A DNA stretch of 64,000 nucleotides, taken from assembly GCA_965226095.1 (NCBI GenBank), contig OZ245336.1, positions 143,472 through 207,471 of the forward strand, in the 5' to 3' direction. The stretch is from Bdellovibrionales bacterium. GTDB lineage: Bacteria; Bdellovibrionota; Bdellovibrionia; Bdellovibrionales; UBA1609. The notes under the pieces are model-generated. The model ran no database searches. It was not told the DNA's origin and saw only the letters and a program-made list of their open reading frames with translations. Positions 1 through 64,000 of this stretch are shown here, in pieces. Numbering within the stretch: position 1 is the stretch's first letter; each line of letters begins with the position of its first letter. A program made the translations under genes and the position numbers.

Positions 1-207
1 ACCATTAATAAAAATGCCATTACTGGATTGAAGATCCACAATCGAAACGCCATGTTCATCCACTTCCAATTCAGCGTGTTTTTTAGAAACACCCGCCTCA
101 GGAATAACAATTTGACATTCCTCAGCCCTACCCAGAATATATTTTCCATCCTGAAGAGGTAATTCCTGTCCTGCTAGTTTTCCATTTAAAAATCTAATCG
201 CCCACAT
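1..207 (-). CDS. FHA domain protein (partial, C-terminus lies beyond window start)
   Basis: Own translation of the minus strand from ATG at 207: MWAIRFLNGKLAGQELPLQDGKYILGRAEECQIVIPEAGVSKKHAELEVDEHGVSIVDLQSSNGIFING. This is the FHA pattern (GR..C.I.....VSK.HA.L.....V.DL.S.NG..ING). Not in the ORF track because it runs off the edge. Its start overlaps the stop of the upstream gene by 14 nt. Confidence 0.75.
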   Translation of the reverse strand, partial: MWAIRFLNGKLAGQELPLQDGKYILGRAEECQIVIPEAGVSKKHAELEVDEHGVSIVDLQSSNGIFING

Positions 208-550
208 AGAGTTGTTCTCCTATCTGAATACGATGCTTCTTTAAAGCCGGAGTTTTTAACTCAAACACAGAATGAGTTTTGGAAAATAAAGAAGGACTCA
301 CTATTTTCCAAGGCAACACCTGTTGAAACACAGCACTCACCTGCAAAGCTTTTGTCACAAAAATCAAATCAATTGGAAAATACATAAAGAAAGTATGAAT
401 ACCACCCCAGCAGGGTTTAATCCAAAAAGCTTCTGATATAGGCATATCTTTTCTACCCATCAAACCTACTGTACGGGAAAAAAAAGTTTTGGCTTCAATA
501 ACATTTTGCGCCAATACCTGGTTGTTTGTTTTATTGATGAGGCGAAGCAT
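194..550 (-). CDS. DUF192/COG1430-like small protein
   Basis: 118 aa. The GLMGR...FWI.PC.GIHTFFM.FPIDLIFV pattern recalls the DUF192 family. A 2-nt gap separates it from the upstream tadC-like gene. Confidence 0.55.
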   Translation of the reverse strand: MLRLINKTNNQVLAQNVIEAKTFFSRTVGLMGRKDMPISEAFWIKPCWGGIHTFFMYFPIDLIFVTKALQVSAVFQQVLPWKIVSPSLFSKTHSVFELKTPALKKHRIQIGEQLYVGD

Positions 551-552
551 TT

Positions 553-1461
553 TTATACGCCTCCTCCATATATAAATTGAAGTCCTACAGGAGCAAAAAC
601 AGCAATAAACACAGCTGGCAAAATAAAAGCCACCATAGGAAGCAACATTTTCTGAGAAGCTTTTGCTCCTGCCTCTTCCGCTCGTGAAAAACGCTCATGT
701 CTCATTTGTTCTGATTTGGCTTTGAGTGTTTTAGCCACACTGGCTCCTGTCTCATCTGAATCAATAATCATCGTACAAACACTGGTGACTTCATCAATAT
801 CCAATCTTTTGGACATAGACATTAAAGCATCTTTACGAGAACTTCCTAATTTCAGATCTTTTTGCAAAATTAAAAACTCATCTCCTAACACGCTGTCTTT
901 CACTTTCTCTGTCAACTTTTGTATAGCTCCAAAAAAATCCAAGCCGGCTTCTGTACTCAAAGCCAATAAGTCCACAAAAAAAGGAAGCTCTATAATGATA
1001 GAACCATAACGTTTGTTTTTTTGACTGTTACAATACATTTGAGGAAAATAAAAACCAAAAACAGCTATTCCAATACTTGCTATATAAGGGTAGCCCATAC
1101 TCAAAGCAAAATTAGCTATAATAAAAAATAAAGGAAACATAGCTCCCCATAAAATCTGTAGACCAATAAACTCGTCGACATTGAGTTCTCTCTTTAAGCC
1201 TGCAGTCAGAATTCTATTTTCTACTTTTTCCCGATACTTTGGTGATTTGATTTTTTTAACATGTTGAAGAGTTAAGCTATGCACTAAGGGTCTGGAAAAT
1301 TGAATTAAGGGCATTTTAGAACGCACTGGTTCATCATCCTCTGCCCAGGCCAAAGAAGAAGCCCCACTATTCCTTCCGAACAAACTAATACAAAAAAGAT
1401 AAACAGCCAGTGCGCCTATAGCTAAACCAGCTATTAAAAAAATTAAGTCAAAGTCTATCAT
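553..1461 (-). CDS. Type II secretion system F-family membrane protein (TadB/TadC-like, Flp/Tad pilus assembly)
   Basis: 302 aa with an N-terminal TM segment and two C-terminal TM segments. The central LPFFVDLLALSTEAGLDFFGAIQKL block is typical of the T2SSF domain. Confidence 0.7.
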   Translation of the reverse strand: MIDFDLIFLIAGLAIGALAVYLFCISLFGRNSGASSLAWAEDDEPVRSKMPLIQFSRPLVHSLTLQHVKKIKSPKYREKVENRILTAGLKRELNVDEFIGLQILWGAMFPLFFIIANFALSMGYPYIASIGIAVFGFYFPQMYCNSQKNKRYGSIIIELPFFVDLLALSTEAGLDFFGAIQKLTEKVKDSVLGDEFLILQKDLKLGSSRKDALMSMSKRLDIDEVTSVCTMIIDSDETGASVAKTLKAKSEQMRHERFSRAEEAGAKASQKMLLPMVAFILPAVFIAVFAPVGLQFIYGGGV

Positions 1462-1904
1462 TCACTCCTCACCTTCCTTCATAAGTTATCGGTATTTTTA
1501 TTAAAAACATAAAAAAAACTGCAAATTTTATAGTTAATTCATAGTTTGAAGGCTCTACTTACAGAATTCTTATTCATGTGAAGCAGCTTATAAGAAGCTA
1601 AGTAAAAGTTTTTATAAGCAGGGCTTTAGACCTATTGTGTAAACATTTTTCTAAAATCCAATCCGGTGAATAGGATATGTTTTGCATTATTTCTAATGGT
1701 AAACTCTATTCAAAAAAATAAAAAAGCTAACGCATGGAATAAGTATTAGCTTTGTTGATTTTTTTTTTTTAATCTTCTGAGGCAAGAGCTGGATGCTTTG
1801 GTTTTTACAACTGTTCGGTAAAAATCTAAGAACAAGGATGTTCTTCTTTTAACTGGTTTCAATGGATTGAAGCTTTTGTAAGAAACCTTAAGCAGAGGAA
1901 AAAA

Positions 1905-2462
1905 ATGAAACTCGATCCAGATACTCTACTTACTAAAACATTCTCTCGTAAAAACTTTGGAGGATATAGTAAAACTGAGGTGGTTGATTTTCTTAAATCA
2001 ATGGCTGAAGAATTAAAAGAACACCTTAAGCAGAAACAGGACTTTTCTGAAAAACTCATGGAAACAGAAGCTTTTGTACGAGAGTATCGTGACCGGGAGG
2101 AAATGTTAAAAAGCACCATAACAACTGCACAACAAATGTCTAATAAAATTAAAATAGATGCAGAAAAAGAAGCGCAATTTATATTGGCAGATGCCAAGCA
2201 AAAAGCTGAAATAATTGTCAAAGATGCTAAAAATTCCTTAAAGAAATCTTATCAGGACTTATCTGATTTAAAGCGTTTGCACATTCAATTAAAAAACACC
2301 TTAAAATCTGTATTACAATCTCATCAGGATCTTTTGGATCAGGGACATTACCCTACAACGTTCACTGCTTCACAAAAAACAGAAAATTCAGAAGAAACGC
2401 TCATAGAACGAAAAGTGGCGGAAACACTCAATCAGGCTGTACAAGCTAAAGATTATTTATAA
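1905..2462 (+). CDS. divIVA: DivIVA-domain cell-division/polarity protein
   Basis: The N-terminus LTKTFSRKNFGGYSKTEVVDFLKSMAEEL matches the DivIVA signature (F....RGY...EVD.FL). A coiled-coil region follows. RBS-like GAGGAAAAAA lies before the ATG. Confidence 0.75.
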   Translation: MKLDPDTLLTKTFSRKNFGGYSKTEVVDFLKSMAEELKEHLKQKQDFSEKLMETEAFVREYRDREEMLKSTITTAQQMSNKIKIDAEKEAQFILADAKQKAEIIVKDAKNSLKKSYQDLSDLKRLHIQLKNTLKSVLQSHQDLLDQGHYPTTFTASQKTENSEETLIERKVAETLNQAVQAKDYL

Positions 2463-2534
2463 ACAATTTTCAATATCAGCTCTAAGACCTGTTCCAACTT
2501 GAATTAATGATTTGAACCAGTTAAAATTTTTTAT

Positions 2535-3242
2535 ATGAATTTTTATTTATTCTTTACATTCTTTCTACTTATAGCTTTTTTTCAATTGTCATGTATCGAA
2601 AACAACACAAATGAAAATGACACTCCCTCTTGTTTGCAAAATGAACAATGCACTGACCGTTGCAATGAGCTATTTAAAAGTAATGAGGAATCTTCAAGTA
2701 AATGTTTAAAATTAACAGAAACAGAAGTGAGTAAAATAGAAAAAACTCTTTCCGCTATTAAAACACAACAATGGAGCAGCATTGATGAACATGAATTAAG
2801 AGCACTCTTAAATATCAATAAAGATCTCTGGCTTAAATATATTCATACCAATCGAAAACATGCTCAGGAGATGTTGTTGTGGCTGGCAGAAAACCCTGAT
2901 ATTGGAAGACAAATGAAGGACACCGATGAAATTTTCAGAAAAGCTTTTAAAACACTGTCACAAACTCAAGGAAATCGGGCTTTTATTGAAGGGTTAAAGA
3001 CAATCATAGACACAGAAAATAACAAAACTTTTCTCGAAATTTGTGCTGAAAAAAATAACGATCTTCCTTTTGAAAAGGTTCATAAAATCTTAGTTCAAGA
3101 GTGCAATAACAGCACATCTTGTATTAAAAGCCTTTATTGTGATCTGAATAAGGCCCTTGTATTTGCCAAGCTTAACAAGTTGGGATTAGGTGGCGAAGCT
3201 GATCAGGACGGAGACAGCTTACATAGTGACGAATGCACATAA
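2535..3242 (+). CDS. Hypothetical secreted/possible lipoprotein, Cys-rich
   Basis: 235 aa. Hydrophobic N-terminus ending FFQLSC. About 10 Cys residues. No family recognised. Confidence 0.5.
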   Translation: MNFYLFFTFFLLIAFFQLSCIENNTNENDTPSCLQNEQCTDRCNELFKSNEESSSKCLKLTETEVSKIEKTLSAIKTQQWSSIDEHELRALLNINKDLWLKYIHTNRKHAQEMLLWLAENPDIGRQMKDTDEIFRKAFKTLSQTQGNRAFIEGLKTIIDTENNKTFLEICAEKNNDLPFEKVHKILVQECNNSTSCIKSLYCDLNKALVFAKLNKLGLGGEADQDGDSLHSDECT

Positions 3243-3246
3243 TTTG

Positions 3247-5007
3247 TTACATTTGTTCCGGTGCGGAAATAGCCAGGTAAGACAACCCTTCTTTTAAAAC
3301 CAATTGCACTGCTTTTACCAAGGCCAGGCGGGTGTTTTTTTTCTGTTCATCCGTAAGAGAACCAATAGGACAACTTTGGTAAAACTGTGAAAATTTACGG
3401 GCTAAATCAAACAAGTAATAACACACAGAAGATGGTTTCATTTGGCGAGTGCTTTTTTCCATAATCAAAGAAAACCAAGATAGGTGTATCAGCAATTGCC
3501 ATTCTTCTATTTGCTCAATTTTTTGTAAATCATAATTTTTTACTTTTTTATGTTTGTTTAACAAAGTACAGGCTCTGGCGTGGGCATATTGAATGTAGGG
3601 ACCGGATCGGCCGTCCAGTTTTAACCACTCTTCCATATCAAAAACGATTTTTTTATTCATGTCCTGTTCATTCATGCCGTACTTAATAGCTCCCTCGGCA
3701 ATGATCTTGGCAGTGTGATTAATTTTCTTTTCTGTCCATTGCTTGTTCTCTTTATATTTATTTAAAAAATTAGTTTTTATATAAGACTGCATAGTATCTA
3801 TCAACTCCATAATGGGAACAATATTGCCTGCACGGGAACTCATGGGACCGGATTTTAATTCCACAAAATTATATTTGAGATGTTGCGATTTTTTTGCCTG
3901 ATCAGGAAAACCTATTTGACTAAACACTTGTAATACCTGTTGAAAATGTTTTTCCTGCCTTTGATCCACAACATAAATATTTTTAAAAATTTTAAAATCT
4001 TCAAATTTTTTCTTTATCAGATATAAATCCTTCGTGGCATAAAGACCGTTGCCGTCTGACTTCAAAAGTAAGCAAAACCCCAGTTTTTCACCTAAATCCA
4101 GACCAATGGCCCCTTCGGAGAGTTGCAGTTTTTTCTGACGATAAAGCTCTTTAATCCATGCCACAGAGGGTTTATCCACTTCAGACTCCCAGTACCACTT
4201 ATCAAAATTAACGCCAGCCCACTGATAGATCTCCTTCATTAAATCATGGCTCCACTTTCTAGTCTTTTTCCACAGAAGATAAAACTCCCCTTTTTTCTTA
4301 TAAAGCTGTTGCAAAATCTCTGTGATTTGTTGCTCAGTGATTTCCTTATTATTTTTTTGTTCTTCTTCAAACATCCGCCAGGCCCCAGTATAAACTTTCC
4401 CCAGCCATTCCCCTTTTCGATGAGCTGGCACCCTTTCTTTATTATGGTGCTTTAAATACCACAAACATTTGGCCACATGAGTGCCAGAATCCCCTGGAAA
4501 AGTGCATGTTTTGACTAAAAATCCTCTTTTTTTCAACAAAGTCACCAGTGCCAGGCCGAAACAGAGGTTTCTTAAGTGACCGATATGCAATTCTTTATGC
4601 GTGTTGGGCTGAGAGTATTCGATAAGATAAGAGGTTTTTTGTTTGCCTCGATTTTTCATATCAAACAATTGCCCTTTAAGAAGAGGTTTTAATAAATATT
4701 CATTTAGAAAATCCGGCTGAAAAAATAAATTCACATAAGATCCTTCAGCATGGGCTTTTGTAAATACAGAGGACTGAGAGCAGTCTTTTGCCAATGATGT
4801 AGCTATCTCACCTGGATTTTTTTTAAGAGCTTTGCTGAGGAAAAAACAGGGCAATGCCCAGTGGCCCCACTCTTCCTGTGGTGGGCTGGTAAATACGCCT
4901 GCCAATTCCTCTGCTGACACCTGCACCTTGAACAGCTTGAAAATTATTTCTACCGTTTCCTGGCAGAGTTTTTTTGTAAAAGTATCCAGAAAAAGAGGCT
5001 GTTCCAT
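3247..5007 (-). CDS. argS: Arginine--tRNA ligase
   Basis: 586 aa. Class I HIGH motif (PNTHKELHIGHLRN), an MSSRAGN (KMSKS-equivalent) motif, and a C-terminal DALR-type anticodon-binding region. Confidence 0.93.
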   Translation of the reverse strand: MEQPLFLDTFTKKLCQETVEIIFKLFKVQVSAEELAGVFTSPPQEEWGHWALPCFFLSKALKKNPGEIATSLAKDCSQSSVFTKAHAEGSYVNLFFQPDFLNEYLLKPLLKGQLFDMKNRGKQKTSYLIEYSQPNTHKELHIGHLRNLCFGLALVTLLKKRGFLVKTCTFPGDSGTHVAKCLWYLKHHNKERVPAHRKGEWLGKVYTGAWRMFEEEQKNNKEITEQQITEILQQLYKKKGEFYLLWKKTRKWSHDLMKEIYQWAGVNFDKWYWESEVDKPSVAWIKELYRQKKLQLSEGAIGLDLGEKLGFCLLLKSDGNGLYATKDLYLIKKKFEDFKIFKNIYVVDQRQEKHFQQVLQVFSQIGFPDQAKKSQHLKYNFVELKSGPMSSRAGNIVPIMELIDTMQSYIKTNFLNKYKENKQWTEKKINHTAKIIAEGAIKYGMNEQDMNKKIVFDMEEWLKLDGRSGPYIQYAHARACTLLNKHKKVKNYDLQKIEQIEEWQLLIHLSWFSLIMEKSTRQMKPSSVCYYLFDLARKFSQFYQSCPIGSLTDEQKKNTRLALVKAVQLVLKEGLSYLAISAPEQM

Positions 5008-5191
5008 ATTATATGACTTATTCCTTGAAGCCCTTATTTTATCAGAAGATTAAAAAAATGGCTTTAGGTTTTGCACTCAGAACGGAGCATAAATACTTAA
5101 ATGTTTATATAAGAGTAACCAGAAAAACCATACTTCTCAAAAGATGAGGGAAAAACCTATTTGATAGAGAAAATAGAGTGGCTTTGTATAC

Positions 5192-5225
5192 AAAAAAAGC
5201 AGGCTTTTTACGACCTGCTTTTTTA
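5192..5225 (-). terminator. Rho-independent (bidirectional-looking) terminator downstream of the 5257..6129 gene
   Basis: AAAGCAGG (5196-5203) pairs with CCTGCTTT (5214-5221) around a 10-nt loop. An A-run sits on one side and a T-run on the other. Confidence 0.6.
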
Positions 5226-5256
5226 AATAATTAATTTTACTTTATTAAGTAATAGT

Positions 5257-6129
5257 TTAGTTGGCGTATCTGCAGTTTCGCTTTATTTCCCACCTTTTTG
5301 CTATTTGTGCTCTTTCTTCTCTTATATTCATTACTTCTGTTAAAGCAACATCAAAAGATTCTTTGAATGTTTTTCCAACACGCAGATTTCTAGAAGTATG
5401 TACAAGCACACCAAAATAGTTAGGACGACCTTCTGTCCAGGATAAAGCTTCTACCAAGTTATGTAACATATCACGTACGTTCTCTACTGCTGCTGGATCC
5501 TGGTTGTCTGGATTTCGTACATCCTTTTTGCCACTAACTCTGGCAATAAGATAAGCTATCGCTTTAACTTCTAGAGCTGTGAGCTGAGCCTTACCTTCAA
5601 CAACTTTTTGTTGGAATCCCAACAAATTATCTTTCAGACGTTTGTCAATAACTTTTCTACCTTTTAATGTTACACCATTTACAACATCACTTAATCTAGC
5701 TACTGTTTCAGATTTTAATTTATTTGTAAAACCACTCAAAAGCCCACGGCTCTGGTTTGCTGAAGCTAACGAACCAATATCAAATCCTTGCTTTACAACT
5801 CGTCCATTTTCACTAGTACGAGCGCGTACATTTTCACTAGTACGAAGTAAATCCCCATTTCTACCTGGATCCAATGCTGGATCCAATGCGTCCTGATATA
5901 GATCTCTAACATGAAACATAGGACTAGGAGGCTTCACAGGCTCACCTAATCGAGCGCTCTCTGTAACTTTTGCAGCATTTAGATCAAGCTGATTAACAAG
6001 ACCTTGATAAGCATCTTTTGTTCTCAATGCTGGATTTTTAACGTCTTTTGTTCGCCCTTTTGCTTCACTATACATGCTGGCAAAAAGCAGGGTTGAAAAA
6101 ATAAGTGTAGATAAAATTTTCGTGCTCAT
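5257..6129 (-). CDS. Hypothetical secreted protein (orphan)
   Basis: 290 aa. Signal-peptide-like N-terminus MSTKILSTLIFSTLLFASMYSEAKG. Micro-duplications are present (DALDPALDP; RTSENVRARTSENGR). RBS AAGGAG lies upstream. No family recognised. Confidence 0.6.
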   Translation of the reverse strand: MSTKILSTLIFSTLLFASMYSEAKGRTKDVKNPALRTKDAYQGLVNQLDLNAAKVTESARLGEPVKPPSPMFHVRDLYQDALDPALDPGRNGDLLRTSENVRARTSENGRVVKQGFDIGSLASANQSRGLLSGFTNKLKSETVARLSDVVNGVTLKGRKVIDKRLKDNLLGFQQKVVEGKAQLTALEVKAIAYLIARVSGKKDVRNPDNQDPAAVENVRDMLHNLVEALSWTEGRPNYFGVLVHTSRNLRVGKTFKESFDVALTEVMNIREERAQIAKRWEIKRNCRYAN

Positions 6130-6266
6130 GTTATTACTCCTTCTTCTTTTAACAATTCTTTATAACAATTTCTAAAACCAGCTTGTACTACAAAAAATCA
6201 AAAATCAAAAACCTTTTTTTCATTTTTTTATTTAAGAATGAAATATTTTCATAGTTTTAATTTTTC

Positions 6267-6283
6267 TGTGAAAATTTTTCATG
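6267..6283. promoter_or_regulatory. Candidate operator, palindrome TGTGAAAATTTTTCATG
   Basis: Lies in the divergent intergenic region between the 5257..6129 (-) and 6477..10946 (+) genes. The 14-mer GTGAAAATTTTTCA recurs at 6376-6389, and a close variant sits at 35775-35791. Confidence 0.5.
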
Positions 6284-6374
6284 CTTTCTCCCTTTATTAT
6301 AGTCACTATTCAAACCCAAAATCAAATTATCATAATTAAAATTAAATTCCCTTACTGTATGATTTTTTAATAAC

Positions 6375-6391
6375 CGTGAAAATTTTTCACA
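6375..6391. promoter_or_regulatory. Candidate operator, palindrome CGTGAAAATTTTTCACA
   Basis: 7-bp arms GTGAAAA/TTTTCAC around a central T. It lies 86 bp upstream of the 6477 start. Centre-to-centre distance from the 6267-6283 copy is 108 bp. Confidence 0.5.
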
Positions 6392-6476
6392 CAGCCCAAA
6401 TATTCCTTTTGTTTTTCTTTTCTTGCCTATATATTGACTCAAAACAGCAATTATAAGCAAGAAAAAAGGATTTTAA

Positions 6477-9400
6477 ATGCAAACATCTTTATTTTATCGA
6501 TTTTTACTCATATTACTTTTGCTCTTCAATCCCATCAGCTCTTTAGCAAATAAAGGCGAACCTCCTAAAGACGGTGAACCTCCAAAGGAGGATCTAAACA
6601 TCCATATCGATAGAGCTGATCGAGAGGAGTTAAATAAATTTAAGCCCTCTAATATTACTCCCGCTGATGTAAAGTTTATGGAAAAGCAATTTAAAAAGCT
6701 GGGAGAAAACCTTCAGAACCTAGAAGGAGGTATCATACACAATTTTACAGGCGAACGCACAATAAGAGATCAAAATGGTAAAAAAATGAAAGTACGGGTA
6801 CGAGGGCCGATAGAGAAAATGCGCTATCAAACACGACATTTTCCAGCAGAAGCTTTTATTTTTTATTCCGCTATTGGTGCCACTATGGCCACTAAAGCTT
6901 GGGTGGAAGCTGGGAATGGGCGTACAGACCCTATGTGGCTCAGTAATTTATATCATGAACTCACCTCTCCGGTTGGACTATTCAGTTTTTATTGTTTTTT
7001 ACTGGCCAGCGGACAAACTGGATACGCTTTCGCCAAATTATGGAACCTGGAAAAAAAATTAGCAGGTGTGAAAGCTCAAATGGCAATAGTTCAAGGAGCA
7101 AAAAATTCCGGACAACTCACAAAAGAGTTATTAAAAAGACAAAAAAGATTACAAAGAGGTTTAAGGTGGCAAAACACTATTGTCGGGCAAGCAGGTCTGG
7201 CAATGGGTATTTTTGCTTCTAATGTAGTGACAGAATTTTATTACGTCATGCAAAGCCCAACTTGGGATCATTGTATAAAGGAAATATTCAGGAAAGATAA
7301 AACATTAATCTCCCAAAACCATGCGCTTCAGTGTGATTTACTTGCTGATGAAGCATGGGATACAATTCGTTCATGGGGTCCAGCTGTACTTTCCGTATTA
7401 TCAGCTTCCTTGATTTCCTCTGCACTTATGGAAGCCTCTGCAATTAATAAAGGGGTGCAAAAATTAAATAAGCTAAGACATGGCATAAAAGAGGGAATAG
7501 CCGACATAAAAACACAAGAAATACCAGTTAAAAAACAAATTAAATTGCCTTTTATCAGCAATCTAAATATTAAATATTCACCCACTACTTTAAGCAAGTG
7601 GAGAAAATATGTCGCACTGGCTACCCTTACTCCTATTGTTAAGGTTGCACAATGGGGTGTTAAATTTATCAATCTGGTCGGATTTATGTTGATCGATGAA
7701 CATTTGACCCACAAAATGTTTGAACCAATAAATGAATATTGGATTTTAGGAGATCTAAGAGGTGGTATAGACAACTTTATAGGACAATATGCCCGCATGA
7801 ATCCAGATGAAGATGGCCTAATATGTGAAACAAATAATGATTGTGAATATCATCCCGTGCTGGTATCTGCCCATGAAAGCGCTCAGCAATTTTCACAATG
7901 GAGACAATATAAATCACTTATACTTACGGGAGCTCACCATAATTGGCTGATGTATATCAATAAGGCCACAGGCGCTGCTATGGCGGCACAACAAATTTAC
8001 ACCCAACTTGTCCAGGCATCTACTGATTTACATTCTAATTTTAATAAGGAACATTATTTTATTTCCGAAGAAGATTCTTTTACAGAATATGAATCAACAT
8101 TAATTAAAGATATGAGGAAAACTGGAGCTGAAATTAGTGAGCTTGAAGAAAATATCACCAGGCTGGAGAAGAGCTTAGAGGAGTCTTCAGAAGAAAACTC
8201 ATCTTCTGAAGAACAAAAAATATTTGCTCCTCTTGATTTAATTTCTAAATCCAAGAGACAAATTACAATGGCAGAAAGAATTAATCTATTTGCAGAAGCT
8301 CTAGATGAATTAAAAGACTATAAAAATGCAAATAATATTAATTGTCAAAACCAAACAGCTAAGCTTCAACAACTAGAGTTAGTGAACCCTAATATTTCCC
8401 CTCACCCGGACTATTACTTCCTACAATTAAAAAGGACCTCCCAATCTTCTTATTTATGGACAGATGCTGAAAGAGCTTGCATTTTAGAAGCTATGTTTAA
8501 CACCATTTATTCTTCTAATATTGAACCATTTTTTACAGATAGTGATTCAGCAAAACAACAAGCTGAAGATATTATTAAAGCTACTATGGGTGGCATATCA
8601 GAAGCAGAAGAACTCCGTACATGGGGTCGTGATTTACTAAGAAAAAAAGTGTTATCAGCCGGATTGGAGCTTCTTGGAACAATATCCATACAAATGCGGC
8701 GTAAAATTAATGATGAAGCACATATTCCAGTAATAAATAGTTATATTCCTCGATCTGACAAAAGACAAAAAAGAATTGATGATCAGATAGCACAAAATAT
8801 TTTTGTGAAACTACATGAAAAAATGAAAGTAATCAGATCTTATCCTCGTGGTGAACTCTATACACAAAAAATAAATAATCACTATAACAACCTTACCGAA
8901 CAGGAAGGTCATCAGTTCATACCAGCATTGTTTGATTTTAACATATTCCGCAATGATCGCATGACAGATTTTATGCTGAGTTCATTCTTATGTGGTGAAA
9001 ACGAGGAGATATTTAAAGATATTAATCTTGATCGGGGTGGTATTTTAAACAGATTAGATCAAGGGGATCACCCGACAGATATAATAGATGATGAGCTTTC
9101 TGCTGTAAGCAGGAATTTTAATGGTACATATTACACATCAGTATTGCCTCGCTTTCCAGCTTTGAAACTAAGTGATCAAGAGTTAAGCCAATTATGTTCA
9201 GAACGTATAAACACTCTAAGTACTAGAACCGGCGTTTCCACGAGTTATCTCCCTGTCAAGGTAGGTAATAGAAGTTATCCCAACCTTTTACATTTGGTAT
9301 TAGATAATATTGACATAGAACAATTAAGAAATCTTGCTATCCCTTTCATGGAAAAAGACAAACTGGAAGATATAGAAATGCTCCAATCAAGCATAGAAAC

Positions 9401-10946
9401 ACTCCAAGCAAACATAGATGAATGGGTAAAGATATATAACGAATTGAACAGCAGTTTCATAGAGGATTTTGTAGAACGAAGACAGGAATTTATTCAGAAT
9501 TTTTACAAAAATATATATCCAGGGATAGCAGAGCGGGCACTAAAAAATGAAGAAATTACACAAGAGGAGTTTCACATAAAGGAAGAGTTATGGACTTCTA
9601 TTCGGGATAAAATAGACAATAACCAATTAGCACAAATGTCACAGGACGAAATTAATGACTTTAAACAAACTTTAGCACGAGAAATTGACAATAGTCCCAC
9701 AGCACTGAAAAATGCACAAACAACATTAGAAAATTGGCAAACAAGCAATACAAATGAAACCATAAAAACAATAGAACCTGCTCATCTTTTTAGTATATGG
9801 TGGGAAAATACTATTACGCCTTCAATAGATTATTTTCTATCTTTATCCAAAGGAGAATTTGAAGATATGAGAGACTATCAATTCCCTGGACCTTTATTTC
9901 AAAATACAGTAGAAGAAATAGATTTAGTAATTAATAATACAATAGAAGGGAACAAACTCATAGAACTGTTTCCATCCTTAGTAGCAAATAATCAATTAAG
10001 TAGTTCTATATTCATTTCACCTCTTATGTCCGCAGATTTTGGGATTACACCATCGTATTCTTCAATTATGACGCATAAACATACTCTAAATCTAAAAGTA
10101 CCGGAAGGTATTTTTGCCAATATTCATTTTGAAATGACTTATTGGGCAGATTTAATTATGAATATGGCAAAAAGAAAAAAAGAACTGGATCCTGATGCTC
10201 ATATCGATTTGGCCACTCTTAAACAGCAATTAAACACCTTTACCGACATGTATGATGTAGATAAACTCTCTTATGATATACAACCTATGCTGGTGGGAGG
10301 AAATGATATAATGGAACCTTTTAATCCTGAAGATCGTGAGTCTGCTTATCTTTGTCATGAGCAAGGTACGGAAGGCGCCTGGTATAATCCTATCACCTGG
10401 TGGGGTTATGTAAAAAATTCTTTTATGCCTGTGCAGGTGACTCAGGAATGTTCTCTTCATTACAGATCCTTTTACTACCATTGGTTTCAGGATGATGAAG
10501 ATAAATATTTCCAAAAGAAAAGATGTTTAAGAGCTAACTATCTGCCAAAAAAAATGGGAGAACAATTTGGTATCGACATTAATGTATTATATAGCCGCCA
10601 AATGGATAGTAACTATGATCGTCAAATTGGCGCTTTTGGAGAAAGTGAAATACATGAAAATAAAAGTAGCGACAGTAACACATTATTGGATCAACTCTTA
10701 AAGTATGCTTTACTTCGATTAAATGTGCTGGAAGTGGAAATGAGCCAGGCAATAACTATGCGGTGGGACCCTGCTGTTGATAAAACAGAACAACATCATG
10801 ATTATATGCTAAATCCAACAATACCTTCCACAGGGAAAAACTCGTGTGACAATTATATTGAGGAATTCGATGCCTTGATAGACTCCAAAGTCGAACAAGC
10901 AATGGAAGAAGCGGAGCTAGCTGAAGAAGTGGAAACACAGCCTTAA
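6477..10946 (+). CDS. Giant orphan membrane/secreted protein (1489 aa)
   Basis: Signal-like N-terminus, then GEPPKDGEPPKE. About 4 hydrophobic TM-like segments fall within aa 120-325. Long acidic coiled-coil-like stretches follow, and the C-terminal part is rich in Trp, Tyr and Cys. It is the only long ORF across 4.5 kb. No family recognised. Confidence 0.7.
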   Translation: MQTSLFYRFLLILLLLFNPISSLANKGEPPKDGEPPKEDLNIHIDRADREELNKFKPSNITPADVKFMEKQFKKLGENLQNLEGGIIHNFTGERTIRDQNGKKMKVRVRGPIEKMRYQTRHFPAEAFIFYSAIGATMATKAWVEAGNGRTDPMWLSNLYHELTSPVGLFSFYCFLLASGQTGYAFAKLWNLEKKLAGVKAQMAIVQGAKNSGQLTKELLKRQKRLQRGLRWQNTIVGQAGLAMGIFASNVVTEFYYVMQSPTWDHCIKEIFRKDKTLISQNHALQCDLLADEAWDTIRSWGPAVLSVLSASLISSALMEASAINKGVQKLNKLRHGIKEGIADIKTQEIPVKKQIKLPFISNLNIKYSPTTLSKWRKYVALATLTPIVKVAQWGVKFINLVGFMLIDEHLTHKMFEPINEYWILGDLRGGIDNFIGQYARMNPDEDGLICETNNDCEYHPVLVSAHESAQQFSQWRQYKSLILTGAHHNWLMYINKATGAAMAAQQIYTQLVQASTDLHSNFNKEHYFISEEDSFTEYESTLIKDMRKTGAEISELEENITRLEKSLEESSEENSSSEEQKIFAPLDLISKSKRQITMAERINLFAEALDELKDYKNANNINCQNQTAKLQQLELVNPNISPHPDYYFLQLKRTSQSSYLWTDAERACILEAMFNTIYSSNIEPFFTDSDSAKQQAEDIIKATMGGISEAEELRTWGRDLLRKKVLSAGLELLGTISIQMRRKINDEAHIPVINSYIPRSDKRQKRIDDQIAQNIFVKLHEKMKVIRSYPRGELYTQKINNHYNNLTEQEGHQFIPALFDFNIFRNDRMTDFMLSSFLCGENEEIFKDINLDRGGILNRLDQGDHPTDIIDDELSAVSRNFNGTYYTSVLPRFPALKLSDQELSQLCSERINTLSTRTGVSTSYLPVKVGNRSYPNLLHLVLDNIDIEQLRNLAIPFMEKDKLEDIEMLQSSIETLQANIDEWVKIYNELNSSFIEDFVERRQEFIQNFYKNIYPGIAERALKNEEITQEEFHIKEELWTSIRDKIDNNQLAQMSQDEINDFKQTLAREIDNSPTALKNAQTTLENWQTSNTNETIKTIEPAHLFSIWWENTITPSIDYFLSLSKGEFEDMRDYQFPGPLFQNTVEEIDLVINNTIEGNKLIELFPSLVANNQLSSSIFISPLMSADFGITPSYSSIMTHKHTLNLKVPEGIFANIHFEMTYWADLIMNMAKRKKELDPDAHIDLATLKQQLNTFTDMYDVDKLSYDIQPMLVGGNDIMEPFNPEDRESAYLCHEQGTEGAWYNPITWWGYVKNSFMPVQVTQECSLHYRSFYYHWFQDDEDKYFQKKRCLRANYLPKKMGEQFGIDINVLYSRQMDSNYDRQIGAFGESEIHENKSSDSNTLLDQLLKYALLRLNVLEVEMSQAITMRWDPAVDKTEQHHDYMLNPTIPSTGKNSCDNYIEEFDALIDSKVEQAMEEAELAEEVETQP

Positions 10947-10995
10947 CTAAATACATTGTTTGACAAATGATTCAAATTTTCTTTAAACAATACAT

Positions 10996-11919
10996 GTGTT
11001 GTTACAAAAAATTTTTCGCAGATCCGCTTTAAGCCTTCTCACTCTTTTTTTAGCCATCAGTTTTAGTTTTTTTCTCATTCATCTGGTGCCTGGCGATCCC
11101 ATAGATTTTATTTTAGGAGAACAAAGTGGATCCGTAGAACGATTGCAACTGCAAAAATCACTTGGGCTGGATCAAAGCCTTGGACAACAATATAAAACTT
11201 TTCTCACTAAACTGATCAAAGGAGACATGGGGCAGTCCTTGCATTCCCGCCTACCCGTTCGAAAACATCTGGCAGATGCCCTGCCAGCTACTTTTCAACT
11301 GGCCATTTTGTCCTTACTATTAGCTATGCTGTGGGGACTGCCGACCGGTTTTGTATCTGCAGTGAAAAAAGGTAAAATAGATTTGAGTTTATCTGTGTTT
11401 TCTCTTTCTGCTATGTCCATTCCCGCTTTTGTCCTGGCACCAATTTTAATATGGCTCTTTTCCGTCCAACTTTCTTTGTTGCCAGTCAGTGACATGTCTG
11501 CCGGTATTCGATCTTTTATTCTACCAGCCCTGAGCCTGGCCCTACCTTTAGGAGCAGTCTTAGTTAAAATGAGTCGCGCTTCCTTATTGGAAATCATGAA
11601 TCAAAATTATGTGCGAACGGCCTGGGCCAAGGGACTCTCTTTCAAAGCAGTGCACTTTAGACATATATTAAAAAATGCACTCACCCCTATTATTACTGTA
11701 CTGGGTCTTCAAATGGGAGCCCTGCTCACTGGCACTGTGATCATAGAAAGTATTTTTGATTGGCCAGGACTGGGCCTACTATTGTTGGAATCCATTTATC
11801 GTCGTGACTATCCGGTGGTGCAAGGTTGTGTACTGCTTATTGCTGTCATTTATGTCCTGGTTAATTTAACAGTGGATATTATGTATATGTGGACACAACC
11901 TAAAATCAGATTTTCATAA
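10996..11919 (+). CDS. Peptide/nickel-type ABC transporter permease (DppB/OppB family)
   Basis: 307 aa with 6 TM segments. N-terminal pattern LLTLFLAISFSFFLIHLVPGDP and an EAA-like loop YVRTAWAKGLS. Start is GTG/TTG at 10996/10999. Confidence 0.88.
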   Translation: MLLQKIFRRSALSLLTLFLAISFSFFLIHLVPGDPIDFILGEQSGSVERLQLQKSLGLDQSLGQQYKTFLTKLIKGDMGQSLHSRLPVRKHLADALPATFQLAILSLLLAMLWGLPTGFVSAVKKGKIDLSLSVFSLSAMSIPAFVLAPILIWLFSVQLSLLPVSDMSAGIRSFILPALSLALPLGAVLVKMSRASLLEIMNQNYVRTAWAKGLSFKAVHFRHILKNALTPIITVLGLQMGALLTGTVIIESIFDWPGLGLLLLESIYRRDYPVVQGCVLLIAVIYVLVNLTVDIMYMWTQPKIRFS

Positions 11920-11932
11920 AAAGGATAGAGTA

Positions 11933-12772
11933 TTGATAAAAAATTATAAATTGTTTTTCACTCCCAGAATGTTGGCAGGCTTAATTGGATTATCCATAAT
12001 AACAGTCCTGGCTTTATTGGCTCCTGTTATCAGTCCTTTTGACCCTTTGAATATGAACTTGGCAAGAGCTTATGAAAGCCCTAACCTTCAACACTTGTTT
12101 GGCCTGGATGAAAACGGTTTGGATCTACTTTCCCAAGTTTTCTACGGCAGTCGTATTTCCTTATTCATTTCTCTATCTGTTGTTTTAATTTGTTTGTCTG
12201 TGGGTTTAATCATTGGATCCGTTTCTGCTTATGCCGGAGGCATGGTGGATCAAGTACTCATGCGGTTGGTGGACTTAGTATCTGCCTTTCCACGATTCCT
12301 GTTGGCTCTGGCGGTGCTGGCTTTTTTAGGCTCCAGTATATTAAATCTGATTTTAGCCTTGTGCCTTTCCGGCTGGACTGGCTTTGCCAGGCTGGTGCGA
12401 GGTGAAGTTTTACATCTGAAAGAAGAAGAATATATATTAAGCGCCAAGTCCCAAGGCGCCTCCCTTAGAAGAGTTTTGTGCTTTCATATCTGGCCAAACC
12501 TTTTAGGGATACTGTCCGTACAAGTTGCATTTTCCTTGGTGGCTGTCGTGATTGCTGAGGCAGGCTTAAGCTTTTTAGGTTTGGGAGTACCCGCTGATAT
12601 CCCCTCCTGGGGCCGGCTGCTTAGCAATGGCAGAACAGTATTAGCGGAAGCTCCTCATATCAGCTTTTTTCCTGGATTGGCCTTGTTCCTATTGGTCTTA
12701 TCCTTTCAACTCTGTGGAGAAGCTCTAAGAGATTTTTTTGATCCAAAAACCAAACAAGGTGTAAAAACATGA
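11933..12772 (+). CDS. Peptide/nickel-type ABC transporter permease (DppC/OppC family)
   Basis: 279 aa. Motifs GLDENGLDLLSQVFYGSRISL and YILSAKSQGAS are typical of DppC/OppC. TTG start. Confidence 0.88.
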   Translation: MIKNYKLFFTPRMLAGLIGLSIITVLALLAPVISPFDPLNMNLARAYESPNLQHLFGLDENGLDLLSQVFYGSRISLFISLSVVLICLSVGLIIGSVSAYAGGMVDQVLMRLVDLVSAFPRFLLALAVLAFLGSSILNLILALCLSGWTGFARLVRGEVLHLKEEEYILSAKSQGASLRRVLCFHIWPNLLGILSVQVAFSLVAVVIAEAGLSFLGLGVPADIPSWGRLLSNGRTVLAEAPHISFFPGLALFLLVLSFQLCGEALRDFFDPKTKQGVKT

Positions 12773-13842
12773 AACCCAGTCAGCTTATTTGGTCAGGCAT
12801 ACAAGGTCTCACTCTCACCCAAGAAGAAAAACACTGGATCGAAGAAGAGGAAATCTCCTGTATCATTTTATTTAAAAGAAATATTTCCTCTCTTCAACAA
12901 TTTCATGAACTTTGTCACAGTATCCATCAGTTAAAAAATAAACCTCTAATTGCCATGGACAGAGAAGGTGGACCAGTGGATAGATTGAAATACCTATCGG
13001 AATTTTGCCAATGGCCAGCTCCGGAACAATTGGCAAAAATTTGTTCTTTAAGTGAAATTAAAAAGACCGCTTTCTACATGGGAAGAGAATTAAAAACAGC
13101 AGGCATTGCTATCAACTTCGCACCCTGTTGGGATCTCCCCTCTACCTCTGTACCCAGTACATTATTTAAAGGAAGATTATGGACCTTATCCGCAAATGTG
13201 CAACAGGTGAGTGAAAATGCAAAGGCTTTTCTACAAGGTCTGGAAGAGGCTGGTCTGGCTAAAACCGCCAAGCATTTTCCCGGACATGGCGGTGTTTCAG
13301 AAGATTCTCATAAAACATTGCCCATAGATAAACGCCCTTGGAAAGAGATCCAACAAAAGGATTTAATGATTTTCCAAAACGCTATTGAACAAAACCTGGA
13401 TTTAATAATGACTGCCCATGTTTTATATTCAGATATGGATTCTAAATTTCCCGCTTCTTTGTCACAAAATATTTTGCAAAATATTTTACGGGAACAAATG
13501 CAGTTTAAAGGTTTGATTGTATCTGATGATCTGGATATGAAAGCACTCAGTGGCTCTTTAAAAGAGATCACCATAAATATTTTAAAAGCCGGAGGGGATA
13601 TTTTATTAAAATGCCAAATGAATGCTAATAACTTTCAAATCTCTAAATGGCTGAATGAAGCTGTTCAGCAAAAAATATTATCTGTTAGTGCCATGCAGGA
13701 AAAAATTCGAAGACTTAAAAAATTTAAACAAAGATTTTCAAATATAACTCCTCTCCCCTTTGCTGAATGGCAAAATATTGTAACAGACCCAATAGTCCAT
13801 GCATGGTGCCAAAAATTACAAAGTCGTATCCAACAAGCATAA
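12769..13842 (+). CDS. nagZ: Beta-N-acetylhexosaminidase (GH3, NagZ-like)
   Basis: 357 aa. Carries the KHFPGHG motif, IAMDREGGPV and VSDDLDMKA, all typical of NagZ. The start overlaps the permease stop by 4 nt (ATGA). Confidence 0.82.
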   Translation: MKPSQLIWSGIQGLTLTQEEKHWIEEEEISCIILFKRNISSLQQFHELCHSIHQLKNKPLIAMDREGGPVDRLKYLSEFCQWPAPEQLAKICSLSEIKKTAFYMGRELKTAGIAINFAPCWDLPSTSVPSTLFKGRLWTLSANVQQVSENAKAFLQGLEEAGLAKTAKHFPGHGGVSEDSHKTLPIDKRPWKEIQQKDLMIFQNAIEQNLDLIMTAHVLYSDMDSKFPASLSQNILQNILREQMQFKGLIVSDDLDMKALSGSLKEITINILKAGGDILLKCQMNANNFQISKWLNEAVQQKILSVSAMQEKIRRLKKFKQRFSNITPLPFAEWQNIVTDPIVHAWCQKLQSRIQQA

Positions 13843-13883
13843 AACCTGACAAAATTTAATTTTATAATATATTGAAAGAAGAA

Positions 13884-14477
13884 ATGAATATCCATAAAGA
13901 TAAAGTCATTGTTTTAAAATATATTCTTTTTGAAGAATCTCATTTGATTATACACACTTTAAATATACAAGGAGCCAGGCTGTCTTTTATAGCTAAAGGA
14001 GCTAAAAAAAGTCGTAAAAGATTTGCCGGCGGGGTGTTGGAGCCAGGACATTTTATTGGTGTGGAATACCGTCAGGCTCGCCGCTCTTCCTTGCATTTTC
14101 TACAGGATGCCTGGTTTTTAAGACGTTTTGATGGCTTAAGAAAAGACTATGAACGTTTAAATATGGCTTTACATTTTTTGAATCTGATCGAAAAAATCAG
14201 CCAGGAGGGAATGGAAGACTGTGCAGATATATTTAACTTACTGGGCAATAGCTTAAATGCTCTGGAACATTCACAAGATTTACCCGCTTTACAATTTGTC
14301 TTTGAGTATCGCCTCTTACTAAGCCAGGGAGTTTTACCAACAGAATTGCATTTACACAAAACACTTTTAGGCTTGACTGTGGAAGATCATTTTCAACTCA
14401 ACAAAGAAGCCATTCATTACAAGGATATGAAACCGGCTGTGCATTCAGCCATAGAAGACTATGTTTTCAGTAGATAA
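13884..14477 (+). CDS. recO: DNA repair protein RecO
   Basis: Length and pattern fit RecO: an OB-fold N-terminus (KVIVLKYILFEESHLIIHTLNIQGARLSFIAKGAKKSRKRF) followed by a helical C-terminus. An alternative TTG start exists at 13872. Confidence 0.75.
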   Translation: MNIHKDKVIVLKYILFEESHLIIHTLNIQGARLSFIAKGAKKSRKRFAGGVLEPGHFIGVEYRQARRSSLHFLQDAWFLRRFDGLRKDYERLNMALHFLNLIEKISQEGMEDCADIFNLLGNSLNALEHSQDLPALQFVFEYRLLLSQGVLPTELHLHKTLLGLTVEDHFQLNKEAIHYKDMKPAVHSAIEDYVFSR

Positions 14478-14523
14478 AAATTGACATAAAAATACTATCC
14501 AGGCGAGTGTATATAAGGATGAG

Positions 14524-14612
14524 TGTCATTCCAGTGAAAACGGGAATCCAGAAAATAACATAAATGGTACCCGACTGGATCCCTGCTTGCGCAGGGATGA
14601 CGAAGCTTAAGC
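14524..14612. repeat. Small palindromic intergenic repeat element (GTCATTCC...GGAATCCAG family), two-hairpin copy
   Basis: Left end is GTCATTCCAGTGAAAACGGGAATCCAG. The right end is the inverted relative CTGGATCCCTGCTTGCGCAGGGATGACGAAGCTTAAGC, with a perfect 8-bp stem ATCCCTGC/GCAGGGAT. A related copy sits at 28680-28750. Confidence 0.7.
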
Positions 14613-16301
14613 GGGAATGCCGGTAGGGATAGCACTAAGTAATTTTTTAGTGTAATCATCCTGAGGACGAGCATAAATATCTACAGAAGAATTATGCTCA
14701 ACCACTTTCCCTTTATTCATGACACAAACTTCATCAGAAATAAATTTCACCACCGCCATGTCATGAGAGATAAAAATATAAGTTAAGCCCATTTCTTCCT
14801 GTAGATCCAAAAGCAGGTTAATAATTTGAGCTTGGATGGATACATCCAAGGCTGAAACACATTCATCACATATAATAAACTCCGGTTGAACAGCCAAAGC
14901 ACGGGCAATGCAAACCCTTTGTCTTTGTCCACCGGAGAATTCATGCGGATAACGATGAAGCATCTCGGAGGTTAAACCTACTCGCTCCATAAGGGCTTCT
15001 GCCTTTTTCAACCGCTCTTTTTTATCCGCCCCCAGTTTATGAATCAACATAGGCTCCATAATAGCGGAACCAATAATCATTCTTGGATTTAAAGAAGCAT
15101 AAGGATCTTGAAAAATCACCTGCATTTTTTTTCTAAGAGGTTGCATTTCCTTCCAAGATAAGTTCATAATATTTTGATTCCTATAAAAAACCTCTCCGGC
15201 AGTCAGTGGAAGCAATCGTAAAATAACTCGGCCCAAAGTAGTTTTTCCACAACCGGATTCCCCAACTAAGCCTAAAGTAGCACCTTTTTGTACAGTAAAA
15301 GAAACATCATCGACTGCTTTCACCCAAGACTGAACAGTTCCAAAAAAATTCTTTTTAAGAGGAAAATATTTTTTTAAATTTTTTATTTCCAATAAAACTT
15401 CACTATTTGATAAACTTTTTACGACTTTCTTTTCTGGCTCTTTTGGATCCAAGGGCTTCCCCTCTTCATCCATGTAATCATTCATCACCGGTAAACGATG
15501 ACAATCCTTGTCCAGAGTAGGCCTGCAAGCGATCAAACCACGAGTGTAGGGGTGCTCCGGCTGAGAAAATACTTCAGCTGTACTCTTATGCTCTACAATT
15601 TTCCCTTTATACATAACCAACACTTCATCCGCTATCTCTGCAATCAAACCCAGATTATGAGTAATAAATAAAATACTCATGGAATATTTTTGCTGTAAAT
15701 TCCTTAACAACTCCATAATCTGTTTTTGAATAGTCACATCCAGGGCTGTCGTCGGTTCATCCGCAATAAGTAAATCCGGACTACAAGCAATAGCCATTGC
15801 AATCATTACTCGCTGTCTTTGTCCCCCACTGAGCTGATGAGGATAAGATTTGATTCGCTCCTGTGGTTCTTTAATTTCCACTTGTGTCAGCAATTCAATA
15901 GACTTTTCCCAGGCTTTCTTCTTGGATAAACCCTGGTGCAAAATCAAAGCCTCTGAAATCTGATTACCAACAGTAAAAACCGGATTCAAACTGGACATAG
16001 GCTCTTGGAAAATCATGGAAATTTTATTGCCTCGAATTTTTCGCAAAGCCGGCTCCGGTAAAGATAAAATATCTTGCTTATCCAAAAAAATTTGTCCGGA
16101 GGAAATGCGCCCAGGAGGTTCTGGAATCAATCTCATCATGGATAAAGCCGTCACACTTTTGCCGCTACCGGATTCCCCCACTAAGCCTATTGTTTTTCCT
16201 TTTGGAATATCAAAAGATACTCCTTTGACAGCATGTATAGTTTCCCTATTATCAATAGAAAAATCCACTGATAAATTTTTAACTTGTATTAAAGGTGACA
16301 T
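14607..16301 (-). CDS. ABC transporter ATP-binding protein with duplicated ATPase domains (DppD/DppF-fused, GsiA/YejF-like)
   Basis: Two Walker A motifs (GESGSGKS; GESGCGKT), two LSGGQRQR signatures and two Walker B motifs. The preferred start MSPLIQVKNL at 16301 follows a GAGGAA RBS. The ORF extends to 16319. Confidence 0.9.
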   Translation of the reverse strand: MSPLIQVKNLSVDFSIDNRETIHAVKGVSFDIPKGKTIGLVGESGSGKSVTALSMMRLIPEPPGRISSGQIFLDKQDILSLPEPALRKIRGNKISMIFQEPMSSLNPVFTVGNQISEALILHQGLSKKKAWEKSIELLTQVEIKEPQERIKSYPHQLSGGQRQRVMIAMAIACSPDLLIADEPTTALDVTIQKQIMELLRNLQQKYSMSILFITHNLGLIAEIADEVLVMYKGKIVEHKSTAEVFSQPEHPYTRGLIACRPTLDKDCHRLPVMNDYMDEEGKPLDPKEPEKKVVKSLSNSEVLLEIKNLKKYFPLKKNFFGTVQSWVKAVDDVSFTVQKGATLGLVGESGCGKTTLGRVILRLLPLTAGEVFYRNQNIMNLSWKEMQPLRKKMQVIFQDPYASLNPRMIIGSAIMEPMLIHKLGADKKERLKKAEALMERVGLTSEMLHRYPHEFSGGQRQRVCIARALAVQPEFIICDECVSALDVSIQAQIINLLLDLQEEMGLTYIFISHDMAVVKFISDEVCVMNKGKVVEHNSSVDIYARPQDDYTKKLLSAIPTGIPA

Positions 16302-16520
16302 ATTTCCTCGTGAAAACAATTGGTTATTTTATTGACCTTCGACTGCTTCCCTATTTTGTCGTAAACCATTTAAAAAACAACAACAAAAGTATTATGTGTT
16401 TTTCATAAAGAATACAAGTATTAAATCATATTGACCAAGGGTTTAAACAGATCTGCCTACTTTTGTAGAGGATGACATAGCCATTTAAGAAGTATTGAGC
16501 TGGAAAGTTCAGCGGCGAGA

Positions 16521-16548
16521 GTTCAAGCGTAGCGTCCCGAGCAAGCTG
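16521..16548. repeat. Inverted copy of the intergenic repeat CAGCTTGCTCGGGACGCTWCGCTTGRAC
   Basis: The reverse complement of 16521-16548 matches 33997-34024 at 26 of 28 positions. Confidence 0.65.
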
Positions 16549-16696
16549 AATCTTTACAGCTTAAAGATACTGAAAGGGCTGACTCTCTTATTAACCATGT
16601 AATCTTTACATCTTCTCTATAAAAATTTGCAATGCTCATTTTTCTCCTATAGGATGCTCACTAATTGATGAAAAATAAGTGGAAAAAGGATTGAAC

Positions 16697-18349
16697 ATGA
16701 AAAATTTTAAATCTTTTCTATGGTTATTATGTACACTAGGTATCTTTCATTCTTTCGCCCAGGATCTCCCCTCTATTCCAGAAGTTATTCAACAAGCTCA
16801 ACATTCAGTTTATAAAATAACAAAAAAAGACATACCTGGAAATGGAACGGTTTTTTTTATATCCCCCACTCTCTTTGTTACCAATTTTCATGGAGTGGGA
16901 AGCTTGAATTTAGAAGATGAAAAATTCGACGAAATACAATTATATCAACAAGAACAACTTAGTCCTTTAAAAATAAAACAAGTGGTCGCTATATCAGCCT
17001 TATTTGATTTGGCGATATTGGAAACACATACACCAGTTGATTCTTATCTAGCTATCAATGGACAAGCACCTACATCCTATAAAGATTTATTTACTATTGG
17101 ATATCCACACAATACTTTAATCATACAAAAGAAAACAGGAAATCTTTTAAACTGGGAACATAATTATTGTTTTCTAATCAATCAATCTGCTTTTGAAGAT
17201 TCTAACGGCTCCAGCGGCAGTCCTGTGCTCAATCAACAAGGTGAAGTGGCCGGAGTAATTTATTCTGGTATTTTTAATCTGCAGAATTCCATCAATCCAG
17301 ATAAAATAGAACAATTAATAGCTAATGAAATAGGTACAAATTGTACTCATTTTGATAATATAAAAAGTTGTATAGATAACGAACTGAATTTTGTTGAAAA
17401 CGAAATCCAACAGGGTAATGGATTTGCTCAATATCTCGGAGCCATTCAATGGAGTATCTCCCATAAATCCCGACTCCTATATAATATGATACAATCCTTG
17501 AATAACATGACTGTAGAAGAACAAGATCAGTTTCTTACTGAAATGGATAATCAATTTCACACATTAGATGCACAAACTCTTCATTGGAATACACTATCTG
17601 CTCAACAAGGTTATGCCCCCGCCCAATATGCATTGGGCCTCTCTCACTATACCAGAGAACATATGGAGCCAGACCTAGAGCAAGCTTTTTATTGGATCAA
17701 AACAGCCGCAGAACAAGGCTACGCTCCAGCTCAATATATGCTAAATATTTTTTATCATGATGGAGAGGGCTCTCCAAAAAATAGCCAACAGGCTATAAAT
17801 TGGTTGATTCAATCTGCTCATCAAGGTTATATGCCAGCTCAATTAGAATTAGCTGCTACTTATTCTATAGGAGATGACATTGAAGCAAAACCATTAAAAG
17901 CTTTTCAATGGTATAAAAAATCAGCTCAAGAAGGTTCCAAGATAGCTCAATTTATTTTAGCCATAACTTATATGGAGGGAGATGGAGTACAAAAAAACTG
18001 GAATGAAGCCTTTTATTGGATGAAGCAATCTGCAGAACAAAATTACGCTGATGCTCAAAGCGGACTGGCCACTATGTACTATAATGGAGATGGAACTGAG
18101 AAAAATGTTGAGCAAGCATTCTACTGGACTCACAAAGCGGCGGAGCAAGGTGATTTGGAATCCCAATTTAGATTATTCGTCCTTTATCACAATGGAGAGG
18201 GTGTGGCACAAGATATTGAACAAGCTCATCAATGGCTGGAAACAGCGGCTGAGGGAGGTCATAAAGACGCACAAGAAGAATTAAAGGAACACTTTGAATC
18301 CAATTCACCTATCATAGATTGGATTAAAGGATTATTTTCCGATTCATGA
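16697..18349 (+). CDS. Secreted trypsin-like serine protease domain fused to Sel1 (SLR) repeats
   Basis: Signal peptide MKNFKSFLWLLCTLGIFHSFA. The N-terminal half carries GSSGSPVLNQQGEVAGVIY (the S1/S1C-type GxSGxP active-site context) and DLAILE. The C-terminal half has about 8 Sel1 repeats (A.QGYAPAQY.LG..Y..G.G). The ORF track begins at GTG 16679. Confidence 0.75.
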   Translation: MKNFKSFLWLLCTLGIFHSFAQDLPSIPEVIQQAQHSVYKITKKDIPGNGTVFFISPTLFVTNFHGVGSLNLEDEKFDEIQLYQQEQLSPLKIKQVVAISALFDLAILETHTPVDSYLAINGQAPTSYKDLFTIGYPHNTLIIQKKTGNLLNWEHNYCFLINQSAFEDSNGSSGSPVLNQQGEVAGVIYSGIFNLQNSINPDKIEQLIANEIGTNCTHFDNIKSCIDNELNFVENEIQQGNGFAQYLGAIQWSISHKSRLLYNMIQSLNNMTVEEQDQFLTEMDNQFHTLDAQTLHWNTLSAQQGYAPAQYALGLSHYTREHMEPDLEQAFYWIKTAAEQGYAPAQYMLNIFYHDGEGSPKNSQQAINWLIQSAHQGYMPAQLELAATYSIGDDIEAKPLKAFQWYKKSAQEGSKIAQFILAITYMEGDGVQKNWNEAFYWMKQSAEQNYADAQSGLATMYYNGDGTEKNVEQAFYWTHKAAEQGDLESQFRLFVLYHNGEGVAQDIEQAHQWLETAAEGGHKDAQEELKEHFESNSPIIDWIKGLFSDS

Positions 18350-18474
18350 TAACTGAATCTCTTTAAAAGTAGATTAAAAATAAGAGCTTTGCCTTTCTCT
18401 CAAGAATTATGATATGTTTTGTTCACAATATTCAGAATTTACATTTCCAAAAAAATTGGGAACCCATATAAAAA

Positions 18475-19128
18475 ATGAGAAACCAAGATACAGCCAAACA
18501 AAAATACCTTAGACAAATGTTTTCCACAGAAGATTCTCTGTTAAAAGAAATTCAAGAGCAATCTATAACAGCTGGTGTGGATCGTATGCAAATTTCCGCT
18601 TATGAAGGAAGAATCCTACAATTTTTATGCCAGGCTTTAAAAGTGAAAAAAGCTATAGAAATTGGTACTTTGCATGGTTACTCCAGTCTGATGATTGCCA
18701 GAGCCTTGCCGAAGGATGGACAGCTTTTTACCTTGGACATAGACAAAACCAGACAGGAAAAAGCTCAGCACTTAACTGAAAAAGACCCTGCCGGTAAAAA
18801 AATTCAATTCATAAATGGACCAGCTCTTGATAGTCTCAAAACATTAGAAAAAGAAGGCCCCTTTGATATGGTATTTATCGATGCTGATAAACCAGCTTAT
18901 TTGGATTACCTACATTGGAGTAATCAAAATCTGAAGCCAGGAGGTCTTCTAGCAGCAGATAATACCTTTTTATTTGGCGCGATTTATGGAGAACCGGAAA
19001 GAGAACAAACTTCCCAAGAAGCTTTACAGGTTATGCAAAAATTTAATGAAGAAATAGCTCAATCCGGAAAATATATTTCCACACTCATTCCCACTACAGA
19101 GGGTCTAACTGTAGGAATTAAAAAATAA
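18475..19128 (+). CDS. Class I SAM-dependent O-methyltransferase (caffeoyl-CoA OMT-like, Methyltransf_3)
   Basis: 217 aa with AIEIGTLHGYSSLMIARAL, LFTLDID and FDMVFIDADKPAYLDYL motifs. Confidence 0.82.
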   Translation: MRNQDTAKQKYLRQMFSTEDSLLKEIQEQSITAGVDRMQISAYEGRILQFLCQALKVKKAIEIGTLHGYSSLMIARALPKDGQLFTLDIDKTRQEKAQHLTEKDPAGKKIQFINGPALDSLKTLEKEGPFDMVFIDADKPAYLDYLHWSNQNLKPGGLLAADNTFLFGAIYGEPEREQTSQEALQVMQKFNEEIAQSGKYISTLIPTTEGLTVGIKK

Positions 19129-19141
19129 AAGGGCCTTAGAC

Positions 19142-19906
19142 ATGGGAGAAAAGTTTGATAACACCATAACTTTTATGCCTGGTACATATCATACATCCGC
19201 TGAAAAAAAATATGATACTTTAATTGTTTTTGTACATTGTTTTGGTGGTGTGCCCGAACAATTAAAATATCATATTGATTTTCTCAATGCAGCCGGCTTC
19301 GATGCTTATACCTATCCAGCTTTTCTCAATGGACAGGATTATTGGACAGATTTTTTAAAAAAAATTAAACCCCTTAATAACAGTGTCATAAAAATATGGA
19401 CACAGGAATTAACAACTCATCTTGATGAGTTGGGCACTCAACGGCCTAAGGTGATTTTTAGTTTTTCCCTTCCTTCCGCAGCCGCTTTCCTGGCCAGTAG
19501 ACAAAGAAAAGATATTCCTGCCATTATCTGCGATGGTGGACCTTTTACACAGATCTTGCCTATCTCCTGGAGATATTTAACTCACTATCAAAAAATTAAA
19601 AACCCGCTATTAAAAATCTATTTGACTAGCAGGATGGCTCTAGCTTTTCAGGCTTTCTCCATAAAAAAAACACTACATAAAGCTTTATGCCAATTACCCA
19701 AAGATTATCCGGTTTTAAATTTTCGAGCGGTACAGGATCAACAAGTGCCCAGTTGGTTTATTCATAACACTTTAAAACCTGCCCAACATATTAACCTGCA
19801 AATATGTCATTTAAAGAGCGCTGATCATCTAGAAGGACTGAAAAAAGAACCGGAACTTTATATAAAAACCACTTTAGAATTTCTAAAACAAGTTTCCAAT
19901 ACTTAA
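19142..19906 (+). CDS. Hypothetical protein, possibly alpha/beta-hydrolase fold
   Basis: 254 aa. LIVFVHCFGG resembles the oxyanion strand of alpha/beta hydrolases. There is no clean GxSxG motif. A 13-nt gap separates it from the methyltransferase gene. Confidence 0.45.
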   Translation: MGEKFDNTITFMPGTYHTSAEKKYDTLIVFVHCFGGVPEQLKYHIDFLNAAGFDAYTYPAFLNGQDYWTDFLKKIKPLNNSVIKIWTQELTTHLDELGTQRPKVIFSFSLPSAAAFLASRQRKDIPAIICDGGPFTQILPISWRYLTHYQKIKNPLLKIYLTSRMALAFQAFSIKKTLHKALCQLPKDYPVLNFRAVQDQQVPSWFIHNTLKPAQHINLQICHLKSADHLEGLKKEPELYIKTTLEFLKQVSNT

Positions 19907-21747
19907 TAGATAGAGGTGATGGGCATTTCAATCTCATTGGAAATAAATTCTCTTAATTCATAAGAGTGATCCGGATCTCTCCCAATACCAAAATAGATGG
20001 CCTTGGGAGATATGGATTTTTTCAAAGTTTGTAAACCTTCCTGTAGATTTTCCGGCAGGATTTTCACTGTCAGGATAATATCCTTATTACTATGAATGGG
20101 TGCAATTTGTTGAGAAACAACTCTTTGTACCAGTTCATAGAAAAAATCACTGGAAGCACTTTCTTCATCCTCTGCATAAAATAAAATCAATTCAAAAGGA
20201 CCTTGATGTTTTTCAACAATAAAATTCAATGTCTTGGAAATTAGTCTTCTCACCCGATGCTCCCCTATACATAAAATATATTTTGGTAAATCTTCCGGAA
20301 GATCATTCACTTTTTCAATAAATTGTCCCAAACCAAGGCGTAAATCTGTATGCGTCTGTAACCTGGTCTCCAACACCCCCCATCGATAAAAAGCCATCAA
20401 TATCAACGTACAACCAATGAGAAAAGTTAACATAAACAATACAGCGGAATTGGCATGCAATAATAAAAAGAAAATGGCAAAGCTTAAAATCAACAGAGTT
20501 AACAAAGGAGGAATTGGAATTTTTTTTGATTTAAAAACCAAGGGAGAAGTAGATAAATAGCTTATAGGTGTCGATTTACGAAAACCTTTATTTCTCATTA
20601 AAATAGTACCCAAAGCAAAACTGACCATTACACCTAGGAAAGCGATCTCATATACCTTAGCGGCGATTTCCACTTCACCTGCAACCACTGCAGACATAAA
20701 CATAATGATCACCATCAAACTTAAAGAAGTAAAAGGATAACCTTCCAGTTTCGGAAAGATATGAGATATACGTTTTAAACAGATTTGAGGCAGATTACCA
20801 TGCTTGGCCATTGTTGTGGCTAAGCCGATAAAACCAATAAAAGCTGTATTCGTTGCGGCAAATAAAGTTAAAGTGGCATCTATAACAATTACTGTGAGCA
20901 GTCCACGTCCACCAATTTTTTCAGATAGGCCGGAGAGCAAATAATTCAAATTTCCCTGCACCTCTTCCGGCGTAAGAATGGTCAAACATAATATAGAGAT
21001 TATTGGTGCCGTAATGGATACCATAATAATGACCGCTTTATAAAGTTTACGAACTGTGGATAAAGTGGGGTGTTCTAAAGTTTCTACAATCTGAGCAGCT
21101 GATTCAAAACCTGTAATCCCAAGAAAAGCGGCGGAAAAACCATAAGCCAGTGTCATTAAACTTAATTCACGGGGAAAGTGTGAAAAGTTTCCAAACTTGG
21201 AAAAACTAATCTCTGACCAATGAAAACCAATATAAAAAAGTCCCCAAAGGGAAATAATTATTAATAAACCAAAATGAAAGATAGCAATCCCGGTCACCAG
21301 CTTGGCAGGCTCTTTTATTCCTTTAATATTTAACAAACCAAAAAACACTACCGGCACAAAGGAAATTAGCACCACAGTCCCTTGTGACAAACCTTCCGAA
21401 AACAAAGAAGAAAAATAAAAACTACCGGCTAAAGAACTAACAGAGGCAGTCGCCAGGTAAGACACAAAAGTTAAAGCACCAGCAAACACAGCCCCTCTTT
21501 TGTCAATAGTCCTCAATATCATAGAATAGGCACCACCATTATAAGGACTCATAGCCAAACCCTCTTCATAAGTGCGCTTAAAAAGCCACATGGCCAGACA
21601 GGCTAATAAGACAAACACCGGCGCCAAATAACCTACGATAGGAAATAAAATGCCCGTGCCATAAAAAACAGAGGTGCCAATATCCGCTCCCACTACACCA
21701 GCAGCAATAAGCCAATTCAGCTCCGATTTATGTTTATCTGTTCCCAT
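19903..21747 (-). CDS. APC-superfamily amino acid/polyamine permease with C-terminal cytoplasmic domain
   Basis: 614 aa. About 12 TM segments are followed by a soluble tail of roughly 160 aa. N-terminal pattern GVVGADIGTSVFYG. Confidence 0.7.
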   Translation of the reverse strand: MGTDKHKSELNWLIAAGVVGADIGTSVFYGTGILFPIVGYLAPVFVLLACLAMWLFKRTYEEGLAMSPYNGGAYSMILRTIDKRGAVFAGALTFVSYLATASVSSLAGSFYFSSLFSEGLSQGTVVLISFVPVVFFGLLNIKGIKEPAKLVTGIAIFHFGLLIIISLWGLFYIGFHWSEISFSKFGNFSHFPRELSLMTLAYGFSAAFLGITGFESAAQIVETLEHPTLSTVRKLYKAVIIMVSITAPIISILCLTILTPEEVQGNLNYLLSGLSEKIGGRGLLTVIVIDATLTLFAATNTAFIGFIGLATTMAKHGNLPQICLKRISHIFPKLEGYPFTSLSLMVIIMFMSAVVAGEVEIAAKVYEIAFLGVMVSFALGTILMRNKGFRKSTPISYLSTSPLVFKSKKIPIPPLLTLLILSFAIFFLLLHANSAVLFMLTFLIGCTLILMAFYRWGVLETRLQTHTDLRLGLGQFIEKVNDLPEDLPKYILCIGEHRVRRLISKTLNFIVEKHQGPFELILFYAEDEESASSDFFYELVQRVVSQQIAPIHSNKDIILTVKILPENLQEGLQTLKKSISPKAIYFGIGRDPDHSYELREFISNEIEMPITSIY

Positions 21748-21759
21748 TTTTCAAAATCC

Positions 21760-22239
21760 TTATTCAGCCATTTTTATTATGTGCATATATTCTGTTTTTG
21801 TCACAGGCATAACTGACAATCTTTGACCTTTTTTCAGCAATAACATATTGCTTAATTTTTTTTCTTCCCTCAAATCTTTTAAAGAGAGAATTTTTTTAAA
21901 AATTCTCTTAAACTTCACTTCCACACAAAACCAACGCGGCTTGTTTTTATCAGACTGAGAATCATAATATTTAGAACGAAGGTTAAAGGCGGTGGGATCC
22001 GGTTGTGCAGTCTTGGATACCTGCGCCAGACCAACGACACCAGAGGGAGTAGCATTGGAGTGATAAAATAAAACTTCATCCCCTACTCGCATATCATCTC
22101 TCATAAAATTTCTGGCCTGATAGTTCCTCACACCATCCCACAAATCTTTTCCGGATTTTTTTAAGTCAAAAATAGAATAGACACTAGGTTCTGATTTCAT
22201 AAGCCAATATTTTTTAACTCCCACTAAAAACCCTTCCAT
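21760..22239 (-). CDS. EVE (PUA-like) domain protein
   Basis: KKYWLMKSEPSVYSI.DL......WDGVRNYQARNFMRD.M..GD.VLFYHSN is the canonical EVE N-terminus. The preferred start is MEGF at 22239. The ORF extends to 22284. Confidence 0.8.
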   Translation of the reverse strand: MEGFLVGVKKYWLMKSEPSVYSIFDLKKSGKDLWDGVRNYQARNFMRDDMRVGDEVLFYHSNATPSGVVGLAQVSKTAQPDPTAFNLRSKYYDSQSDKNKPRWFCVEVKFKRIFKKILSLKDLREEKKLSNMLLLKKGQRLSVMPVTKTEYMHIIKMAE

Positions 22240-22403
22240 ATTATAAAATATGGTGCAATTTAAGAAATTGGTGAGTGAAGTCAAGTTTTAAGTAAAAATT
22301 TAAAATCTTGAGTTTTAAACAAGTAAATAGTACATACTTATTTAATGCCGCTTGGATAAACCAGTGGGAAAATTAATAATTTAAACAAGGTCGTCTGTGC
22401 AAT

Positions 22404-23798
22404 ATGTCTTTTCGGGAAGAATCAGATAGTATCGGTACAATAAAGGTTCCAAAAGATCGCCTGTGGGGAGCGCAAACACAACGTTCTTTGCAAAACTTTA
22501 AAATCGGCGGAATGTCCGAACGTATGCCCATAGAACTTATTCATGCACTAGCCTTGGTAAAAAAGAGTGCCGCCCGGGCCAATACGCAACTTAACTTATT
22601 GGATTCATCCAAAGCCAAAGCCATTATCCAAGCGGCTGATGAAGTATTAAAGGGTCAATGGGATGATCATTTTCCATTGGTGGTGTGGCAAACTGGCAGT
22701 GGCACCCAAAGTAATATGAATGTCAATGAAGTTCTGGCCAATCGAGCCATCCAGATTCAAGGGGGTGAACCAGGAGATAAAAGTATACATCCCAATGATG
22801 ATGTTAATAAAGGTCAATCCTCTAATGATGTCTTTCCCACAGCTATGCATATCTCCGCTGTACAAATGCTTCATGCTCACCTTCTAACAGCTTTAAAAGC
22901 CCTCATAGAAAGTTTAGATAAAAAAACCAATGAATTTTCCAAGATCATTAAAATAGGCAGAACCCATTTAATGGATGCAACTCCTTTAACCTTGGGCCAG
23001 GAGTTTTCCGGCTACACCAGCCAAATGAAAGTTCATCTGAAACGACTGGAAAACTGTCTGACAAGACTCTATCCACTGACTCTGGGTGGTACAGCTGTCG
23101 GCACTGGCTTAAATACTCACCCGGATTTCGCAAAAATAGCCATCTCTTTTATTGCCAAAGAAACCTCTTATCCCTTTGTGCCAAGTTATAATTCTTTTGC
23201 CACAAGTTCTGCACATGATGATCTGGTGGAGCTAAGCAGTCTGTTAAAAACCCTGGCCTGTGGTCTTATGAAACTGGGAAATGATATTCGTTTAATGGCC
23301 AGTGGCCCAAGAGCTGGATTAAATGAAATTTTTATTCCGGCTAATGAACCGGGAAGTTCTATTATGCCAGGGAAAGTCAATCCCACACAAAGTGAAGCAC
23401 TCACAATGGTATGCGCTGAAGTCATTGGCTGTGATATGGCAGTGTCCGTAGGAGGAAGCCAGGGACATTTTGAATTAAATGTTTTCAAACCACTCATTAT
23501 CTTTAATATATTGAGAGAACTTCGTCTCTTATCCGATGCCTGCAACAGTTTCAATAAAAACTGTATACAGGGCCTTAAAGCCAATAAAGAGCAACTCAAA
23601 CAAAATGTAGATCGCTCTCTTATGCTGATCACCGCTTTAGCTCCCCATATTGGCTATGACAAAGCCGCTGCTATTGCCAAAGCCGCCTCTCAAAACAAAA
23701 GCACTCTTAGAGAAGAAGCCATCCGTTCGTCTTATATTTCTCCAGAAGAATTTGATAATCTTATTCAAGCTGAAAAAATGACCAAACAAAATAAATAA
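22404..23798 (+). CDS. fumC: Class II fumarate hydratase
   Basis: 464 aa with the GSSIMPGKVNP signature and the TGSGTQSNMN and HPNDDVN motifs. Confidence 0.95.
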   Translation: MSFREESDSIGTIKVPKDRLWGAQTQRSLQNFKIGGMSERMPIELIHALALVKKSAARANTQLNLLDSSKAKAIIQAADEVLKGQWDDHFPLVVWQTGSGTQSNMNVNEVLANRAIQIQGGEPGDKSIHPNDDVNKGQSSNDVFPTAMHISAVQMLHAHLLTALKALIESLDKKTNEFSKIIKIGRTHLMDATPLTLGQEFSGYTSQMKVHLKRLENCLTRLYPLTLGGTAVGTGLNTHPDFAKIAISFIAKETSYPFVPSYNSFATSSAHDDLVELSSLLKTLACGLMKLGNDIRLMASGPRAGLNEIFIPANEPGSSIMPGKVNPTQSEALTMVCAEVIGCDMAVSVGGSQGHFELNVFKPLIIFNILRELRLLSDACNSFNKNCIQGLKANKEQLKQNVDRSLMLITALAPHIGYDKAAAIAKAASQNKSTLREEAIRSSYISPEEFDNLIQAEKMTKQNK

Positions 23799-23806
23799 GA
23801 GGATCT

Positions 23807-24121
23807 ATGAATATAGAAGAAAGTATTAAGCAAAAGTTAAAGTCTGCTTTTAATATTGAGCTTTTGGAAGTCATTAATGAAAGCCCTATGCACCAGGTTC
23901 CTGAAAATTCTGAAACACATTTTCGGATCTTAATTGTTTCCAATGATTTTAAAGGGTTAAGCACTGTAAAGCGTCATCAAAGAGTGTATCAAGTTCTTTC
24001 AAAAGAATTAGCTGGACCTATTCATGCTTTCTCTCAAAAGACCCTGACCCCTCAAGAATGGAAAACACTTGGCTCTCATCTCTCTGACTCCCCTCCTTGT
24101 CAGCATAAGTTTGATGCTTAA
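23807..24121 (+). CDS. BolA-family protein
   Basis: 104 aa. The pattern ETHFRILIVSNDFKGLSTVKRHQRVYQVL...IHAFSQKTLTPQEW is typical of BolA. Confidence 0.82.
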   Translation: MNIEESIKQKLKSAFNIELLEVINESPMHQVPENSETHFRILIVSNDFKGLSTVKRHQRVYQVLSKELAGPIHAFSQKTLTPQEWKTLGSHLSDSPPCQHKFDA

Positions 24122-24240
24122 GGCAAGATCACAACTTCATAAAATTTTTATTTGCTTCACCAGGATTTTATGTCTATTATCTATTTTGTTATTATCAATA
24201 AATGGACTGTTAAAAAACAGTGATAGAGTGGAGGTCTACT

Positions 24241-24714
24241 ATGGCAGCAAAGAAAAAAACTAAGAAAACAGTAGCTAAAAAGAAAACAGTAGCTAAAAAG
24301 AAAACAGTAGCTAAAAAGAGAAAGCCAGCTAAAAAGAAAACAGTAGCTAAAAAGAGAAAGCCAGCTAAGAAGAAAACAGTAGCTAAAAAGAGAAAGCCAG
24401 CTAAAAAGAAAACAGTAGCTAAAAAGAAAAAGCCAGCTAAGAAGAAAAAAACCAAGAAAAAAAGAAAGTTAAATCCAGCTTTGATGAGAACTTTAGATGC
24501 CACTGACAAATTGGCCGCTGTTGTGGGACACAAAAAGATCACAAGACAAAAAGCCATCAAGTACTTTTGGGATTATGTAAAGAAACGCGATCTTCAGGAT
24601 TCCAAAGACAGAAGAAACATCAATCTGGATGACACGTTAAAAGTTCTTTTTGGCAATAAAAAACAAGTCAGTATGTTTGATGCAACCAAGGTGATTAGTA
24701 AGAACTTATCGTAG
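24241..24714 (+). CDS. Lysine-rich (histone H1-like) tandem repeat fused to a SWIB/MDM2 domain
   Basis: The ATG at 24241 follows a GGAGG RBS (the ORF track starts at GTG 24220). The N-terminus has KKTVAK x3 followed by KKTVAKKRKPAK x4. The C-terminus LDATDKLAAVVGHKKITRQKAIKYFWDYVKKRDLQDSKDRRNINLDDTLKVLFG matches the SWIB consensus. Confidence 0.85.
   Translation: MAAKKKTKKTVAKKKTVAKKKTVAKKRKPAKKKTVAKKRKPAKKKTVAKKRKPAKKKTVAKKKKPAKKKKTKKKRKLNPALMRTLDATDKLAAVVGHKKITRQKAIKYFWDYVKKRDLQDSKDRRNINLDDTLKVLFGNKKQVSMFDATKVISKNLS
24262..24445 (+). repeat. Coding tandem repeat (18-bp then 36-bp units) encoding KKTVAK / KKTVAKKRKPAK
   Basis: The units AAGAAAACAGTAGCTAAA and AAGAAAACAGTAGCTAAAAAGAGAAAGCCAGCTAAA can be read directly as repeats in the sequence. 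Confidence 0.9.
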
Positions 24715-24741
24715 ATAGATATGTAAATAAAGGAAATTTAA

Positions 24742-24775
24742 GAAGCCTGCCTTTTATAAAGGCAGGCTTTTTTAT
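24742..24775 (+). terminator. Rho-independent terminator after the SWIB gene
   Basis: GAAGCCTGCC (24742-24751) pairs with GGCAGGCTT (24761-24769) around a 9-nt loop. A TTTTTT run follows. Confidence 0.8.
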
Positions 24776-24786
24776 TATATACAAAT

Positions 24787-25566
24787 ATGAATCCTTTAAC
24801 AAAAAACGAAATCCTTCTTATGAGAGAAGCAGGAAGATTAGCCGCTCAAGTGTTGGCTGAAGTGGGAAATCAAGTAAGGCCTGGTATTCAAACAAATGAA
24901 CTGGATCGCATAGCTTATGATCTGACTTTATCTCTTGGCGCCACACCAGCACCTTTAAATTATCAAGGTTACCCTAAATCCATATGTACTTCTGTCAATC
25001 ATTGTATTTGTCACGGAGTTCCTGATTCTCATACTTTACAAAAAGGAGATATTATCAATATAGATGTAACTTGTATCAAAGAAGGTTTCCATGGAGATAC
25101 CTCTCGCACTTTCTATGTGGGAGAAGTCTCAGCTAAAGCAAAAACCATTACTGAATGTGCTTATGAAGCCATGATGAAAGGGATAGAGCAGGTTAAAGCC
25201 GGTAACACAACGGGAGATATTGGTTTTGCCATAAATAAACACACAACCAGAAAGGGATTTTATCCAGTTTTGGAAATTGGAGGACACGGCATTGGGAGAA
25301 TATTTCATGCAGATCCTTTTATACCTTCTTTTGGTAAAAAAGGAAAAGGGCACCCCTTACTTTCTAACACTTGTATCACGGTAGAGCCTATGATTAACGA
25401 AACTTCAGCCCCTATAAAAGAATTCCCTATCCCAAATTCGCAAATAAAATACTATGAAACTTCTGATAAGACTTTATCTGCTCAGTTTGAACACACAGTT
25501 CTTATTACTGAAACAGGTTGTGAAATACTCACTTTACCAGCTGAAGATTTTGAAATAGGCTACTGA
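24787..25566 (+). CDS. map: Type I methionine aminopeptidase
   Basis: 259 aa. Metal-binding motifs are present: GDIINIDVT, FHGDTSRTF, GHGIG, EPMI and FEHTVLIT. Confidence 0.95.
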   Translation: MNPLTKNEILLMREAGRLAAQVLAEVGNQVRPGIQTNELDRIAYDLTLSLGATPAPLNYQGYPKSICTSVNHCICHGVPDSHTLQKGDIINIDVTCIKEGFHGDTSRTFYVGEVSAKAKTITECAYEAMMKGIEQVKAGNTTGDIGFAINKHTTRKGFYPVLEIGGHGIGRIFHADPFIPSFGKKGKGHPLLSNTCITVEPMINETSAPIKEFPIPNSQIKYYETSDKTLSAQFEHTVLITETGCEILTLPAEDFEIGY

Positions 25567-25594
25567 AAATACCCTCTACAAGAACACATCATAA

Positions 25595-27766
25595 TCAATG
25601 CACAACAGATAACCAAACTGTTTGACAACGCTGACCTGGTGAGTTCCCTTGAATCTGATTAAATTTTTCCCGAGCTTCTTTCAATCCATGAGACTGAGCT
25701 TTCTTGTACAACTGAACTGCCTTTTCCATATTCTGAGCTACGCCGCGACCTTCTTCATATAGGAGACCCTGTCTATAATAAGCCTCAACATAGCCCTTTT
25801 CCATAGCCCTTTCATACCAATCCACTGCTTCCTTCAGATTCTGAGTAATTCCTCGACCCTCTTCGTACATAATCGCCAAATTAAATGCTGCCTCCGCATT
25901 TCCTTTTTCCGCTAATGCCTTGGCCAGCAGATACTGTGCCTTCAAGAGACGCTCTAAATCCAATTGATACCGCGTGCCTGTTACACCAAGTGAAGCGTAA
26001 TTCTTATAATAAGTTTGAATGTTAACACTTTGAAAAATAACCTGTCTAAGCCATTGAACTGCTTTTTCACTACTTTGGGGAGTATTGAATAAACCTTCCA
26101 AATAAAGCTGAGCTAATCTGTACTGTGCAGCTGCCAATCCCAATTGAGCCGCTTTTTCATAATAAGACACGAGTTGTTTTTGTTTCTGATAGTTTTCCAA
26201 ATGAATCACTTTATTATCCTTATCTTCAATGATTCTTTTCTCATAAATTCGAGCTAATCGATACAAAGCTTCTGCAGTCCCTATTAAATAGAGTGGATGA
26301 ATATTTCTAGATCTTTCAAACCTGTTTGTCTCATTACTAAGCTCTATAGATTTTTGATACCATTCAATGGCTTTCTCCATATCCTTCTCTACACCGCGAC
26401 CTTCTTCATGCATAAGACCTAACCAATATTCAGCAGTCCCATCCGAACCTCCTGGTATTTTTACAGCTTGTTTGTAAAACATGACAGCCAACACATCTTG
26501 CTCACCGAGTAGAGCATAGGACGGATGAACAAAGCCAGATCGATATAAATTAGCTAAGGTAGTATAATAATCTGCCATTTGTTCCGGCGACAAACTACTG
26601 CGATGAATTGTTCTTTCTAACTTATTACTGGATATTCTCCCATCATATATTTGCTCTGTATTTAAATCATTGGAATTTACAGTATATAATAAATTCCCCC
26701 TTTGATGAGCATCATACATTTCTTGAGAGTGATAATCCTTTACAAAAATTTGTTTATTCTCTGGTTTTTGACGAGCATTTAAAAAAGCACTGAGAGATGT
26801 CCTTCTTATAGAATTAGAATCGACATTATTCATATCAATCAGTTCAGAGTTTGTTACCTTCAGAGCTTCCAAAAACCCAGGAGTATGAGAATGTTCACTC
26901 ATCAAATGCCTTAATCTTGCTTGAGCTTCATGTAAATGTATTTCATTATATAGCCTGGCCGCTTTTTTTACATTCTTTTCAATTCCCTTACCTTCTTCAT
27001 ACAAACGAGCCAGTTGATATTTAGCAAAAGAACTACCATTATCAATAGCTCTTTTATACCAAAAGATGGCTCTCTCTATATTCTGTTCAACCTCTTTGCC
27101 CTCTTCATACATGAGACCTATTTCATATTGAGCCTCAGCAAAATTATTTTCTGCCGCTGTTAAGTACCAATCAAAAGCTTTTTCCCTGTTACGATTAACA
27201 TTGAATAAACCCACATCATAAATCCTAGCCAGCTTATACTGTGCTTCTGGAACATTTGATTCTGCTAACTTTGTATACCACTGATAAGCCTTTTTAGAAT
27301 CAGCAAACTTTTTAAAAGGAGACTTATCATCAGTAGTGGCATAGATATCAGCCACTTCTATTTGAGCCTCCAATATACCTGCCCTTGCCGCCTCTAAAAA
27401 CAAATTAAATGTTTTGTCAACATTACCACGCTCAGGAAAATTGTTCTCATACAGCACAGCCAACTTATATTTTGCTTCTGGCAGCCCCCCTTGTGCCGCT
27501 ATCAAGAACCAACCAAAGGCTTCTTCATGCGCTTTATTTCTAAAGTATCGATCACCTATAAAATATTCAATTTGATTTTTTTCTTCTAGAGATCGTAAAT
27601 CATAATCTTCCGGCAAACCTATACTCTCTGCCGGTATAATAGGATCGATAAATGCATTATGGATCACATCAAAAACTTCACTTTGGCGGGCAGATAAAGA
27701 TACCTCATCGTTACCGATAACAACAGCAGAGTAGAAAATAAAAAAAGTTAAAAATGTTATTCTCAT
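25595..27766 (-). CDS. Large secreted Sel1-repeat (SLR) protein
   Basis: Many A..G..EAQY.LA.(L/I)YE.G.GV..N...A..WY..A repeats. The preferred start MRITFLTFFIFYSAVVIG (signal-like) is at 27766. The ORF extends to 27850. Confidence 0.8.
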   Translation of the reverse strand: MRITFLTFFIFYSAVVIGNDEVSLSARQSEVFDVIHNAFIDPIIPAESIGLPEDYDLRSLEEKNQIEYFIGDRYFRNKAHEEAFGWFLIAAQGGLPEAKYKLAVLYENNFPERGNVDKTFNLFLEAARAGILEAQIEVADIYATTDDKSPFKKFADSKKAYQWYTKLAESNVPEAQYKLARIYDVGLFNVNRNREKAFDWYLTAAENNFAEAQYEIGLMYEEGKEVEQNIERAIFWYKRAIDNGSSFAKYQLARLYEEGKGIEKNVKKAARLYNEIHLHEAQARLRHLMSEHSHTPGFLEALKVTNSELIDMNNVDSNSIRRTSLSAFLNARQKPENKQIFVKDYHSQEMYDAHQRGNLLYTVNSNDLNTEQIYDGRISSNKLERTIHRSSLSPEQMADYYTTLANLYRSGFVHPSYALLGEQDVLAVMFYKQAVKIPGGSDGTAEYWLGLMHEEGRGVEKDMEKAIEWYQKSIELSNETNRFERSRNIHPLYLIGTAEALYRLARIYEKRIIEDKDNKVIHLENYQKQKQLVSYYEKAAQLGLAAAQYRLAQLYLEGLFNTPQSSEKAVQWLRQVIFQSVNIQTYYKNYASLGVTGTRYQLDLERLLKAQYLLAKALAEKGNAEAAFNLAIMYEEGRGITQNLKEAVDWYERAMEKGYVEAYYRQGLLYEEGRGVAQNMEKAVQLYKKAQSHGLKEAREKFNQIQGNSPGQRCQTVWLSVVH

Positions 27767-28015
27767 TGACTTATATCCAAAAGTTTTCTGTATATAGTTC
27801 CCAATCAGGTTTGAAAGTATGTGTAAGATATTACTATACCTTTCTTTCAAAATAAAAAAAACAAATTATTTATAGCATGAACATTTTACACAAAAAATGT
27901 AATTTTTATTCAGATTCTCACAGCCAATTTAAATTCGATTAAACTCCCTTAAACTTCTTTAATAATCAGGAGCTAAAATATTGACTCCTGATGAGCTTCC
28001 ACTTAATTATTGACC

Positions 28016-28675
28016 ATGCAATCATTAGCTGAACTAAAGGATCAAAACCCACTTCTTATCTTACAGCAATGGTTGAAAGAGGCCAGGGACCACTCTGAAG
28101 CCAAAGAGCCCACCGCGATGGTGCTTTCCACTATTAAATACACATTTGACCCTACTTCTTTTTGCTGGCCCACTTCACGAGTTGTTCTGTTAAAGGAAAT
28201 ACAGCAGGATCAACTGATTTTTTACACTAACTACAAAAGTAATAAGGGCAAACATTGTAGCGGTTTGATGATCTATTCATTCATTTTACCTATATATGTA
28301 GCTTTAAATTTTTATTGGCCTTATCTTGGTAAACAAGTGCATGTCATAGGGAAGATAAAAAAAACTTCCAGAGAACAATCTATTACTTACTGGAACAGCC
28401 GCTCCCGGGAAAGCCAAATTAGTCAGTACATCTCCAAACAATCTGAAAAACTGGACAGCAGAGAAATATTGGAAAAAAAATGGCAGGAAGCTCAAACACA
28501 ATTTGCCGGAAAAAAGATCCCCTGTCCTTCTTACTGGGGAGGTTATGCTGTCACTCCTCACTTTATAGAATTTTGGCAGGAACAACCCCATCGTCTTCAT
28601 GATCGTCTGCAATTTAAGAGCAAAGGTTTTTTTAAGAAAACCAACGAATGGATCAGCACTCTGGTTTATCCTTAA
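28016..28675 (+). CDS. pdxH: Pyridoxamine 5'-phosphate oxidase
   Basis: Carries FYTNY.S.KG, the SRSRESQI...SKQS motif, and the C-terminal IEFWQEQPHRLHDRLQF signature. An alternative TTG start exists at 28010. Confidence 0.85.
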   Translation: MQSLAELKDQNPLLILQQWLKEARDHSEAKEPTAMVLSTIKYTFDPTSFCWPTSRVVLLKEIQQDQLIFYTNYKSNKGKHCSGLMIYSFILPIYVALNFYWPYLGKQVHVIGKIKKTSREQSITYWNSRSRESQISQYISKQSEKLDSREILEKKWQEAQTQFAGKKIPCPSYWGGYAVTPHFIEFWQEQPHRLHDRLQFKSKGFFKKTNEWISTLVYP

Positions 28676-28679
28676 TAAG

Positions 28680-28750
28680 ATAGTCATTCTGAGGAAGTTA
28701 GTCATTCCTGCGAAGGCAGGAATCCAGTCAACTAGATGACGACTTAAGCA
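28680..28750. repeat. Second copy of the GTCATTCC...GGAATCCAG palindromic repeat family
   Basis: GTCATTCCTGCGAAGGCAGGAATCCAG has a perfect 8-bp stem ATTCCTGC/GCAGGAAT and a GAAG loop. The right flank GATGACGACTTAAGC resembles GATGACGAAGCTTAAGC at 14597-14613. It lies between the convergent pdxH and sigma54-activator genes. Confidence 0.7.
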
Positions 28751-28792
28751 GAACAGGGAGAAATAAAAATCTCTCCCTTAAACTGCTATAGA

Positions 28793-29815
28793 TTATGCCT
28801 CTACTTCTGCCATCATTTGCTGTGAAGGGGGATGAACAGCAAATTTATCGAAAACACCATACTCATGCAAACGATTATAAAGTGTTTTCACTGTAATCCC
28901 TAAAGACTTGGCGGCTTCTCTTTTAGAACGAGAGGATTCCAAAGCACTTAAAATATACATCTTATTGACTTCTGCCAAAGTAATCCCTGGAGTATAAGGC
29001 ACTTTGGATTTTTGCTGGCTCGGCAATAATTCATCCGGTAAATGTTCTTTCTTAATAACATTACCAGTATTTAAAATAATTAGTCTTTCACAAAGATTTT
29101 TAAGTTCCCGAACATTACCAGGCCATGTGTGCTTCATTAAAATATCCAACACCTCTTTTTCCAGCTCCACTGTTTTATTTAAAAAGTGTTTTAATAAAAC
29201 AGGAATATCATCCACTCTTTCTGATAAAGAAGGAATAGTGAAGGCAATGGTATTAATACGATAGAGTAAGTCTTCTCTGAATCGACCTTTTAAGACCTCT
29301 TGAGATAAATCCTTACTGGTGCAACAGAGCACTCTTACATCTAACTGAAGAGCTTGTTTTGCGCCTACTCTGTAAACTTCATTGTTTTCCAAAAATCTCA
29401 AAATTTTAACCTGCGCTTTAAGACTTAAATCGCTAATTTCATCCAGAACCAGAGTTCCTTCATCAGCGGCTTCCAATAATCCTATTTTTTGTCGATCCGC
29501 GCCGGTAAAAGCTCCTTTTTCATGACCGAATAATTCACTTTCAATAATATTCTCATTCAAACAACTACAATTAATTACAATAAAAGGTTGGTCTTTTCTG
29601 TAACTTCCATTGTGAATTCTTTTGGCAACCATTTCCTTACCGGTACCGCTCTTTCCCGTAATCAATACTGAAGAATCGGTAGAAATCACTTTATCCACTA
29701 ATGTAAGAACTTTTTTCATAGCCTCAGAGGAGTAAACTATTTTATTCTCTGAATCTAAGCTTTTAATTTGTCCCATCGGAGTGTTACCCTGACCTTTATT
29801 TAAATATGGAATCAT
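28793..29815 (-). CDS. Sigma54-dependent transcriptional activator (AAA+ plus C-terminal HTH, no N-terminal sensory domain)
   Basis: 340 aa. Walker A GKSGTGKE, the ESELFGHEKGAFTGA (GAFTGA) motif, and a C-terminal Fis-type HTH (AAKSLGITVKTLYNRL). Only about 25 aa precede the AAA+ core. Confidence 0.88.
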   Translation of the reverse strand: MIPYLNKGQGNTPMGQIKSLDSENKIVYSSEAMKKVLTLVDKVISTDSSVLITGKSGTGKEMVAKRIHNGSYRKDQPFIVINCSCLNENIIESELFGHEKGAFTGADRQKIGLLEAADEGTLVLDEISDLSLKAQVKILRFLENNEVYRVGAKQALQLDVRVLCCTSKDLSQEVLKGRFREDLLYRINTIAFTIPSLSERVDDIPVLLKHFLNKTVELEKEVLDILMKHTWPGNVRELKNLCERLIILNTGNVIKKEHLPDELLPSQQKSKVPYTPGITLAEVNKMYILSALESSRSKREAAKSLGITVKTLYNRLHEYGVFDKFAVHPPSQQMMAEVEA

Positions 29816-29938
29816 TTACTTTTTCTCCTTCCTTGGTTTTATGCAAAGTGTCTCATAATAAGACAGTGCATTATACTTACCAAAGTCCTGAAATTTTTTC
29901 AATAGCAATATGTAAATTTTTTATAGAAAAGTGTAAAA

Positions 29939-30904
29939 ATGACTAAATATAAAATTTTCACTATTTGTCTAAAAATTAGACAATATACTTATAAGTATTT
30001 AAAATATCTAGAATTTATTAAGATAGCTTCACCAAATACAATAAAATCTTACTGTATAGATTTAAAACAGTTGTTACTTTTTTTCACACCCCAAATAGAG
30101 TCTTTTTTATCCAAAGAGCAAATAAAAATGTTCATGGATCTGTCTCAAAATAAGTGCACTCATCTGCCTAATTCCTATTCAGTAAAACTAAAAGAAGTGC
30201 AGGATATTTTAGAAAAGGCCGTAAATAACAGTCTTAAGCAATGGTCTCATTTATCACCAGCTTCCCGTAATCGAAAATACGCTTGTGTAAAAGGCTTTCT
30301 CAAATGGCTCTTCATAAAAGGCTATATCAAAACTGACCTTCAAAGTAGAGTAAAACTGCCGAAAATACCCTCCCGCCTGCCTCATTATTTATCTGTAGAT
30401 GAAGCCTTACACCTTATTAAAACCCTACAAAAAGAAGCACAAGATACAGAAGATCTGCTCCTCATCTTACTATTGTATGGAGCAGGCTTAAGAGTTAGTG
30501 AAGCTTGTGGTTTATCATGGAGCCAAATAGATTTAGAAAAAGGGATTTTACGAATCAAAGGAAAAGGAAATAAAGAACGATTAGCAGTGACACCTGAACT
30601 GGTTTTAAAATTACTTAAAAAACAAAAAAAACAAAAAGGTCCATTATTTGAAAAAAATGCTTCAACTCGTAGAGCTTTTGATCGAGTCCGTTATTGGGGC
30701 CAAAAAGCCGGCTTGAATAAACCCTTAAGTCCTCATATTTTGAGACACAGTTTTGCCACTCATCTACTCACCAGTGGCTCAGACTTACGTACTTTACAGG
30801 AACTTTTGGGACATAAATCATTGTCCTCCACTCAAAAATACACCCACCTTAGTTTATCTCACCTTACTCGCGTTTTGGAAGCCCATCATCCACTTAAAGA
30901 TTAA
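29939..30904 (+). CDS. Tyrosine recombinase, XerC/XerD family
   Basis: 321 aa with catalytic residue contexts GLRVSEACGL, HILRHSFATHLL and LGHKSLSSTQKYTHL. Confidence 0.78.
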   Translation: MTKYKIFTICLKIRQYTYKYLKYLEFIKIASPNTIKSYCIDLKQLLLFFTPQIESFLSKEQIKMFMDLSQNKCTHLPNSYSVKLKEVQDILEKAVNNSLKQWSHLSPASRNRKYACVKGFLKWLFIKGYIKTDLQSRVKLPKIPSRLPHYLSVDEALHLIKTLQKEAQDTEDLLLILLLYGAGLRVSEACGLSWSQIDLEKGILRIKGKGNKERLAVTPELVLKLLKKQKKQKGPLFEKNASTRRAFDRVRYWGQKAGLNKPLSPHILRHSFATHLLTSGSDLRTLQELLGHKSLSSTQKYTHLSLSHLTRVLEAHHPLKD

Positions 30905-32115
30905 GAGGCCCTAGGAAGAATGTAGGTTCTAAGCGAAGTTTCTAAAGCATCCACTTCACGACATAAGTTATTGATGTGTGCTTTTTCTACATCCATGATG
31001 AGGTAGCCAATCTGTGTATTGGTGGCTAAATGTTGACCGCTAATATTAATTTTTAAACGAGACACCAAACCATTGATATCAGCTAAAACCCCAGGGACAT
31101 TTTTATGAATATTAATTAATCTCTGACACTGATCTAAGTGATTCAATTCAGGAGGATTGAGAACAGGAAAATTAACAGCTCCTTCTGTAATCCCTTGAAA
31201 CAAATATTTTTTTAAAACAGAAGCCACTTGTCGGGCAATATTTTCTTGAGCTTCTTCTGTACTACCAGCGATATGAGGAGTAAGAATAACTTGATTCATT
31301 CCCTGAAGTTCACAACTAAAATCGCTTTGTTTTTGCTCCGGCTCTTCCGGATACACATCCAAAGCCAAACCAGATAAGTGATTTTCCTGTAAAGCTCGTT
31401 TGGCATCTTTGATATTCAATACAGAACCACGGCTGGTGTTAATCAAAAAACCACCTTTACGAAGTTGTTTGATTTGTTCATAGGCAATCATATTTTTTGT
31501 CAAAGGAGTGTCCGGCACATGTAAAGTGATGAAATCAGATACAGATAATAATTCCTCTAAAGTCTTTATTGAATGTGCATTTCCAATGGGAAGAGTTTCG
31601 ATAATATCAAAGTACCGCACCTTCATACCCATAGCCTCTGCTAAAATACCCGTTTGTGTTCCGATATGCCCATAACCAATAATACCCAGTGTTTTGCCTC
31701 GAATCTCTCGACTGCCTGAAGTGGTTTTCTGCCATTTTCTATCATGCATCAATTGATTAAATACATAGGTCTGCCGCGATAAACTAATAATATGCGAGAT
31801 AACCAGCTCAGCAACCGAGCGAGTATTACCATAGGGAGCATTAAACACTGGTATCCCCAACAAACAAGCTGTTATCAGATCCACCTGATCCGTACCAATG
31901 CAAAAAGTGCCAATAACTCTTAGATCAGAGCGATGAGCCTCTAAAAATTTTTTTGGAATCTGTGTACGAGAACGAATCCCCAAACCAACATAGCCCTTTT
32001 TTTGTAACAGCTCCTCATAACTGAGAGCGGATTTCATTTGATCCACCTTTAAGCCTGCCTGCTGAAGCTGATTTTGAGCAACAGAATGTACACCTTCCAC
32101 AAGTAAAAAATTCAT
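30901..32115 (-). CDS. serA: D-3-phosphoglycerate dehydrogenase with C-terminal ACT domain
   Basis: 404 aa. NAD-binding motif GIIGYGHIG, 2-hydroxyacid dehydrogenase motifs (LINTSRG; TPHIAGST), and an ACT-like tail. Confidence 0.88.
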   Translation of the reverse strand: MNFLLVEGVHSVAQNQLQQAGLKVDQMKSALSYEELLQKKGYVGLGIRSRTQIPKKFLEAHRSDLRVIGTFCIGTDQVDLITACLLGIPVFNAPYGNTRSVAELVISHIISLSRQTYVFNQLMHDRKWQKTTSGSREIRGKTLGIIGYGHIGTQTGILAEAMGMKVRYFDIIETLPIGNAHSIKTLEELLSVSDFITLHVPDTPLTKNMIAYEQIKQLRKGGFLINTSRGSVLNIKDAKRALQENHLSGLALDVYPEEPEQKQSDFSCELQGMNQVILTPHIAGSTEEAQENIARQVASVLKKYLFQGITEGAVNFPVLNPPELNHLDQCQRLINIHKNVPGVLADINGLVSRLKINISGQHLATNTQIGYLIMDVEKAHINNLCREVDALETSLRTYILPRAS

Positions 32116-32205
32116 AACACCTGTTTTAAAACCAAATCAGGGAATTCTCAAGACAAACATGATTATTTATTGACCAGCATTGTTTTTTTTAGTGTGAATA
32201 GTTTA

Positions 32206-33525
32206 ATGATTAAAAAAATATTTATTCCTTTTGAAAAATTTTTCAATCAGGAAGCAAGCGCCGGACTGTTTCTGCTTTTATCCGCCGGACTGGCTTTGAT
32301 ATGGGCCAACTCCTCCTGGTCGGATATCTATGAATCCATTTTACACTACCCTTTAGGCATTCAATGGGGGGATATATTCTTTGTCTTCTCTCTTCATCAT
32401 TGGGTGAATGATGCACTAATGGCCATCTTCTTTTTTGTCGTGGGGTTGGAGATAAAAAGAGAATTAAACATCGGAGAGCTTTCCACACCAAAGAAAGCAG
32501 CTTTTCCTATTTTTGCCGCTTTAGGAGGGATGCTGGTACCTGCATTATTTTATCTCATCTTCAATTTAGGAAACAGCAACACCTACATGGGCTGGGGAAT
32601 TCCTATGGCCACAGATATTGCTTTTGCCGTAGGAATATTAAGTTTATTATCCAAAAGAGTTCCTTTTTCCTTAAAGATTTTTTTACTGGCTTTAGCTATT
32701 ATAGATGATCTGGGAGCAGTATTGGTCATTGCTTTTTTCTATTCTCAGGAAATTATAGGTCAATTTTTAGCTTACGCCGGATTAACTGTTTTTATTATTT
32801 TTTGTGTTAGAAGAATAGGGTTACAAAATCGATTCATTTATTTATTCCTGGGTATCTGTCTTTGGTTATTCGTACTAAAAAGTGGAGTCCATGCTACAGT
32901 AGCTGGAGTGATTATGGGATTTATGTTTCCTGCTCGTCGAATTCCCAATAAAGAGCAAATTCTGACAAACATACAGGAACAACTACAGCAACAAAAACAA
33001 ATGGGTCTTTCTTATAAAAGTACAAGGCAAATCATCACTTCAGCCCACGCCTTACATTCACCCACACAGCATTTGATTGAGAAACTTCATCCTTACGTCA
33101 CATGGTTAATTATGCCGGTGTTTGCTTTTTTTAACGCCGGAATACAGTTTAAATCTGGCTTTTCTTTTTCTGAATTTCTTTCTCATCCGGTCTCTTTAGG
33201 TGTGATGCTTGGACTTTTTATTGGAAAACCTTTAGGTATTGTATTATTTTCTTTTCTGGCATTGCGTTTAAAGCTGGCAGTTTGGCCCTCTGATTTTAGT
33301 TGGTCAAAACTCACTGGTATTGGTTTTCTAGCAGGCATTGGTTTTACAATGGCTTTATTTATTTCCCATTTAAGTTTTGGTTTACAACCTGAACTAAATG
33401 TTTATTCTAAATTAGGTATTCTATTGGCTTCCGGTTTAGCCATGATAACCGGACTTTTATTTCTCCTTTTTTCCACTCGCACTCCAGATGAAAATAACAA
33501 TTCCACTGCAAATCAACAAAAATAA
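32206..33525 (+). CDS. nhaA: Na+/H+ antiporter NhaA
   Basis: Motifs WVNDALMAIFFFVVGLEIKRE and LLALAIIDDLGAVLVIAFFYS are characteristic of NhaA. The preferred start is MIKKIF at 32206. The ORF extends to 32170. Confidence 0.9.
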   Translation: MIKKIFIPFEKFFNQEASAGLFLLLSAGLALIWANSSWSDIYESILHYPLGIQWGDIFFVFSLHHWVNDALMAIFFFVVGLEIKRELNIGELSTPKKAAFPIFAALGGMLVPALFYLIFNLGNSNTYMGWGIPMATDIAFAVGILSLLSKRVPFSLKIFLLALAIIDDLGAVLVIAFFYSQEIIGQFLAYAGLTVFIIFCVRRIGLQNRFIYLFLGICLWLFVLKSGVHATVAGVIMGFMFPARRIPNKEQILTNIQEQLQQQKQMGLSYKSTRQIITSAHALHSPTQHLIEKLHPYVTWLIMPVFAFFNAGIQFKSGFSFSEFLSHPVSLGVMLGLFIGKPLGIVLFSFLALRLKLAVWPSDFSWSKLTGIGFLAGIGFTMALFISHLSFGLQPELNVYSKLGILLASGLAMITGLLFLLFSTRTPDENNNSTANQQK

Positions 33526-33591
33526 TGTTTTTATGCATAAGAAAAGAGTGAACATTGCTCCTTTTCTATTTATTTTGTATTTTCAAACTAA

Positions 33592-33665
33592 GGTGGCGTA
33601 GCTCAGCTGGATAGAGCAACAGCCTTCTAAGCTGTAGGTCGTAGGTTCGAATCCTACCGCCATCA
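33592..33665 (+). tRNA. tRNA-Arg (anticodon TCT)
   Basis: Hand-folded cloverleaf. Acceptor GGTGGCG/CGCCATC, D arm GCTC/GAGC, anticodon arm ACAGC-CTTCTAA-GCTGT, T arm GTAGG-TTCGAAT-CCTAC, discriminator A. CCA is not encoded. Confidence 0.92.
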
Positions 33666-33688
33666 TTTTTTAAATGACTATTTATAGT

Positions 33689-33720
33689 TATTTAAAAAAT
33701 GATAGGATAGGATTCGAAGC
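33689..33720 (-). repeat. Inverted, diverged copy of the tRNA-Arg 3' end plus its downstream flank
   Basis: The reverse complement reads GCTTCGAATCCTATCCTATCATTTTTTAAAT. The native sequence at 33645-33675 reads GTTCGAATCCTACCGCCATCATTTTTTAAAT. Confidence 0.7.
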
Positions 33721-33850
33721 GAAGGAATGTGCCTGCACTGTATGCGACCAAAGGAAGCATACAGTGCAGGACAGAAAATCAGGACGATTTTCTGAATGAC
33801 TGAGGGGGGCCTGCGCAATGAGTGAGCTGGATGCGAACGAGTGTAGTAGG

Positions 33851-33873
33851 CGAATCCTACCGCCATCATTTTT
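33851..33873 (+). repeat. Direct 23-bp repeat of the tRNA-Arg 3' end (att-like scar)
   Basis: CGAATCCTACCGCCATCATTTTT at 33851-33873 is identical to 33648-33670. The preceding GTAGG also matches, minus the TT of the T-loop. Confidence 0.8.
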
Positions 33874-33896
33874 CTTGGACATAACTTGATGTATTA

Positions 33897-33969
33897 GTTA
33901 GGTTGAAGACTTCAGACTTTTTGAGACGCTTCGCTTGGACTCGGCAAAGCCTGAAGTCTTCAACCTAAC
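33897..33969. repeat. Perfect 19-bp inverted repeat with a 35-nt spacer
   Basis: GTTAGGTTGAAGACTTCAG (33897-33915) and CTGAAGTCTTCAACCTAAC (33951-33969) are exact reverse complements. The spacer contains GACGCTTCGCTTGGAC, which recurs at 34009-34024. Confidence 0.85.
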
Positions 33970-34155
33970 AACTTCTCAAGGACCTACGAATATATACAGC
34001 TTGCTCGGGACGCTTCGCTTGGACCCCTGAAAAGCCCCCAGGTGGCTTTCAAGTTTTATTCAAGTTACATAGACTTTTCAAACAAGGACCGGCGAAATTA
34101 AACATTTTTTTAGACGATTTTCTGAATGACTGAAAAGCTTTAGTTCACCACTGAC

Positions 34156-35721
34156 TTAATTAGTAAATACCGCTGGGCAGAGAGAACCTTTAAAGTCAGG
34201 TTGGAATCTTTCGTTTTGCAAACTATATGTTCTAAGCAATTCTGAGATCCTCTCTCTTTCTAACTCTTTTTCCATAGCTTGTAAATGAGAGAGTTGAACA
34301 ATAGTAAAGCCTTGAAGATCACTTCTCATTTTCTTTAATGTCTCTTTTTTACCTATACGATCTTCCACATACTCCACTACCTCTTTAAGAGAATCGAGCT
34401 TGGCAGTCGCAAAACCAAAAAGATTACTTTTCATTACCTCTTTTACAGCTTCCCTATCTCCTATATACTTTTCCACATACTCCACTACCTCTTTAAGAGA
34501 ATCGAGCTTGGCTCTGGAAAAAGCTTGAAGATTACTTTTCATTGCCTCTTTTACAGCTTCTTCTCCTATATACTCTTCCACATACTCCACTACCTCTTTA
34601 AGAGAATCGAGCTTGGCAGTCGCAAAACCAAAAAGATTACTTTTCATTACCTCTTTTACAGCTTCCCTATCTCCAATGTAGTCTTCCACATACTCCACTA
34701 CCTTTTTAAGAGAATCGAGCTTGGCAGTCGCAAAACCTTGAAGATTACTTTTCATTACCTCTTTTACAGCTTCCCTATCTCCTATGTAGTCTTCCACATA
34801 CTTCACCACTTCTTTCAGTTCACTCAACTTGGCTCTGGAAAAAGCTTCCAGATTACTTTTCATTGCCTCTTTTACAGCTTTCCTATCTCCTATATACTTT
34901 TCCACATACTTCACCACTTTTTTAAGTTCACTCAGTTTGGAATCAGAGAAGCCTCTTAGATTACTTCTCATCACCGCTCTCACTGCTTCTTCTCCTATAT
35001 ACTCTTCCACATACTCCACTACCTCTTTAAGAGAATCGAGCTTGGCTATAGCAAAACCAAAAAGATTGCTTCTCATCACCGCTCTCACTGCTTCTTCTCC
35101 TATATACTCTTCCACATACTTCACTACCTTTTTAAGAGAATCGATCTTGGCTATAGAAAAAGATTGAAGATTACTTTTCATTGCCTCTTTTACAGCTTCC
35201 CTATCTCCTATGTAGTCTTCCACATACTTCACAACTCTTCTTATCTCTTCTGGATCTCCTTTTTGAAAACCACTTAAAGATCTTCTTAGTCTATTTGTAA
35301 TACCCTCTGAACCTAAATACTCCTCAAAAAAAGACACCCTGTTTATAAAAGATGTGAAAGGCATTGTATTAAAATAAGATACTGATTTAATCCTCTTTAT
35401 AGTATCTCCTCTTCCTATTCTCTGGCTTAAAAACCTTAAAAACCCATGAGCATCCTCCACATTCCAACTCTTGGTGCTTTTTGTAATTCTCTCCTTCCAC
35501 CTTACACCCATTTGTTCTATGTTTTCTGTTCCTAATTCTTCCGTTGCAAAATGAATAAAAACCTCTCCAGCAGAGGAAAAAGTCTTTTTAATTTGTATTT
35601 GTTCTAAAGCAGGAGCTTCAGCTCCATACACTTGTGGGAGGTTTATTAAGGCCAGCCATAGACTGGAAAACAGAAACATCTTTATAGATGTTAAAAAGAA
35701 ATAAGGAAATTTCAGAAACAT
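34156..35721 (-). CDS. Secreted tandem-repeat protein (about 10 x 35/36-aa helical repeats)
   Basis: 521 aa. Signal peptide MFLFSSLWLALINLPQVYG/AEAP, so the start may be 35679. The unit KLDSLKEVVEYVE(D/E/K)YIG(D)(R/E)EAVKE(V/A)MKSNLxxFxxA repeats from about aa 157 to 475, with degenerate units on each side. Confidence 0.85.
   Translation of the reverse strand: MFLKFPYFFLTSIKMFLFSSLWLALINLPQVYGAEAPALEQIQIKKTFSSAGEVFIHFATEELGTENIEQMGVRWKERITKSTKSWNVEDAHGFLRFLSQRIGRGDTIKRIKSVSYFNTMPFTSFINRVSFFEEYLGSEGITNRLRRSLSGFQKGDPEEIRRVVKYVEDYIGDREAVKEAMKSNLQSFSIAKIDSLKKVVKYVEEYIGEEAVRAVMRSNLFGFAIAKLDSLKEVVEYVEEYIGEEAVRAVMRSNLRGFSDSKLSELKKVVKYVEKYIGDRKAVKEAMKSNLEAFSRAKLSELKEVVKYVEDYIGDREAVKEVMKSNLQGFATAKLDSLKKVVEYVEDYIGDREAVKEVMKSNLFGFATAKLDSLKEVVEYVEEYIGEEAVKEAMKSNLQAFSRAKLDSLKEVVEYVEKYIGDREAVKEVMKSNLFGFATAKLDSLKEVVEYVEDRIGKKETLKKMRSDLQGFTIVQLSHLQAMEKELERERISELLRTYSLQNERFQPDFKGSLCPAVFTN
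34282..35364 (-). repeat. Coding tandem repeat, 105/108-bp period, near-identical at DNA level
   Basis: Blocks such as CTCTTTAAGAGAATCGAGCTTGGC...CCACATACTCCACTACC recur about 9-10 times in the sequence. Confidence 0.9.
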
Positions 35722-35774
35722 AATATTACTTTTTTAACATACACTAGAATACATACATAGAGTTTTAAAAGATC

Positions 35775-35791
35775 TGTGAAAATATTTCACA
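35775..35791. promoter_or_regulatory. Candidate operator, palindrome TGTGAAAATATTTCACA
   Basis: 7-bp arms TGTGAAA/TTTCACA with a 3-nt centre. It lies 54 bp upstream of the ATG at 35721 of the tandem-repeat protein gene. The same motif family occurs at 6267-6283 and 6375-6391. Confidence 0.5.
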
Positions 35792-35803
35792 GGTGAGAAT
35801 ATT

Positions 35804-37687
35804 TTAGTCAGTTTTAAAAAAGGATTTTTGTACTCTGGCTTGTTCTTTAAACATTTGCCAACCGGAAATATATTTGGCGCCAGTTAATAAAGCATATTCT
35901 TTCCCAGGTGAATCCTCCGTATAATTCAGATCCACAACCAGCTTGGGTTTCCAGGAAGAGGGGGGAAATAAACAATCCTTCATACGACTGCGGCCAACTG
36001 CCCAAATAACACATTGAGGAGATTGTTTTTCAGTTTCTTCATTGCCAGATTGTTTACTCAAATAAGAATCTTTTTTTCCAGGACGAGCAGAATAAAAATC
36101 TGCCAGTGGTAGTTTAGCCTTTAAAATCTTTTTTAAGCCTCCTCCTCCCCACACAGCCACTGAACCTTTTGGTACTGATTTCAACAAAAGTTTTAATCCC
36201 TGCCCATCCGTACTAAAACCATGCCACTGACCTCTTCTTAAGTTCATGGTATTTACAGACTCCCCCTCCTTCGCACACATGTCCAACTCATCACATAATT
36301 GAAAAGCTTTTTTCTTTAAAGGGGAAGTAATAGCACAAAAAACCAATCCCAACTCCTGTAAAAAATTTAAATTCTTTTTTGTAAACTCTTCTTCAGATAA
36401 CGGAATTTTAACAAATAACATATTTTGTTTTGCACAATCTCTTCGATATTCCACAGGACTGGCAGAATGTTTTATAGGATCACCTAAAACAGCACCAAAT
36501 TTATTTTCCAATGTCTCACCTGAAAAATTAAAACAATTTATCAGGTGTTCATATAAATAAGGTTGATCTTTTACTCCTATAAGAGATTCTCTAATAAAAT
36601 GTAATTTCATCCGAGAACCAAATAGTTGACGATACCATCGCCACCGACCATCAGAAGACATAGGTAGAAAGGAACGATGAGTAGAATCTTTCAAAAACCA
36701 ACGATGACCTATTAAAAGCTCTTCTAAATTATAAATTGATACTGCTAATTTATAATGATGTGCTTTTTGCTTCATAAGATTTTTTATACTAACTTTCAAA
36801 TCATCATTTCTTTGGTGTAAAGATAAAATAGCTGGAACATTCGGTGGTTGATCTTTTTTTTCCAGCGGCCAATCCCAAAGCACCGAAGACAACTCCTGCT
36901 TTAAAAATACAGAATTTTCAGACCTTCTAAAGCTTAAAATTAATTTTTCTTTGGGAATAACATTTAAAAGATTATTTAATTGTTTATCTGACCAATCATC
37001 ATCCCTTAATTCAAAAAAACAAAAAACCCACTTCAATCTTTTATCAATAAATTCTTCCCACTTCTTTTTATCTACTGGCAAAGATTGCTCATTAAGAGTA
37101 ATGATGACTTTTTTTATTTTCTGTTCATTAAAAACAGAAAGTTCTTTATAAAAAAAAAGTTTCTCCGGACTATTTAATTCAAAATCCCATTCTGGTAAAA
37201 CAAAACTTTCATCAGTAAATTTCTGATACCATTTTTGTCGATCCTTATAAAGAGACATATATTCCTCATAAGGCAACAATTTGAAATTTAATCGTGGACG
37301 ATCTAAAAATATCCTACCTTGTGAATCTGTTTCCCGCATTAAATGAATAATTTTACAATTGGATAAATCATTTACCAATTGCCTTTCCTCTAACTTTATT
37401 TTTTCTTCATAAAATCCTTTCAAACCAAAACCGGCACCTAAAGCAATAAATACCGGATGAGATATATCTTTATATTTACAAATCAATTGATATAAAATGT
37501 CTTTTTCGTTTTTACGAAAAATGTTTGCTTGAATTAAAGAAGCAATAGTCTTTCCAGTTTGTTTTTCTATTTCTCGGTCCAAATCTATGAACAGAGCTGT
37601 TTTTTTATGTTGAATAAAAAGTTTTTCCAATTTTTTTAACCAGATTGTTTTCCCAACACCTCTATGACCAATAATTAAATAGATCAT
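35804..37687 (-). CDS. Trifunctional fusion: shikimate kinase / type I 3-dehydroquinate dehydratase / shikimate 5-dehydrogenase (AroK-AroD-AroE)
   Basis: N-terminus MIYLIIGHRGVGKT...FIDLDREIEKQTGKTIASL fits the shikimate kinase P-loop. The middle (FFELRDDDW...ILSFRRSENS...HHYKLAVSIYNLEEL) is type I DHQase-like. The C-terminus (FGAVLGDPIKHSASPVEY...AITSPLKKKAF...VWGGGG) fits shikimate dehydrogenase. The ATG at 37687 forms an ATGA overlap with the aroA stop. The ORF extends to 37711. Confidence 0.8.
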   Translation of the reverse strand: MIYLIIGHRGVGKTIWLKKLEKLFIQHKKTALFIDLDREIEKQTGKTIASLIQANIFRKNEKDILYQLICKYKDISHPVFIALGAGFGLKGFYEEKIKLEERQLVNDLSNCKIIHLMRETDSQGRIFLDRPRLNFKLLPYEEYMSLYKDRQKWYQKFTDESFVLPEWDFELNSPEKLFFYKELSVFNEQKIKKVIITLNEQSLPVDKKKWEEFIDKRLKWVFCFFELRDDDWSDKQLNNLLNVIPKEKLILSFRRSENSVFLKQELSSVLWDWPLEKKDQPPNVPAILSLHQRNDDLKVSIKNLMKQKAHHYKLAVSIYNLEELLIGHRWFLKDSTHRSFLPMSSDGRWRWYRQLFGSRMKLHFIRESLIGVKDQPYLYEHLINCFNFSGETLENKFGAVLGDPIKHSASPVEYRRDCAKQNMLFVKIPLSEEEFTKKNLNFLQELGLVFCAITSPLKKKAFQLCDELDMCAKEGESVNTMNLRRGQWHGFSTDGQGLKLLLKSVPKGSVAVWGGGGLKKILKAKLPLADFYSARPGKKDSYLSKQSGNEETEKQSPQCVIWAVGRSRMKDCLFPPSSWKPKLVVDLNYTEDSPGKEYALLTGAKYISGWQMFKEQARVQKSFFKTD

Positions 37688-38937
37688 GGATTTATCCCTG
37701 TAAGTGACCAAAAATCCGGAAAACTTTTATTCACCACTTCTGGGTTTAAAATTTTTACAGGTAAGCCGGCTTCTTTTAAAACCGCACCCGCCATAGCCAA
37801 ACGATGATCTTCCTTTGGATTAAATAAAATTTCATCTTTATAACCCCAATCATTTTCTTTAATAGGAATACCCTCTATAATTAGACCATCTTCCAAAATC
37901 TTTGTTTTTCTATCTACCAAATTTAACAAATCGGCTATTTGTTGAATACGATTAGATTCTTTATAAACCAAATGTGGAGCACCATAGAGTTTACTCGTGC
38001 CATTAGCCAAAGAACACAGTACAGCCAGTACAGGAAACAAGTCCGGACAGTTGTTCATGTTCCATTCAATAGGTTTTAAGTTTTCAATCATTCCATGTAT
38101 TTTCAATTTGCCTTCTGTTTGTTCTATACTCACACCCATATCTTTTAAAATTTCAGGAAAAACAAAATCAGGTTGTAAACTTTTATTTGGCCAGCCAGTG
38201 ATGCAAAGTTCTCCATTTATTACTGCCAAAGCAGATAAAGCAAACAAACAACTCATATCTTGTTCCGGTTGATAAGATATTTTTCTTATCTCCTGATGAG
38301 CAGGAATGTGATACTCATTTTCTCCTTCATCAATATGCATTCCTAAACTCCTTAGAAAAGATAAAGTCATTTGAAAATAAGACGCAGAAGACATTTTATC
38401 TTCTATTTTTAAAAATAGAGGATAAGAAAGCTTCCAACTGTTTAAAAGCACTGCCGAAGCAAACTGACTGGATCTGTTGCCAGACACATGAAGAGCATCA
38501 CCTAATATATGCCAACCTGTACTTTTGATCTTTATAGAATTTTCTTCAATGTGTGTTTCACAACCTAATTGATTTAAAAGAGATTTTAATTCCTTCATGG
38601 GACGATTAAATAGAGATGCACTTCCTTTTAAAGTGACATTCATTTTCTCCCTGGCACATCTTAAAGCCAAAAAACGCAAAACAGCCCCTCCATGATGACA
38701 ATTGATAACATGATGACTGGTTTCTGATTCATTTATAGATTCATTTTTATTATAAATTTTCAATTGATCAGTAGAAGATAAACTTTTTAAACCCTGTTTC
38801 ATATAATAAACATCTTTGCAATCCTGAAATTTATCATTTCCTTTAATTTGAAAGTTTGGAAAATAACTTTTTACAATCAAAGCTCTCAATAATAAAGACT
38901 TTGAATCAGGACCAGAGCCTAAAAAATAAAACGACAT
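37684..38937 (-). CDS. aroA: 3-phosphoshikimate 1-carboxyvinyltransferase (EPSP synthase)
   Basis: 417 aa. N-terminal GSGPDSKSLLLRALI, plus EDHRLAMAGAVL and the overall length and pattern of AroA. Confidence 0.85.
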   Translation of the reverse strand: MSFYFLGSGPDSKSLLLRALIVKSYFPNFQIKGNDKFQDCKDVYYMKQGLKSLSSTDQLKIYNKNESINESETSHHVINCHHGGAVLRFLALRCAREKMNVTLKGSASLFNRPMKELKSLLNQLGCETHIEENSIKIKSTGWHILGDALHVSGNRSSQFASAVLLNSWKLSYPLFLKIEDKMSSASYFQMTLSFLRSLGMHIDEGENEYHIPAHQEIRKISYQPEQDMSCLFALSALAVINGELCITGWPNKSLQPDFVFPEILKDMGVSIEQTEGKLKIHGMIENLKPIEWNMNNCPDLFPVLAVLCSLANGTSKLYGAPHLVYKESNRIQQIADLLNLVDRKTKILEDGLIIEGIPIKENDWGYKDEILFNPKEDHRLAMAGAVLKEAGLPVKILNPEVVNKSFPDFWSLTGINP

Positions 38938-38975
38938 ATTCTTATCTCTTAATTAGTACAACAATCACGTAAGTT

Positions 38976-40055
38976 TTATTCACTACAAATTCTTTGTCGA
39001 CAGATTTCCTTAAGAATTTGTGAAATAGAAACCGTTTTTATAAAAACATCACCTGGTTTTTTAATAAAAATAAAATTAATTTTTTCACTGCTTATTCTTT
39101 TTTTATCCTGCAACAAAAGTGTTTTTAATTTATTAGAAGGTATACTTTTTAAATACCCTGATAACATAACCTGATACTGAAACAAAAAAGAAATTTGCTT
39201 TAAAAAAGCAGGAGATAAAGAAAACAACCTATGACTCCACTGAAAAGCAAACACCATTCCATAAAATACTGCTACACCATGAGGTATTTGAAAGTAAGAT
39301 TCCAAAACATGACCTAGTGTATGACCGAAATTCAACTTTTGCCTGATTCCTTTTTTCTCAAACGGATCTTGCTTGATGATTTTTAGTTTTGCAGAAATAG
39401 CCTGAGGTAAAAACTCCCACATTTCTTGTTTAGAAAGTAAACTATTTTTAGATTTCTGAATATCCCAATGAGAATTTTTATGTATTACCTTTATTAATTT
39501 TTGATAAAAACTTCCCCCAGAAATCAAAGCCATCTTTATCAATTCCCCTTGAGCAGACTGTCGATCCGCTAAAGATAAAGAACTTAATAAATTTTTTACA
39601 ATAAATACCGCTTTTGAAGAATGATAAGAACCTAAAATATTTTTTACGGCTTTTACATTTAAAGCAGTTTTTCCTCCATGAGCAGAATCCATCATGGAAA
39701 GCCAGGTGCTTGGGATATTCACAAAAGGCACTCCCCTATGATAAACAGAAGCTAAAAAACCTGTAAAGTCCCCCACACTGCCACCACCTAGACTGACAAA
39801 ACCTTGTATGTGTTGCTGTCCTGCTAATTTTAAAACTTTTTGTACATGAGAATCAAAAGAAGAAAGTTCTTTTAACTGTTCCCCGGCAGACACATCATAC
39901 ACTAATTGATTTTTTAACCAGGACTTTACTTGAGAAAGTTTCTTTAGTTTTTTATCACAAACAATAATAAAGGAATAAGAACCAATAACTTTTGAAAGAA
40001 CTTTTTTAGAAGGTAATTTAACTGAAAAAGAAATCCCTTCTTTTAAATATTTCAT
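38976..40055 (-). CDS. aroB: 3-dehydroquinate synthase
   Basis: 359 aa with GGGSVGDFTGFLASVYHRGVPFVNIPSTWLSMMDSAHGGKTALN and metal-binding LNFGHTLGH motifs. The start forms an ATGA overlap with the tig stop. Confidence 0.88.
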   Translation of the reverse strand: MKYLKEGISFSVKLPSKKVLSKVIGSYSFIIVCDKKLKKLSQVKSWLKNQLVYDVSAGEQLKELSSFDSHVQKVLKLAGQQHIQGFVSLGGGSVGDFTGFLASVYHRGVPFVNIPSTWLSMMDSAHGGKTALNVKAVKNILGSYHSSKAVFIVKNLLSSLSLADRQSAQGELIKMALISGGSFYQKLIKVIHKNSHWDIQKSKNSLLSKQEMWEFLPQAISAKLKIIKQDPFEKKGIRQKLNFGHTLGHVLESYFQIPHGVAVFYGMVFAFQWSHRLFSLSPAFLKQISFLFQYQVMLSGYLKSIPSNKLKTLLLQDKKRISSEKINFIFIKKPGDVFIKTVSISQILKEICRQRICSE

Positions 40056-41323
40056 TTTTTATTTTGTTCAGATCCTTTAGAAGTATATATTAAATGAGCA
40101 ATGACCTTTTCACGAATTAATAAATGCTTTACCTCTTCCACACTTTGTTTGGATTTTGTTTGTCTTAAATATTGTTGTGCATCCTGATCAGTAACTGACA
40201 ACTGTAATACATCCGCTAATGCATAAATAAGATAGGACGAGCGAATAGTGAATAGCGCCTGTTTTTCCAATTCCTGCTCATTTTTTTTATTATATTCTAT
40301 AATATCTTTTTCCTTCATACCCTGAGCTTTTAAATGATTAAACATATTGTGTTGTAATAATTGTTTTTGTTCCTGCAACACTGTTTCCGGCAATAATTCA
40401 ATAGGGTATTCCTTTACTAGCTGTTCAAGAACCTGTTCTCTCTTGTTCTCATAAATAACTCGTTCTTTTTCCGTTGTCAGATAGTTTCTGATTTGTTTTT
40501 TTAATTCTTCCTCAGTTTTACATCCCATCTTTTGAAAAAAACTTTCATCTTTTTCCGGTAAAATTCTTTTCTTTATACCTATGAGTTTCATCGATAACTC
40601 TACATCTGCACCAGATAATTTTTGATCCAAACCTTCCTTTGAAAAAACACAGAAGATATTTTTTGTATCCCCCACAGACATACCCACAATCCCCTTTAAC
40701 AAACCTTTAAGTGGAATATTTTTTGGCTCTTCCTTGATTTCCAGTACCGGCTTTTCAGTTAAAATTTTATTCAGTATATTAACTGTTTCTTTATCTGATT
40801 TTGGCGCTTTCCATTCCAATTCCACAATATCATCCATCTGCACCACTCTGTTTTCTGTGACAGGCTCCAATTGAGCCCCAGCCATTCTTAAATTATAAAT
40901 GGCCTTTTCCACTGCTTCCTCCGATACCTCCACTTTTTCCTCTTTGAGTTGCACTTTAAAATTTTTATCCACGGTAATAGCTGGATGAATCTCCAACAGA
41001 GCAGAGAAGTTAAAATCCTGACCAGATTCCAGGGGTTTTTTAAAATCAATTTTTGGGTCTCCCACTGGAGTGATTTGTTTTTCCAGCACTGCTTGTTTAT
41101 AAAATGTATTAATTAAATTAATAGTTGTGTCTTTTTTCACTTCTGGCTGATAATGAGATTGAATATACTGCAAAGGTACTTTTCCCTTCCTAAATCCCTG
41201 TAAATTAACTTTTTTTTGCCATTTTCTATAATTTTGATCCAGAATTTCTTGAACCTGGTCAGCCGATAACTGAATTTGCAGTTTTCGTTTCAAACCTTCT
41301 AACTTTGTTAACTCACATTTCAT
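40052..41323 (-). CDS. tig: Trigger factor
   Basis: N-terminus MKCELTKLEGLKRKLQIQL...FRKGKVP fits the ribosome-binding GFRxGxxP motif. A PPIase-like middle and a helical C-terminus follow. The start at 41323 follows a GGAGGAG RBS. The ORF extends to 41377. Confidence 0.88.
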   Translation of the reverse strand: MKCELTKLEGLKRKLQIQLSADQVQEILDQNYRKWQKKVNLQGFRKGKVPLQYIQSHYQPEVKKDTTINLINTFYKQAVLEKQITPVGDPKIDFKKPLESGQDFNFSALLEIHPAITVDKNFKVQLKEEKVEVSEEAVEKAIYNLRMAGAQLEPVTENRVVQMDDIVELEWKAPKSDKETVNILNKILTEKPVLEIKEEPKNIPLKGLLKGIVGMSVGDTKNIFCVFSKEGLDQKLSGADVELSMKLIGIKKRILPEKDESFFQKMGCKTEEELKKQIRNYLTTEKERVIYENKREQVLEQLVKEYPIELLPETVLQEQKQLLQHNMFNHLKAQGMKEKDIIEYNKKNEQELEKQALFTIRSSYLIYALADVLQLSVTDQDAQQYLRQTKSKQSVEEVKHLLIREKVIAHLIYTSKGSEQNKK

Positions 41324-41422
41324 CACTGAATCTCCTCCTCTATAGTTTGCTCCTGACCTTTGTAAAAGAAAATGCAATGCAAAGCAAGAAGTTTCACCAT
41401 GACTTTATGAAATGAAAGCTTT

Positions 41423-42376
41423 ATGCTAATTGCATTTATGAAATTACTTTTACTGGGTTTATTTTTCCTATTCTCCAATTGCACTTCACTTCAATCAGAT
41501 GATTCTACAAAATCTGAAAATATTGATCCAAAAGATCTTATGTTATTTGAAACAGCTTTTAAGGATTTGGGAGATGGATATTACACACGTGTCATTCCAA
41601 TATTAAAAAAGATTAGTCAAAAATACCCAGGTTTCGATTTGGAATGGTTAGCTCTCTATAATCTCGCCAGTGCCTATAAAGAACTCAATCAATGTCAAAA
41701 AGCACAGGAAATTTACAAAAAGTTACCTGACAAGACCAAAAAAAACCCACAACTCTTGCCACGCATTTTTCTTAATCTGGCCTATACTTATGAATGCCTT
41801 GGACAACCTGAACAAACTCTTATTGCTTTAAAAGAAGGCATGAAACTCTCTCATTATTTACCGGATGAATCACGTCTGGTGGAGTACCCCGCCCGATTGT
41901 CTCTTGCTTACTTTCGTATGAACGAACAAAAAATCGGAAAACAACTACAACAACAAACATATAACAACCTGGAAATCTTAAAAAAATCTTTTCGTATTAC
42001 AGAGGCTACAGATACAAACTTTGCCAGATACTTCTATATCATGGGACGCTCCCATATTTCACCAGACCATATTCAATTAGAATCTTTTCTTAAAATAATG
42101 CATCATTATCAAATGTATCTAAGTCAATCCATGCTTTTATCTGCAGGAAAGTGGTCTGTTGAAGCTGAAAGAGAATTAGGGAGCTTATATAGAAAGATGT
42201 GGCTTCAATTAAAAAAACAAAAAAATAAATCAATACACAATCAGGCAGTGCGAAAGGTACTGAATGAATTCAGAAGTATTGCCCGTAACGGGAAAAATAA
42301 AAACATATTAACTATCTATACAATTCTAAGAAAAAAAACAATGGACATTATAGCTAAACAAAGTTCAAAGAAATGA
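41423..42376 (+). CDS. Hypothetical TPR-like secreted/possible lipoprotein
   Basis: 317 aa. Hydrophobic N-terminus ending FLFSNC. TPR-like helices are present (ALYNLASAYKELNQCQKAQEIYKK; LNLAYTYECLGQPEQ). Confidence 0.55.
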   Translation: MLIAFMKLLLLGLFFLFSNCTSLQSDDSTKSENIDPKDLMLFETAFKDLGDGYYTRVIPILKKISQKYPGFDLEWLALYNLASAYKELNQCQKAQEIYKKLPDKTKKNPQLLPRIFLNLAYTYECLGQPEQTLIALKEGMKLSHYLPDESRLVEYPARLSLAYFRMNEQKIGKQLQQQTYNNLEILKKSFRITEATDTNFARYFYIMGRSHISPDHIQLESFLKIMHHYQMYLSQSMLLSAGKWSVEAERELGSLYRKMWLQLKKQKNKSIHNQAVRKVLNEFRSIARNGKNKNILTIYTILRKKTMDIIAKQSSKK

Positions 42377-43572
42377 TAAAAGAACATCTTCATCAACAAA
42401 TTATTAAACATTTGGATCAGATTATGGATTGGTTTCAAAAAAAAACCAAATCTCTTTCTTTTCCTTTTTATTCCAGTTATGACATCAGAGATTCTTTTGA
42501 AAAGATTAGTCCAGTGGATGCTAACCTTTTTCCCGCCGGTTTTAATAATATATGTGACATCGATAAAGAAAATGCTACTACTACATGTGCTGGATATTTA
42601 AAAAAATATTATTCACACATTCCCAAGACAATTATTTTACTGGCAGAAGAACACACTAACAATCCATTCTACTGGGATAATATTTATTCTTTAAAACATC
42701 TCCTGGAACAAAGTGGAGTATCTTCTGTTTTGGTTTGTGTACCTGGGAAAAATATAAAAGAAGATGTAACCTTCACCAGTGCGAATGGGAAAACGATCGA
42801 AGTATTTTTACTAAAAAATAAAACCCATAATGCAGATCTGATCATCAGCAATAATGATTTTTCAGTAGACTACGAGTTGAATATTAAACAACCCCTTACA
42901 CCTCCTTTGACAGCAGGGTGGAGAGTGAGACGCAAACATTCTTTTTTTAATAAATATAATGAACTGGCTCAGGAGTTTTCAACATTGATTGATGTGTCAG
43001 ATTCTATTTTAAATATTAAAACCCGAAGATTTACTAACTTCAATCCCAGTGATGCAGATTGCTTAAACAGATTAAAAGAAGAAATAAATATTTTTTTAAA
43101 GGAACTGGAAGAACCATATAAAAATTTTAAACAAAAACCCTATGTATTTTTAAAAAATAACTTTGGCACTTATGGCTTAGGAATTACCACTATTAATTCC
43201 GCAGAAGATATTGATCAATGGAATTACAGCATTCGAAAAAAAATGAAAGCCTCGAAGGGAGGAGCTAAAGTCACAGAGCTTATTTTACAGGAAGGAATCT
43301 CTTCTCTCATAAAAAAAGAAGGAGCTGTTGCAGAACCGGTGATTTACTTGATTGGTTCTGAACTGGCTGGGGGGTTTTTAAGAACACATAAACAAAAAGG
43401 GATTAAAGACAACTTAAACAGTCCTGGTGCTGTTTATCGCACTTTATGTGTGTCTGATCTAAAAATTGAAGTGGAAGGAAAACCGATGGAAAATGTATAT
43501 GGATGGATAGCCTACATTGGGGCCATTGCTTTAGCTTATGAATTTCAATCTATGAAATCCACTACCAATTAA
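42373..43572 (+). CDS. Putative glutamate--cysteine ligase (GshA, Acidithiobacillus-type PF08886-like family)
   Basis: 399 aa. FYSSYDIRDSFEKISPVDANLFPAGFNNIC recalls the conserved N-terminal block of that family from memory only. ATGA overlap with the upstream gene. Needs an HMM check. Confidence 0.5.
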   Translation: MIKEHLHQQIIKHLDQIMDWFQKKTKSLSFPFYSSYDIRDSFEKISPVDANLFPAGFNNICDIDKENATTTCAGYLKKYYSHIPKTIILLAEEHTNNPFYWDNIYSLKHLLEQSGVSSVLVCVPGKNIKEDVTFTSANGKTIEVFLLKNKTHNADLIISNNDFSVDYELNIKQPLTPPLTAGWRVRRKHSFFNKYNELAQEFSTLIDVSDSILNIKTRRFTNFNPSDADCLNRLKEEINIFLKELEEPYKNFKQKPYVFLKNNFGTYGLGITTINSAEDIDQWNYSIRKKMKASKGGAKVTELILQEGISSLIKKEGAVAEPVIYLIGSELAGGFLRTHKQKGIKDNLNSPGAVYRTLCVSDLKIEVEGKPMENVYGWIAYIGAIALAYEFQSMKSTTN

Positions 43573-44212
43573 AAATGAAAGCATCTTCTGTGTTATCCAA
43601 CACAATTGTTAATTCTTTGTTATTGTCATCCAATAGGCGAAGTTGACTTAACATCCATCTATTTGGCCAAGATATATAATTATGATTCATAAATACTGTG
43701 GCTGAATCACTTTGGAAAAGTTCCTGATCCAAAGGAGATTGTAGAATTTTCTCTTTAGGAATAAAAAATGGTCCAATTTGTAATGGATTTTGTTTATTGA
43801 TTCCACATTCCGCCCTTAATGTCATTTGAGGAGCATGGCCATGAAAGGATAGACCTGGAGCAATAAAGGTAATATGAATTCTTTGATACCTCTCACAAAC
43901 TAAAACCGATTCCCCACTGTCAGCTAAAATCAAAAAATGTGGCATAATAAAAGCCACTTCTTCCCCTCGGTCTTCCACTGTTACATCATTGAGAAATACA
44001 GATTTATTTTCTTCTGTTAATAGAGAATTTTCTAAAAAAGCAGATTGCGAATTTATGGAAGCAATATTTCTGACCGATGACGGAGACATCGTATCCATTA
44101 ATAAAATAAATCTGTCACCATTCCAGGATTGTTGAGCCAAAACATAGCCCAGATAAAACAACAAAGAAAAAGTGAAAAAAGCCAATATGCTTTTTTTCCA
44201 ATGCTCACACAT
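43562..44212 (-). CDS. Hypothetical membrane-anchored protein
   Basis: 216 aa with a single N-terminal TM segment (ILAFFTFSLLFYLGYVLA). No family recognised. Confidence 0.5.
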   Translation of the reverse strand: MCEHWKKSILAFFTFSLLFYLGYVLAQQSWNGDRFILLMDTMSPSSVRNIASINSQSAFLENSLLTEENKSVFLNDVTVEDRGEEVAFIMPHFLILADSGESVLVCERYQRIHITFIAPGLSFHGHAPQMTLRAECGINKQNPLQIGPFFIPKEKILQSPLDQELFQSDSATVFMNHNYISWPNRWMLSQLRLLDDNNKELTIVLDNTEDAFIFNW

Positions 44213-44296
44213 AGAAAATCCTTCTTACTCAAAAAGCACAGACATGTCATTTTTTGAGGCTAGCCTGATGCCCTTTTTGTGTGTACTTTTCTAAGT

Positions 44297-45796
44297 TTAT
44301 CGGCTGTATTGTTTGGCAAATTCAACAAAAGTTCTCACCATCACTCCGGACGCTGATTTTGGCCGACCATAAGGCAGACGATTTTCAATATTCCAGGCAG
44401 TACCAGCTATATCCAAATGAGCCCAGGGAATATTTGTATCCACAAAATGCTCTAAAAAAGCCGCCGCTGTAGAGCTTCCCATACCTTGAGTAGATTGAAT
44501 ATTGGCCACATCTGCTACCGGGCTCTTTATATCCTTAACATTAAAGTCATCCAAAGGCATGGACCAAAGTCTTTCTCCGGAAGCTTTTCCCGCATTATGT
44601 ATTTTCTTTTTCAATTCTTTATTTCTGGTAAAAAGTCCTGTGTAAATATTCCCAAGAGCTACAACAACAGCTCCTGTAAGAGTAGCCGCATCCACAATAC
44701 AAACAGGTTTTAACTCACTGGCATAAGATAGAATATCCGCCAAGACCAGTCGACCTTCCGCATCTGTATTGAGAACTTCCATGGTCTTGCCATTTCGAGC
44801 ACGCAGTACATCTCCAGGTTTTGTGGCCGCCGCTCCTAGCATATTTTCCGTAGAACCTATCAGACCTATTACATTTACTTTTAACTTTAACTGGGCAATA
44901 GCCAACATAGCGCCAATGACTGCCACTGAACCACACATATCAAACTTCATTTCGTCCATGTTACGAGCGGGCTTTATACTAATCCCACCTGAATCAAAGG
45001 TTAATCCTTTACCCACGAAACACACCGGTTTGCTGGATTTTGCACGAGCGCCCTTATATTCCATAATAATCACACGAGGTTCTTGGTTACTCCCCAAAGA
45101 AACTCCTATCAATCCTCCCATTTTTTCTTTCTTAATACGCGCCTTATCCCATACACTCACTTTTAAATTACCTATTCCCTTACATTTTTTCTGCACAGAT
45201 TGAGCCAAAATAGAAGGAGTCATTAAATTAGCTGGATGATCAGCCAACCATCGCCCAAAGTTTGTATTCTCTGCCAAGCACTGACCTTCCTCCAAACCTT
45301 TTTGCCCTTCTCTAGCCTTGATGAGTCCAGTTAAAAAGACAGTTTTAAGTTCTAATTTGGCTTCTTCTTTTTTCTTTAAATCATCAAAACAATAATGAGC
45401 CAGATAAAAACCTTCAGTCACCAAACGAGCTACTGTACGAGGATTATTTATAAATTGCAGAAGCGAAGAACAATCCAATACAGCACTGGTGATAGAATGT
45501 TTTTCCAAAGCTCTATAAGCAGTGGCCGAAATCTGACGAATGACTTCTTCATTTACTTTTTTAGAATCACCCAAACCAACCAAAAGCAGATGTTTAGAAG
45601 ATTGAATGGGCGTACAAGGCATAAATAATACAGCGCTTTTCTTAGATTGAAATATTTTGTCGTTTAAAACTGAATCCAGAATGTTAACAACTGCTGACTT
45701 AGATTGTTTTTTTTTCATCCCTTTTTGAGAGACCATTGCTATATGACAATCTGTAGATTCATTAAATTTGGAACCGGATGGAATAACTAATTTCAT
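44297..45796 (-). CDS. pepA: Leucyl aminopeptidase (M17)
   Basis: Carries the NTDAEGRLVLAD signature, VGKGLTFDSGGISIKP and MKFDMCG motifs. The preferred start MKLVIPSG at 45796 follows a GGGAG RBS. The ORF extends to 45859. Confidence 0.9.
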   Translation of the reverse strand: MKLVIPSGSKFNESTDCHIAMVSQKGMKKKQSKSAVVNILDSVLNDKIFQSKKSAVLFMPCTPIQSSKHLLLVGLGDSKKVNEEVIRQISATAYRALEKHSITSAVLDCSSLLQFINNPRTVARLVTEGFYLAHYCFDDLKKKEEAKLELKTVFLTGLIKAREGQKGLEEGQCLAENTNFGRWLADHPANLMTPSILAQSVQKKCKGIGNLKVSVWDKARIKKEKMGGLIGVSLGSNQEPRVIIMEYKGARAKSSKPVCFVGKGLTFDSGGISIKPARNMDEMKFDMCGSVAVIGAMLAIAQLKLKVNVIGLIGSTENMLGAAATKPGDVLRARNGKTMEVLNTDAEGRLVLADILSYASELKPVCIVDAATLTGAVVVALGNIYTGLFTRNKELKKKIHNAGKASGERLWSMPLDDFNVKDIKSPVADVANIQSTQGMGSSTAAAFLEHFVDTNIPWAHLDIAGTAWNIENRLPYGRPKSASGVMVRTFVEFAKQYSR

Positions 45797-45989
45797 TAAA
45801 AATCTCCCTAAAAAATAGTTTTTTATTAAAAAGTTAATGATTTGTAGCATATTTTTCATGCTTAGACAAAAGCATTTTCTTCCATTTGTTTTTATTTAAG
45901 TAAATTCTTCAGAAACCCGACAATAAAATAAACAACAGTCACTGGCATAAAATATTCAAACTTTCGTCCAGTAAATAAGGAGTAACATC

Positions 45990-46592
45990 TTGGCATTAAT
46001 TCCTATTGTAATTGAACAAACACCTAAAGGTGAGAGAAGTTATGATATTTACTCCCGCCTTTTAAAAGATCGCATCATCATGTTGGGAACAGCTATCACC
46101 AACGATGTGGTCAACAGTATGATCGCTCAAATCTTCTTTCTGGAAATGGAAAACCCGGATAAAGATATTCATATTTACATTAATTCTCCAGGAGGTTCTG
46201 TAACTGCCGGAATGGCTCTTTATGACATTATGCAATTTATTAAATGCGATATTAGAACTTATTGTATTGGTATTGCGGCCAGCATGGGCTCTTTGCTCCT
46301 AGCTGCCGGTACACCTGGTAAAAGATATATTTTACCTCATGCTCGTGTGATGATTCATCAGCCCCATATCTCCGGAACAGGTATTTCCGGACAAGTTAGT
46401 GATATTGAAATTCAAGCCAAGGAAATGGCTCTAACAAAGAAAAAATTGGTGGAGATTTATGCCAAACACACCGGAAAAGATGAAAAGACATTGCTTGAGG
46501 CAATGGATCGAGATAATTATATGAGCTCTCAAGAAGCTTTGGAATTTAAGTTAGTGGATCATATTGTAACCTCCAGAAAGAAAGTGAAATAA
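45990..46592 (+). CDS. clpP: ATP-dependent Clp protease proteolytic subunit
   Basis: 200 aa. Catalytic Ser context GIAASMGS, plus RVMIHQP. TTG start preceded by an AAGGAG RBS. Confidence 0.95.
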
Positions 46593-46594
46593 TC

Positions 46595-47917
46595 ATGGCT
46601 GGGAAAAAACAGCACTACAATTGCCAGTGTAGTTTTTGTTCAAAAAATCAAAAAGATGTAGAGCAACTCATTGCTGGCCCTGGTGGAATTTATATTTGCA
46701 GTGAATGTATTACCTTGTGTAATGACCTAATTTTCGACAAACATGAAAAGCAAAATAACAAGATACTAAAAATTCCCACACCGGCAGAAATTCATAAACA
46801 TTTAGATGAGTATATCATCGGCCAGAATCTCGCTAAAAAATCCTTATCTGTAGCTGTTCATAACCATTACAAAAGAATCCATAAAAATGCTAAACAGATT
46901 GTCAAAGATGCAAAACTTTTAAACAGAAAAACAAAAGACCATGTGGAAATCACTAAAAGTAATGTTCTTTTAATCGGCCCTACCGGCTCCGGAAAAACAC
47001 TATTGGCACAAACTATTGCTAAAATGCTCAATGTACCTTTTGCCATCTCTGACGCCACGGCTTTAACAGAAGCAGGTTATGTAGGAGAAGATGTGGAAAA
47101 TGTCATTCTTAATCTCCTACAAGTAGCCGACTACAACGTAGAAGAAGCCCAAAGAGGAGTTATTTATATTGATGAAATTGATAAAATTACCCGTAAGTCA
47201 GAAAATACATCCATTACCAGAGATGTCAGTGGAGAAGGTGTGCAACAAGCTTTGTTAAAAATTTTGGAAGGGACCAAAGCCAACTTGCCCCCTAAAGGAG
47301 GCAGAAAACACCCTCAACAGGAATTTATTCAAGTGGATACTTCCAACATTTTATTTATTGTAGGAGGCGCTTTTATTGGACTGGAAAATATTATAGAAAA
47401 TCGTCTATCCAACAAGTCCATGGGGATCGCCGCTGATATAAAAACAGAAGACGAAAAACTTAAATCCAAACAAAATATACTCAAACAAGTAGAACCCAAC
47501 GACTTATTTCGCTATGGCTTGATTCCTGAGTTTGTAGGACGATTACCAGTTATTTCCACACTGAACCCCTTGGATGAAGCATCTCTCATTGATATACTAC
47601 AAAAGCCCAAAAACGCTATTGTGAAACAATACCAAAAACTATTGGAGTATGAAGATGTAGAGCTAGTATTTGAAGAAAAAGCCCTAAAAGCCATAGCACA
47701 GCAGGCTATGAAGAAAAAAACCGGAGCCAGAGGACTGAGAGGAGTCATCGAAGAGGCCATGCTGGATATTATGTATGATGTGCCTTCTAACCCTTCCATT
47801 AAAAAATGTGTTATCACAGAAGATGTGATCTTGAAAAAGAAACAGCCACATCTCGTCTATAGCACTAAAAAAAAGTCCCCATCTATAGAAACAGCCACAA
47901 AAATAGAAAGTGCATAA
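46595..47917 (+). CDS. clpX: ATP-dependent Clp protease ATP-binding subunit ClpX
   Basis: N-terminal zinc ribbon (CSFC...CSEC), Walker A GPTGSGKT, and the IYIDEIDK and GARGLR motifs. Confidence 0.95.
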
Positions 47918-47996
47918 AACATAAATATCCTTATTGCTGGACTATTTATTCAAAGCAGTGCTATGTTTAATAAAGCATAAATAAAGCTGTGAGAAT

Positions 47997-50465
47997 ATGA
48001 AACAAAATAAAATAGAAAATCTACCTTTACTCTCTCTAAGGGATTTAGTGGTATTCCCCCACATGATGATGCCCCTGTTTGTAGGTCGAGATAAAAGTAT
48101 CAATGCTCTTCAACAAGCAATGAATAACAAAACAGATATTGTACTCGCCTCCCAAAAAGAAGCCAGAAATAATAATCCTTCCCCTGAAGAAATTCATTCT
48201 GTTGGTACTGTAGGCGCTATTATCCAACATTTAAAGTTGCCGGATGGAACAGTGAAAGCATTAGTGGAAGGAAAACACAGAGTACATATTAATAAATTTT
48301 TAAAATCAGATAAATTCTTTTCTGTGGAAGTAAAACCAGTTGTGGAAAAAATCAGTAAGGGAACAGAAGCAGATGCTTTGAAACGTATGATTTATTCTTC
48401 CTTTGAAAGCTATGTAAAACTAAATAAACAAGTACCACCAGAAGTGCTGGCTCGTGTATCCACCATTAATGATTTCAGTGAATTAGCTGATAATATCGCT
48501 TCCCAATTAAACTTAAAAATGGAAGATAAACAAAATCTTCTGGAAATTTTCGATCCAGGAGAACGTTTGCGTATCGTTTTAAAACATATCACTCGAGAAA
48601 TTGAAGTATTAAAAGTGGAAAGAAAACTACGCACCAGAGTAAAAGAACAAATGGAAAAATCCCAAAAAGAATATTACTTAAATGAGCAACTACAGGCTAT
48701 ACAAAAAGAATTGGGTGAAAAGGACGATTTTCAAAAAGAGGTATTAGAATTAGAAGAAAAAGCCTCTAAAATACAATGGACCAAAGAAGCAAATGAAAAA
48801 ATCACTCGAGAAATCAAAAAATTAAAGTTGATGTCTCCAATGAGCGCAGAAGCCGGGGTCATTAGAAATTATATCGACTGGGTTATTGCCCTTCCCTGGC
48901 AAAATTACGTAAAAGAAAAAAAAGACATTCAAGCCGCCAAAGATATTCTCAATGAAGATCACTGGGGATTGGAAAAAGTTAAAGAAAGAATCTTAGAATA
49001 TCTTGCTGTCAGAACACTGGCCAATAAACCTAAAAGCCCTATTTTATGCTTTATTGGTCCTCCTGGTGTAGGAAAAACATCTTTAGCACGTTCTATTGCC
49101 AGATCTTTAAATCGCCCGTTTGTGCGTATTTCCTTAGGTGGAGTGCAAGATGAAGCAGAGATTCGAGGACACAGACGCACCTATGTAGGAGCTATGCCCG
49201 GTAAACTTATTCAATCCTTAAGAAAAATAAAACATGGCAACCCTCTGTTCTTATTGGATGAAGTTGATAAAATCAGTACCAGCTACAGAGGTGATCCATC
49301 CTCTGCTCTATTGGAAGTATTGGATCCAGAGCAAAATAACACTTTTCAGGATCATTACCTGGAAGTGGACTATGACCTATCTCCTGTTCTGTTTATCACC
49401 ACGGCCAATTCCTTACATGGTATTCCTCGCCCCTTAATTGATCGTATGGAAATGATTTCCATTGAAGGTTACACAGAAACTGAAAAACTCAATATTGCTG
49501 AAAAGTATCTAGTTCCCAAACAGTTAGATAAGCATGGTTTAAAAAAATACAATCCTTCTTTTAACAAAGATGTATTAAAGGAGATTATCCGATACTACAC
49601 GAGAGAAGCAGGCGTTAGAGAGCTGGAGAGGCAAATTGCCAAAGTATCCAGAAAACTGGTTAAAGAAATAGTGTTTTCGCAAAACAAAAAAACAAACTTA
49701 GAGGAATCACAAAAAATTCCACTGATCAAAAAATATATGAAATATTCCATTTCACTTGCAAAAGTAAAACAATACTTAGGAGAACATAAATTTAAATATG
49801 GAAAAATAGAAAAAAAGAACGCCATTGGATTGACCAATGGAATGGCCTGGACAGAAACCGGAGGTGAACTATTACATATTGAAACCTGTGTCGTACCAGG
49901 AACTGGAAAAGTGAAAAATACCGGACAATTAGGTGAAGTGATGCAGGAATCCTGTGCAGCAGCTTTAACCTATGTACGTTCTCGAGGTCCTTTATTTGGC
50001 CTTCCTACAGAATTTTTCTTAAAACATGACTTTCATATCCATGTAACAGAAGGAGCAGTTCCTAAAGACGGTCCTTCTGCAGGAATAGCTATCACCACCA
50101 GTATCGTATCTGCCATTACCCGCTTTCCAGTTAAAAGAACTGTCTCTATGACAGGAGAAGTGACCTTAAGAGGAAGAGTATTGGCCATTGGCGGATTAAA
50201 AGAAAAAATTCTGGCGGCTCATAGAGAAGGAATTAAAACAGTGATTATTCCCAGTGAAAATGCGAGAGATTTAAGAGACCGTGAACAGGCTATACCAATT
50301 GAAGTTTTACAAGAAATCCAAATTATTACAGTGGATCATGTTGACCAGGTTTTGGTCAATGCCTTGGAAATTAAAACTGCTCAGGATTTATTCAAAAGAC
50401 GATCTGAAAAAATTTCAGGATTAAAAGCTCAATATACAGGACATGCTCAAATTCAAAAACATTAA
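47997..50465 (+). CDS. lon: Lon protease
   Basis: 822 aa with a LON N-terminal domain, Walker A GPPGVGKTS and the catalytic DGPSAG context. Confidence 0.95.
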   Translation: MKQNKIENLPLLSLRDLVVFPHMMMPLFVGRDKSINALQQAMNNKTDIVLASQKEARNNNPSPEEIHSVGTVGAIIQHLKLPDGTVKALVEGKHRVHINKFLKSDKFFSVEVKPVVEKISKGTEADALKRMIYSSFESYVKLNKQVPPEVLARVSTINDFSELADNIASQLNLKMEDKQNLLEIFDPGERLRIVLKHITREIEVLKVERKLRTRVKEQMEKSQKEYYLNEQLQAIQKELGEKDDFQKEVLELEEKASKIQWTKEANEKITREIKKLKLMSPMSAEAGVIRNYIDWVIALPWQNYVKEKKDIQAAKDILNEDHWGLEKVKERILEYLAVRTLANKPKSPILCFIGPPGVGKTSLARSIARSLNRPFVRISLGGVQDEAEIRGHRRTYVGAMPGKLIQSLRKIKHGNPLFLLDEVDKISTSYRGDPSSALLEVLDPEQNNTFQDHYLEVDYDLSPVLFITTANSLHGIPRPLIDRMEMISIEGYTETEKLNIAEKYLVPKQLDKHGLKKYNPSFNKDVLKEIIRYYTREAGVRELERQIAKVSRKLVKEIVFSQNKKTNLEESQKIPLIKKYMKYSISLAKVKQYLGEHKFKYGKIEKKNAIGLTNGMAWTETGGELLHIETCVVPGTGKVKNTGQLGEVMQESCAAALTYVRSRGPLFGLPTEFFLKHDFHIHVTEGAVPKDGPSAGIAITTSIVSAITRFPVKRTVSMTGEVTLRGRVLAIGGLKEKILAAHREGIKTVIIPSENARDLRDREQAIPIEVLQEIQIITVDHVDQVLVNALEIKTAQDLFKRRSEKISGLKAQYTGHAQIQKH

Positions 50466-50552
50466 ACTTTATTAAAAAAACTTAATCTTTAAAAAAACTT
50501 GACAAACTATGTGAAATAGTTCAACCTTCACCTCGTAGGTTTGGAGGGGGGT

Positions 50553-51785
50553 ATGGATACAGATACAGTTAAAAAATCAAACTATCTTTATGACCTTGCC
50601 TTAAGCCAAATGGTTGCCACACAGTTTGCAGATGCTATTAAAAATTTTAAAACCGCAAATTCTTATTTATTAAAAGAAAAACAATATTCAAAATATTTAG
50701 AATCTCAAGTATTTCAAATTATTATGCACACAGAAATGGAACATTTTAATGAAATTGGAGATATACATTCCGAATTATCAAATATTATATGGAAATACAA
50801 AACACCAGAAATGGACTTTTCCAAACTACATTATGCCATGGGTTTTTGTTGCCTAAGAAGAAAGGAAAATCTTAAAGCCCAAACACATTTTGATCAAGCA
50901 GTAACTCACGCTTACTCAGTACAAAAACAATCAAAAAAAATACAAAATCAAAAAGCATTATTAATTTCAAAAATAGATTTGTGTTATGCTTGTTATGGTT
51001 TTGCTTTTTTATACTATATGAAAAAACAGATATCTCAAGCCATTAATGAAATAGAACGAGGCGAACAATTAATAAAAACCTTTACAGAATTTCAATTAAT
51101 TTTAGAAAAAGAAAAAACTGATTTTTCTGAGGAATTGTTACAAACCTTACACCATGAAAAACACTCTTTGGAATTTTCTTTTTACCTCTTAAAAGCCCAG
51201 ATTTTTGGTATAGAAAAAAAATATAAACAAGCTGAAGAACTATTATGGTTTTGCTATGAACAATCACAAAAATCTTACAGAAGGAAATATATGGCCCCTC
51301 ATTTATTTTACTCTTTAGGTATAAATTACATGGAAAAAAAAGATTATAATCAAGCTTCTCACTTTTTAAGTTTAGCCAAAAGATCCATTAATGAAAAAAC
51401 CTTTAAATTGCTCAGTAAATATATCTCCCATGCATTAAATACACTAAAATATAATATGACCAATGATTATGATATTATTATTAATTTTGAAACAAATTTA
51501 TTGGTAGAAAAGCAAAAAGGCCATATTAATTTTAAAAATCAATTTGTGGTCTTGGATATGTTGAAATTATTTGTTATGAATCTAGGTAAAATATACTCTA
51601 AAGAGGAATTAGCAGAAAAAGTATGGAATCAAAGATATAATCACCAAGTACATGACAATAAAATTTATGTAACTATAAAAAGGTTAAGGGAATTAGTAGA
51701 ACCAAATCAAGATAAACCAAAGTACATCTGTAGAACAAAAGATGGATATTATATTAATAAAAATATAAAGATTTTAATTAAATAA
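50553..51785 (+). CDS. Transcriptional regulator: N-terminal TPR-like helical-repeat domain plus C-terminal OmpR/PhoB-type winged helix (no receiver domain)
   Basis: The C-terminal 90 aa (FVVLDMLKLFVMNLGKIYSKEELAEKVWNQ...DNKIYVTIKRLRELVEP...ICRTKDGYYIN) match the Trans_reg_C consensus. The N-terminal 310 aa are all-helical with TPR-like units. The ATG at 50553 follows a GGAGGGGGG RBS. The ORF track starts at TTG 50541. Confidence 0.75.
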   Translation: MDTDTVKKSNYLYDLALSQMVATQFADAIKNFKTANSYLLKEKQYSKYLESQVFQIIMHTEMEHFNEIGDIHSELSNIIWKYKTPEMDFSKLHYAMGFCCLRRKENLKAQTHFDQAVTHAYSVQKQSKKIQNQKALLISKIDLCYACYGFAFLYYMKKQISQAINEIERGEQLIKTFTEFQLILEKEKTDFSEELLQTLHHEKHSLEFSFYLLKAQIFGIEKKYKQAEELLWFCYEQSQKSYRRKYMAPHLFYSLGINYMEKKDYNQASHFLSLAKRSINEKTFKLLSKYISHALNTLKYNMTNDYDIIINFETNLLVEKQKGHINFKNQFVVLDMLKLFVMNLGKIYSKEELAEKVWNQRYNHQVHDNKIYVTIKRLRELVEPNQDKPKYICRTKDGYYINKNIKILIK

Positions 51786-51799
51786 AAGGAGGTAGAGAA

Positions 51800-52585
51800 A
51801 TGAAATATATTATTAAAATTATGGGGTTTTTTATTTGTTTTATATATGCTCATCTTGCATTCTCTGGTGTCATAGAAGATGCTATGAACGATATCAATAA
51901 TTCAATTTATGGAACAAAAAATCATCGTTATGTATTTATATGTTCTCCTATAGCATCTAATGTCTTTATTGAAAGTTTATCCACTTCTCAATTAACATAT
52001 TTTCAAGAACTTCCAAAATATTGTAAATTATCTGCCTCTTTTGTCCTTTACGAGGATAGTTCTGATAGTGATTACTCAACAGAAAATTTCATAGATGAGT
52101 TTTTCCCCAACCCAAATAAACAAGATAACTCTGATTGCTTCAGAAAAGATGGAGACAGACCAGCTATGCCCATCCCCATTCCAGGGGTCGGTGATCAAAA
52201 ACCTATTGATTGTAATGAATTTATACCTCACACTGGAGCTTCTTTCCTTCTATCCGGTGAATTCTTAGAAGGAAATTATCTCGTGCCGAACACTGGTGAA
52301 CACATTGTGATAATACAAAGAAAAGAAAAAATGTCTCAAGAAGACCAACAGCTCCAATATAGACAATTGAGCAAATATCGTTTCAATTATAATAAATTTT
52401 ATAATGTTTCCACTAAAGACTCATATCTCACAGATGCTACTATATACCCTCTAATTGCAAAAGAATCTTTGTATCAGGACGGTGACAGGCCGGCTATGCC
52501 AATCCCTATCCCTGGTGTAGGTGAACGAATCCCTATCCCCGATGTAGGTGAACTAGTACTTTTCTCTTTGAGTACAAGGGGCTGA
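51800..52585 (+). CDS. Secreted protein with a duplicated DGDRPAMPIPIPGVG motif
   Basis: 261 aa. Signal peptide MKYIIKIMGFFICFIYAHLAFSG. AAGGAGG RBS. The start is 14 nt after the regulator stop. The 15-aa motif sits at aa 117-131 and aa 227-241. Confidence 0.75.
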   Translation: MKYIIKIMGFFICFIYAHLAFSGVIEDAMNDINNSIYGTKNHRYVFICSPIASNVFIESLSTSQLTYFQELPKYCKLSASFVLYEDSSDSDYSTENFIDEFFPNPNKQDNSDCFRKDGDRPAMPIPIPGVGDQKPIDCNEFIPHTGASFLLSGEFLEGNYLVPNTGEHIVIIQRKEKMSQEDQQLQYRQLSKYRFNYNKFYNVSTKDSYLTDATIYPLIAKESLYQDGDRPAMPIPIPGVGERIPIPDVGELVLFSLSTRG

Positions 52586-52624
52586 ATAACCCCATGTTGT
52601 TTACTCTAATATTCATAATCATTT

Positions 52625-52700
52625 AGGGGGTTAGCTCAGTTGGTAGAGCGCCACCCTTACAAGGTGGATGCCATCGGTTCAAGTCCGGTACCCCCTACCA
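52625..52700 (+). tRNA. tRNA-Val (anticodon TAC), CCA encoded
   Basis: Hand-folded. Acceptor AGGGGGT/ACCCCCT, D arm GCTC/GAGC, anticodon arm CCACC-CTTACAA-GGTGG, T arm ATCGG-TTCAAGT-CCGGT, then ACCA. Confidence 0.92.
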
Positions 52701-52722
52701 TTGGAACATGATTTTTACTCTA

Positions 52723-54039
52723 TTATGAATCATTGTTTTTAGAAATAGGAATTTTCTCCCCAGAATAAAATTTCCAGGTTTTATGAATAATAAGACGTGC
52801 TCCCTGTCCAAAACTAAAATACGCCCATATCCATTGAAGCAAAACAAAAAACTGATTTTTAAATCGAACCAAATAACTAATATGTACAAAAACCCAAGCT
52901 AACCAAGCAATCACCCCTGTTAGCTGAAATGAACCAAAGCTGGCAACAGCTTTAGAACGCCCAATAGTGACCATTATGCCTTTATCAAAATACTGAAAAG
53001 AAGATCGTCTTTTCCCACTAATTTCATTTTTTATCAACTGAGCTACAAAATGCCCTTGCTGAATAGCCACTGGCGCTAATGCAGGTAAAAATGTTTTTTC
53101 TCTATCTTTAGAAACAACAAAGGCCGCCTGATCACCCATAACGAAAACATGAGAATGATTGGGAATACTTAAATCATTCTTTACAAGAATACGGCCATCT
53201 TCAGTTTTTTCAACATTTATATCCTCAGTTAATTGTGAGGGTTTAACACCTGCTGCCCAAATAATTGTATGAGCATATAAAAAATGTTCACCAATTTTGA
53301 CTCCTTGTTTACTGACATCATTAGCTTGCTGGTTTAAAAAAACTTCAACACCCATATTTTCCAAATCACTTTTAGCCCTATCTGAAAGTTTTTCTGGAAA
53401 TGCATTCAGAATTTTTGATCCTGCTTCAACTAGAACAACACGGGTTTTTTTAAGATTTGCATTCTTATAGTCTTTATAGAGAGTATTTCGCGCCATTTCA
53501 GAAATTGCACCTGCCATTTCAACACCTGTTGGGCCACCTCCAATGATAACAAAAGTTAAATACTGCTGTCTTTTTTCCTCATTCTGTTCCTTCTCAGCCA
53601 GTTCAAAAGCAAGGAGAATTCTTCTACGAATTTCAGTAGCTTGCTCAATTGTCTTGAGACCTGGAGCATACTCTTCCCACTCATTGTTTCCAAAATAAAA
53701 ATGCTTGGAACCACAAGCGATGAGCAAATAATCGTAATTGAAATATTGATTATCAAAACTGATTTTTTTATTTTTAAGATCAATGTGATTCACTTCTGCC
53801 ATTAAAACATTTACATTTTTATATTTAGAAAAATAACTTCTTAAAGGAACAGCTATTTCAGAAGGATTAAGTCCTGCCATAGCCACTTGATAAAGAAGAG
53901 GCTGAAACAAGTGATGATTTCTACGATCAATGAGAGTAACATCAATACCTTTTTGATTGCCGAGCACTTTAACGGCACTGAATCCGGCAAAACCACCACC
54001 AATAACTATAACTCTTTTATTATTTTGAACTGTTTTCAA
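52723..54039 (-). CDS. ndh: Type II NADH dehydrogenase (NDH-2) / FAD-dependent pyridine nucleotide-disulfide oxidoreductase
   Basis: 438 aa with two dinucleotide-binding motifs (VIVIGGGFAGFSA; FVIIGGGPTGVEMAG) and a C-terminal membrane-anchor helix. Confidence 0.85.
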   Translation of the reverse strand: MKTVQNNKRVIVIGGGFAGFSAVKVLGNQKGIDVTLIDRRNHHLFQPLLYQVAMAGLNPSEIAVPLRSYFSKYKNVNVLMAEVNHIDLKNKKISFDNQYFNYDYLLIACGSKHFYFGNNEWEEYAPGLKTIEQATEIRRRILLAFELAEKEQNEEKRQQYLTFVIIGGGPTGVEMAGAISEMARNTLYKDYKNANLKKTRVVLVEAGSKILNAFPEKLSDRAKSDLENMGVEVFLNQQANDVSKQGVKIGEHFLYAHTIIWAAGVKPSQLTEDINVEKTEDGRILVKNDLSIPNHSHVFVMGDQAAFVVSKDREKTFLPALAPVAIQQGHFVAQLIKNEISGKRRSSFQYFDKGIMVTIGRSKAVASFGSFQLTGVIAWLAWVFVHISYLVRFKNQFFVLLQWIWAYFSFGQGARLIIHKTWKFYSGEKIPISKNNDS

Positions 54040-54096
54040 AAAGCACTCGTTTTTTAATTATCTTATCATGTAGATCATCCAAAGGCATAAATATTC

Positions 54097-55131
54097 TTAT
54101 AAGTTGGCTTCGATCTGTGTACTTTTAGCTTGGTCTGAAATGACTGCAGATGGATGATACTCACTAGATGACATTTTTCTTAAATGAAATTCTATATTAG
54201 CAATGAGAAGAACAAGTAAATGATCCTCTGGATAAAAATATTTGATAGCTTTTTTACCTTGAAGCAATGATTGCTGTATAGTATTTACCACCTTTGTAAC
54301 TTCTCCATCAGTCATGGTATTAAAAGAATTTAAAAGTAACGTTCTGTAATGATCATGTAAAATTTGGACCAGTTGCTTATAATATTGATCCGACCTAGGC
54401 TCGATAAAGAAACCTTCTATTTGTTTTAAAGTATCAAACAACACACTATGTTCCCTTATTGAAATATCCTGAAAATGATTAATAGCCCTGAAAAAAGAAT
54501 CCTGACATTCATACCCATGTATTTTATCTTTTTCTATCTGAAAACGAATAAAACTGGAATCAGACATTCTAATTTGATGCCAACACTTGGAATGTAACTC
54601 ACAATGAGTGGAATAATATAACTCAGAAAATGAACATATAGGTTCCAAATAACCTTCATTAAGTATAACCAATGGACTAAAACTATAAATTTTTATATTT
54701 TTATTCAATTTTAGTACAATAGCTATTATTTGATCCGAATAAAAATTAAATACTCTTATTTTATCTCCCTTAGAAGCCTTTCTTTCCAAAAAACCATTAA
54801 TAATATCTATTAAATCTTGTTGATCATCAATGACAATACGTTGATTGTAATCTTTTAACTTCCAATCTTCTAAACTAAACTCATTAGAAAGTTCATACTC
54901 TTTTGCAAAACTGTGCAACTCTTGTTCTATACTCTTTTTTAGTGTAACACACCACGTTTGCCAATATGGAAAAGATAAAGCAGTTTTATAAAACTGTTGT
55001 AATATTTCAGGAGTGAACTTTTGCTTTGCATAACAAAACAAATTCAAATAATTATAAAGTGTGTACCTTACTTTATTTTTCGATAAAGATCTTTTAAATA
55101 AAAAATTTTTAAATTGAGTGACAGAACTCAT
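54097..55131 (-). CDS. Hypothetical protein
   Basis: 344-aa ORF, the only long frame in this interval. No family recognised. Confidence 0.5.
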   Translation of the reverse strand: MSSVTQFKNFLFKRSLSKNKVRYTLYNYLNLFCYAKQKFTPEILQQFYKTALSFPYWQTWCVTLKKSIEQELHSFAKEYELSNEFSLEDWKLKDYNQRIVIDDQQDLIDIINGFLERKASKGDKIRVFNFYSDQIIAIVLKLNKNIKIYSFSPLVILNEGYLEPICSFSELYYSTHCELHSKCWHQIRMSDSSFIRFQIEKDKIHGYECQDSFFRAINHFQDISIREHSVLFDTLKQIEGFFIEPRSDQYYKQLVQILHDHYRTLLLNSFNTMTDGEVTKVVNTIQQSLLQGKKAIKYFYPEDHLLVLLIANIEFHLRKMSSSEYHPSAVISDQAKSTQIEANL

Positions 55132-55202
55132 GTTTTAGATCATAAATGAAAAATAAGCCATTCGTCGAGTAAATTTATATATCTCTTTGGAGGAAGTGTG
55201 TC

Positions 55203-55490
55203 ATGGAAAGAAAAATTATCAACCAACTATTTCAAGAGCCCATAAAGAATCAAAAACAAGAAGCAGTTACTCTCTCTATGCAAGACTGGAAAGAGCTGAT
55301 CTCCCGCTTGGATCAAACAGAAGCACAAACAAAAGCCTGCAATGAAAAAATAAATTACACTTCTTTAAAAGTTTTAACCTGGTTAAAACAAGTTAAAGAA
55401 AAATTGGACACGATTTCTGAAAAACAACTGGAAAACAAGGAATTAGAGGAAAAGGCGCGTCAACAACATGACACAATGGAAACTAATTAA
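55203..55490 (+). CDS. Hypothetical small coiled-coil protein
   Basis: 95 aa with a GGAGGAAG RBS upstream. Charged and helical. No family recognised. Confidence 0.45.
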   Translation: MERKIINQLFQEPIKNQKQEAVTLSMQDWKELISRLDQTEAQTKACNEKINYTSLKVLTWLKQVKEKLDTISEKQLENKELEEKARQQHDTMETN

Positions 55491-56004
55491 ATTTCTCTTG
55501 GTTTTTTAGCTTTCTTTCTTCCTGCAAATGTGAAAAATAAATCATTATCATTGCCGATATCACACCTGTCACAATAGCAATATCACCCACATTAAATGCC
55601 GGCCACACATAATCTTTAAAATAAAAATCCAAAAAATCAATAACATAGCCAAAATGTACTCTATCGATATAGTTACCTAGTGCACCTCCAAAGATAGAAG
55701 CAAAAGCCAAAAGTTGATACTTTTCATTCTCTTTCAACTGATGCACAATAGAAATAATAAAACCAAAGGCCAGGATAGGCAGTATTAAAAATAACACCGT
55801 GCGAATAACATCATTACTCTGAGAAAAAAAGCCAAAAACACCACCTCTATTTTGAACATAGGTAATATTAAAGAATTCAGGAATAACGATTTTTTTCTCA
55901 CCTAAATTAAAACTTGTATGCACCATAAGCTTGGTTGCTTGATCCAAAGCCAATATAGCAAAAGAAATAGAAAGAAAAACAGGATATTTAAGATATTTTT
56001 TCAT
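55483..56004 (-). CDS. lspA: Lipoprotein signal peptidase (signal peptidase II)
   Basis: 173 aa with 4 TM segments and NRGGVFGF and GNYIDR...GYVIDFLDF motifs. 4-nt overlap with ileS, which is the conserved ileS-lspA arrangement. Confidence 0.9.
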   Translation of the reverse strand: MKKYLKYPVFLSISFAILALDQATKLMVHTSFNLGEKKIVIPEFFNITYVQNRGGVFGFFSQSNDVIRTVLFLILPILAFGFIISIVHQLKENEKYQLLAFASIFGGALGNYIDRVHFGYVIDFLDFYFKDYVWPAFNVGDIAIVTGVISAMIMIYFSHLQEERKLKNQEKFN

Positions 56005-58769
56005 AGATTATTAACACATTTTAGACATATTTCTTGATTATTCAACTGTTCACTGTAATGCCAGCAACGAATACACTTATGGCCTGATGCTTTTTTCACT
56101 TTTACCTCCAATTGATTTTTCGAAATAGATTGAATATCCAATTTAGAAACAATTAATAGCTCTTTTAATGTATCTGCTAAAGGATTCAATTTTTTAAATA
56201 ACGTATCTGGGAGCAAAACTGTCACTGAACTTTCAAGACTGGAACCAATAATTTGCTGTTTCCGCATATTTTCCATTTCATAAAACACCTTCTGTCGAAT
56301 CTTTAACATGAGTTTAAATTTTTCATGTATATGAGAATCCATCCATTCCTTTGGTATACTTGGAAAATCTGTCAATAAAATACTTTCTTCTTTTTTCCCT
56401 GGCATATACTGATAAGCTTCTTCACAGAGAAAAGTCATAATCGGACTCATACTGGATAAAAGCTTTTGAAGCATTAAGTAAATAGCACTTTGTCCGGATC
56501 TCCTGGCCTTTCCATCTTTTTTAAAAGTATATAACCTATCTTTTAAAATATCCAAATAAAGAGCTGACAGTTGTGTAGTGAAAAATACATTCAAGTCTTG
56601 ATAAATTTTATGAAACTGAAAATTTTCATAATGCCTGCGCATTTGTTCAATGAGTTTAGCCAACTGATTCAAAATCCATTGATCCAATTCTTTCATTTCC
56701 GAAAAAGCAATCATATCTTTATCTGGATCAAAGTTCTGTAAATTACCTAACATAAATCGTAAAGTGTTTCTAAATCGACGATAGGATTCAGTAATGCGAT
56801 TAAAAATTTCAGTTCCGGCTTGCAGATCTTGAGAATAATCCTCACTCGTGGCCCATAATCGTAAAATTTCTGCGCCTCTTTCCTGAATCACTTTTTCCAA
56901 ATATATAACATTGCCTTTACTTTTACTCATTTTGTTTCCCTGAGCATCATTTACAAAACAATGTGTAAGCAAAGACTTAAAAGGACTTTTCCCCTCTAAA
57001 GCAATGGAAGCATTGAGACTGGTCTGAAACCATCCTCTATGCTGATCACTGCCTTCCAGATATATATCTGCCGGAAAAGTATGAGCACCATAGATCTTTT
57101 TTAAAACATAATGACAAATGCCGCTATCAAACCAAACATCAACAATATCTTTTCCTTTTTCAAAACTATTCGAATTTTTACACTGTGTACATTGAGTATC
57201 CTTTGGCAATAATTCATCAACCGTGCGGGAAAACCAATATTCAATACCTTCTTTTGAATGTTCCATTTGATCAGCTAAATGAGATATAATTTCCACCGAA
57301 AGCAAAGGAGCTTCACATTGTCGACAATAAAACACAGGAATAGGTACACCCCAATGCCTTTGTCGACTTAGACACCAATCCGGACTTTTTTGAATCATGG
57401 CCTTTAGACGACGACGCCCCCATTCCGGATAAAACTGAATATTATTTTCAATTTCTGCAAGAGATTTTTTACGAATAGAATATTCTGGCTTATCAAACTG
57501 AATAAACCATTGATCTGTTGCTCTGAAAATAAGAGGTTTACCAGAACGAGGATTAAAAGGATAACTGTGTGTAATTTCTTTTTCTCCCAATAAACAACCC
57601 TCTTGTTTTAAATGATCTACAATAAGAGGATTAGCCTGAAAGACATTCAAGCCTTCCCATTCCGGTACTTCTGAAGTGAACCGGCCAGCTGCATCTACAG
57701 GAACAGTAAGTGGTAAATTATATTTAAGTCCTGTTACAAAATCATCCAAACCATGTCCGGGAGCCGTATGCACACAACCCGTCCCTTCTGTTTTAGTGAC
57801 ATAATCACCTAAAACAATCACAGAACTTTTATTCTCAATAAAAGGATGAACAGCTTTCTTTTTTTCTAAAGTTTTTCCCAAGAAAGTCTTACCTAAATGC
57901 GTAGTAATTAACTTTAGTTTCATGTCAGTATTGGCTTCAAAATTTTGTTTGGCATCTACTGCTAAAATCAAAAAATCTTTACCTGAATCAAAAACCCCAT
58001 ACTCAAATTCAGGGTGCAAACAAATCGCCTGATTGGCCGGCAGGGTCCATGGAGTAGTGGTCCATATTACAAAAGAACAAGGTTTCCCATCCAATTTTAA
58101 ATGCTGAGCCACTTCAGGAGCTGGAAATTTAACGTAGATAGAAGGACTTTTATGCTCTCGATACTCCGCCTCAGAAGAAGCAATGGCAGTTCTTAAAGCA
58201 AAACACCAATACACTGGTTTCTTTCCTCTATACAATAATTTCTTTTCAGCCAACCTAGCCAAAGCTCTTGTCTGTTCGGCTTCATATTCTGCATAAAGGG
58301 TCAATAAGGGGTTCTCCCAATCAGCCAAAACACCCAATCGTTCAAATTGTTGTTTTTGAATCTCCACCCAGTAATTAGCTTCTTTTCTACAAAGTTCTCT
58401 AATTTGTTTTGATGAAGAATCTTTTTTATTTTTTATTTTTTTCATAGCGCTTATTTCAATCGGCAAACCATGGCAATCCCAGATGGGAATAAAGGGACAA
58501 CATCGACCGGATAAATTCATATATTTAACAACGATATCCTTTAGAATCTTATTTAAGGCATGACCAACATGTAATTTACCATTGGCATAAGGAGGTCCAT
58601 CAACAAAACTGAAAAACTTTTTACCTTTTTGTTTTTGAAGTATTTTTGAATAAATATTCTTTTCTTTCCATTGTTGAATAAACAAAGGTTCTTTTTGAGG
58701 AAGATTGGCTTTCATGGGAAAGTCAGTTTTTGGTAAACATAAAGCCGGTTGATCATTTTTTTTTTGCAT
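56001..58769 (-). CDS. ileS: Isoleucine--tRNA ligase
   Basis: HIGH-type motif (PYANGKLHVGHALN), KMSKS, a CP1 editing region and a C-terminal Zn motif (CIRCWHY...CLKC). The preferred start is MQKKND at 58769. The ORF extends to 58835. Confidence 0.95.
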   Translation of the reverse strand: MQKKNDQPALCLPKTDFPMKANLPQKEPLFIQQWKEKNIYSKILQKQKGKKFFSFVDGPPYANGKLHVGHALNKILKDIVVKYMNLSGRCCPFIPIWDCHGLPIEISAMKKIKNKKDSSSKQIRELCRKEANYWVEIQKQQFERLGVLADWENPLLTLYAEYEAEQTRALARLAEKKLLYRGKKPVYWCFALRTAIASSEAEYREHKSPSIYVKFPAPEVAQHLKLDGKPCSFVIWTTTPWTLPANQAICLHPEFEYGVFDSGKDFLILAVDAKQNFEANTDMKLKLITTHLGKTFLGKTLEKKKAVHPFIENKSSVIVLGDYVTKTEGTGCVHTAPGHGLDDFVTGLKYNLPLTVPVDAAGRFTSEVPEWEGLNVFQANPLIVDHLKQEGCLLGEKEITHSYPFNPRSGKPLIFRATDQWFIQFDKPEYSIRKKSLAEIENNIQFYPEWGRRRLKAMIQKSPDWCLSRQRHWGVPIPVFYCRQCEAPLLSVEIISHLADQMEHSKEGIEYWFSRTVDELLPKDTQCTQCKNSNSFEKGKDIVDVWFDSGICHYVLKKIYGAHTFPADIYLEGSDQHRGWFQTSLNASIALEGKSPFKSLLTHCFVNDAQGNKMSKSKGNVIYLEKVIQERGAEILRLWATSEDYSQDLQAGTEIFNRITESYRRFRNTLRFMLGNLQNFDPDKDMIAFSEMKELDQWILNQLAKLIEQMRRHYENFQFHKIYQDLNVFFTTQLSALYLDILKDRLYTFKKDGKARRSGQSAIYLMLQKLLSSMSPIMTFLCEEAYQYMPGKKEESILLTDFPSIPKEWMDSHIHEKFKLMLKIRQKVFYEMENMRKQQIIGSSLESSVTVLLPDTLFKKLNPLADTLKELLIVSKLDIQSISKNQLEVKVKKASGHKCIRCWHYSEQLNNQEICLKCVNNL

Positions 58770-59030
58770 ATTAATTTTTTCTATAGATTTATCCTGTTTT
58801 GAAAACAAATTATAATCAATCAAACATAATATCAAGTTTAAAGTTTTTCTATATTAAAGAACTTATTAGATCCTACCAAAGTCTTATCAAAAAATAAGTA
58901 AAAATACAAAAAAACAAATATAAAGCTAATTTCCAACAATAAGTAAGTCTTGAAATTTTTTTTATTTTAGCCAAAAACACAGTTCATTATATATGCTATA
59001 ATTTATAAATGCCTCGAAGGAGAATAAAAT

Positions 59031-60488
59031 TTGTCATATCGTAAATTATTACTAATATTTTTTTACTTTATAAAAAGTCTTATAAAATACAGCATTTGTC
59101 TACAGATTTTTACAACATTTTCTTTAGAGATTGGAGTCAATGATACATACTCTTCTATAGAACCAGAAAAAATAGCCAGATTAAATACAGTTTTAAAAAA
59201 CAGCGTGTTCATTGTAGAACAAAACCCTGAAGCTATAGCAGAAAGACTCAATATCAGTGAATACGAACCTATATTATTTTCTGTATTAGCCACTGTCCGA
59301 TCTGAACTTCCCAAACAACAGGGTAAGTGGAAAATCATCCAATTACCTCCATCCAAAGAGACTAAGGCTTGTACAAGACCTATGTCACTAATGTTCAAAC
59401 AATCCCTAACAAACAGCCCTTATACTTTCGTTATTCTACCCAGTCCCTACTCTAATTGGAAAGAAGGTTCTACTATTAATCAATTATCTTATATTCTGGA
59501 TAAAAATTTTAATGAACCTAATATTATTACTTTCAATGGTTATTTATCTCCTGCTTTCCTTAGAAACAGTTGTCAATCTATTCCCTGGAATATTCTATCC
59601 CTCTCCAAAGATTTACATTTAAGGATTAGAAAATATTTAAATGAAGAACAACTTTCTTCAGAACACACTGGCATTATTGGCGTTTCAGGAGGTGGTTCTT
59701 TAACTATAGCTATGTTGGCACAAGCGTCTGATTTTTCAAAAACATATAATACTCAAAACACTTTTGGTTTGGGCGGTATGAGTTTAAGTCCCATCTTACA
59801 TGGTAGAGCCATATTACATAATCTGGACACTAAACATGCTCAAAGTACTATCAATCCCACATGGGGACTAAGTACTGGAGATTTAAAAAACTTGTGGCAT
59901 TTTTTACAGATTTTTATTTTACCTAAACAAGAACAGATTATGTACTTATATAATAAAAATCCAAGAGAATTTAGACAAAGGGTATTTAATGAATTTACTG
60001 TTTCTTACTTAAGAGATAGTTTAAAAGCTTTAAGATATCATCCATCTGACATCAATGGAGAAATGAATTATTATGATGTATATATCAATACCAGTTTTTT
60101 AAATGAAACCAGTATAAATCAATTTGTAAATAGATCTCCAACTATATGGAACGCAGATAATGTAACAATTTTTTCCTCAACAAATCACAACTTCAGTGCA
60201 AAAGTTCCTAATTACTCAACAATAAATACTTCTTTTGATCAAACCATCAGTTTGCAAAACGTATTGCCATTAATAGATAAACCTCTTTTTATCTATTCTG
60301 CGCAGGATGATTTAATTATCTTCCTTCCTAACGAGTCCAATCCTCTCTTTCATTCCAGTCTAGAGGTTTTAGAAGCGGCAAAAAACCATCCTCACATTAT
60401 AGTATTCAATCCTAAATACGGCTCCCATGCGGGAATTTTATTAGATCCTGTTTTCGAAGAGTTAGTAACAACATTTTTTAAACCTTAG
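59031..60488 (+). CDS. Putative membrane-anchored alpha/beta hydrolase
   Basis: 485 aa. Nucleophile elbow GIIGVSGGGS, later SAQDDLIIF and YGSHAGIL (candidate Asp and His). N-terminal TM segment. TTG start after an AAGGAG RBS. Confidence 0.55.
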   Translation: MSYRKLLLIFFYFIKSLIKYSICLQIFTTFSLEIGVNDTYSSIEPEKIARLNTVLKNSVFIVEQNPEAIAERLNISEYEPILFSVLATVRSELPKQQGKWKIIQLPPSKETKACTRPMSLMFKQSLTNSPYTFVILPSPYSNWKEGSTINQLSYILDKNFNEPNIITFNGYLSPAFLRNSCQSIPWNILSLSKDLHLRIRKYLNEEQLSSEHTGIIGVSGGGSLTIAMLAQASDFSKTYNTQNTFGLGGMSLSPILHGRAILHNLDTKHAQSTINPTWGLSTGDLKNLWHFLQIFILPKQEQIMYLYNKNPREFRQRVFNEFTVSYLRDSLKALRYHPSDINGEMNYYDVYINTSFLNETSINQFVNRSPTIWNADNVTIFSSTNHNFSAKVPNYSTINTSFDQTISLQNVLPLIDKPLFIYSAQDDLIIFLPNESNPLFHSSLEVLEAAKNHPHIIVFNPKYGSHAGILLDPVFEELVTTFFKP

Positions 60489-60524
60489 TGTGAAAAATTT
60501 TCATTATTGACATCTTATTTTCAC

Positions 60525-61418
60525 TCATTGACATTGCCAGCGTCTATGGTAAATAAAAAATTTCTCCAGCACAATAAACAACAGAGCAATATAAATCCAC
60601 AAGGCAAATGAACTAAAAGGTGCCAACTCAATTCCTCTATGCTCTGTTAAAGGTTTTAAAAAATAAAGTAACTGTAAAAACCATTCCCATAGTACATCTG
60701 TGAACAATCTTAAAAATGGAAAAGGCAAAGTTAATAAAGACAAAGGTAACAAAACACAAGAAGCTAGTGGAGCTATCAGCCAATTAACAACAATACTAAA
60801 AGGATGAAAGTTACTCCAACTGCTAATCAAAGGTAGCAGCAATAAATAAGTTAAAATACAGGATTTCCAACGGGACAAACGAGGGTTAACCATACCCAGA
60901 CTAGCCACCCAACTCAACTGTAAAGACAAAGAATGAACCCAAGTATGCTGGCACAACAAACATAACAACCCACTGATATGTACTCGTGTATAAGGACTCC
61001 AAAAAAGTTTCCACTTTTTATTGATTTGAATCATTACAAAAGAAAACAAAGCTCGTAAAATCGGCGGATTCAGTCCTGCACTAAAAGCATAGAGTAATAA
61101 AAAAAATACCAAACTCGTATTTTTAAACCGAAAACGAGGCAAAAAATTCCAAGCTTTTTCAATAAAAATCAAGTGCGCACCTGAGATCACCATCAAGTGA
61201 ATCACCCCTAAAGACATAAAAGTTTTTTTTAATATTCCTTCTGGCAACCTTTCTCCGCAAACCAGTGCAGAATAAATAGGCATTAGTGCTTCATTACCAC
61301 CACTAATGTTTTGTAAACACTCTGCGTGCAAAAATTGAGCCAGCCTTTGAACCGGTAAATAGAAGAACAAAGGCTTAATGCATAGTATAATAAATATTAA
61401 AATCAAGGAGCTTACCAT
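60525..61418 (-). CDS. ComEC/Rec2-family membrane protein, short (Competence-domain only)
   Basis: 297 aa, polytopic. SLGVIHLMVISGAHLIF matches the G..HL..ISG.H motif of the ComEC competence domain. No OB or metallo-beta-lactamase parts are present. Confidence 0.65.
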   Translation of the reverse strand: MVSSLILIFIILCIKPLFFYLPVQRLAQFLHAECLQNISGGNEALMPIYSALVCGERLPEGILKKTFMSLGVIHLMVISGAHLIFIEKAWNFLPRFRFKNTSLVFFLLLYAFSAGLNPPILRALFSFVMIQINKKWKLFWSPYTRVHISGLLCLLCQHTWVHSLSLQLSWVASLGMVNPRLSRWKSCILTYLLLLPLISSWSNFHPFSIVVNWLIAPLASCVLLPLSLLTLPFPFLRLFTDVLWEWFLQLLYFLKPLTEHRGIELAPFSSFALWIYIALLFIVLEKFFIYHRRWQCQ

Positions 61419-61484
61419 TTTACTTTTGTCTTGTTAGCAAAAAAGATTCCTGATTTTTTTTTCAGAAGAGGTTATTCTTCAAAG

Positions 61485-63356
61485 ATGAGATTTTTGAAGA
61501 TGAAAAAAATTCTTACAGAGATTATTTGTTATGTCATTTTATTGATTATGAGTGCCGGAGCAGGGTTCATGTTGTCTCGGACTATTTCCATATACCAAAA
61601 ATCAAAAAATAAATCCTCCTACCAACCAAATAATAGACTCCCTTCTTCCTATCAAGCCCCTCGTTTATTAGCTGAAACTGAAGATGAATTGAACACAGTT
61701 GAAACACTGGAAACACTGGAGACAAATGAAGTGGAAGAAAGTGAAGATGATTTGATAGATGCTTATGAACAAAATTTATATAAAACCTATATCAATTATT
61801 ATAGTCAGCAGGTTTCCACTCAGGATTGGGAAAGAGTAACCAGTGGTCGTGATGTGTATACTATACGAGAAAATGATACGCTTTGGGATATTAGTAAAGT
61901 TATGTTTGACGATCCTAACTACTGGCCAAAATTGTGGTCTGTGAATCCTTCACTAGGTAATCCACACCTTATTCGTCCGGGAGGCAATTTAGGCTTTATC
62001 CATGGAACTGCTGGACAAGCTCCATCCATGGTCATTTTAGATCCAGAAGCACAAAAACAAGCAGAACTTAAACAGAAAAAAGAGCCTCTTCCGGATTTTT
62101 TAAAAAATGCTGAAATTAAAGTACCTCCTCCCAAAAAATCTGTTCCGGTTTTAAACATTCTACCTGAAAGTTTACCATTTTTATATTTTCAATCTCAAGG
62201 CGCACCTGATGATTTATCAAATTTAGAGATTCAATATGAAAAACCAACTTTATCACACATTTCTTCATTGCCCTATTATATGTCTTCCAGTCGAATTTCC
62301 GGCCAAGGAAAAATATCTGACAAAAAACATGAAGGAATATGGTCAAGTACAGATGAAAGTATAATTTTAGAAATGAAAGAACCTGTAAACCCAGGACAAA
62401 AATTAATGATAGTTAAAAATCTGGGTAAATTAGTACCAAAAGGCCCTGGCGTCAGAGGTCCTTTCGGATACCAAATAGAAATTCAGGGAGAAGTGCAAGT
62501 CATTGGTCGAATAAAAGATTCTTTTGATTTGTATGAAGCTAATGTCACAGAAACATTAAGTCCCATCATCACAAAATCTTTTGTTATCACTCAATCGATT
62601 CCAAGGTTTGATTTTCAAGCAACAAATATAAATGGAGCTAGCGAAGCACAAATTATTGGTTTTCCTCCTTTTGCCAAAAACAGAAAAGTAGGAACATTAT
62701 TTTCTCTATTGTATTTAAACAAAGGGGGAGATAACGGCTTCTCTGTAGGGCAAATGTACCAGGTACAAGCCAACTCCCGTGGACGCAAAGATTTTCCCTA
62801 TGGATATAAAATTAAACTAGGAGAATTAAAAATTATTCATGTGGAAGATCGTTTTGCAACAGGTTTGATAACAGCTATGAGTGGTCCTATTCAATTAGGT
62901 GATCACGTGATCCCTATGAACGCCATTCTTTCCAAAGATAGTAGCGCTGATCCCTTTACAGATGAAAATGAACAAATAGATGAAGATGATGAGGATATAA
63001 TTATTGAAGAAGATAATTTAGAAAGTTTTGAAGATATCGACGATGAAGAATACATTGATGAGGAAGAACCTAGTGATGAAGATATCGACGATGAAGAATA
63101 CATTGATGAGGAAGAACCTAGTGATGAAGATATCGAGAAAGAAGAATACATTGATGAGGAAGAACCTAGTGATGAAGATATCGAGAAAGAAGAATACATT
63201 GAGGAAGAACCTAGTGATGAAGATATCGACGATGAAGAATACATTGAGGAAGAACCTAGTGATGAAGATATCGACGATGAAGAATACATTGAGGAAGAAC
63301 CTAGTGATGAAGATATCAACGATGAAGAATACATTGATGAGGAAGAGTTGGAATAA
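61485..63356 (+). CDS. LysM-domain membrane-anchored protein with a polyacidic C-terminal tandem repeat
   Basis: TM segment ILTEIICYVILLIMSAGAGFML. LysM-like block YTIRENDTLWDISKVMFDDPNYWPKLWSVNP...IRPGGNL. The C-terminus has 7 copies of EDI(D/E/N)(D/K)EEYI(D)EEEPSD. The start is uncertain (TTG 61431, ATG 61485 or 61500). Confidence 0.75.
   Translation: MRFLKMKKILTEIICYVILLIMSAGAGFMLSRTISIYQKSKNKSSYQPNNRLPSSYQAPRLLAETEDELNTVETLETLETNEVEESEDDLIDAYEQNLYKTYINYYSQQVSTQDWERVTSGRDVYTIRENDTLWDISKVMFDDPNYWPKLWSVNPSLGNPHLIRPGGNLGFIHGTAGQAPSMVILDPEAQKQAELKQKKEPLPDFLKNAEIKVPPPKKSVPVLNILPESLPFLYFQSQGAPDDLSNLEIQYEKPTLSHISSLPYYMSSSRISGQGKISDKKHEGIWSSTDESIILEMKEPVNPGQKLMIVKNLGKLVPKGPGVRGPFGYQIEIQGEVQVIGRIKDSFDLYEANVTETLSPIITKSFVITQSIPRFDFQATNINGASEAQIIGFPPFAKNRKVGTLFSLLYLNKGGDNGFSVGQMYQVQANSRGRKDFPYGYKIKLGELKIIHVEDRFATGLITAMSGPIQLGDHVIPMNAILSKDSSADPFTDENEQIDEDDEDIIIEEDNLESFEDIDDEEYIDEEEPSDEDIDDEEYIDEEEPSDEDIEKEEYIDEEEPSDEDIEKEEYIEEEPSDEDIDDEEYIEEEPSDEDIDDEEYIEEEPSDEDINDEEYIDEEELE
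63030..63347 (+). repeat. Coding tandem repeat, 45/48-bp unit, 7 copies (acidic)
   Basis: GAAGATATCGACGATGAAGAATACATTGA(TGA)GGAAGAACCTAGTGAT can be read directly as repeats in the sequence. Confidence 0.9.
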
Positions 63357-63458
63357 AAACAGCCTATTTTGCTGATGTGATTACAGGATTTACTAAATCC
63401 CAATGGTGGCAGAGAATAGCTGATAAATTAAAAATAAATCATTGAAACAGGTAAAAAT

Positions 63459-64000
63459 TTGTCTTTCTTTCATAGCACATTAAACAGAAAAATTCTTTTA
63501 TTAGTTCTATTATTTACTGGGCTGGGATTGGTGCAAGTGTACAGCGCCAGTTACATTTTTTCCATAGAAAAATACCAAGACGGCTTCTTTTTTTTAAAAA
63601 GACAAACTCTCTTTGCTATTCTAGGTTTAATCGGTTTATTTTTTATAGCCAGCATTTCATGGAAATGGGCACGCTTTACAGGAATTGGTTTGTGGCTTGT
63701 TTCTATTTTCATGTTAATTTTCACCCTTATTCCTCAAATTGGTGTATCTGCTGGTGGTGCTCAAAGATGGATATCTCTTCCTTTTGGATTTCATCTACAA
63801 CCTTCAGAGTTGTTTAAAGTGACAACTCCTTTTGCACTTATTTATTTAATCGCTATAAAAGATAAAAATATATTTAATCACTCCATGTTATTTTGGATAC
63901 TCCCAGTGTTCGCATTTGGATTACCCATGTTGGTTTTATCTTTACAACCAGATTTTGGAACAATGGTACTGTTGTGTTGTGTCGCTTTAAGTGTAGTTTT
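63459..64000 (+). CDS. FtsW/RodA/SpoVE (SEDS) family protein, partial (runs off window end)
   Basis: Own translation: LSFFHSTLNRKILLLVLLFTGLGLVQVYSASY...GAQRWISLPFGFHLQPSELFKV...LQPDFGT. These are the conserved SEDS motifs. It is absent from the ORF track because there is no stop codon inside the window. TTG start at 63459 is tentative. Confidence 0.75.
   Translation, partial: MSFFHSTLNRKILLLVLLFTGLGLVQVYSASYIFSIEKYQDGFFFLKRQTLFAILGLIGLFFIASISWKWARFTGIGLWLVSIFMLIFTLIPQIGVSAGGAQRWISLPFGFHLQPSELFKVTTPFALIYLIAIKDKNIFNHSMLFWILPVFAFGLPMLVLSLQPDFGTMVLLCCVALSVV

Follow-up and report, generated by a model that had tools for sequence, protein, structure and literature searches.

[quoted passage not shown] Lrp-type sites cluster at a spacing of two or three helical turns (PMC2995911). 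A different palindrome, TTGTGA-N6-TCACAA, is read by CRP, HcpR and FNR in delta-proteobacteria (PMC545781). The palindromes described here lie in a 64-kb stretch of DNA, the whole of which was analysed and is called the window below, and they resemble the first of these systems most closely. They share with the FL11 sites the 13-bp form, identical TGAAA/TTTCA arms and an A/T-only centre (PMC2715240), and the best of them match the crystallised FL11 duplex, TGTGAAA[AAT]TTTCACT, almost base for base. Clusters at about three helical turns, as reported for Lrp/AsnC proteins (PMC2995911), are also seen among the window sites. Yet the host is bacterial (Bdellovibrionota), searches of the window and of related loci turned up no Lrp/AsnC gene, and the targets are genes for secreted orphan proteins and a sigma-54 activator rather than for amino-acid metabolism. 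The sites themselves differ as well: position -1 is G or A in the window instead of the C of the FL11 optimum, and the window sites are perfect, whereas natural Lrp-type sites are usually degenerate (PMC2995911).

The palindromes are non-random, restricted to control regions and strictly spaced, and they are kept base for base while the products of the adjoining genes diverge. With a probability of about three in four, we consider them to be operators of one sequence-specific, two-fold symmetric (homodimeric) regulator, which would act at non-sigma-54 promoters of genes for secreted proteins and of a sigma-54 activator gene.

Definition and enrichment of the palindrome

The conserved unit is the 13-mer TGAAA-W3-TTTCA, with the extended form RTGAAAWWWTTTCAY, and not TGTGA/TCACA; the working consensus is RTGAAA-WWW-TTTCAY. 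Exact TGAAA-N3-TTTCA cores occur seven times in the window, and six of the seven are non-coding, the non-coding share of the window being 5,428 bases (8.5%). Order-1 and order-3 Markov simulations gave an expectation of 0.06 intergenic copies against the six observed, and none of the 1,500 simulations run for each order contained more than two. The palindrome is thus real and non-random, as originally predicted. Spacers of 0–11 other than 3 gave only 0–2 matches each in the window, all of them outside intergenic DNA, while the everted arrangement TTTCA-Nn-TGAAA gave two matches in total, one of which is intergenic with a spacer of 11. All 11 one-mismatch copies of the 13-mer fall within coding sequence. 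For the 17-mer with up to two mismatches, six matches were found against 1.14 expected, a count reached by none of 100 shuffles; the matches at 21179 and 30286, both coding, look like chance. The centre is composed of A/T only in 6/6 intergenic copies and in all exact-core orthologues except one (ACT, in L011).

The original prediction had described a 17-bp palindrome, and the sequences it quoted are present in the window: TGTGAAAATTTTTCATG at 6267–6283, CGTGAAAATTTTTCACA at 6375–6391 and TGTGAAAATATTTCACA at 35775–35791, together with those at 60489–60505 and 29889–29901. The centres of the first two, at 6275 and 6383, are indeed 108 bp apart. As the conserved unit, the 17-mer has to give way to the 13-mer core, since the outer TG/CA varies between orthologous sites and the core is kept. 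The features are collected in Table 1.

Table 1. Palindromic sites, conserved blocks and target genes in the window
Feature	Sequence	Position	Strand	Remarks
Site 1	TGAAATATTTTCA	6239..6251	.	exact core; centre 6245
Site 2	TGAAAATTTTTCA	6269..6281	.	exact core; previously given as 6267-6283; centre 6275
Site 3	GTGAAAATTTTTCAC	6377..6389	.	exact core; previously given as 6375-6391; centre 6383
Invariant 24-bp block	CCTTACTGTATGATTTTTTAATAA	6350..6373	+	directly 5' of site 3; identical in 5/5 sequences of alignment A1
Conserved block	CCTATATATTGACTCAAA	6426..6443	+	a single substitution in A1 (T to C, L013), otherwise invariant
290-aa orphan, target gene		5257..6129	-	signal-peptide-like N-terminus; hypervariable between relatives
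1489-aa orphan, target gene		6477..10946	+	signal-peptide-like N-terminus, hydrophobic segments, long coiled-coil-like regions; hypervariable
Sigma-54 activator (340 aa), target gene		28793..29815	-	Pfam and NCBIfam matches
29889 site	TGAAATTTTTTCA	29889..29901	.	exact core, centred 80 bp upstream of the sigma-54 activator ATG
Tandem-repeat secreted protein, target gene		34156..35721	-	8.2 tandem copies of a 108-bp (36-aa) unit
35777 site	CTGTGAAAATATTTCACAG	35777..35789	.	at 19 bp the best palindrome; precedes the tandem-repeat secreted-protein gene
Exact-core match, not part of the system		50405..50417	.	within lon coding sequence, at its 3' end
60491 site	GTGTGAAAAATTTTCAT	60491..60503	.	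between convergent genes; directly after a stop codon

Control regions that carry the sites

Three sites lie in the divergent region between the genes of the 290-aa and 1489-aa orphan proteins, and the first of them was absent from the list given earlier. Site 1 is centred 116 bp upstream of the ATG of the 290-aa gene, and site 3, 108 bp from site 2, is centred 94 bp upstream of the ATG of the 1489-aa gene. Five genomes were compared in alignment A1, namely the window and the related loci L011, L012, L013 and L014. The core of site 1 is invariant and at the same position in all four relatives; that of site 3 is also invariant in four relatives, with the flanking G and C kept too; and the distance from site 1 to site 2 is exactly 30 bp, centre to centre, in 5/5 genomes. 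The geometric feature that stays invariant is this 30-bp pair, which the earlier list lacked; looping over the 108 bp, suggested there, would be a conjecture. Altogether, 30 of the 30 core columns are invariant across the five genomes, against 58% of the remaining ungapped columns (naive P ~8e-8), and only 5 of the 9 columns of the 3-bp spacers are (three sites, five genomes). At site 2, for instance, the spacer differs among the genomes (ATT, ACT, ATA) and the arms are constant. Conservation at orthologous promoters had been named beforehand as a check on the prediction, and it is borne out by the invariant core arms.

Two further blocks in this region are conserved in alignment A1. The one adjoining site 3 may be the site of a second factor or an upstream promoter element. 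Within the other, TATATT (6430–6435) is most likely the -10 element of the 1489-aa gene promoter; assuming this, site 3 would be centred at about -57 to -59. A sigma-70 consensus scan of the divergent region returned only weak, unconserved candidates. With promoter positions deduced from conserved blocks and -10 elements that are guesses, any sign of regulation given below stands on weak ground.

The control DNA of the divergent locus is conserved while the flanking products have diverged. The 290-aa protein, which has no Pfam or NCBIfam match, is 27–65% identical to its syntenic orthologues and the 1489-aa protein 44–79%; for comparison, the housekeeping proteins ArgRS and OppB are 84–92% identical in the same relatives.

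The 29889 site is the most deeply conserved copy. An exact core occupies the same position at the activator loci of L015, L020, L016 and L019 (alignment A2), the latter two being distant genomes. The site goes with the activator gene, since in L016 the distance to the xer-like gene is ~350 bp greater. The product of this gene consists of Sigma54_activat/AAA+ and AAA lid domains and a C-terminal HTH_8 domain, without an N-terminal sensor domain; its GAFTGA motif is intact in the translation, and it is 64–97% identical in relatives. Another conserved palindrome, TGTCTCA-N3-TGAGACA, is present between the 29889 site and the activator ATG, and a possible TATAAT nearby has a -35 region with which the site itself may overlap. 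The sites had been proposed to mark a co-regulated secretome module. Such a link stands for three secreted-protein promoters: the palindrome is promoter-associated and shared by the control DNA of three genes, those of the 290-aa, 1489-aa and tandem-repeat proteins, and 3/3 of these proteins have signal-peptide-like N-termini. It is too narrow, however, for a system in which the most deeply conserved site fronts the sigma-54 activator gene.

The tandem-repeat gene is part of a variable island adjoining tRNA-Arg. In L020, a site identical to the 35777 copy, with the same flanks, lies upstream of a 75%-identical orthologue. Where the gene is absent, the site has decayed, to TGAAAACACAGTA in L015 and to gcGAAAAcag at the second L020 junction. 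The distance of 54 bp given for this copy is true to the first ATG, but the orthologue alignment starts at Met15, and the real start is therefore probably at 35679, ~104 bp from the centre of the site. Gene loss also bears on the 60491 copy. Its counterpart in L017 is a one-mismatch copy ~110 bp upstream of an extra gene for a 157-aa signal-peptide protein, and this gene is missing from the window. Judged from this comparison, the 60491 site is an orphaned operator, the apparent promoter remnant of a lost secreted-protein gene.

Because it lies in coding sequence and is not conserved in L017 (TGAAAAAATATCT), the 50405 copy is treated as chance. The half-site TGTGAAATAG near 50507, upstream of the wHTH gene, which had been listed as a weaker relative, is chance too and reads TGTAAAATAG in L017.

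The proposed regulator and its rivals

Base-for-base conservation in related genomes makes it almost certain that the palindrome is where one regulator docks. A dimer of this protein would read TGAAA in two successive major grooves across the A/T-only 3-bp centre. At the divergent locus, two dimers would occupy the same helix face at an interval of 30 bp, and a third would bind 108 bp away, about 57–60 bp upstream of the point where the 1489-aa gene likely starts. The regulator is predicted to act at promoters without sigma-54 dependence and to control lineage-specific, fast-evolving exported proteins, that is, the 290-aa/1489-aa pair, the tandem-repeat protein and, in a relative, the 157-aa protein. 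It would also control the sigma-54 activator gene, which would place it above a sigma-54 cascade. For the secreted-protein genes, upstream activation is suggested by this geometry, by the lack of -35 elements and by sites that lie at about -80 to -116 from the ATG. The activator gene may instead be repressed, if its site overlaps the -35 region.

The binder was sought by domain searches, with Pfam and NCBIfam on the window proteins and with gene tables of the related loci. Neither the window nor ~200 kb of related loci, which make up a small part of each genome, contained an Lrp/AsnC, CRP/FNR or other obvious cognate gene, and the NCBIfam scan revealed no hidden regulators among the unannotated window proteins. 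The original statement that the cognate factor is not encoded in the window goes too far: no CRP/FNR or Lrp/AsnC gene is found there, but the activator, with its HTH_8 domain, is a weak candidate binder. The TPR-plus-winged-helix protein (50541–51785) is unlikely to be the binder, because OmpR-type domains usually read direct repeats and the 'sites' upstream of its gene, at 50405 and 50507, are not conserved. Literature searches gave no record of the motif among known bacterial sites, and nothing on palindromic motifs of Bdellovibrio.

By the anatomy of the sites, Lrp/AsnC is the leading family. The operator form of this family, a 13-bp palindrome with an A/T-only centre, is found here, and its clustering is found in sites 1 and 2 (30 bp, five genomes), the other promoters being single-site. 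Genes of this family are often autoregulated through neighbouring sites. The assignment nevertheless has to be tentative, a possibility rather than an expectation, since in other settings this 13-mer evidently serves other families. This was seen in metagenomes, where 100 ORFs flanking paired copies of the 13-mer were examined for Lrp/AsnC genes. None of the 25 most frequent of 62 Pfam families among these ORFs was of the AsnC type, and E. coli Lrp, run as a phmmer query against all 100, gave nothing up to E = 10. HSP20 genes accounted for 7 of the 100, and a sigma-54 promoter-like match was present just downstream of the pair in 7/7. In these contigs, which are Bacteroidota-like (n = 7), two copies of the 13-mer lie 20–22 bp apart (three copies in L027), and the pairs are located 13–33 bp, mostly 22–24 bp, upstream of a TGGCAC-N5-TTG(T/C/A)A-like match scoring 8–10 of 11. 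Some enhancer-binding protein thus evidently reads the 13-mer there; literature searches on sigma-54 and Hsp20 in Bacteroidetes returned nothing. In another contig, L087, a gene for a CI-like repressor (HTH_3 + Peptidase_S24) adjoins two copies of the 13-mer that are 30 bp apart. The 13-mer is not family-diagnostic.

A serious alternative, to which we give somewhat less than even odds, is that the binder is another HTH dimer (XRE/CI-like, TetR-like or MarR-like) and that the likeness to FL11 is a coincidence of a short A/T-rich palindrome. Odd-centred palindromes of 13–17 bp are common to many families, and family frequencies favour XRE-type proteins in small genomes. Lambdoid CI operators, in particular, are 17-bp palindromes with an odd centre that occur in arrays of fixed spacing, and L087 pairs such a repressor gene with this very 13-mer. 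At the window sites, however, there is neither a repressor gene nor a prophage context. Nothing specific stands against a dimer of this kind, except that neither the window nor the related loci have such a gene next to a site.

The sites could also be enhancers or autoregulatory operators of the window's own sigma-54 activator, with its C-terminal Fis-type HTH reading TGAAA-W3-TTTCA; the activator would then autoregulate via the 29889 site and bind the remaining sites too. Upstream activating sequences of the NtrC/NifA/TyrR-box type are likewise palindromes of 15–17 bp (TGT-N11-ACA type), often paired a few turns apart, and NtrC-type activators commonly use paired 17-bp palindromes about three turns apart. 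The control region of the activator gene carries a site in the window and at four other loci, two of them distant, its HTH_8 domain makes an enhancer-binding protein with a DNA-binding domain available in the window, and in the hsp20 contigs pairs of the same 13-mer precede sigma-54-like promoters. The intact GAFTGA motif implies, however, that the activator should act through sigma-54, and the corresponding promoters are missing. Sigma-54 enhancers have a -24/-12 promoter roughly 50–200 bp downstream, and none accompanies the secreted-protein sites. No GG-N10-GC occurs anywhere in the divergent region, and none lies within 50 bp beyond the divergent, repeat-protein and 60491 regions. There is no GG between site 3 and the ribosome-binding site, nor any in the repeat-protein promoter. 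The sole GG-N10-GC candidate, at 29882, has lost its GG in L016, and a survey of the intergenic DNA across the window gave no convincing sigma-54 promoter. As for autoregulation, the TGTCTCA-N3-TGAGACA palindrome upstream of the activator ATG could equally be the activator's own operator, and since a site is found in about 4 of the window's roughly 30 control regions, its presence at one regulator gene is weak evidence. Control by the activator itself is accordingly quite unlikely.

A regulator of the CRP/FNR family using an unusual 7-bp spacer between TGTGA and TCACA is very improbable. The likeness lies in the palindrome, in the TGTGA/TCACA ends, pointed out in the original prediction, of the strongest copies, the three best of which read (T/C)GTGA...TCA(C/T)(A/G), and in the likely upstream-activator position; at class I CRP-dependent promoters, the site has a position like the -57 to -60 deduced for site 3. 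It is not borne out by closer comparison. The spacer is one base longer than in the described CRP, FNR and HcpR sites (PMC545781), N7 instead of N6, and TGTGA-N6-TCACA, when searched for, is absent from the window. CRP-type proteins need the outer T and G, and both G residues of TGTGA are their main contacts. The outer TG varies among orthologues (AA, GA, AG, CC, CT, TA) whereas TGAAA is invariant: the site 1 orthologues read AATGAAA, GATGAAA or AGTGAAA, site 2 in L013 is CTATGAAA, and the 29889 copy reads CCTGAAA...TTTCAAT. The inner AAA/TTT, a part of the site that CRP leaves unspecified, is constant at orthologous sites. Finally, the window holds no cNMP-binding or CRP-type gene.

That the palindromes are no protein site at all, being instead RNA hairpins (terminators or attenuators), dispersed repeats (REP/MITE-like) or by-products of an A/T-rich genome (~35% G+C), is effectively refuted: the 60491 copy, directly after a stop codon and between convergent genes, is explained by gene loss, the hairpins are weak (-1.1 to -2.9 kcal/mol in four of six, -4.1 and, at 35777, -8.3 kcal/mol in the others) and have no T-run, a terminator scan of the divergent region found none, Rfam matched only two tRNAs in the window, the arms are invariant and not co-varying, so that sequence and not merely pairing is kept, the flanks of the seven copies have nothing in common beyond 1–2 bases, and the composition-matched simulations leave almost no copies to composition.

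Several other known elements were considered and rejected. Geometry rules out Rex (TTGTGAA-N4-TTCACAA), the ARG box, the Fur and Zur boxes, the Bdellovibrio LexA box (TTAC-N3-GTAA) and parS (TGTTTCAC-GTGAAACA), whose arms are everted. Fis sites are degenerate, and T-6 and G-5 are not specified in them.

Significance and host

The element is an ordinary bacterial operator in kind, and it is solid as a regulon prediction. Its value lies in the quality of that prediction and in the juxtaposition of frozen control DNA with fast-evolving products. For enigmatic orphan exported proteins, at 27–48% identity between genomes with 84–92% identical housekeeping proteins, a perfectly conserved operator provides a direct computational handle, and the link to the sigma-54 activator predicts a two-tier cascade.

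In a bolder reading, which we regard as doubtful, the homodimeric regulator is a lineage-specific master regulator of a Bdellovibrionota clade with genomes of ~1.3–1.7 Mb, turning on a secretome that is hypervariable and faces host or prey, and reaching a second regulatory tier by way of the sigma-54 activator gene. If true, it would amount to an attack-phase or virulence-type switch, the control DNA being frozen while the products evolve about as fast as antigens. Still more unusual would be a sub-variant in which the binder is the GAFTGA-bearing activator itself, working at promoters without -24/-12 elements.

We know of no regulatory knowledge for this uncultured, small-genome branch of the Bdellovibrionota. 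The host genome is ~1.55 Mb in size and A/T-rich, with ~35% G+C, and it carries SWIB, Sel1-repeat and YscD/FHA-like genes. The best match of its ArgRS among GTDB representatives is 58% identical.

A palindromic core confined to control regions

The original prediction described a 17-bp palindrome, TGTGAAA-N3-TTTCACA, and the 17-mers that it quoted are indeed present at the coordinates it gave. With up to two mismatches allowed, the window holds six matches to this sequence (1.14 expected), of which those at 21179 and 30286, both within coding sequence, look like noise. The true unit is the shorter 13-mer TGAAA-N3-TTTCA. It occurs exactly seven times in the window, and six of these copies are non-coding. 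Non-coding DNA makes up 5,428 bases of the window (8.5%); for it, Markov models of order 1 and order 3, trained on the same bases, give an expectation of 0.06 copies, and none of 1,500 simulations per order exceeded two. At other spacers from 0 to 11, the two arms give 0–2 matches each in the window, none of them intergenic, and the everted arrangement TTTCA-Nn-TGAAA gives two in total, one of which is intergenic (spacer 11). All 11 one-mismatch copies lie inside coding sequence. The counts, the spacer scan, and the location of these imperfect copies show that the core is all-or-none, spacing-specific, and restricted to control regions. Its central three bases are A or T in every copy. The predicted list of copies was real but overlooked site 1, whose center lies precisely 30 bp from the center of site 2.

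Core copies and other features (window coordinates; distances from site center to ATG)
Feature	Position	Associated gene	Distance (bp)
Site 1	6239	290-aa protein (5257–6129, −)	−116
Site 2	6269	290-aa protein	−146
Site 3	6377	1489-aa protein (6477–10946, +)	−94
Activator site	29889	sigma-54 activator (28793–29815, −)	−80
Repeat-protein site	35777	repeat protein (34156–35721, −)	about −104, counted from Met15
lon copy	50405	within lon reading frame	
Convergent-gene copy	60491	between convergent genes	
Its counterpart in L017		157-aa protein, L017	about −110
Degenerate copy	58950–58963	485-aa orphan (59031–60488)	
24-bp block	6350–6373	abuts site 3	
Second palindrome	29849–29865	between activator site and activator ATG	
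Weaker copy of second palindrome	29966–29982	xer-like ORF start	
Tandem repeats	34361–35239	repeat protein	
tRNA-Arg 3′ end, duplicated	33648 and 33851 (within 33592–34155)		
SWIB-domain, several Sel1-repeat, FHA/YscD-like, and T2SS-F-like proteins	24220–24714, 16679–18349, 25595–27850; L011–L013 1–3868		

Conservation and promoter arrangement

The window, from a 1,546,870-bp contig with ~35% G+C in the window itself, carries housekeeping genes (including those for ArgRS, IleRS, ClpPX, Lon, trigger factor, shikimate-pathway enzymes, SerA, and NhaA) with orphans and Sel1, SWIB, and TPR proteins between them. Its closest named relatives are uncultured Bdellovibrionales/Oligoflexia genomes. Syntenic loci lie on contigs of 43 kb (L011), 88,621 bp (L012 and L020), 1,699,320 bp (L013, L015, and L017), and 788,646 bp (L014), and, in more distant relatives, 1,495,206 bp (L016 and L018) and 1,335,755 bp (L019). 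Genomes of this clade are just ~1.3–1.7 Mb. One Sel1 protein is fused to a trypsin-like protease, and three consecutive FHA/YscD-like genes adjoin a T2SS-F-like gene; together with the SWIB and other Sel1 genes, they are a hint of life in association with a host or prey.

In the 347-bp divergent region, sites 1, 2, and 3 retain the exact core in all of L011–L014, the spacing of sites 1 and 2 is 30 bp without exception, and site 3 is kept ~95 bp ahead of the ATG. The five-way alignment has 30 of 30 arm columns invariant, compared with 58% of the remaining ungapped columns (naive P ~8e-8), and just five of nine spacer columns. Fixed arms around a variable center are the pattern expected if a protein reads the arms and not the center. 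The outer TG/CA of the 17-mer varies between orthologous copies; the base next to the core is R at its left end and Y at its right end, so that the extended form is RTGAAAWWWTTTCAY. Between these genomes, ArgRS and OppB are 84–92% identical, the 290-aa protein 27–65%, and the 1489-aa protein 44–79%. The control region is ~80% identical, while both flanking orphans evolve extremely fast, a sign that these exported proteins, facing host or prey, may be under diversifying selection. Perfect sites with a fixed 30-bp geometry are notable in a small-genome Bdellovibrionota clade, as is control DNA that stays frozen while the exported products are hypervariable. The 24-bp block CCTTACTGTATGATTTTTTAATAA shows no difference among the five genomes; its left part is similar to one half of an E. 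coli-type SOS box (TACTGTAT), the other half being absent.

The activator site is exact, and at the same distance from its gene, in L015, L020, L016, and L019. Since the xer-like gene lies ~350 bp further off in L016, the site is assigned to the activator gene. In L020, the repeat-protein site and its flanks are found unchanged ahead of a 75%-identical orthologue; where this gene is absent (L015 and a second L020 junction), the site is reduced to a decayed half. The convergent-gene copy appears misplaced, and its one-mismatch counterpart in L017 precedes an extra gene for a signal-peptide protein, which the window has lost. The lon copy was rejected as chance, reading TGAAAAAATATCT in L017, and a half-site proposed at 50507, also not retained in L017, is likewise chance. 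The degenerate copy lies upstream of the 485-aa orphan gene, ~45 bp before a TATAAT, and may be a weak or decayed site; the window reads TGAAATTTTTTTT there and L017 (at 9848) TGAAAAATTTTTA.

The palindrome, ordinary in kind, most likely serves a single homodimeric regulator as its operator. Footprinting, a check that the original prediction proposed, supports the predicted regulon, the cores being kept at orthologous promoters, but its members are not secreted-protein genes alone, as the sigma-54 activator gene is also included. Site-to-ATG distances cluster between −80 and −116, except for site 2. Downstream of site 3, a near-invariant block (CCTATATATTGAC) contains TATATT as a putative −10 with no recognizable −35, which would place the site near −57 to −59, and the stretch from site 1 to the 290-aa gene has conserved, phased A-tracts (AAAAAATCAAAAATCAAAAAC). 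With this geometry, the regulator would activate the secreted-protein genes from an upstream position. In the promoter of the activator gene, the site would overlap the −35 position of a TATAAT that is only partly conserved, and its effect there may be repression. We infer these promoter assignments rather than observe them.

For the repeat protein, the second Met (35679) is the probable start, as residue 15 is where the orthologue alignment sets in; a 36-aa unit (108 bp) is repeated in tandem within the protein, 8.2 copies in all. Its gene sits within a variable island in which the tRNA-Arg 3′ end (CGAATCCTACCGCCATCATTTTT) is duplicated 203 bp downstream, resembling an integration scar. By eye, L015 (11321–12100) has ~4 tandem copies of a ~60-bp unit ending in a similar pseudo-tRNA 3′ end. 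In L020, ~250 bp of the shikimate kinase/dehydrogenase 3′ end appears, by eye, duplicated (15537–15962 and 17484–17844). At one junction the operator is intact and accompanied by the repeat-protein orthologue, and at the other it is decayed; thus, gene and promoter appear to be a cassette that moves or decays as a whole.

Paired copies in metagenomes

Metagenome contigs were scanned for paired cores, giving 120 contigs (L021–L140). Center-to-center spacings peak at 20–22 bp (51 pairs) and 29–30 bp (25 pairs) and dip at 26–28 bp (five pairs). This helical phasing places the pairs on one helix face in many organisms. Arrays in L032, L068, and L127 are 22–23-bp iteron-like repeats.

Seven of 100 flanking ORFs are hsp20 genes, on Bacteroidota-like contigs (L027, L044, L063, L067, L119, L120, and L130). 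Ahead of hsp20, these loci have two TGAAAWWWTTTCA palindromes 20–22 bp apart (three in L027), followed 13–33 bp (mostly 22–24) downstream by a sigma-54 promoter-like match that resembles TGGCAC-N5-TTG(T/C/A)A and scores 8–10 of 11 (best in L120, TGGCAC-N5-TTGTA). Judged from this arrangement, the pair is a putative enhancer for some sigma-54 activator. The seven loci appear to represent a sigma-54-dependent small heat-shock regulon not described before, and no paper on one of this kind was found in the literature. Another pair, 30 bp apart, adjoins a CI-like repressor gene.

Candidate regulators

Archaeal Lrp/AsnC (feast/famine) operators have the form abcde-WWW-e′d′c′b′a′ (PMC2715240). The window sites have exactly this form, and their arms match the FL11 operator, which was crystallized as the duplex TGTGAAA[AAT]TTTCACT, with the natural consensus TTGAAA[AAT/ATT]TTTCAA (PMC2715240). 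Clustered Lrp-type sites are spaced by two or three helical turns (PMC2995911), which the invariant pair of sites 1 and 2 fits. Among the 100 ORFs flanking metagenome pairs, no AsnC-type Pfam appeared in the 25 most frequent of 62 families, and phmmer with E. coli Lrp returned nothing up to E = 10. Thus, at least three families read the 13-mer in nature, and it does not identify its binder. Another helix-turn-helix family has a chance not far below even, and an Lrp/AsnC-type protein is a tentative candidate. The likelihoods given here to the candidate binders overlap, and they leave a remainder that is assigned to none.

The window’s own sigma-54 activator, with HTH_8, an intact GAFTGA motif, and a conserved core site within its own promoter, is a candidate but improbable binder, as −24/−12 promoters are absent at the remaining sites and a second palindrome, TGTCTCA-N3-TGAGACA, lies nearer its ATG. 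This 7-3-7 element (TGTCTCATAATAAGACA) is conserved in five genomes, perfect in L019 (TGTCTCATTATGAGACA), and has a weaker copy (TGTCTAAAAATTAGACA) 117 bp away; it could be the activator’s own operator or a 5′-UTR hairpin. The predicted likeness to CRP/FNR sites (TTGTGA-N6-TCACAA, PMC545781) does not hold: the spacer is one base longer than N6, and the bases that CRP-type proteins need are the variable ones, making such a binder very unlikely.

That the element is not a protein site is scarcely credible. RNA structure was rejected since hairpins are weak (−1.1 to −2.9 kcal/mol for four of six; −4.1 for site 3 and −8.3 for the repeat-protein site), the divergent region has no terminator, the core matches no Rfam family, and sequence rather than pairing is kept. 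A dispersed repeat was rejected because the flanks of the copies are unrelated. A sigma-54 promoter or enhancer at the secreted-protein genes was rejected, as no GG-N10-GC lies within reach of their sites and no GG at all occurs between site 3 and the ribosome-binding site. Such promoters are recognizable in this clade when present: L014 has a perfect consensus at 20014 (TGGCACGCTTTTTGCT), before an L014-specific 224-aa gene and after a G+C-rich hairpin (CTGAAAGCCCTCTAGGGCTTTCAG).
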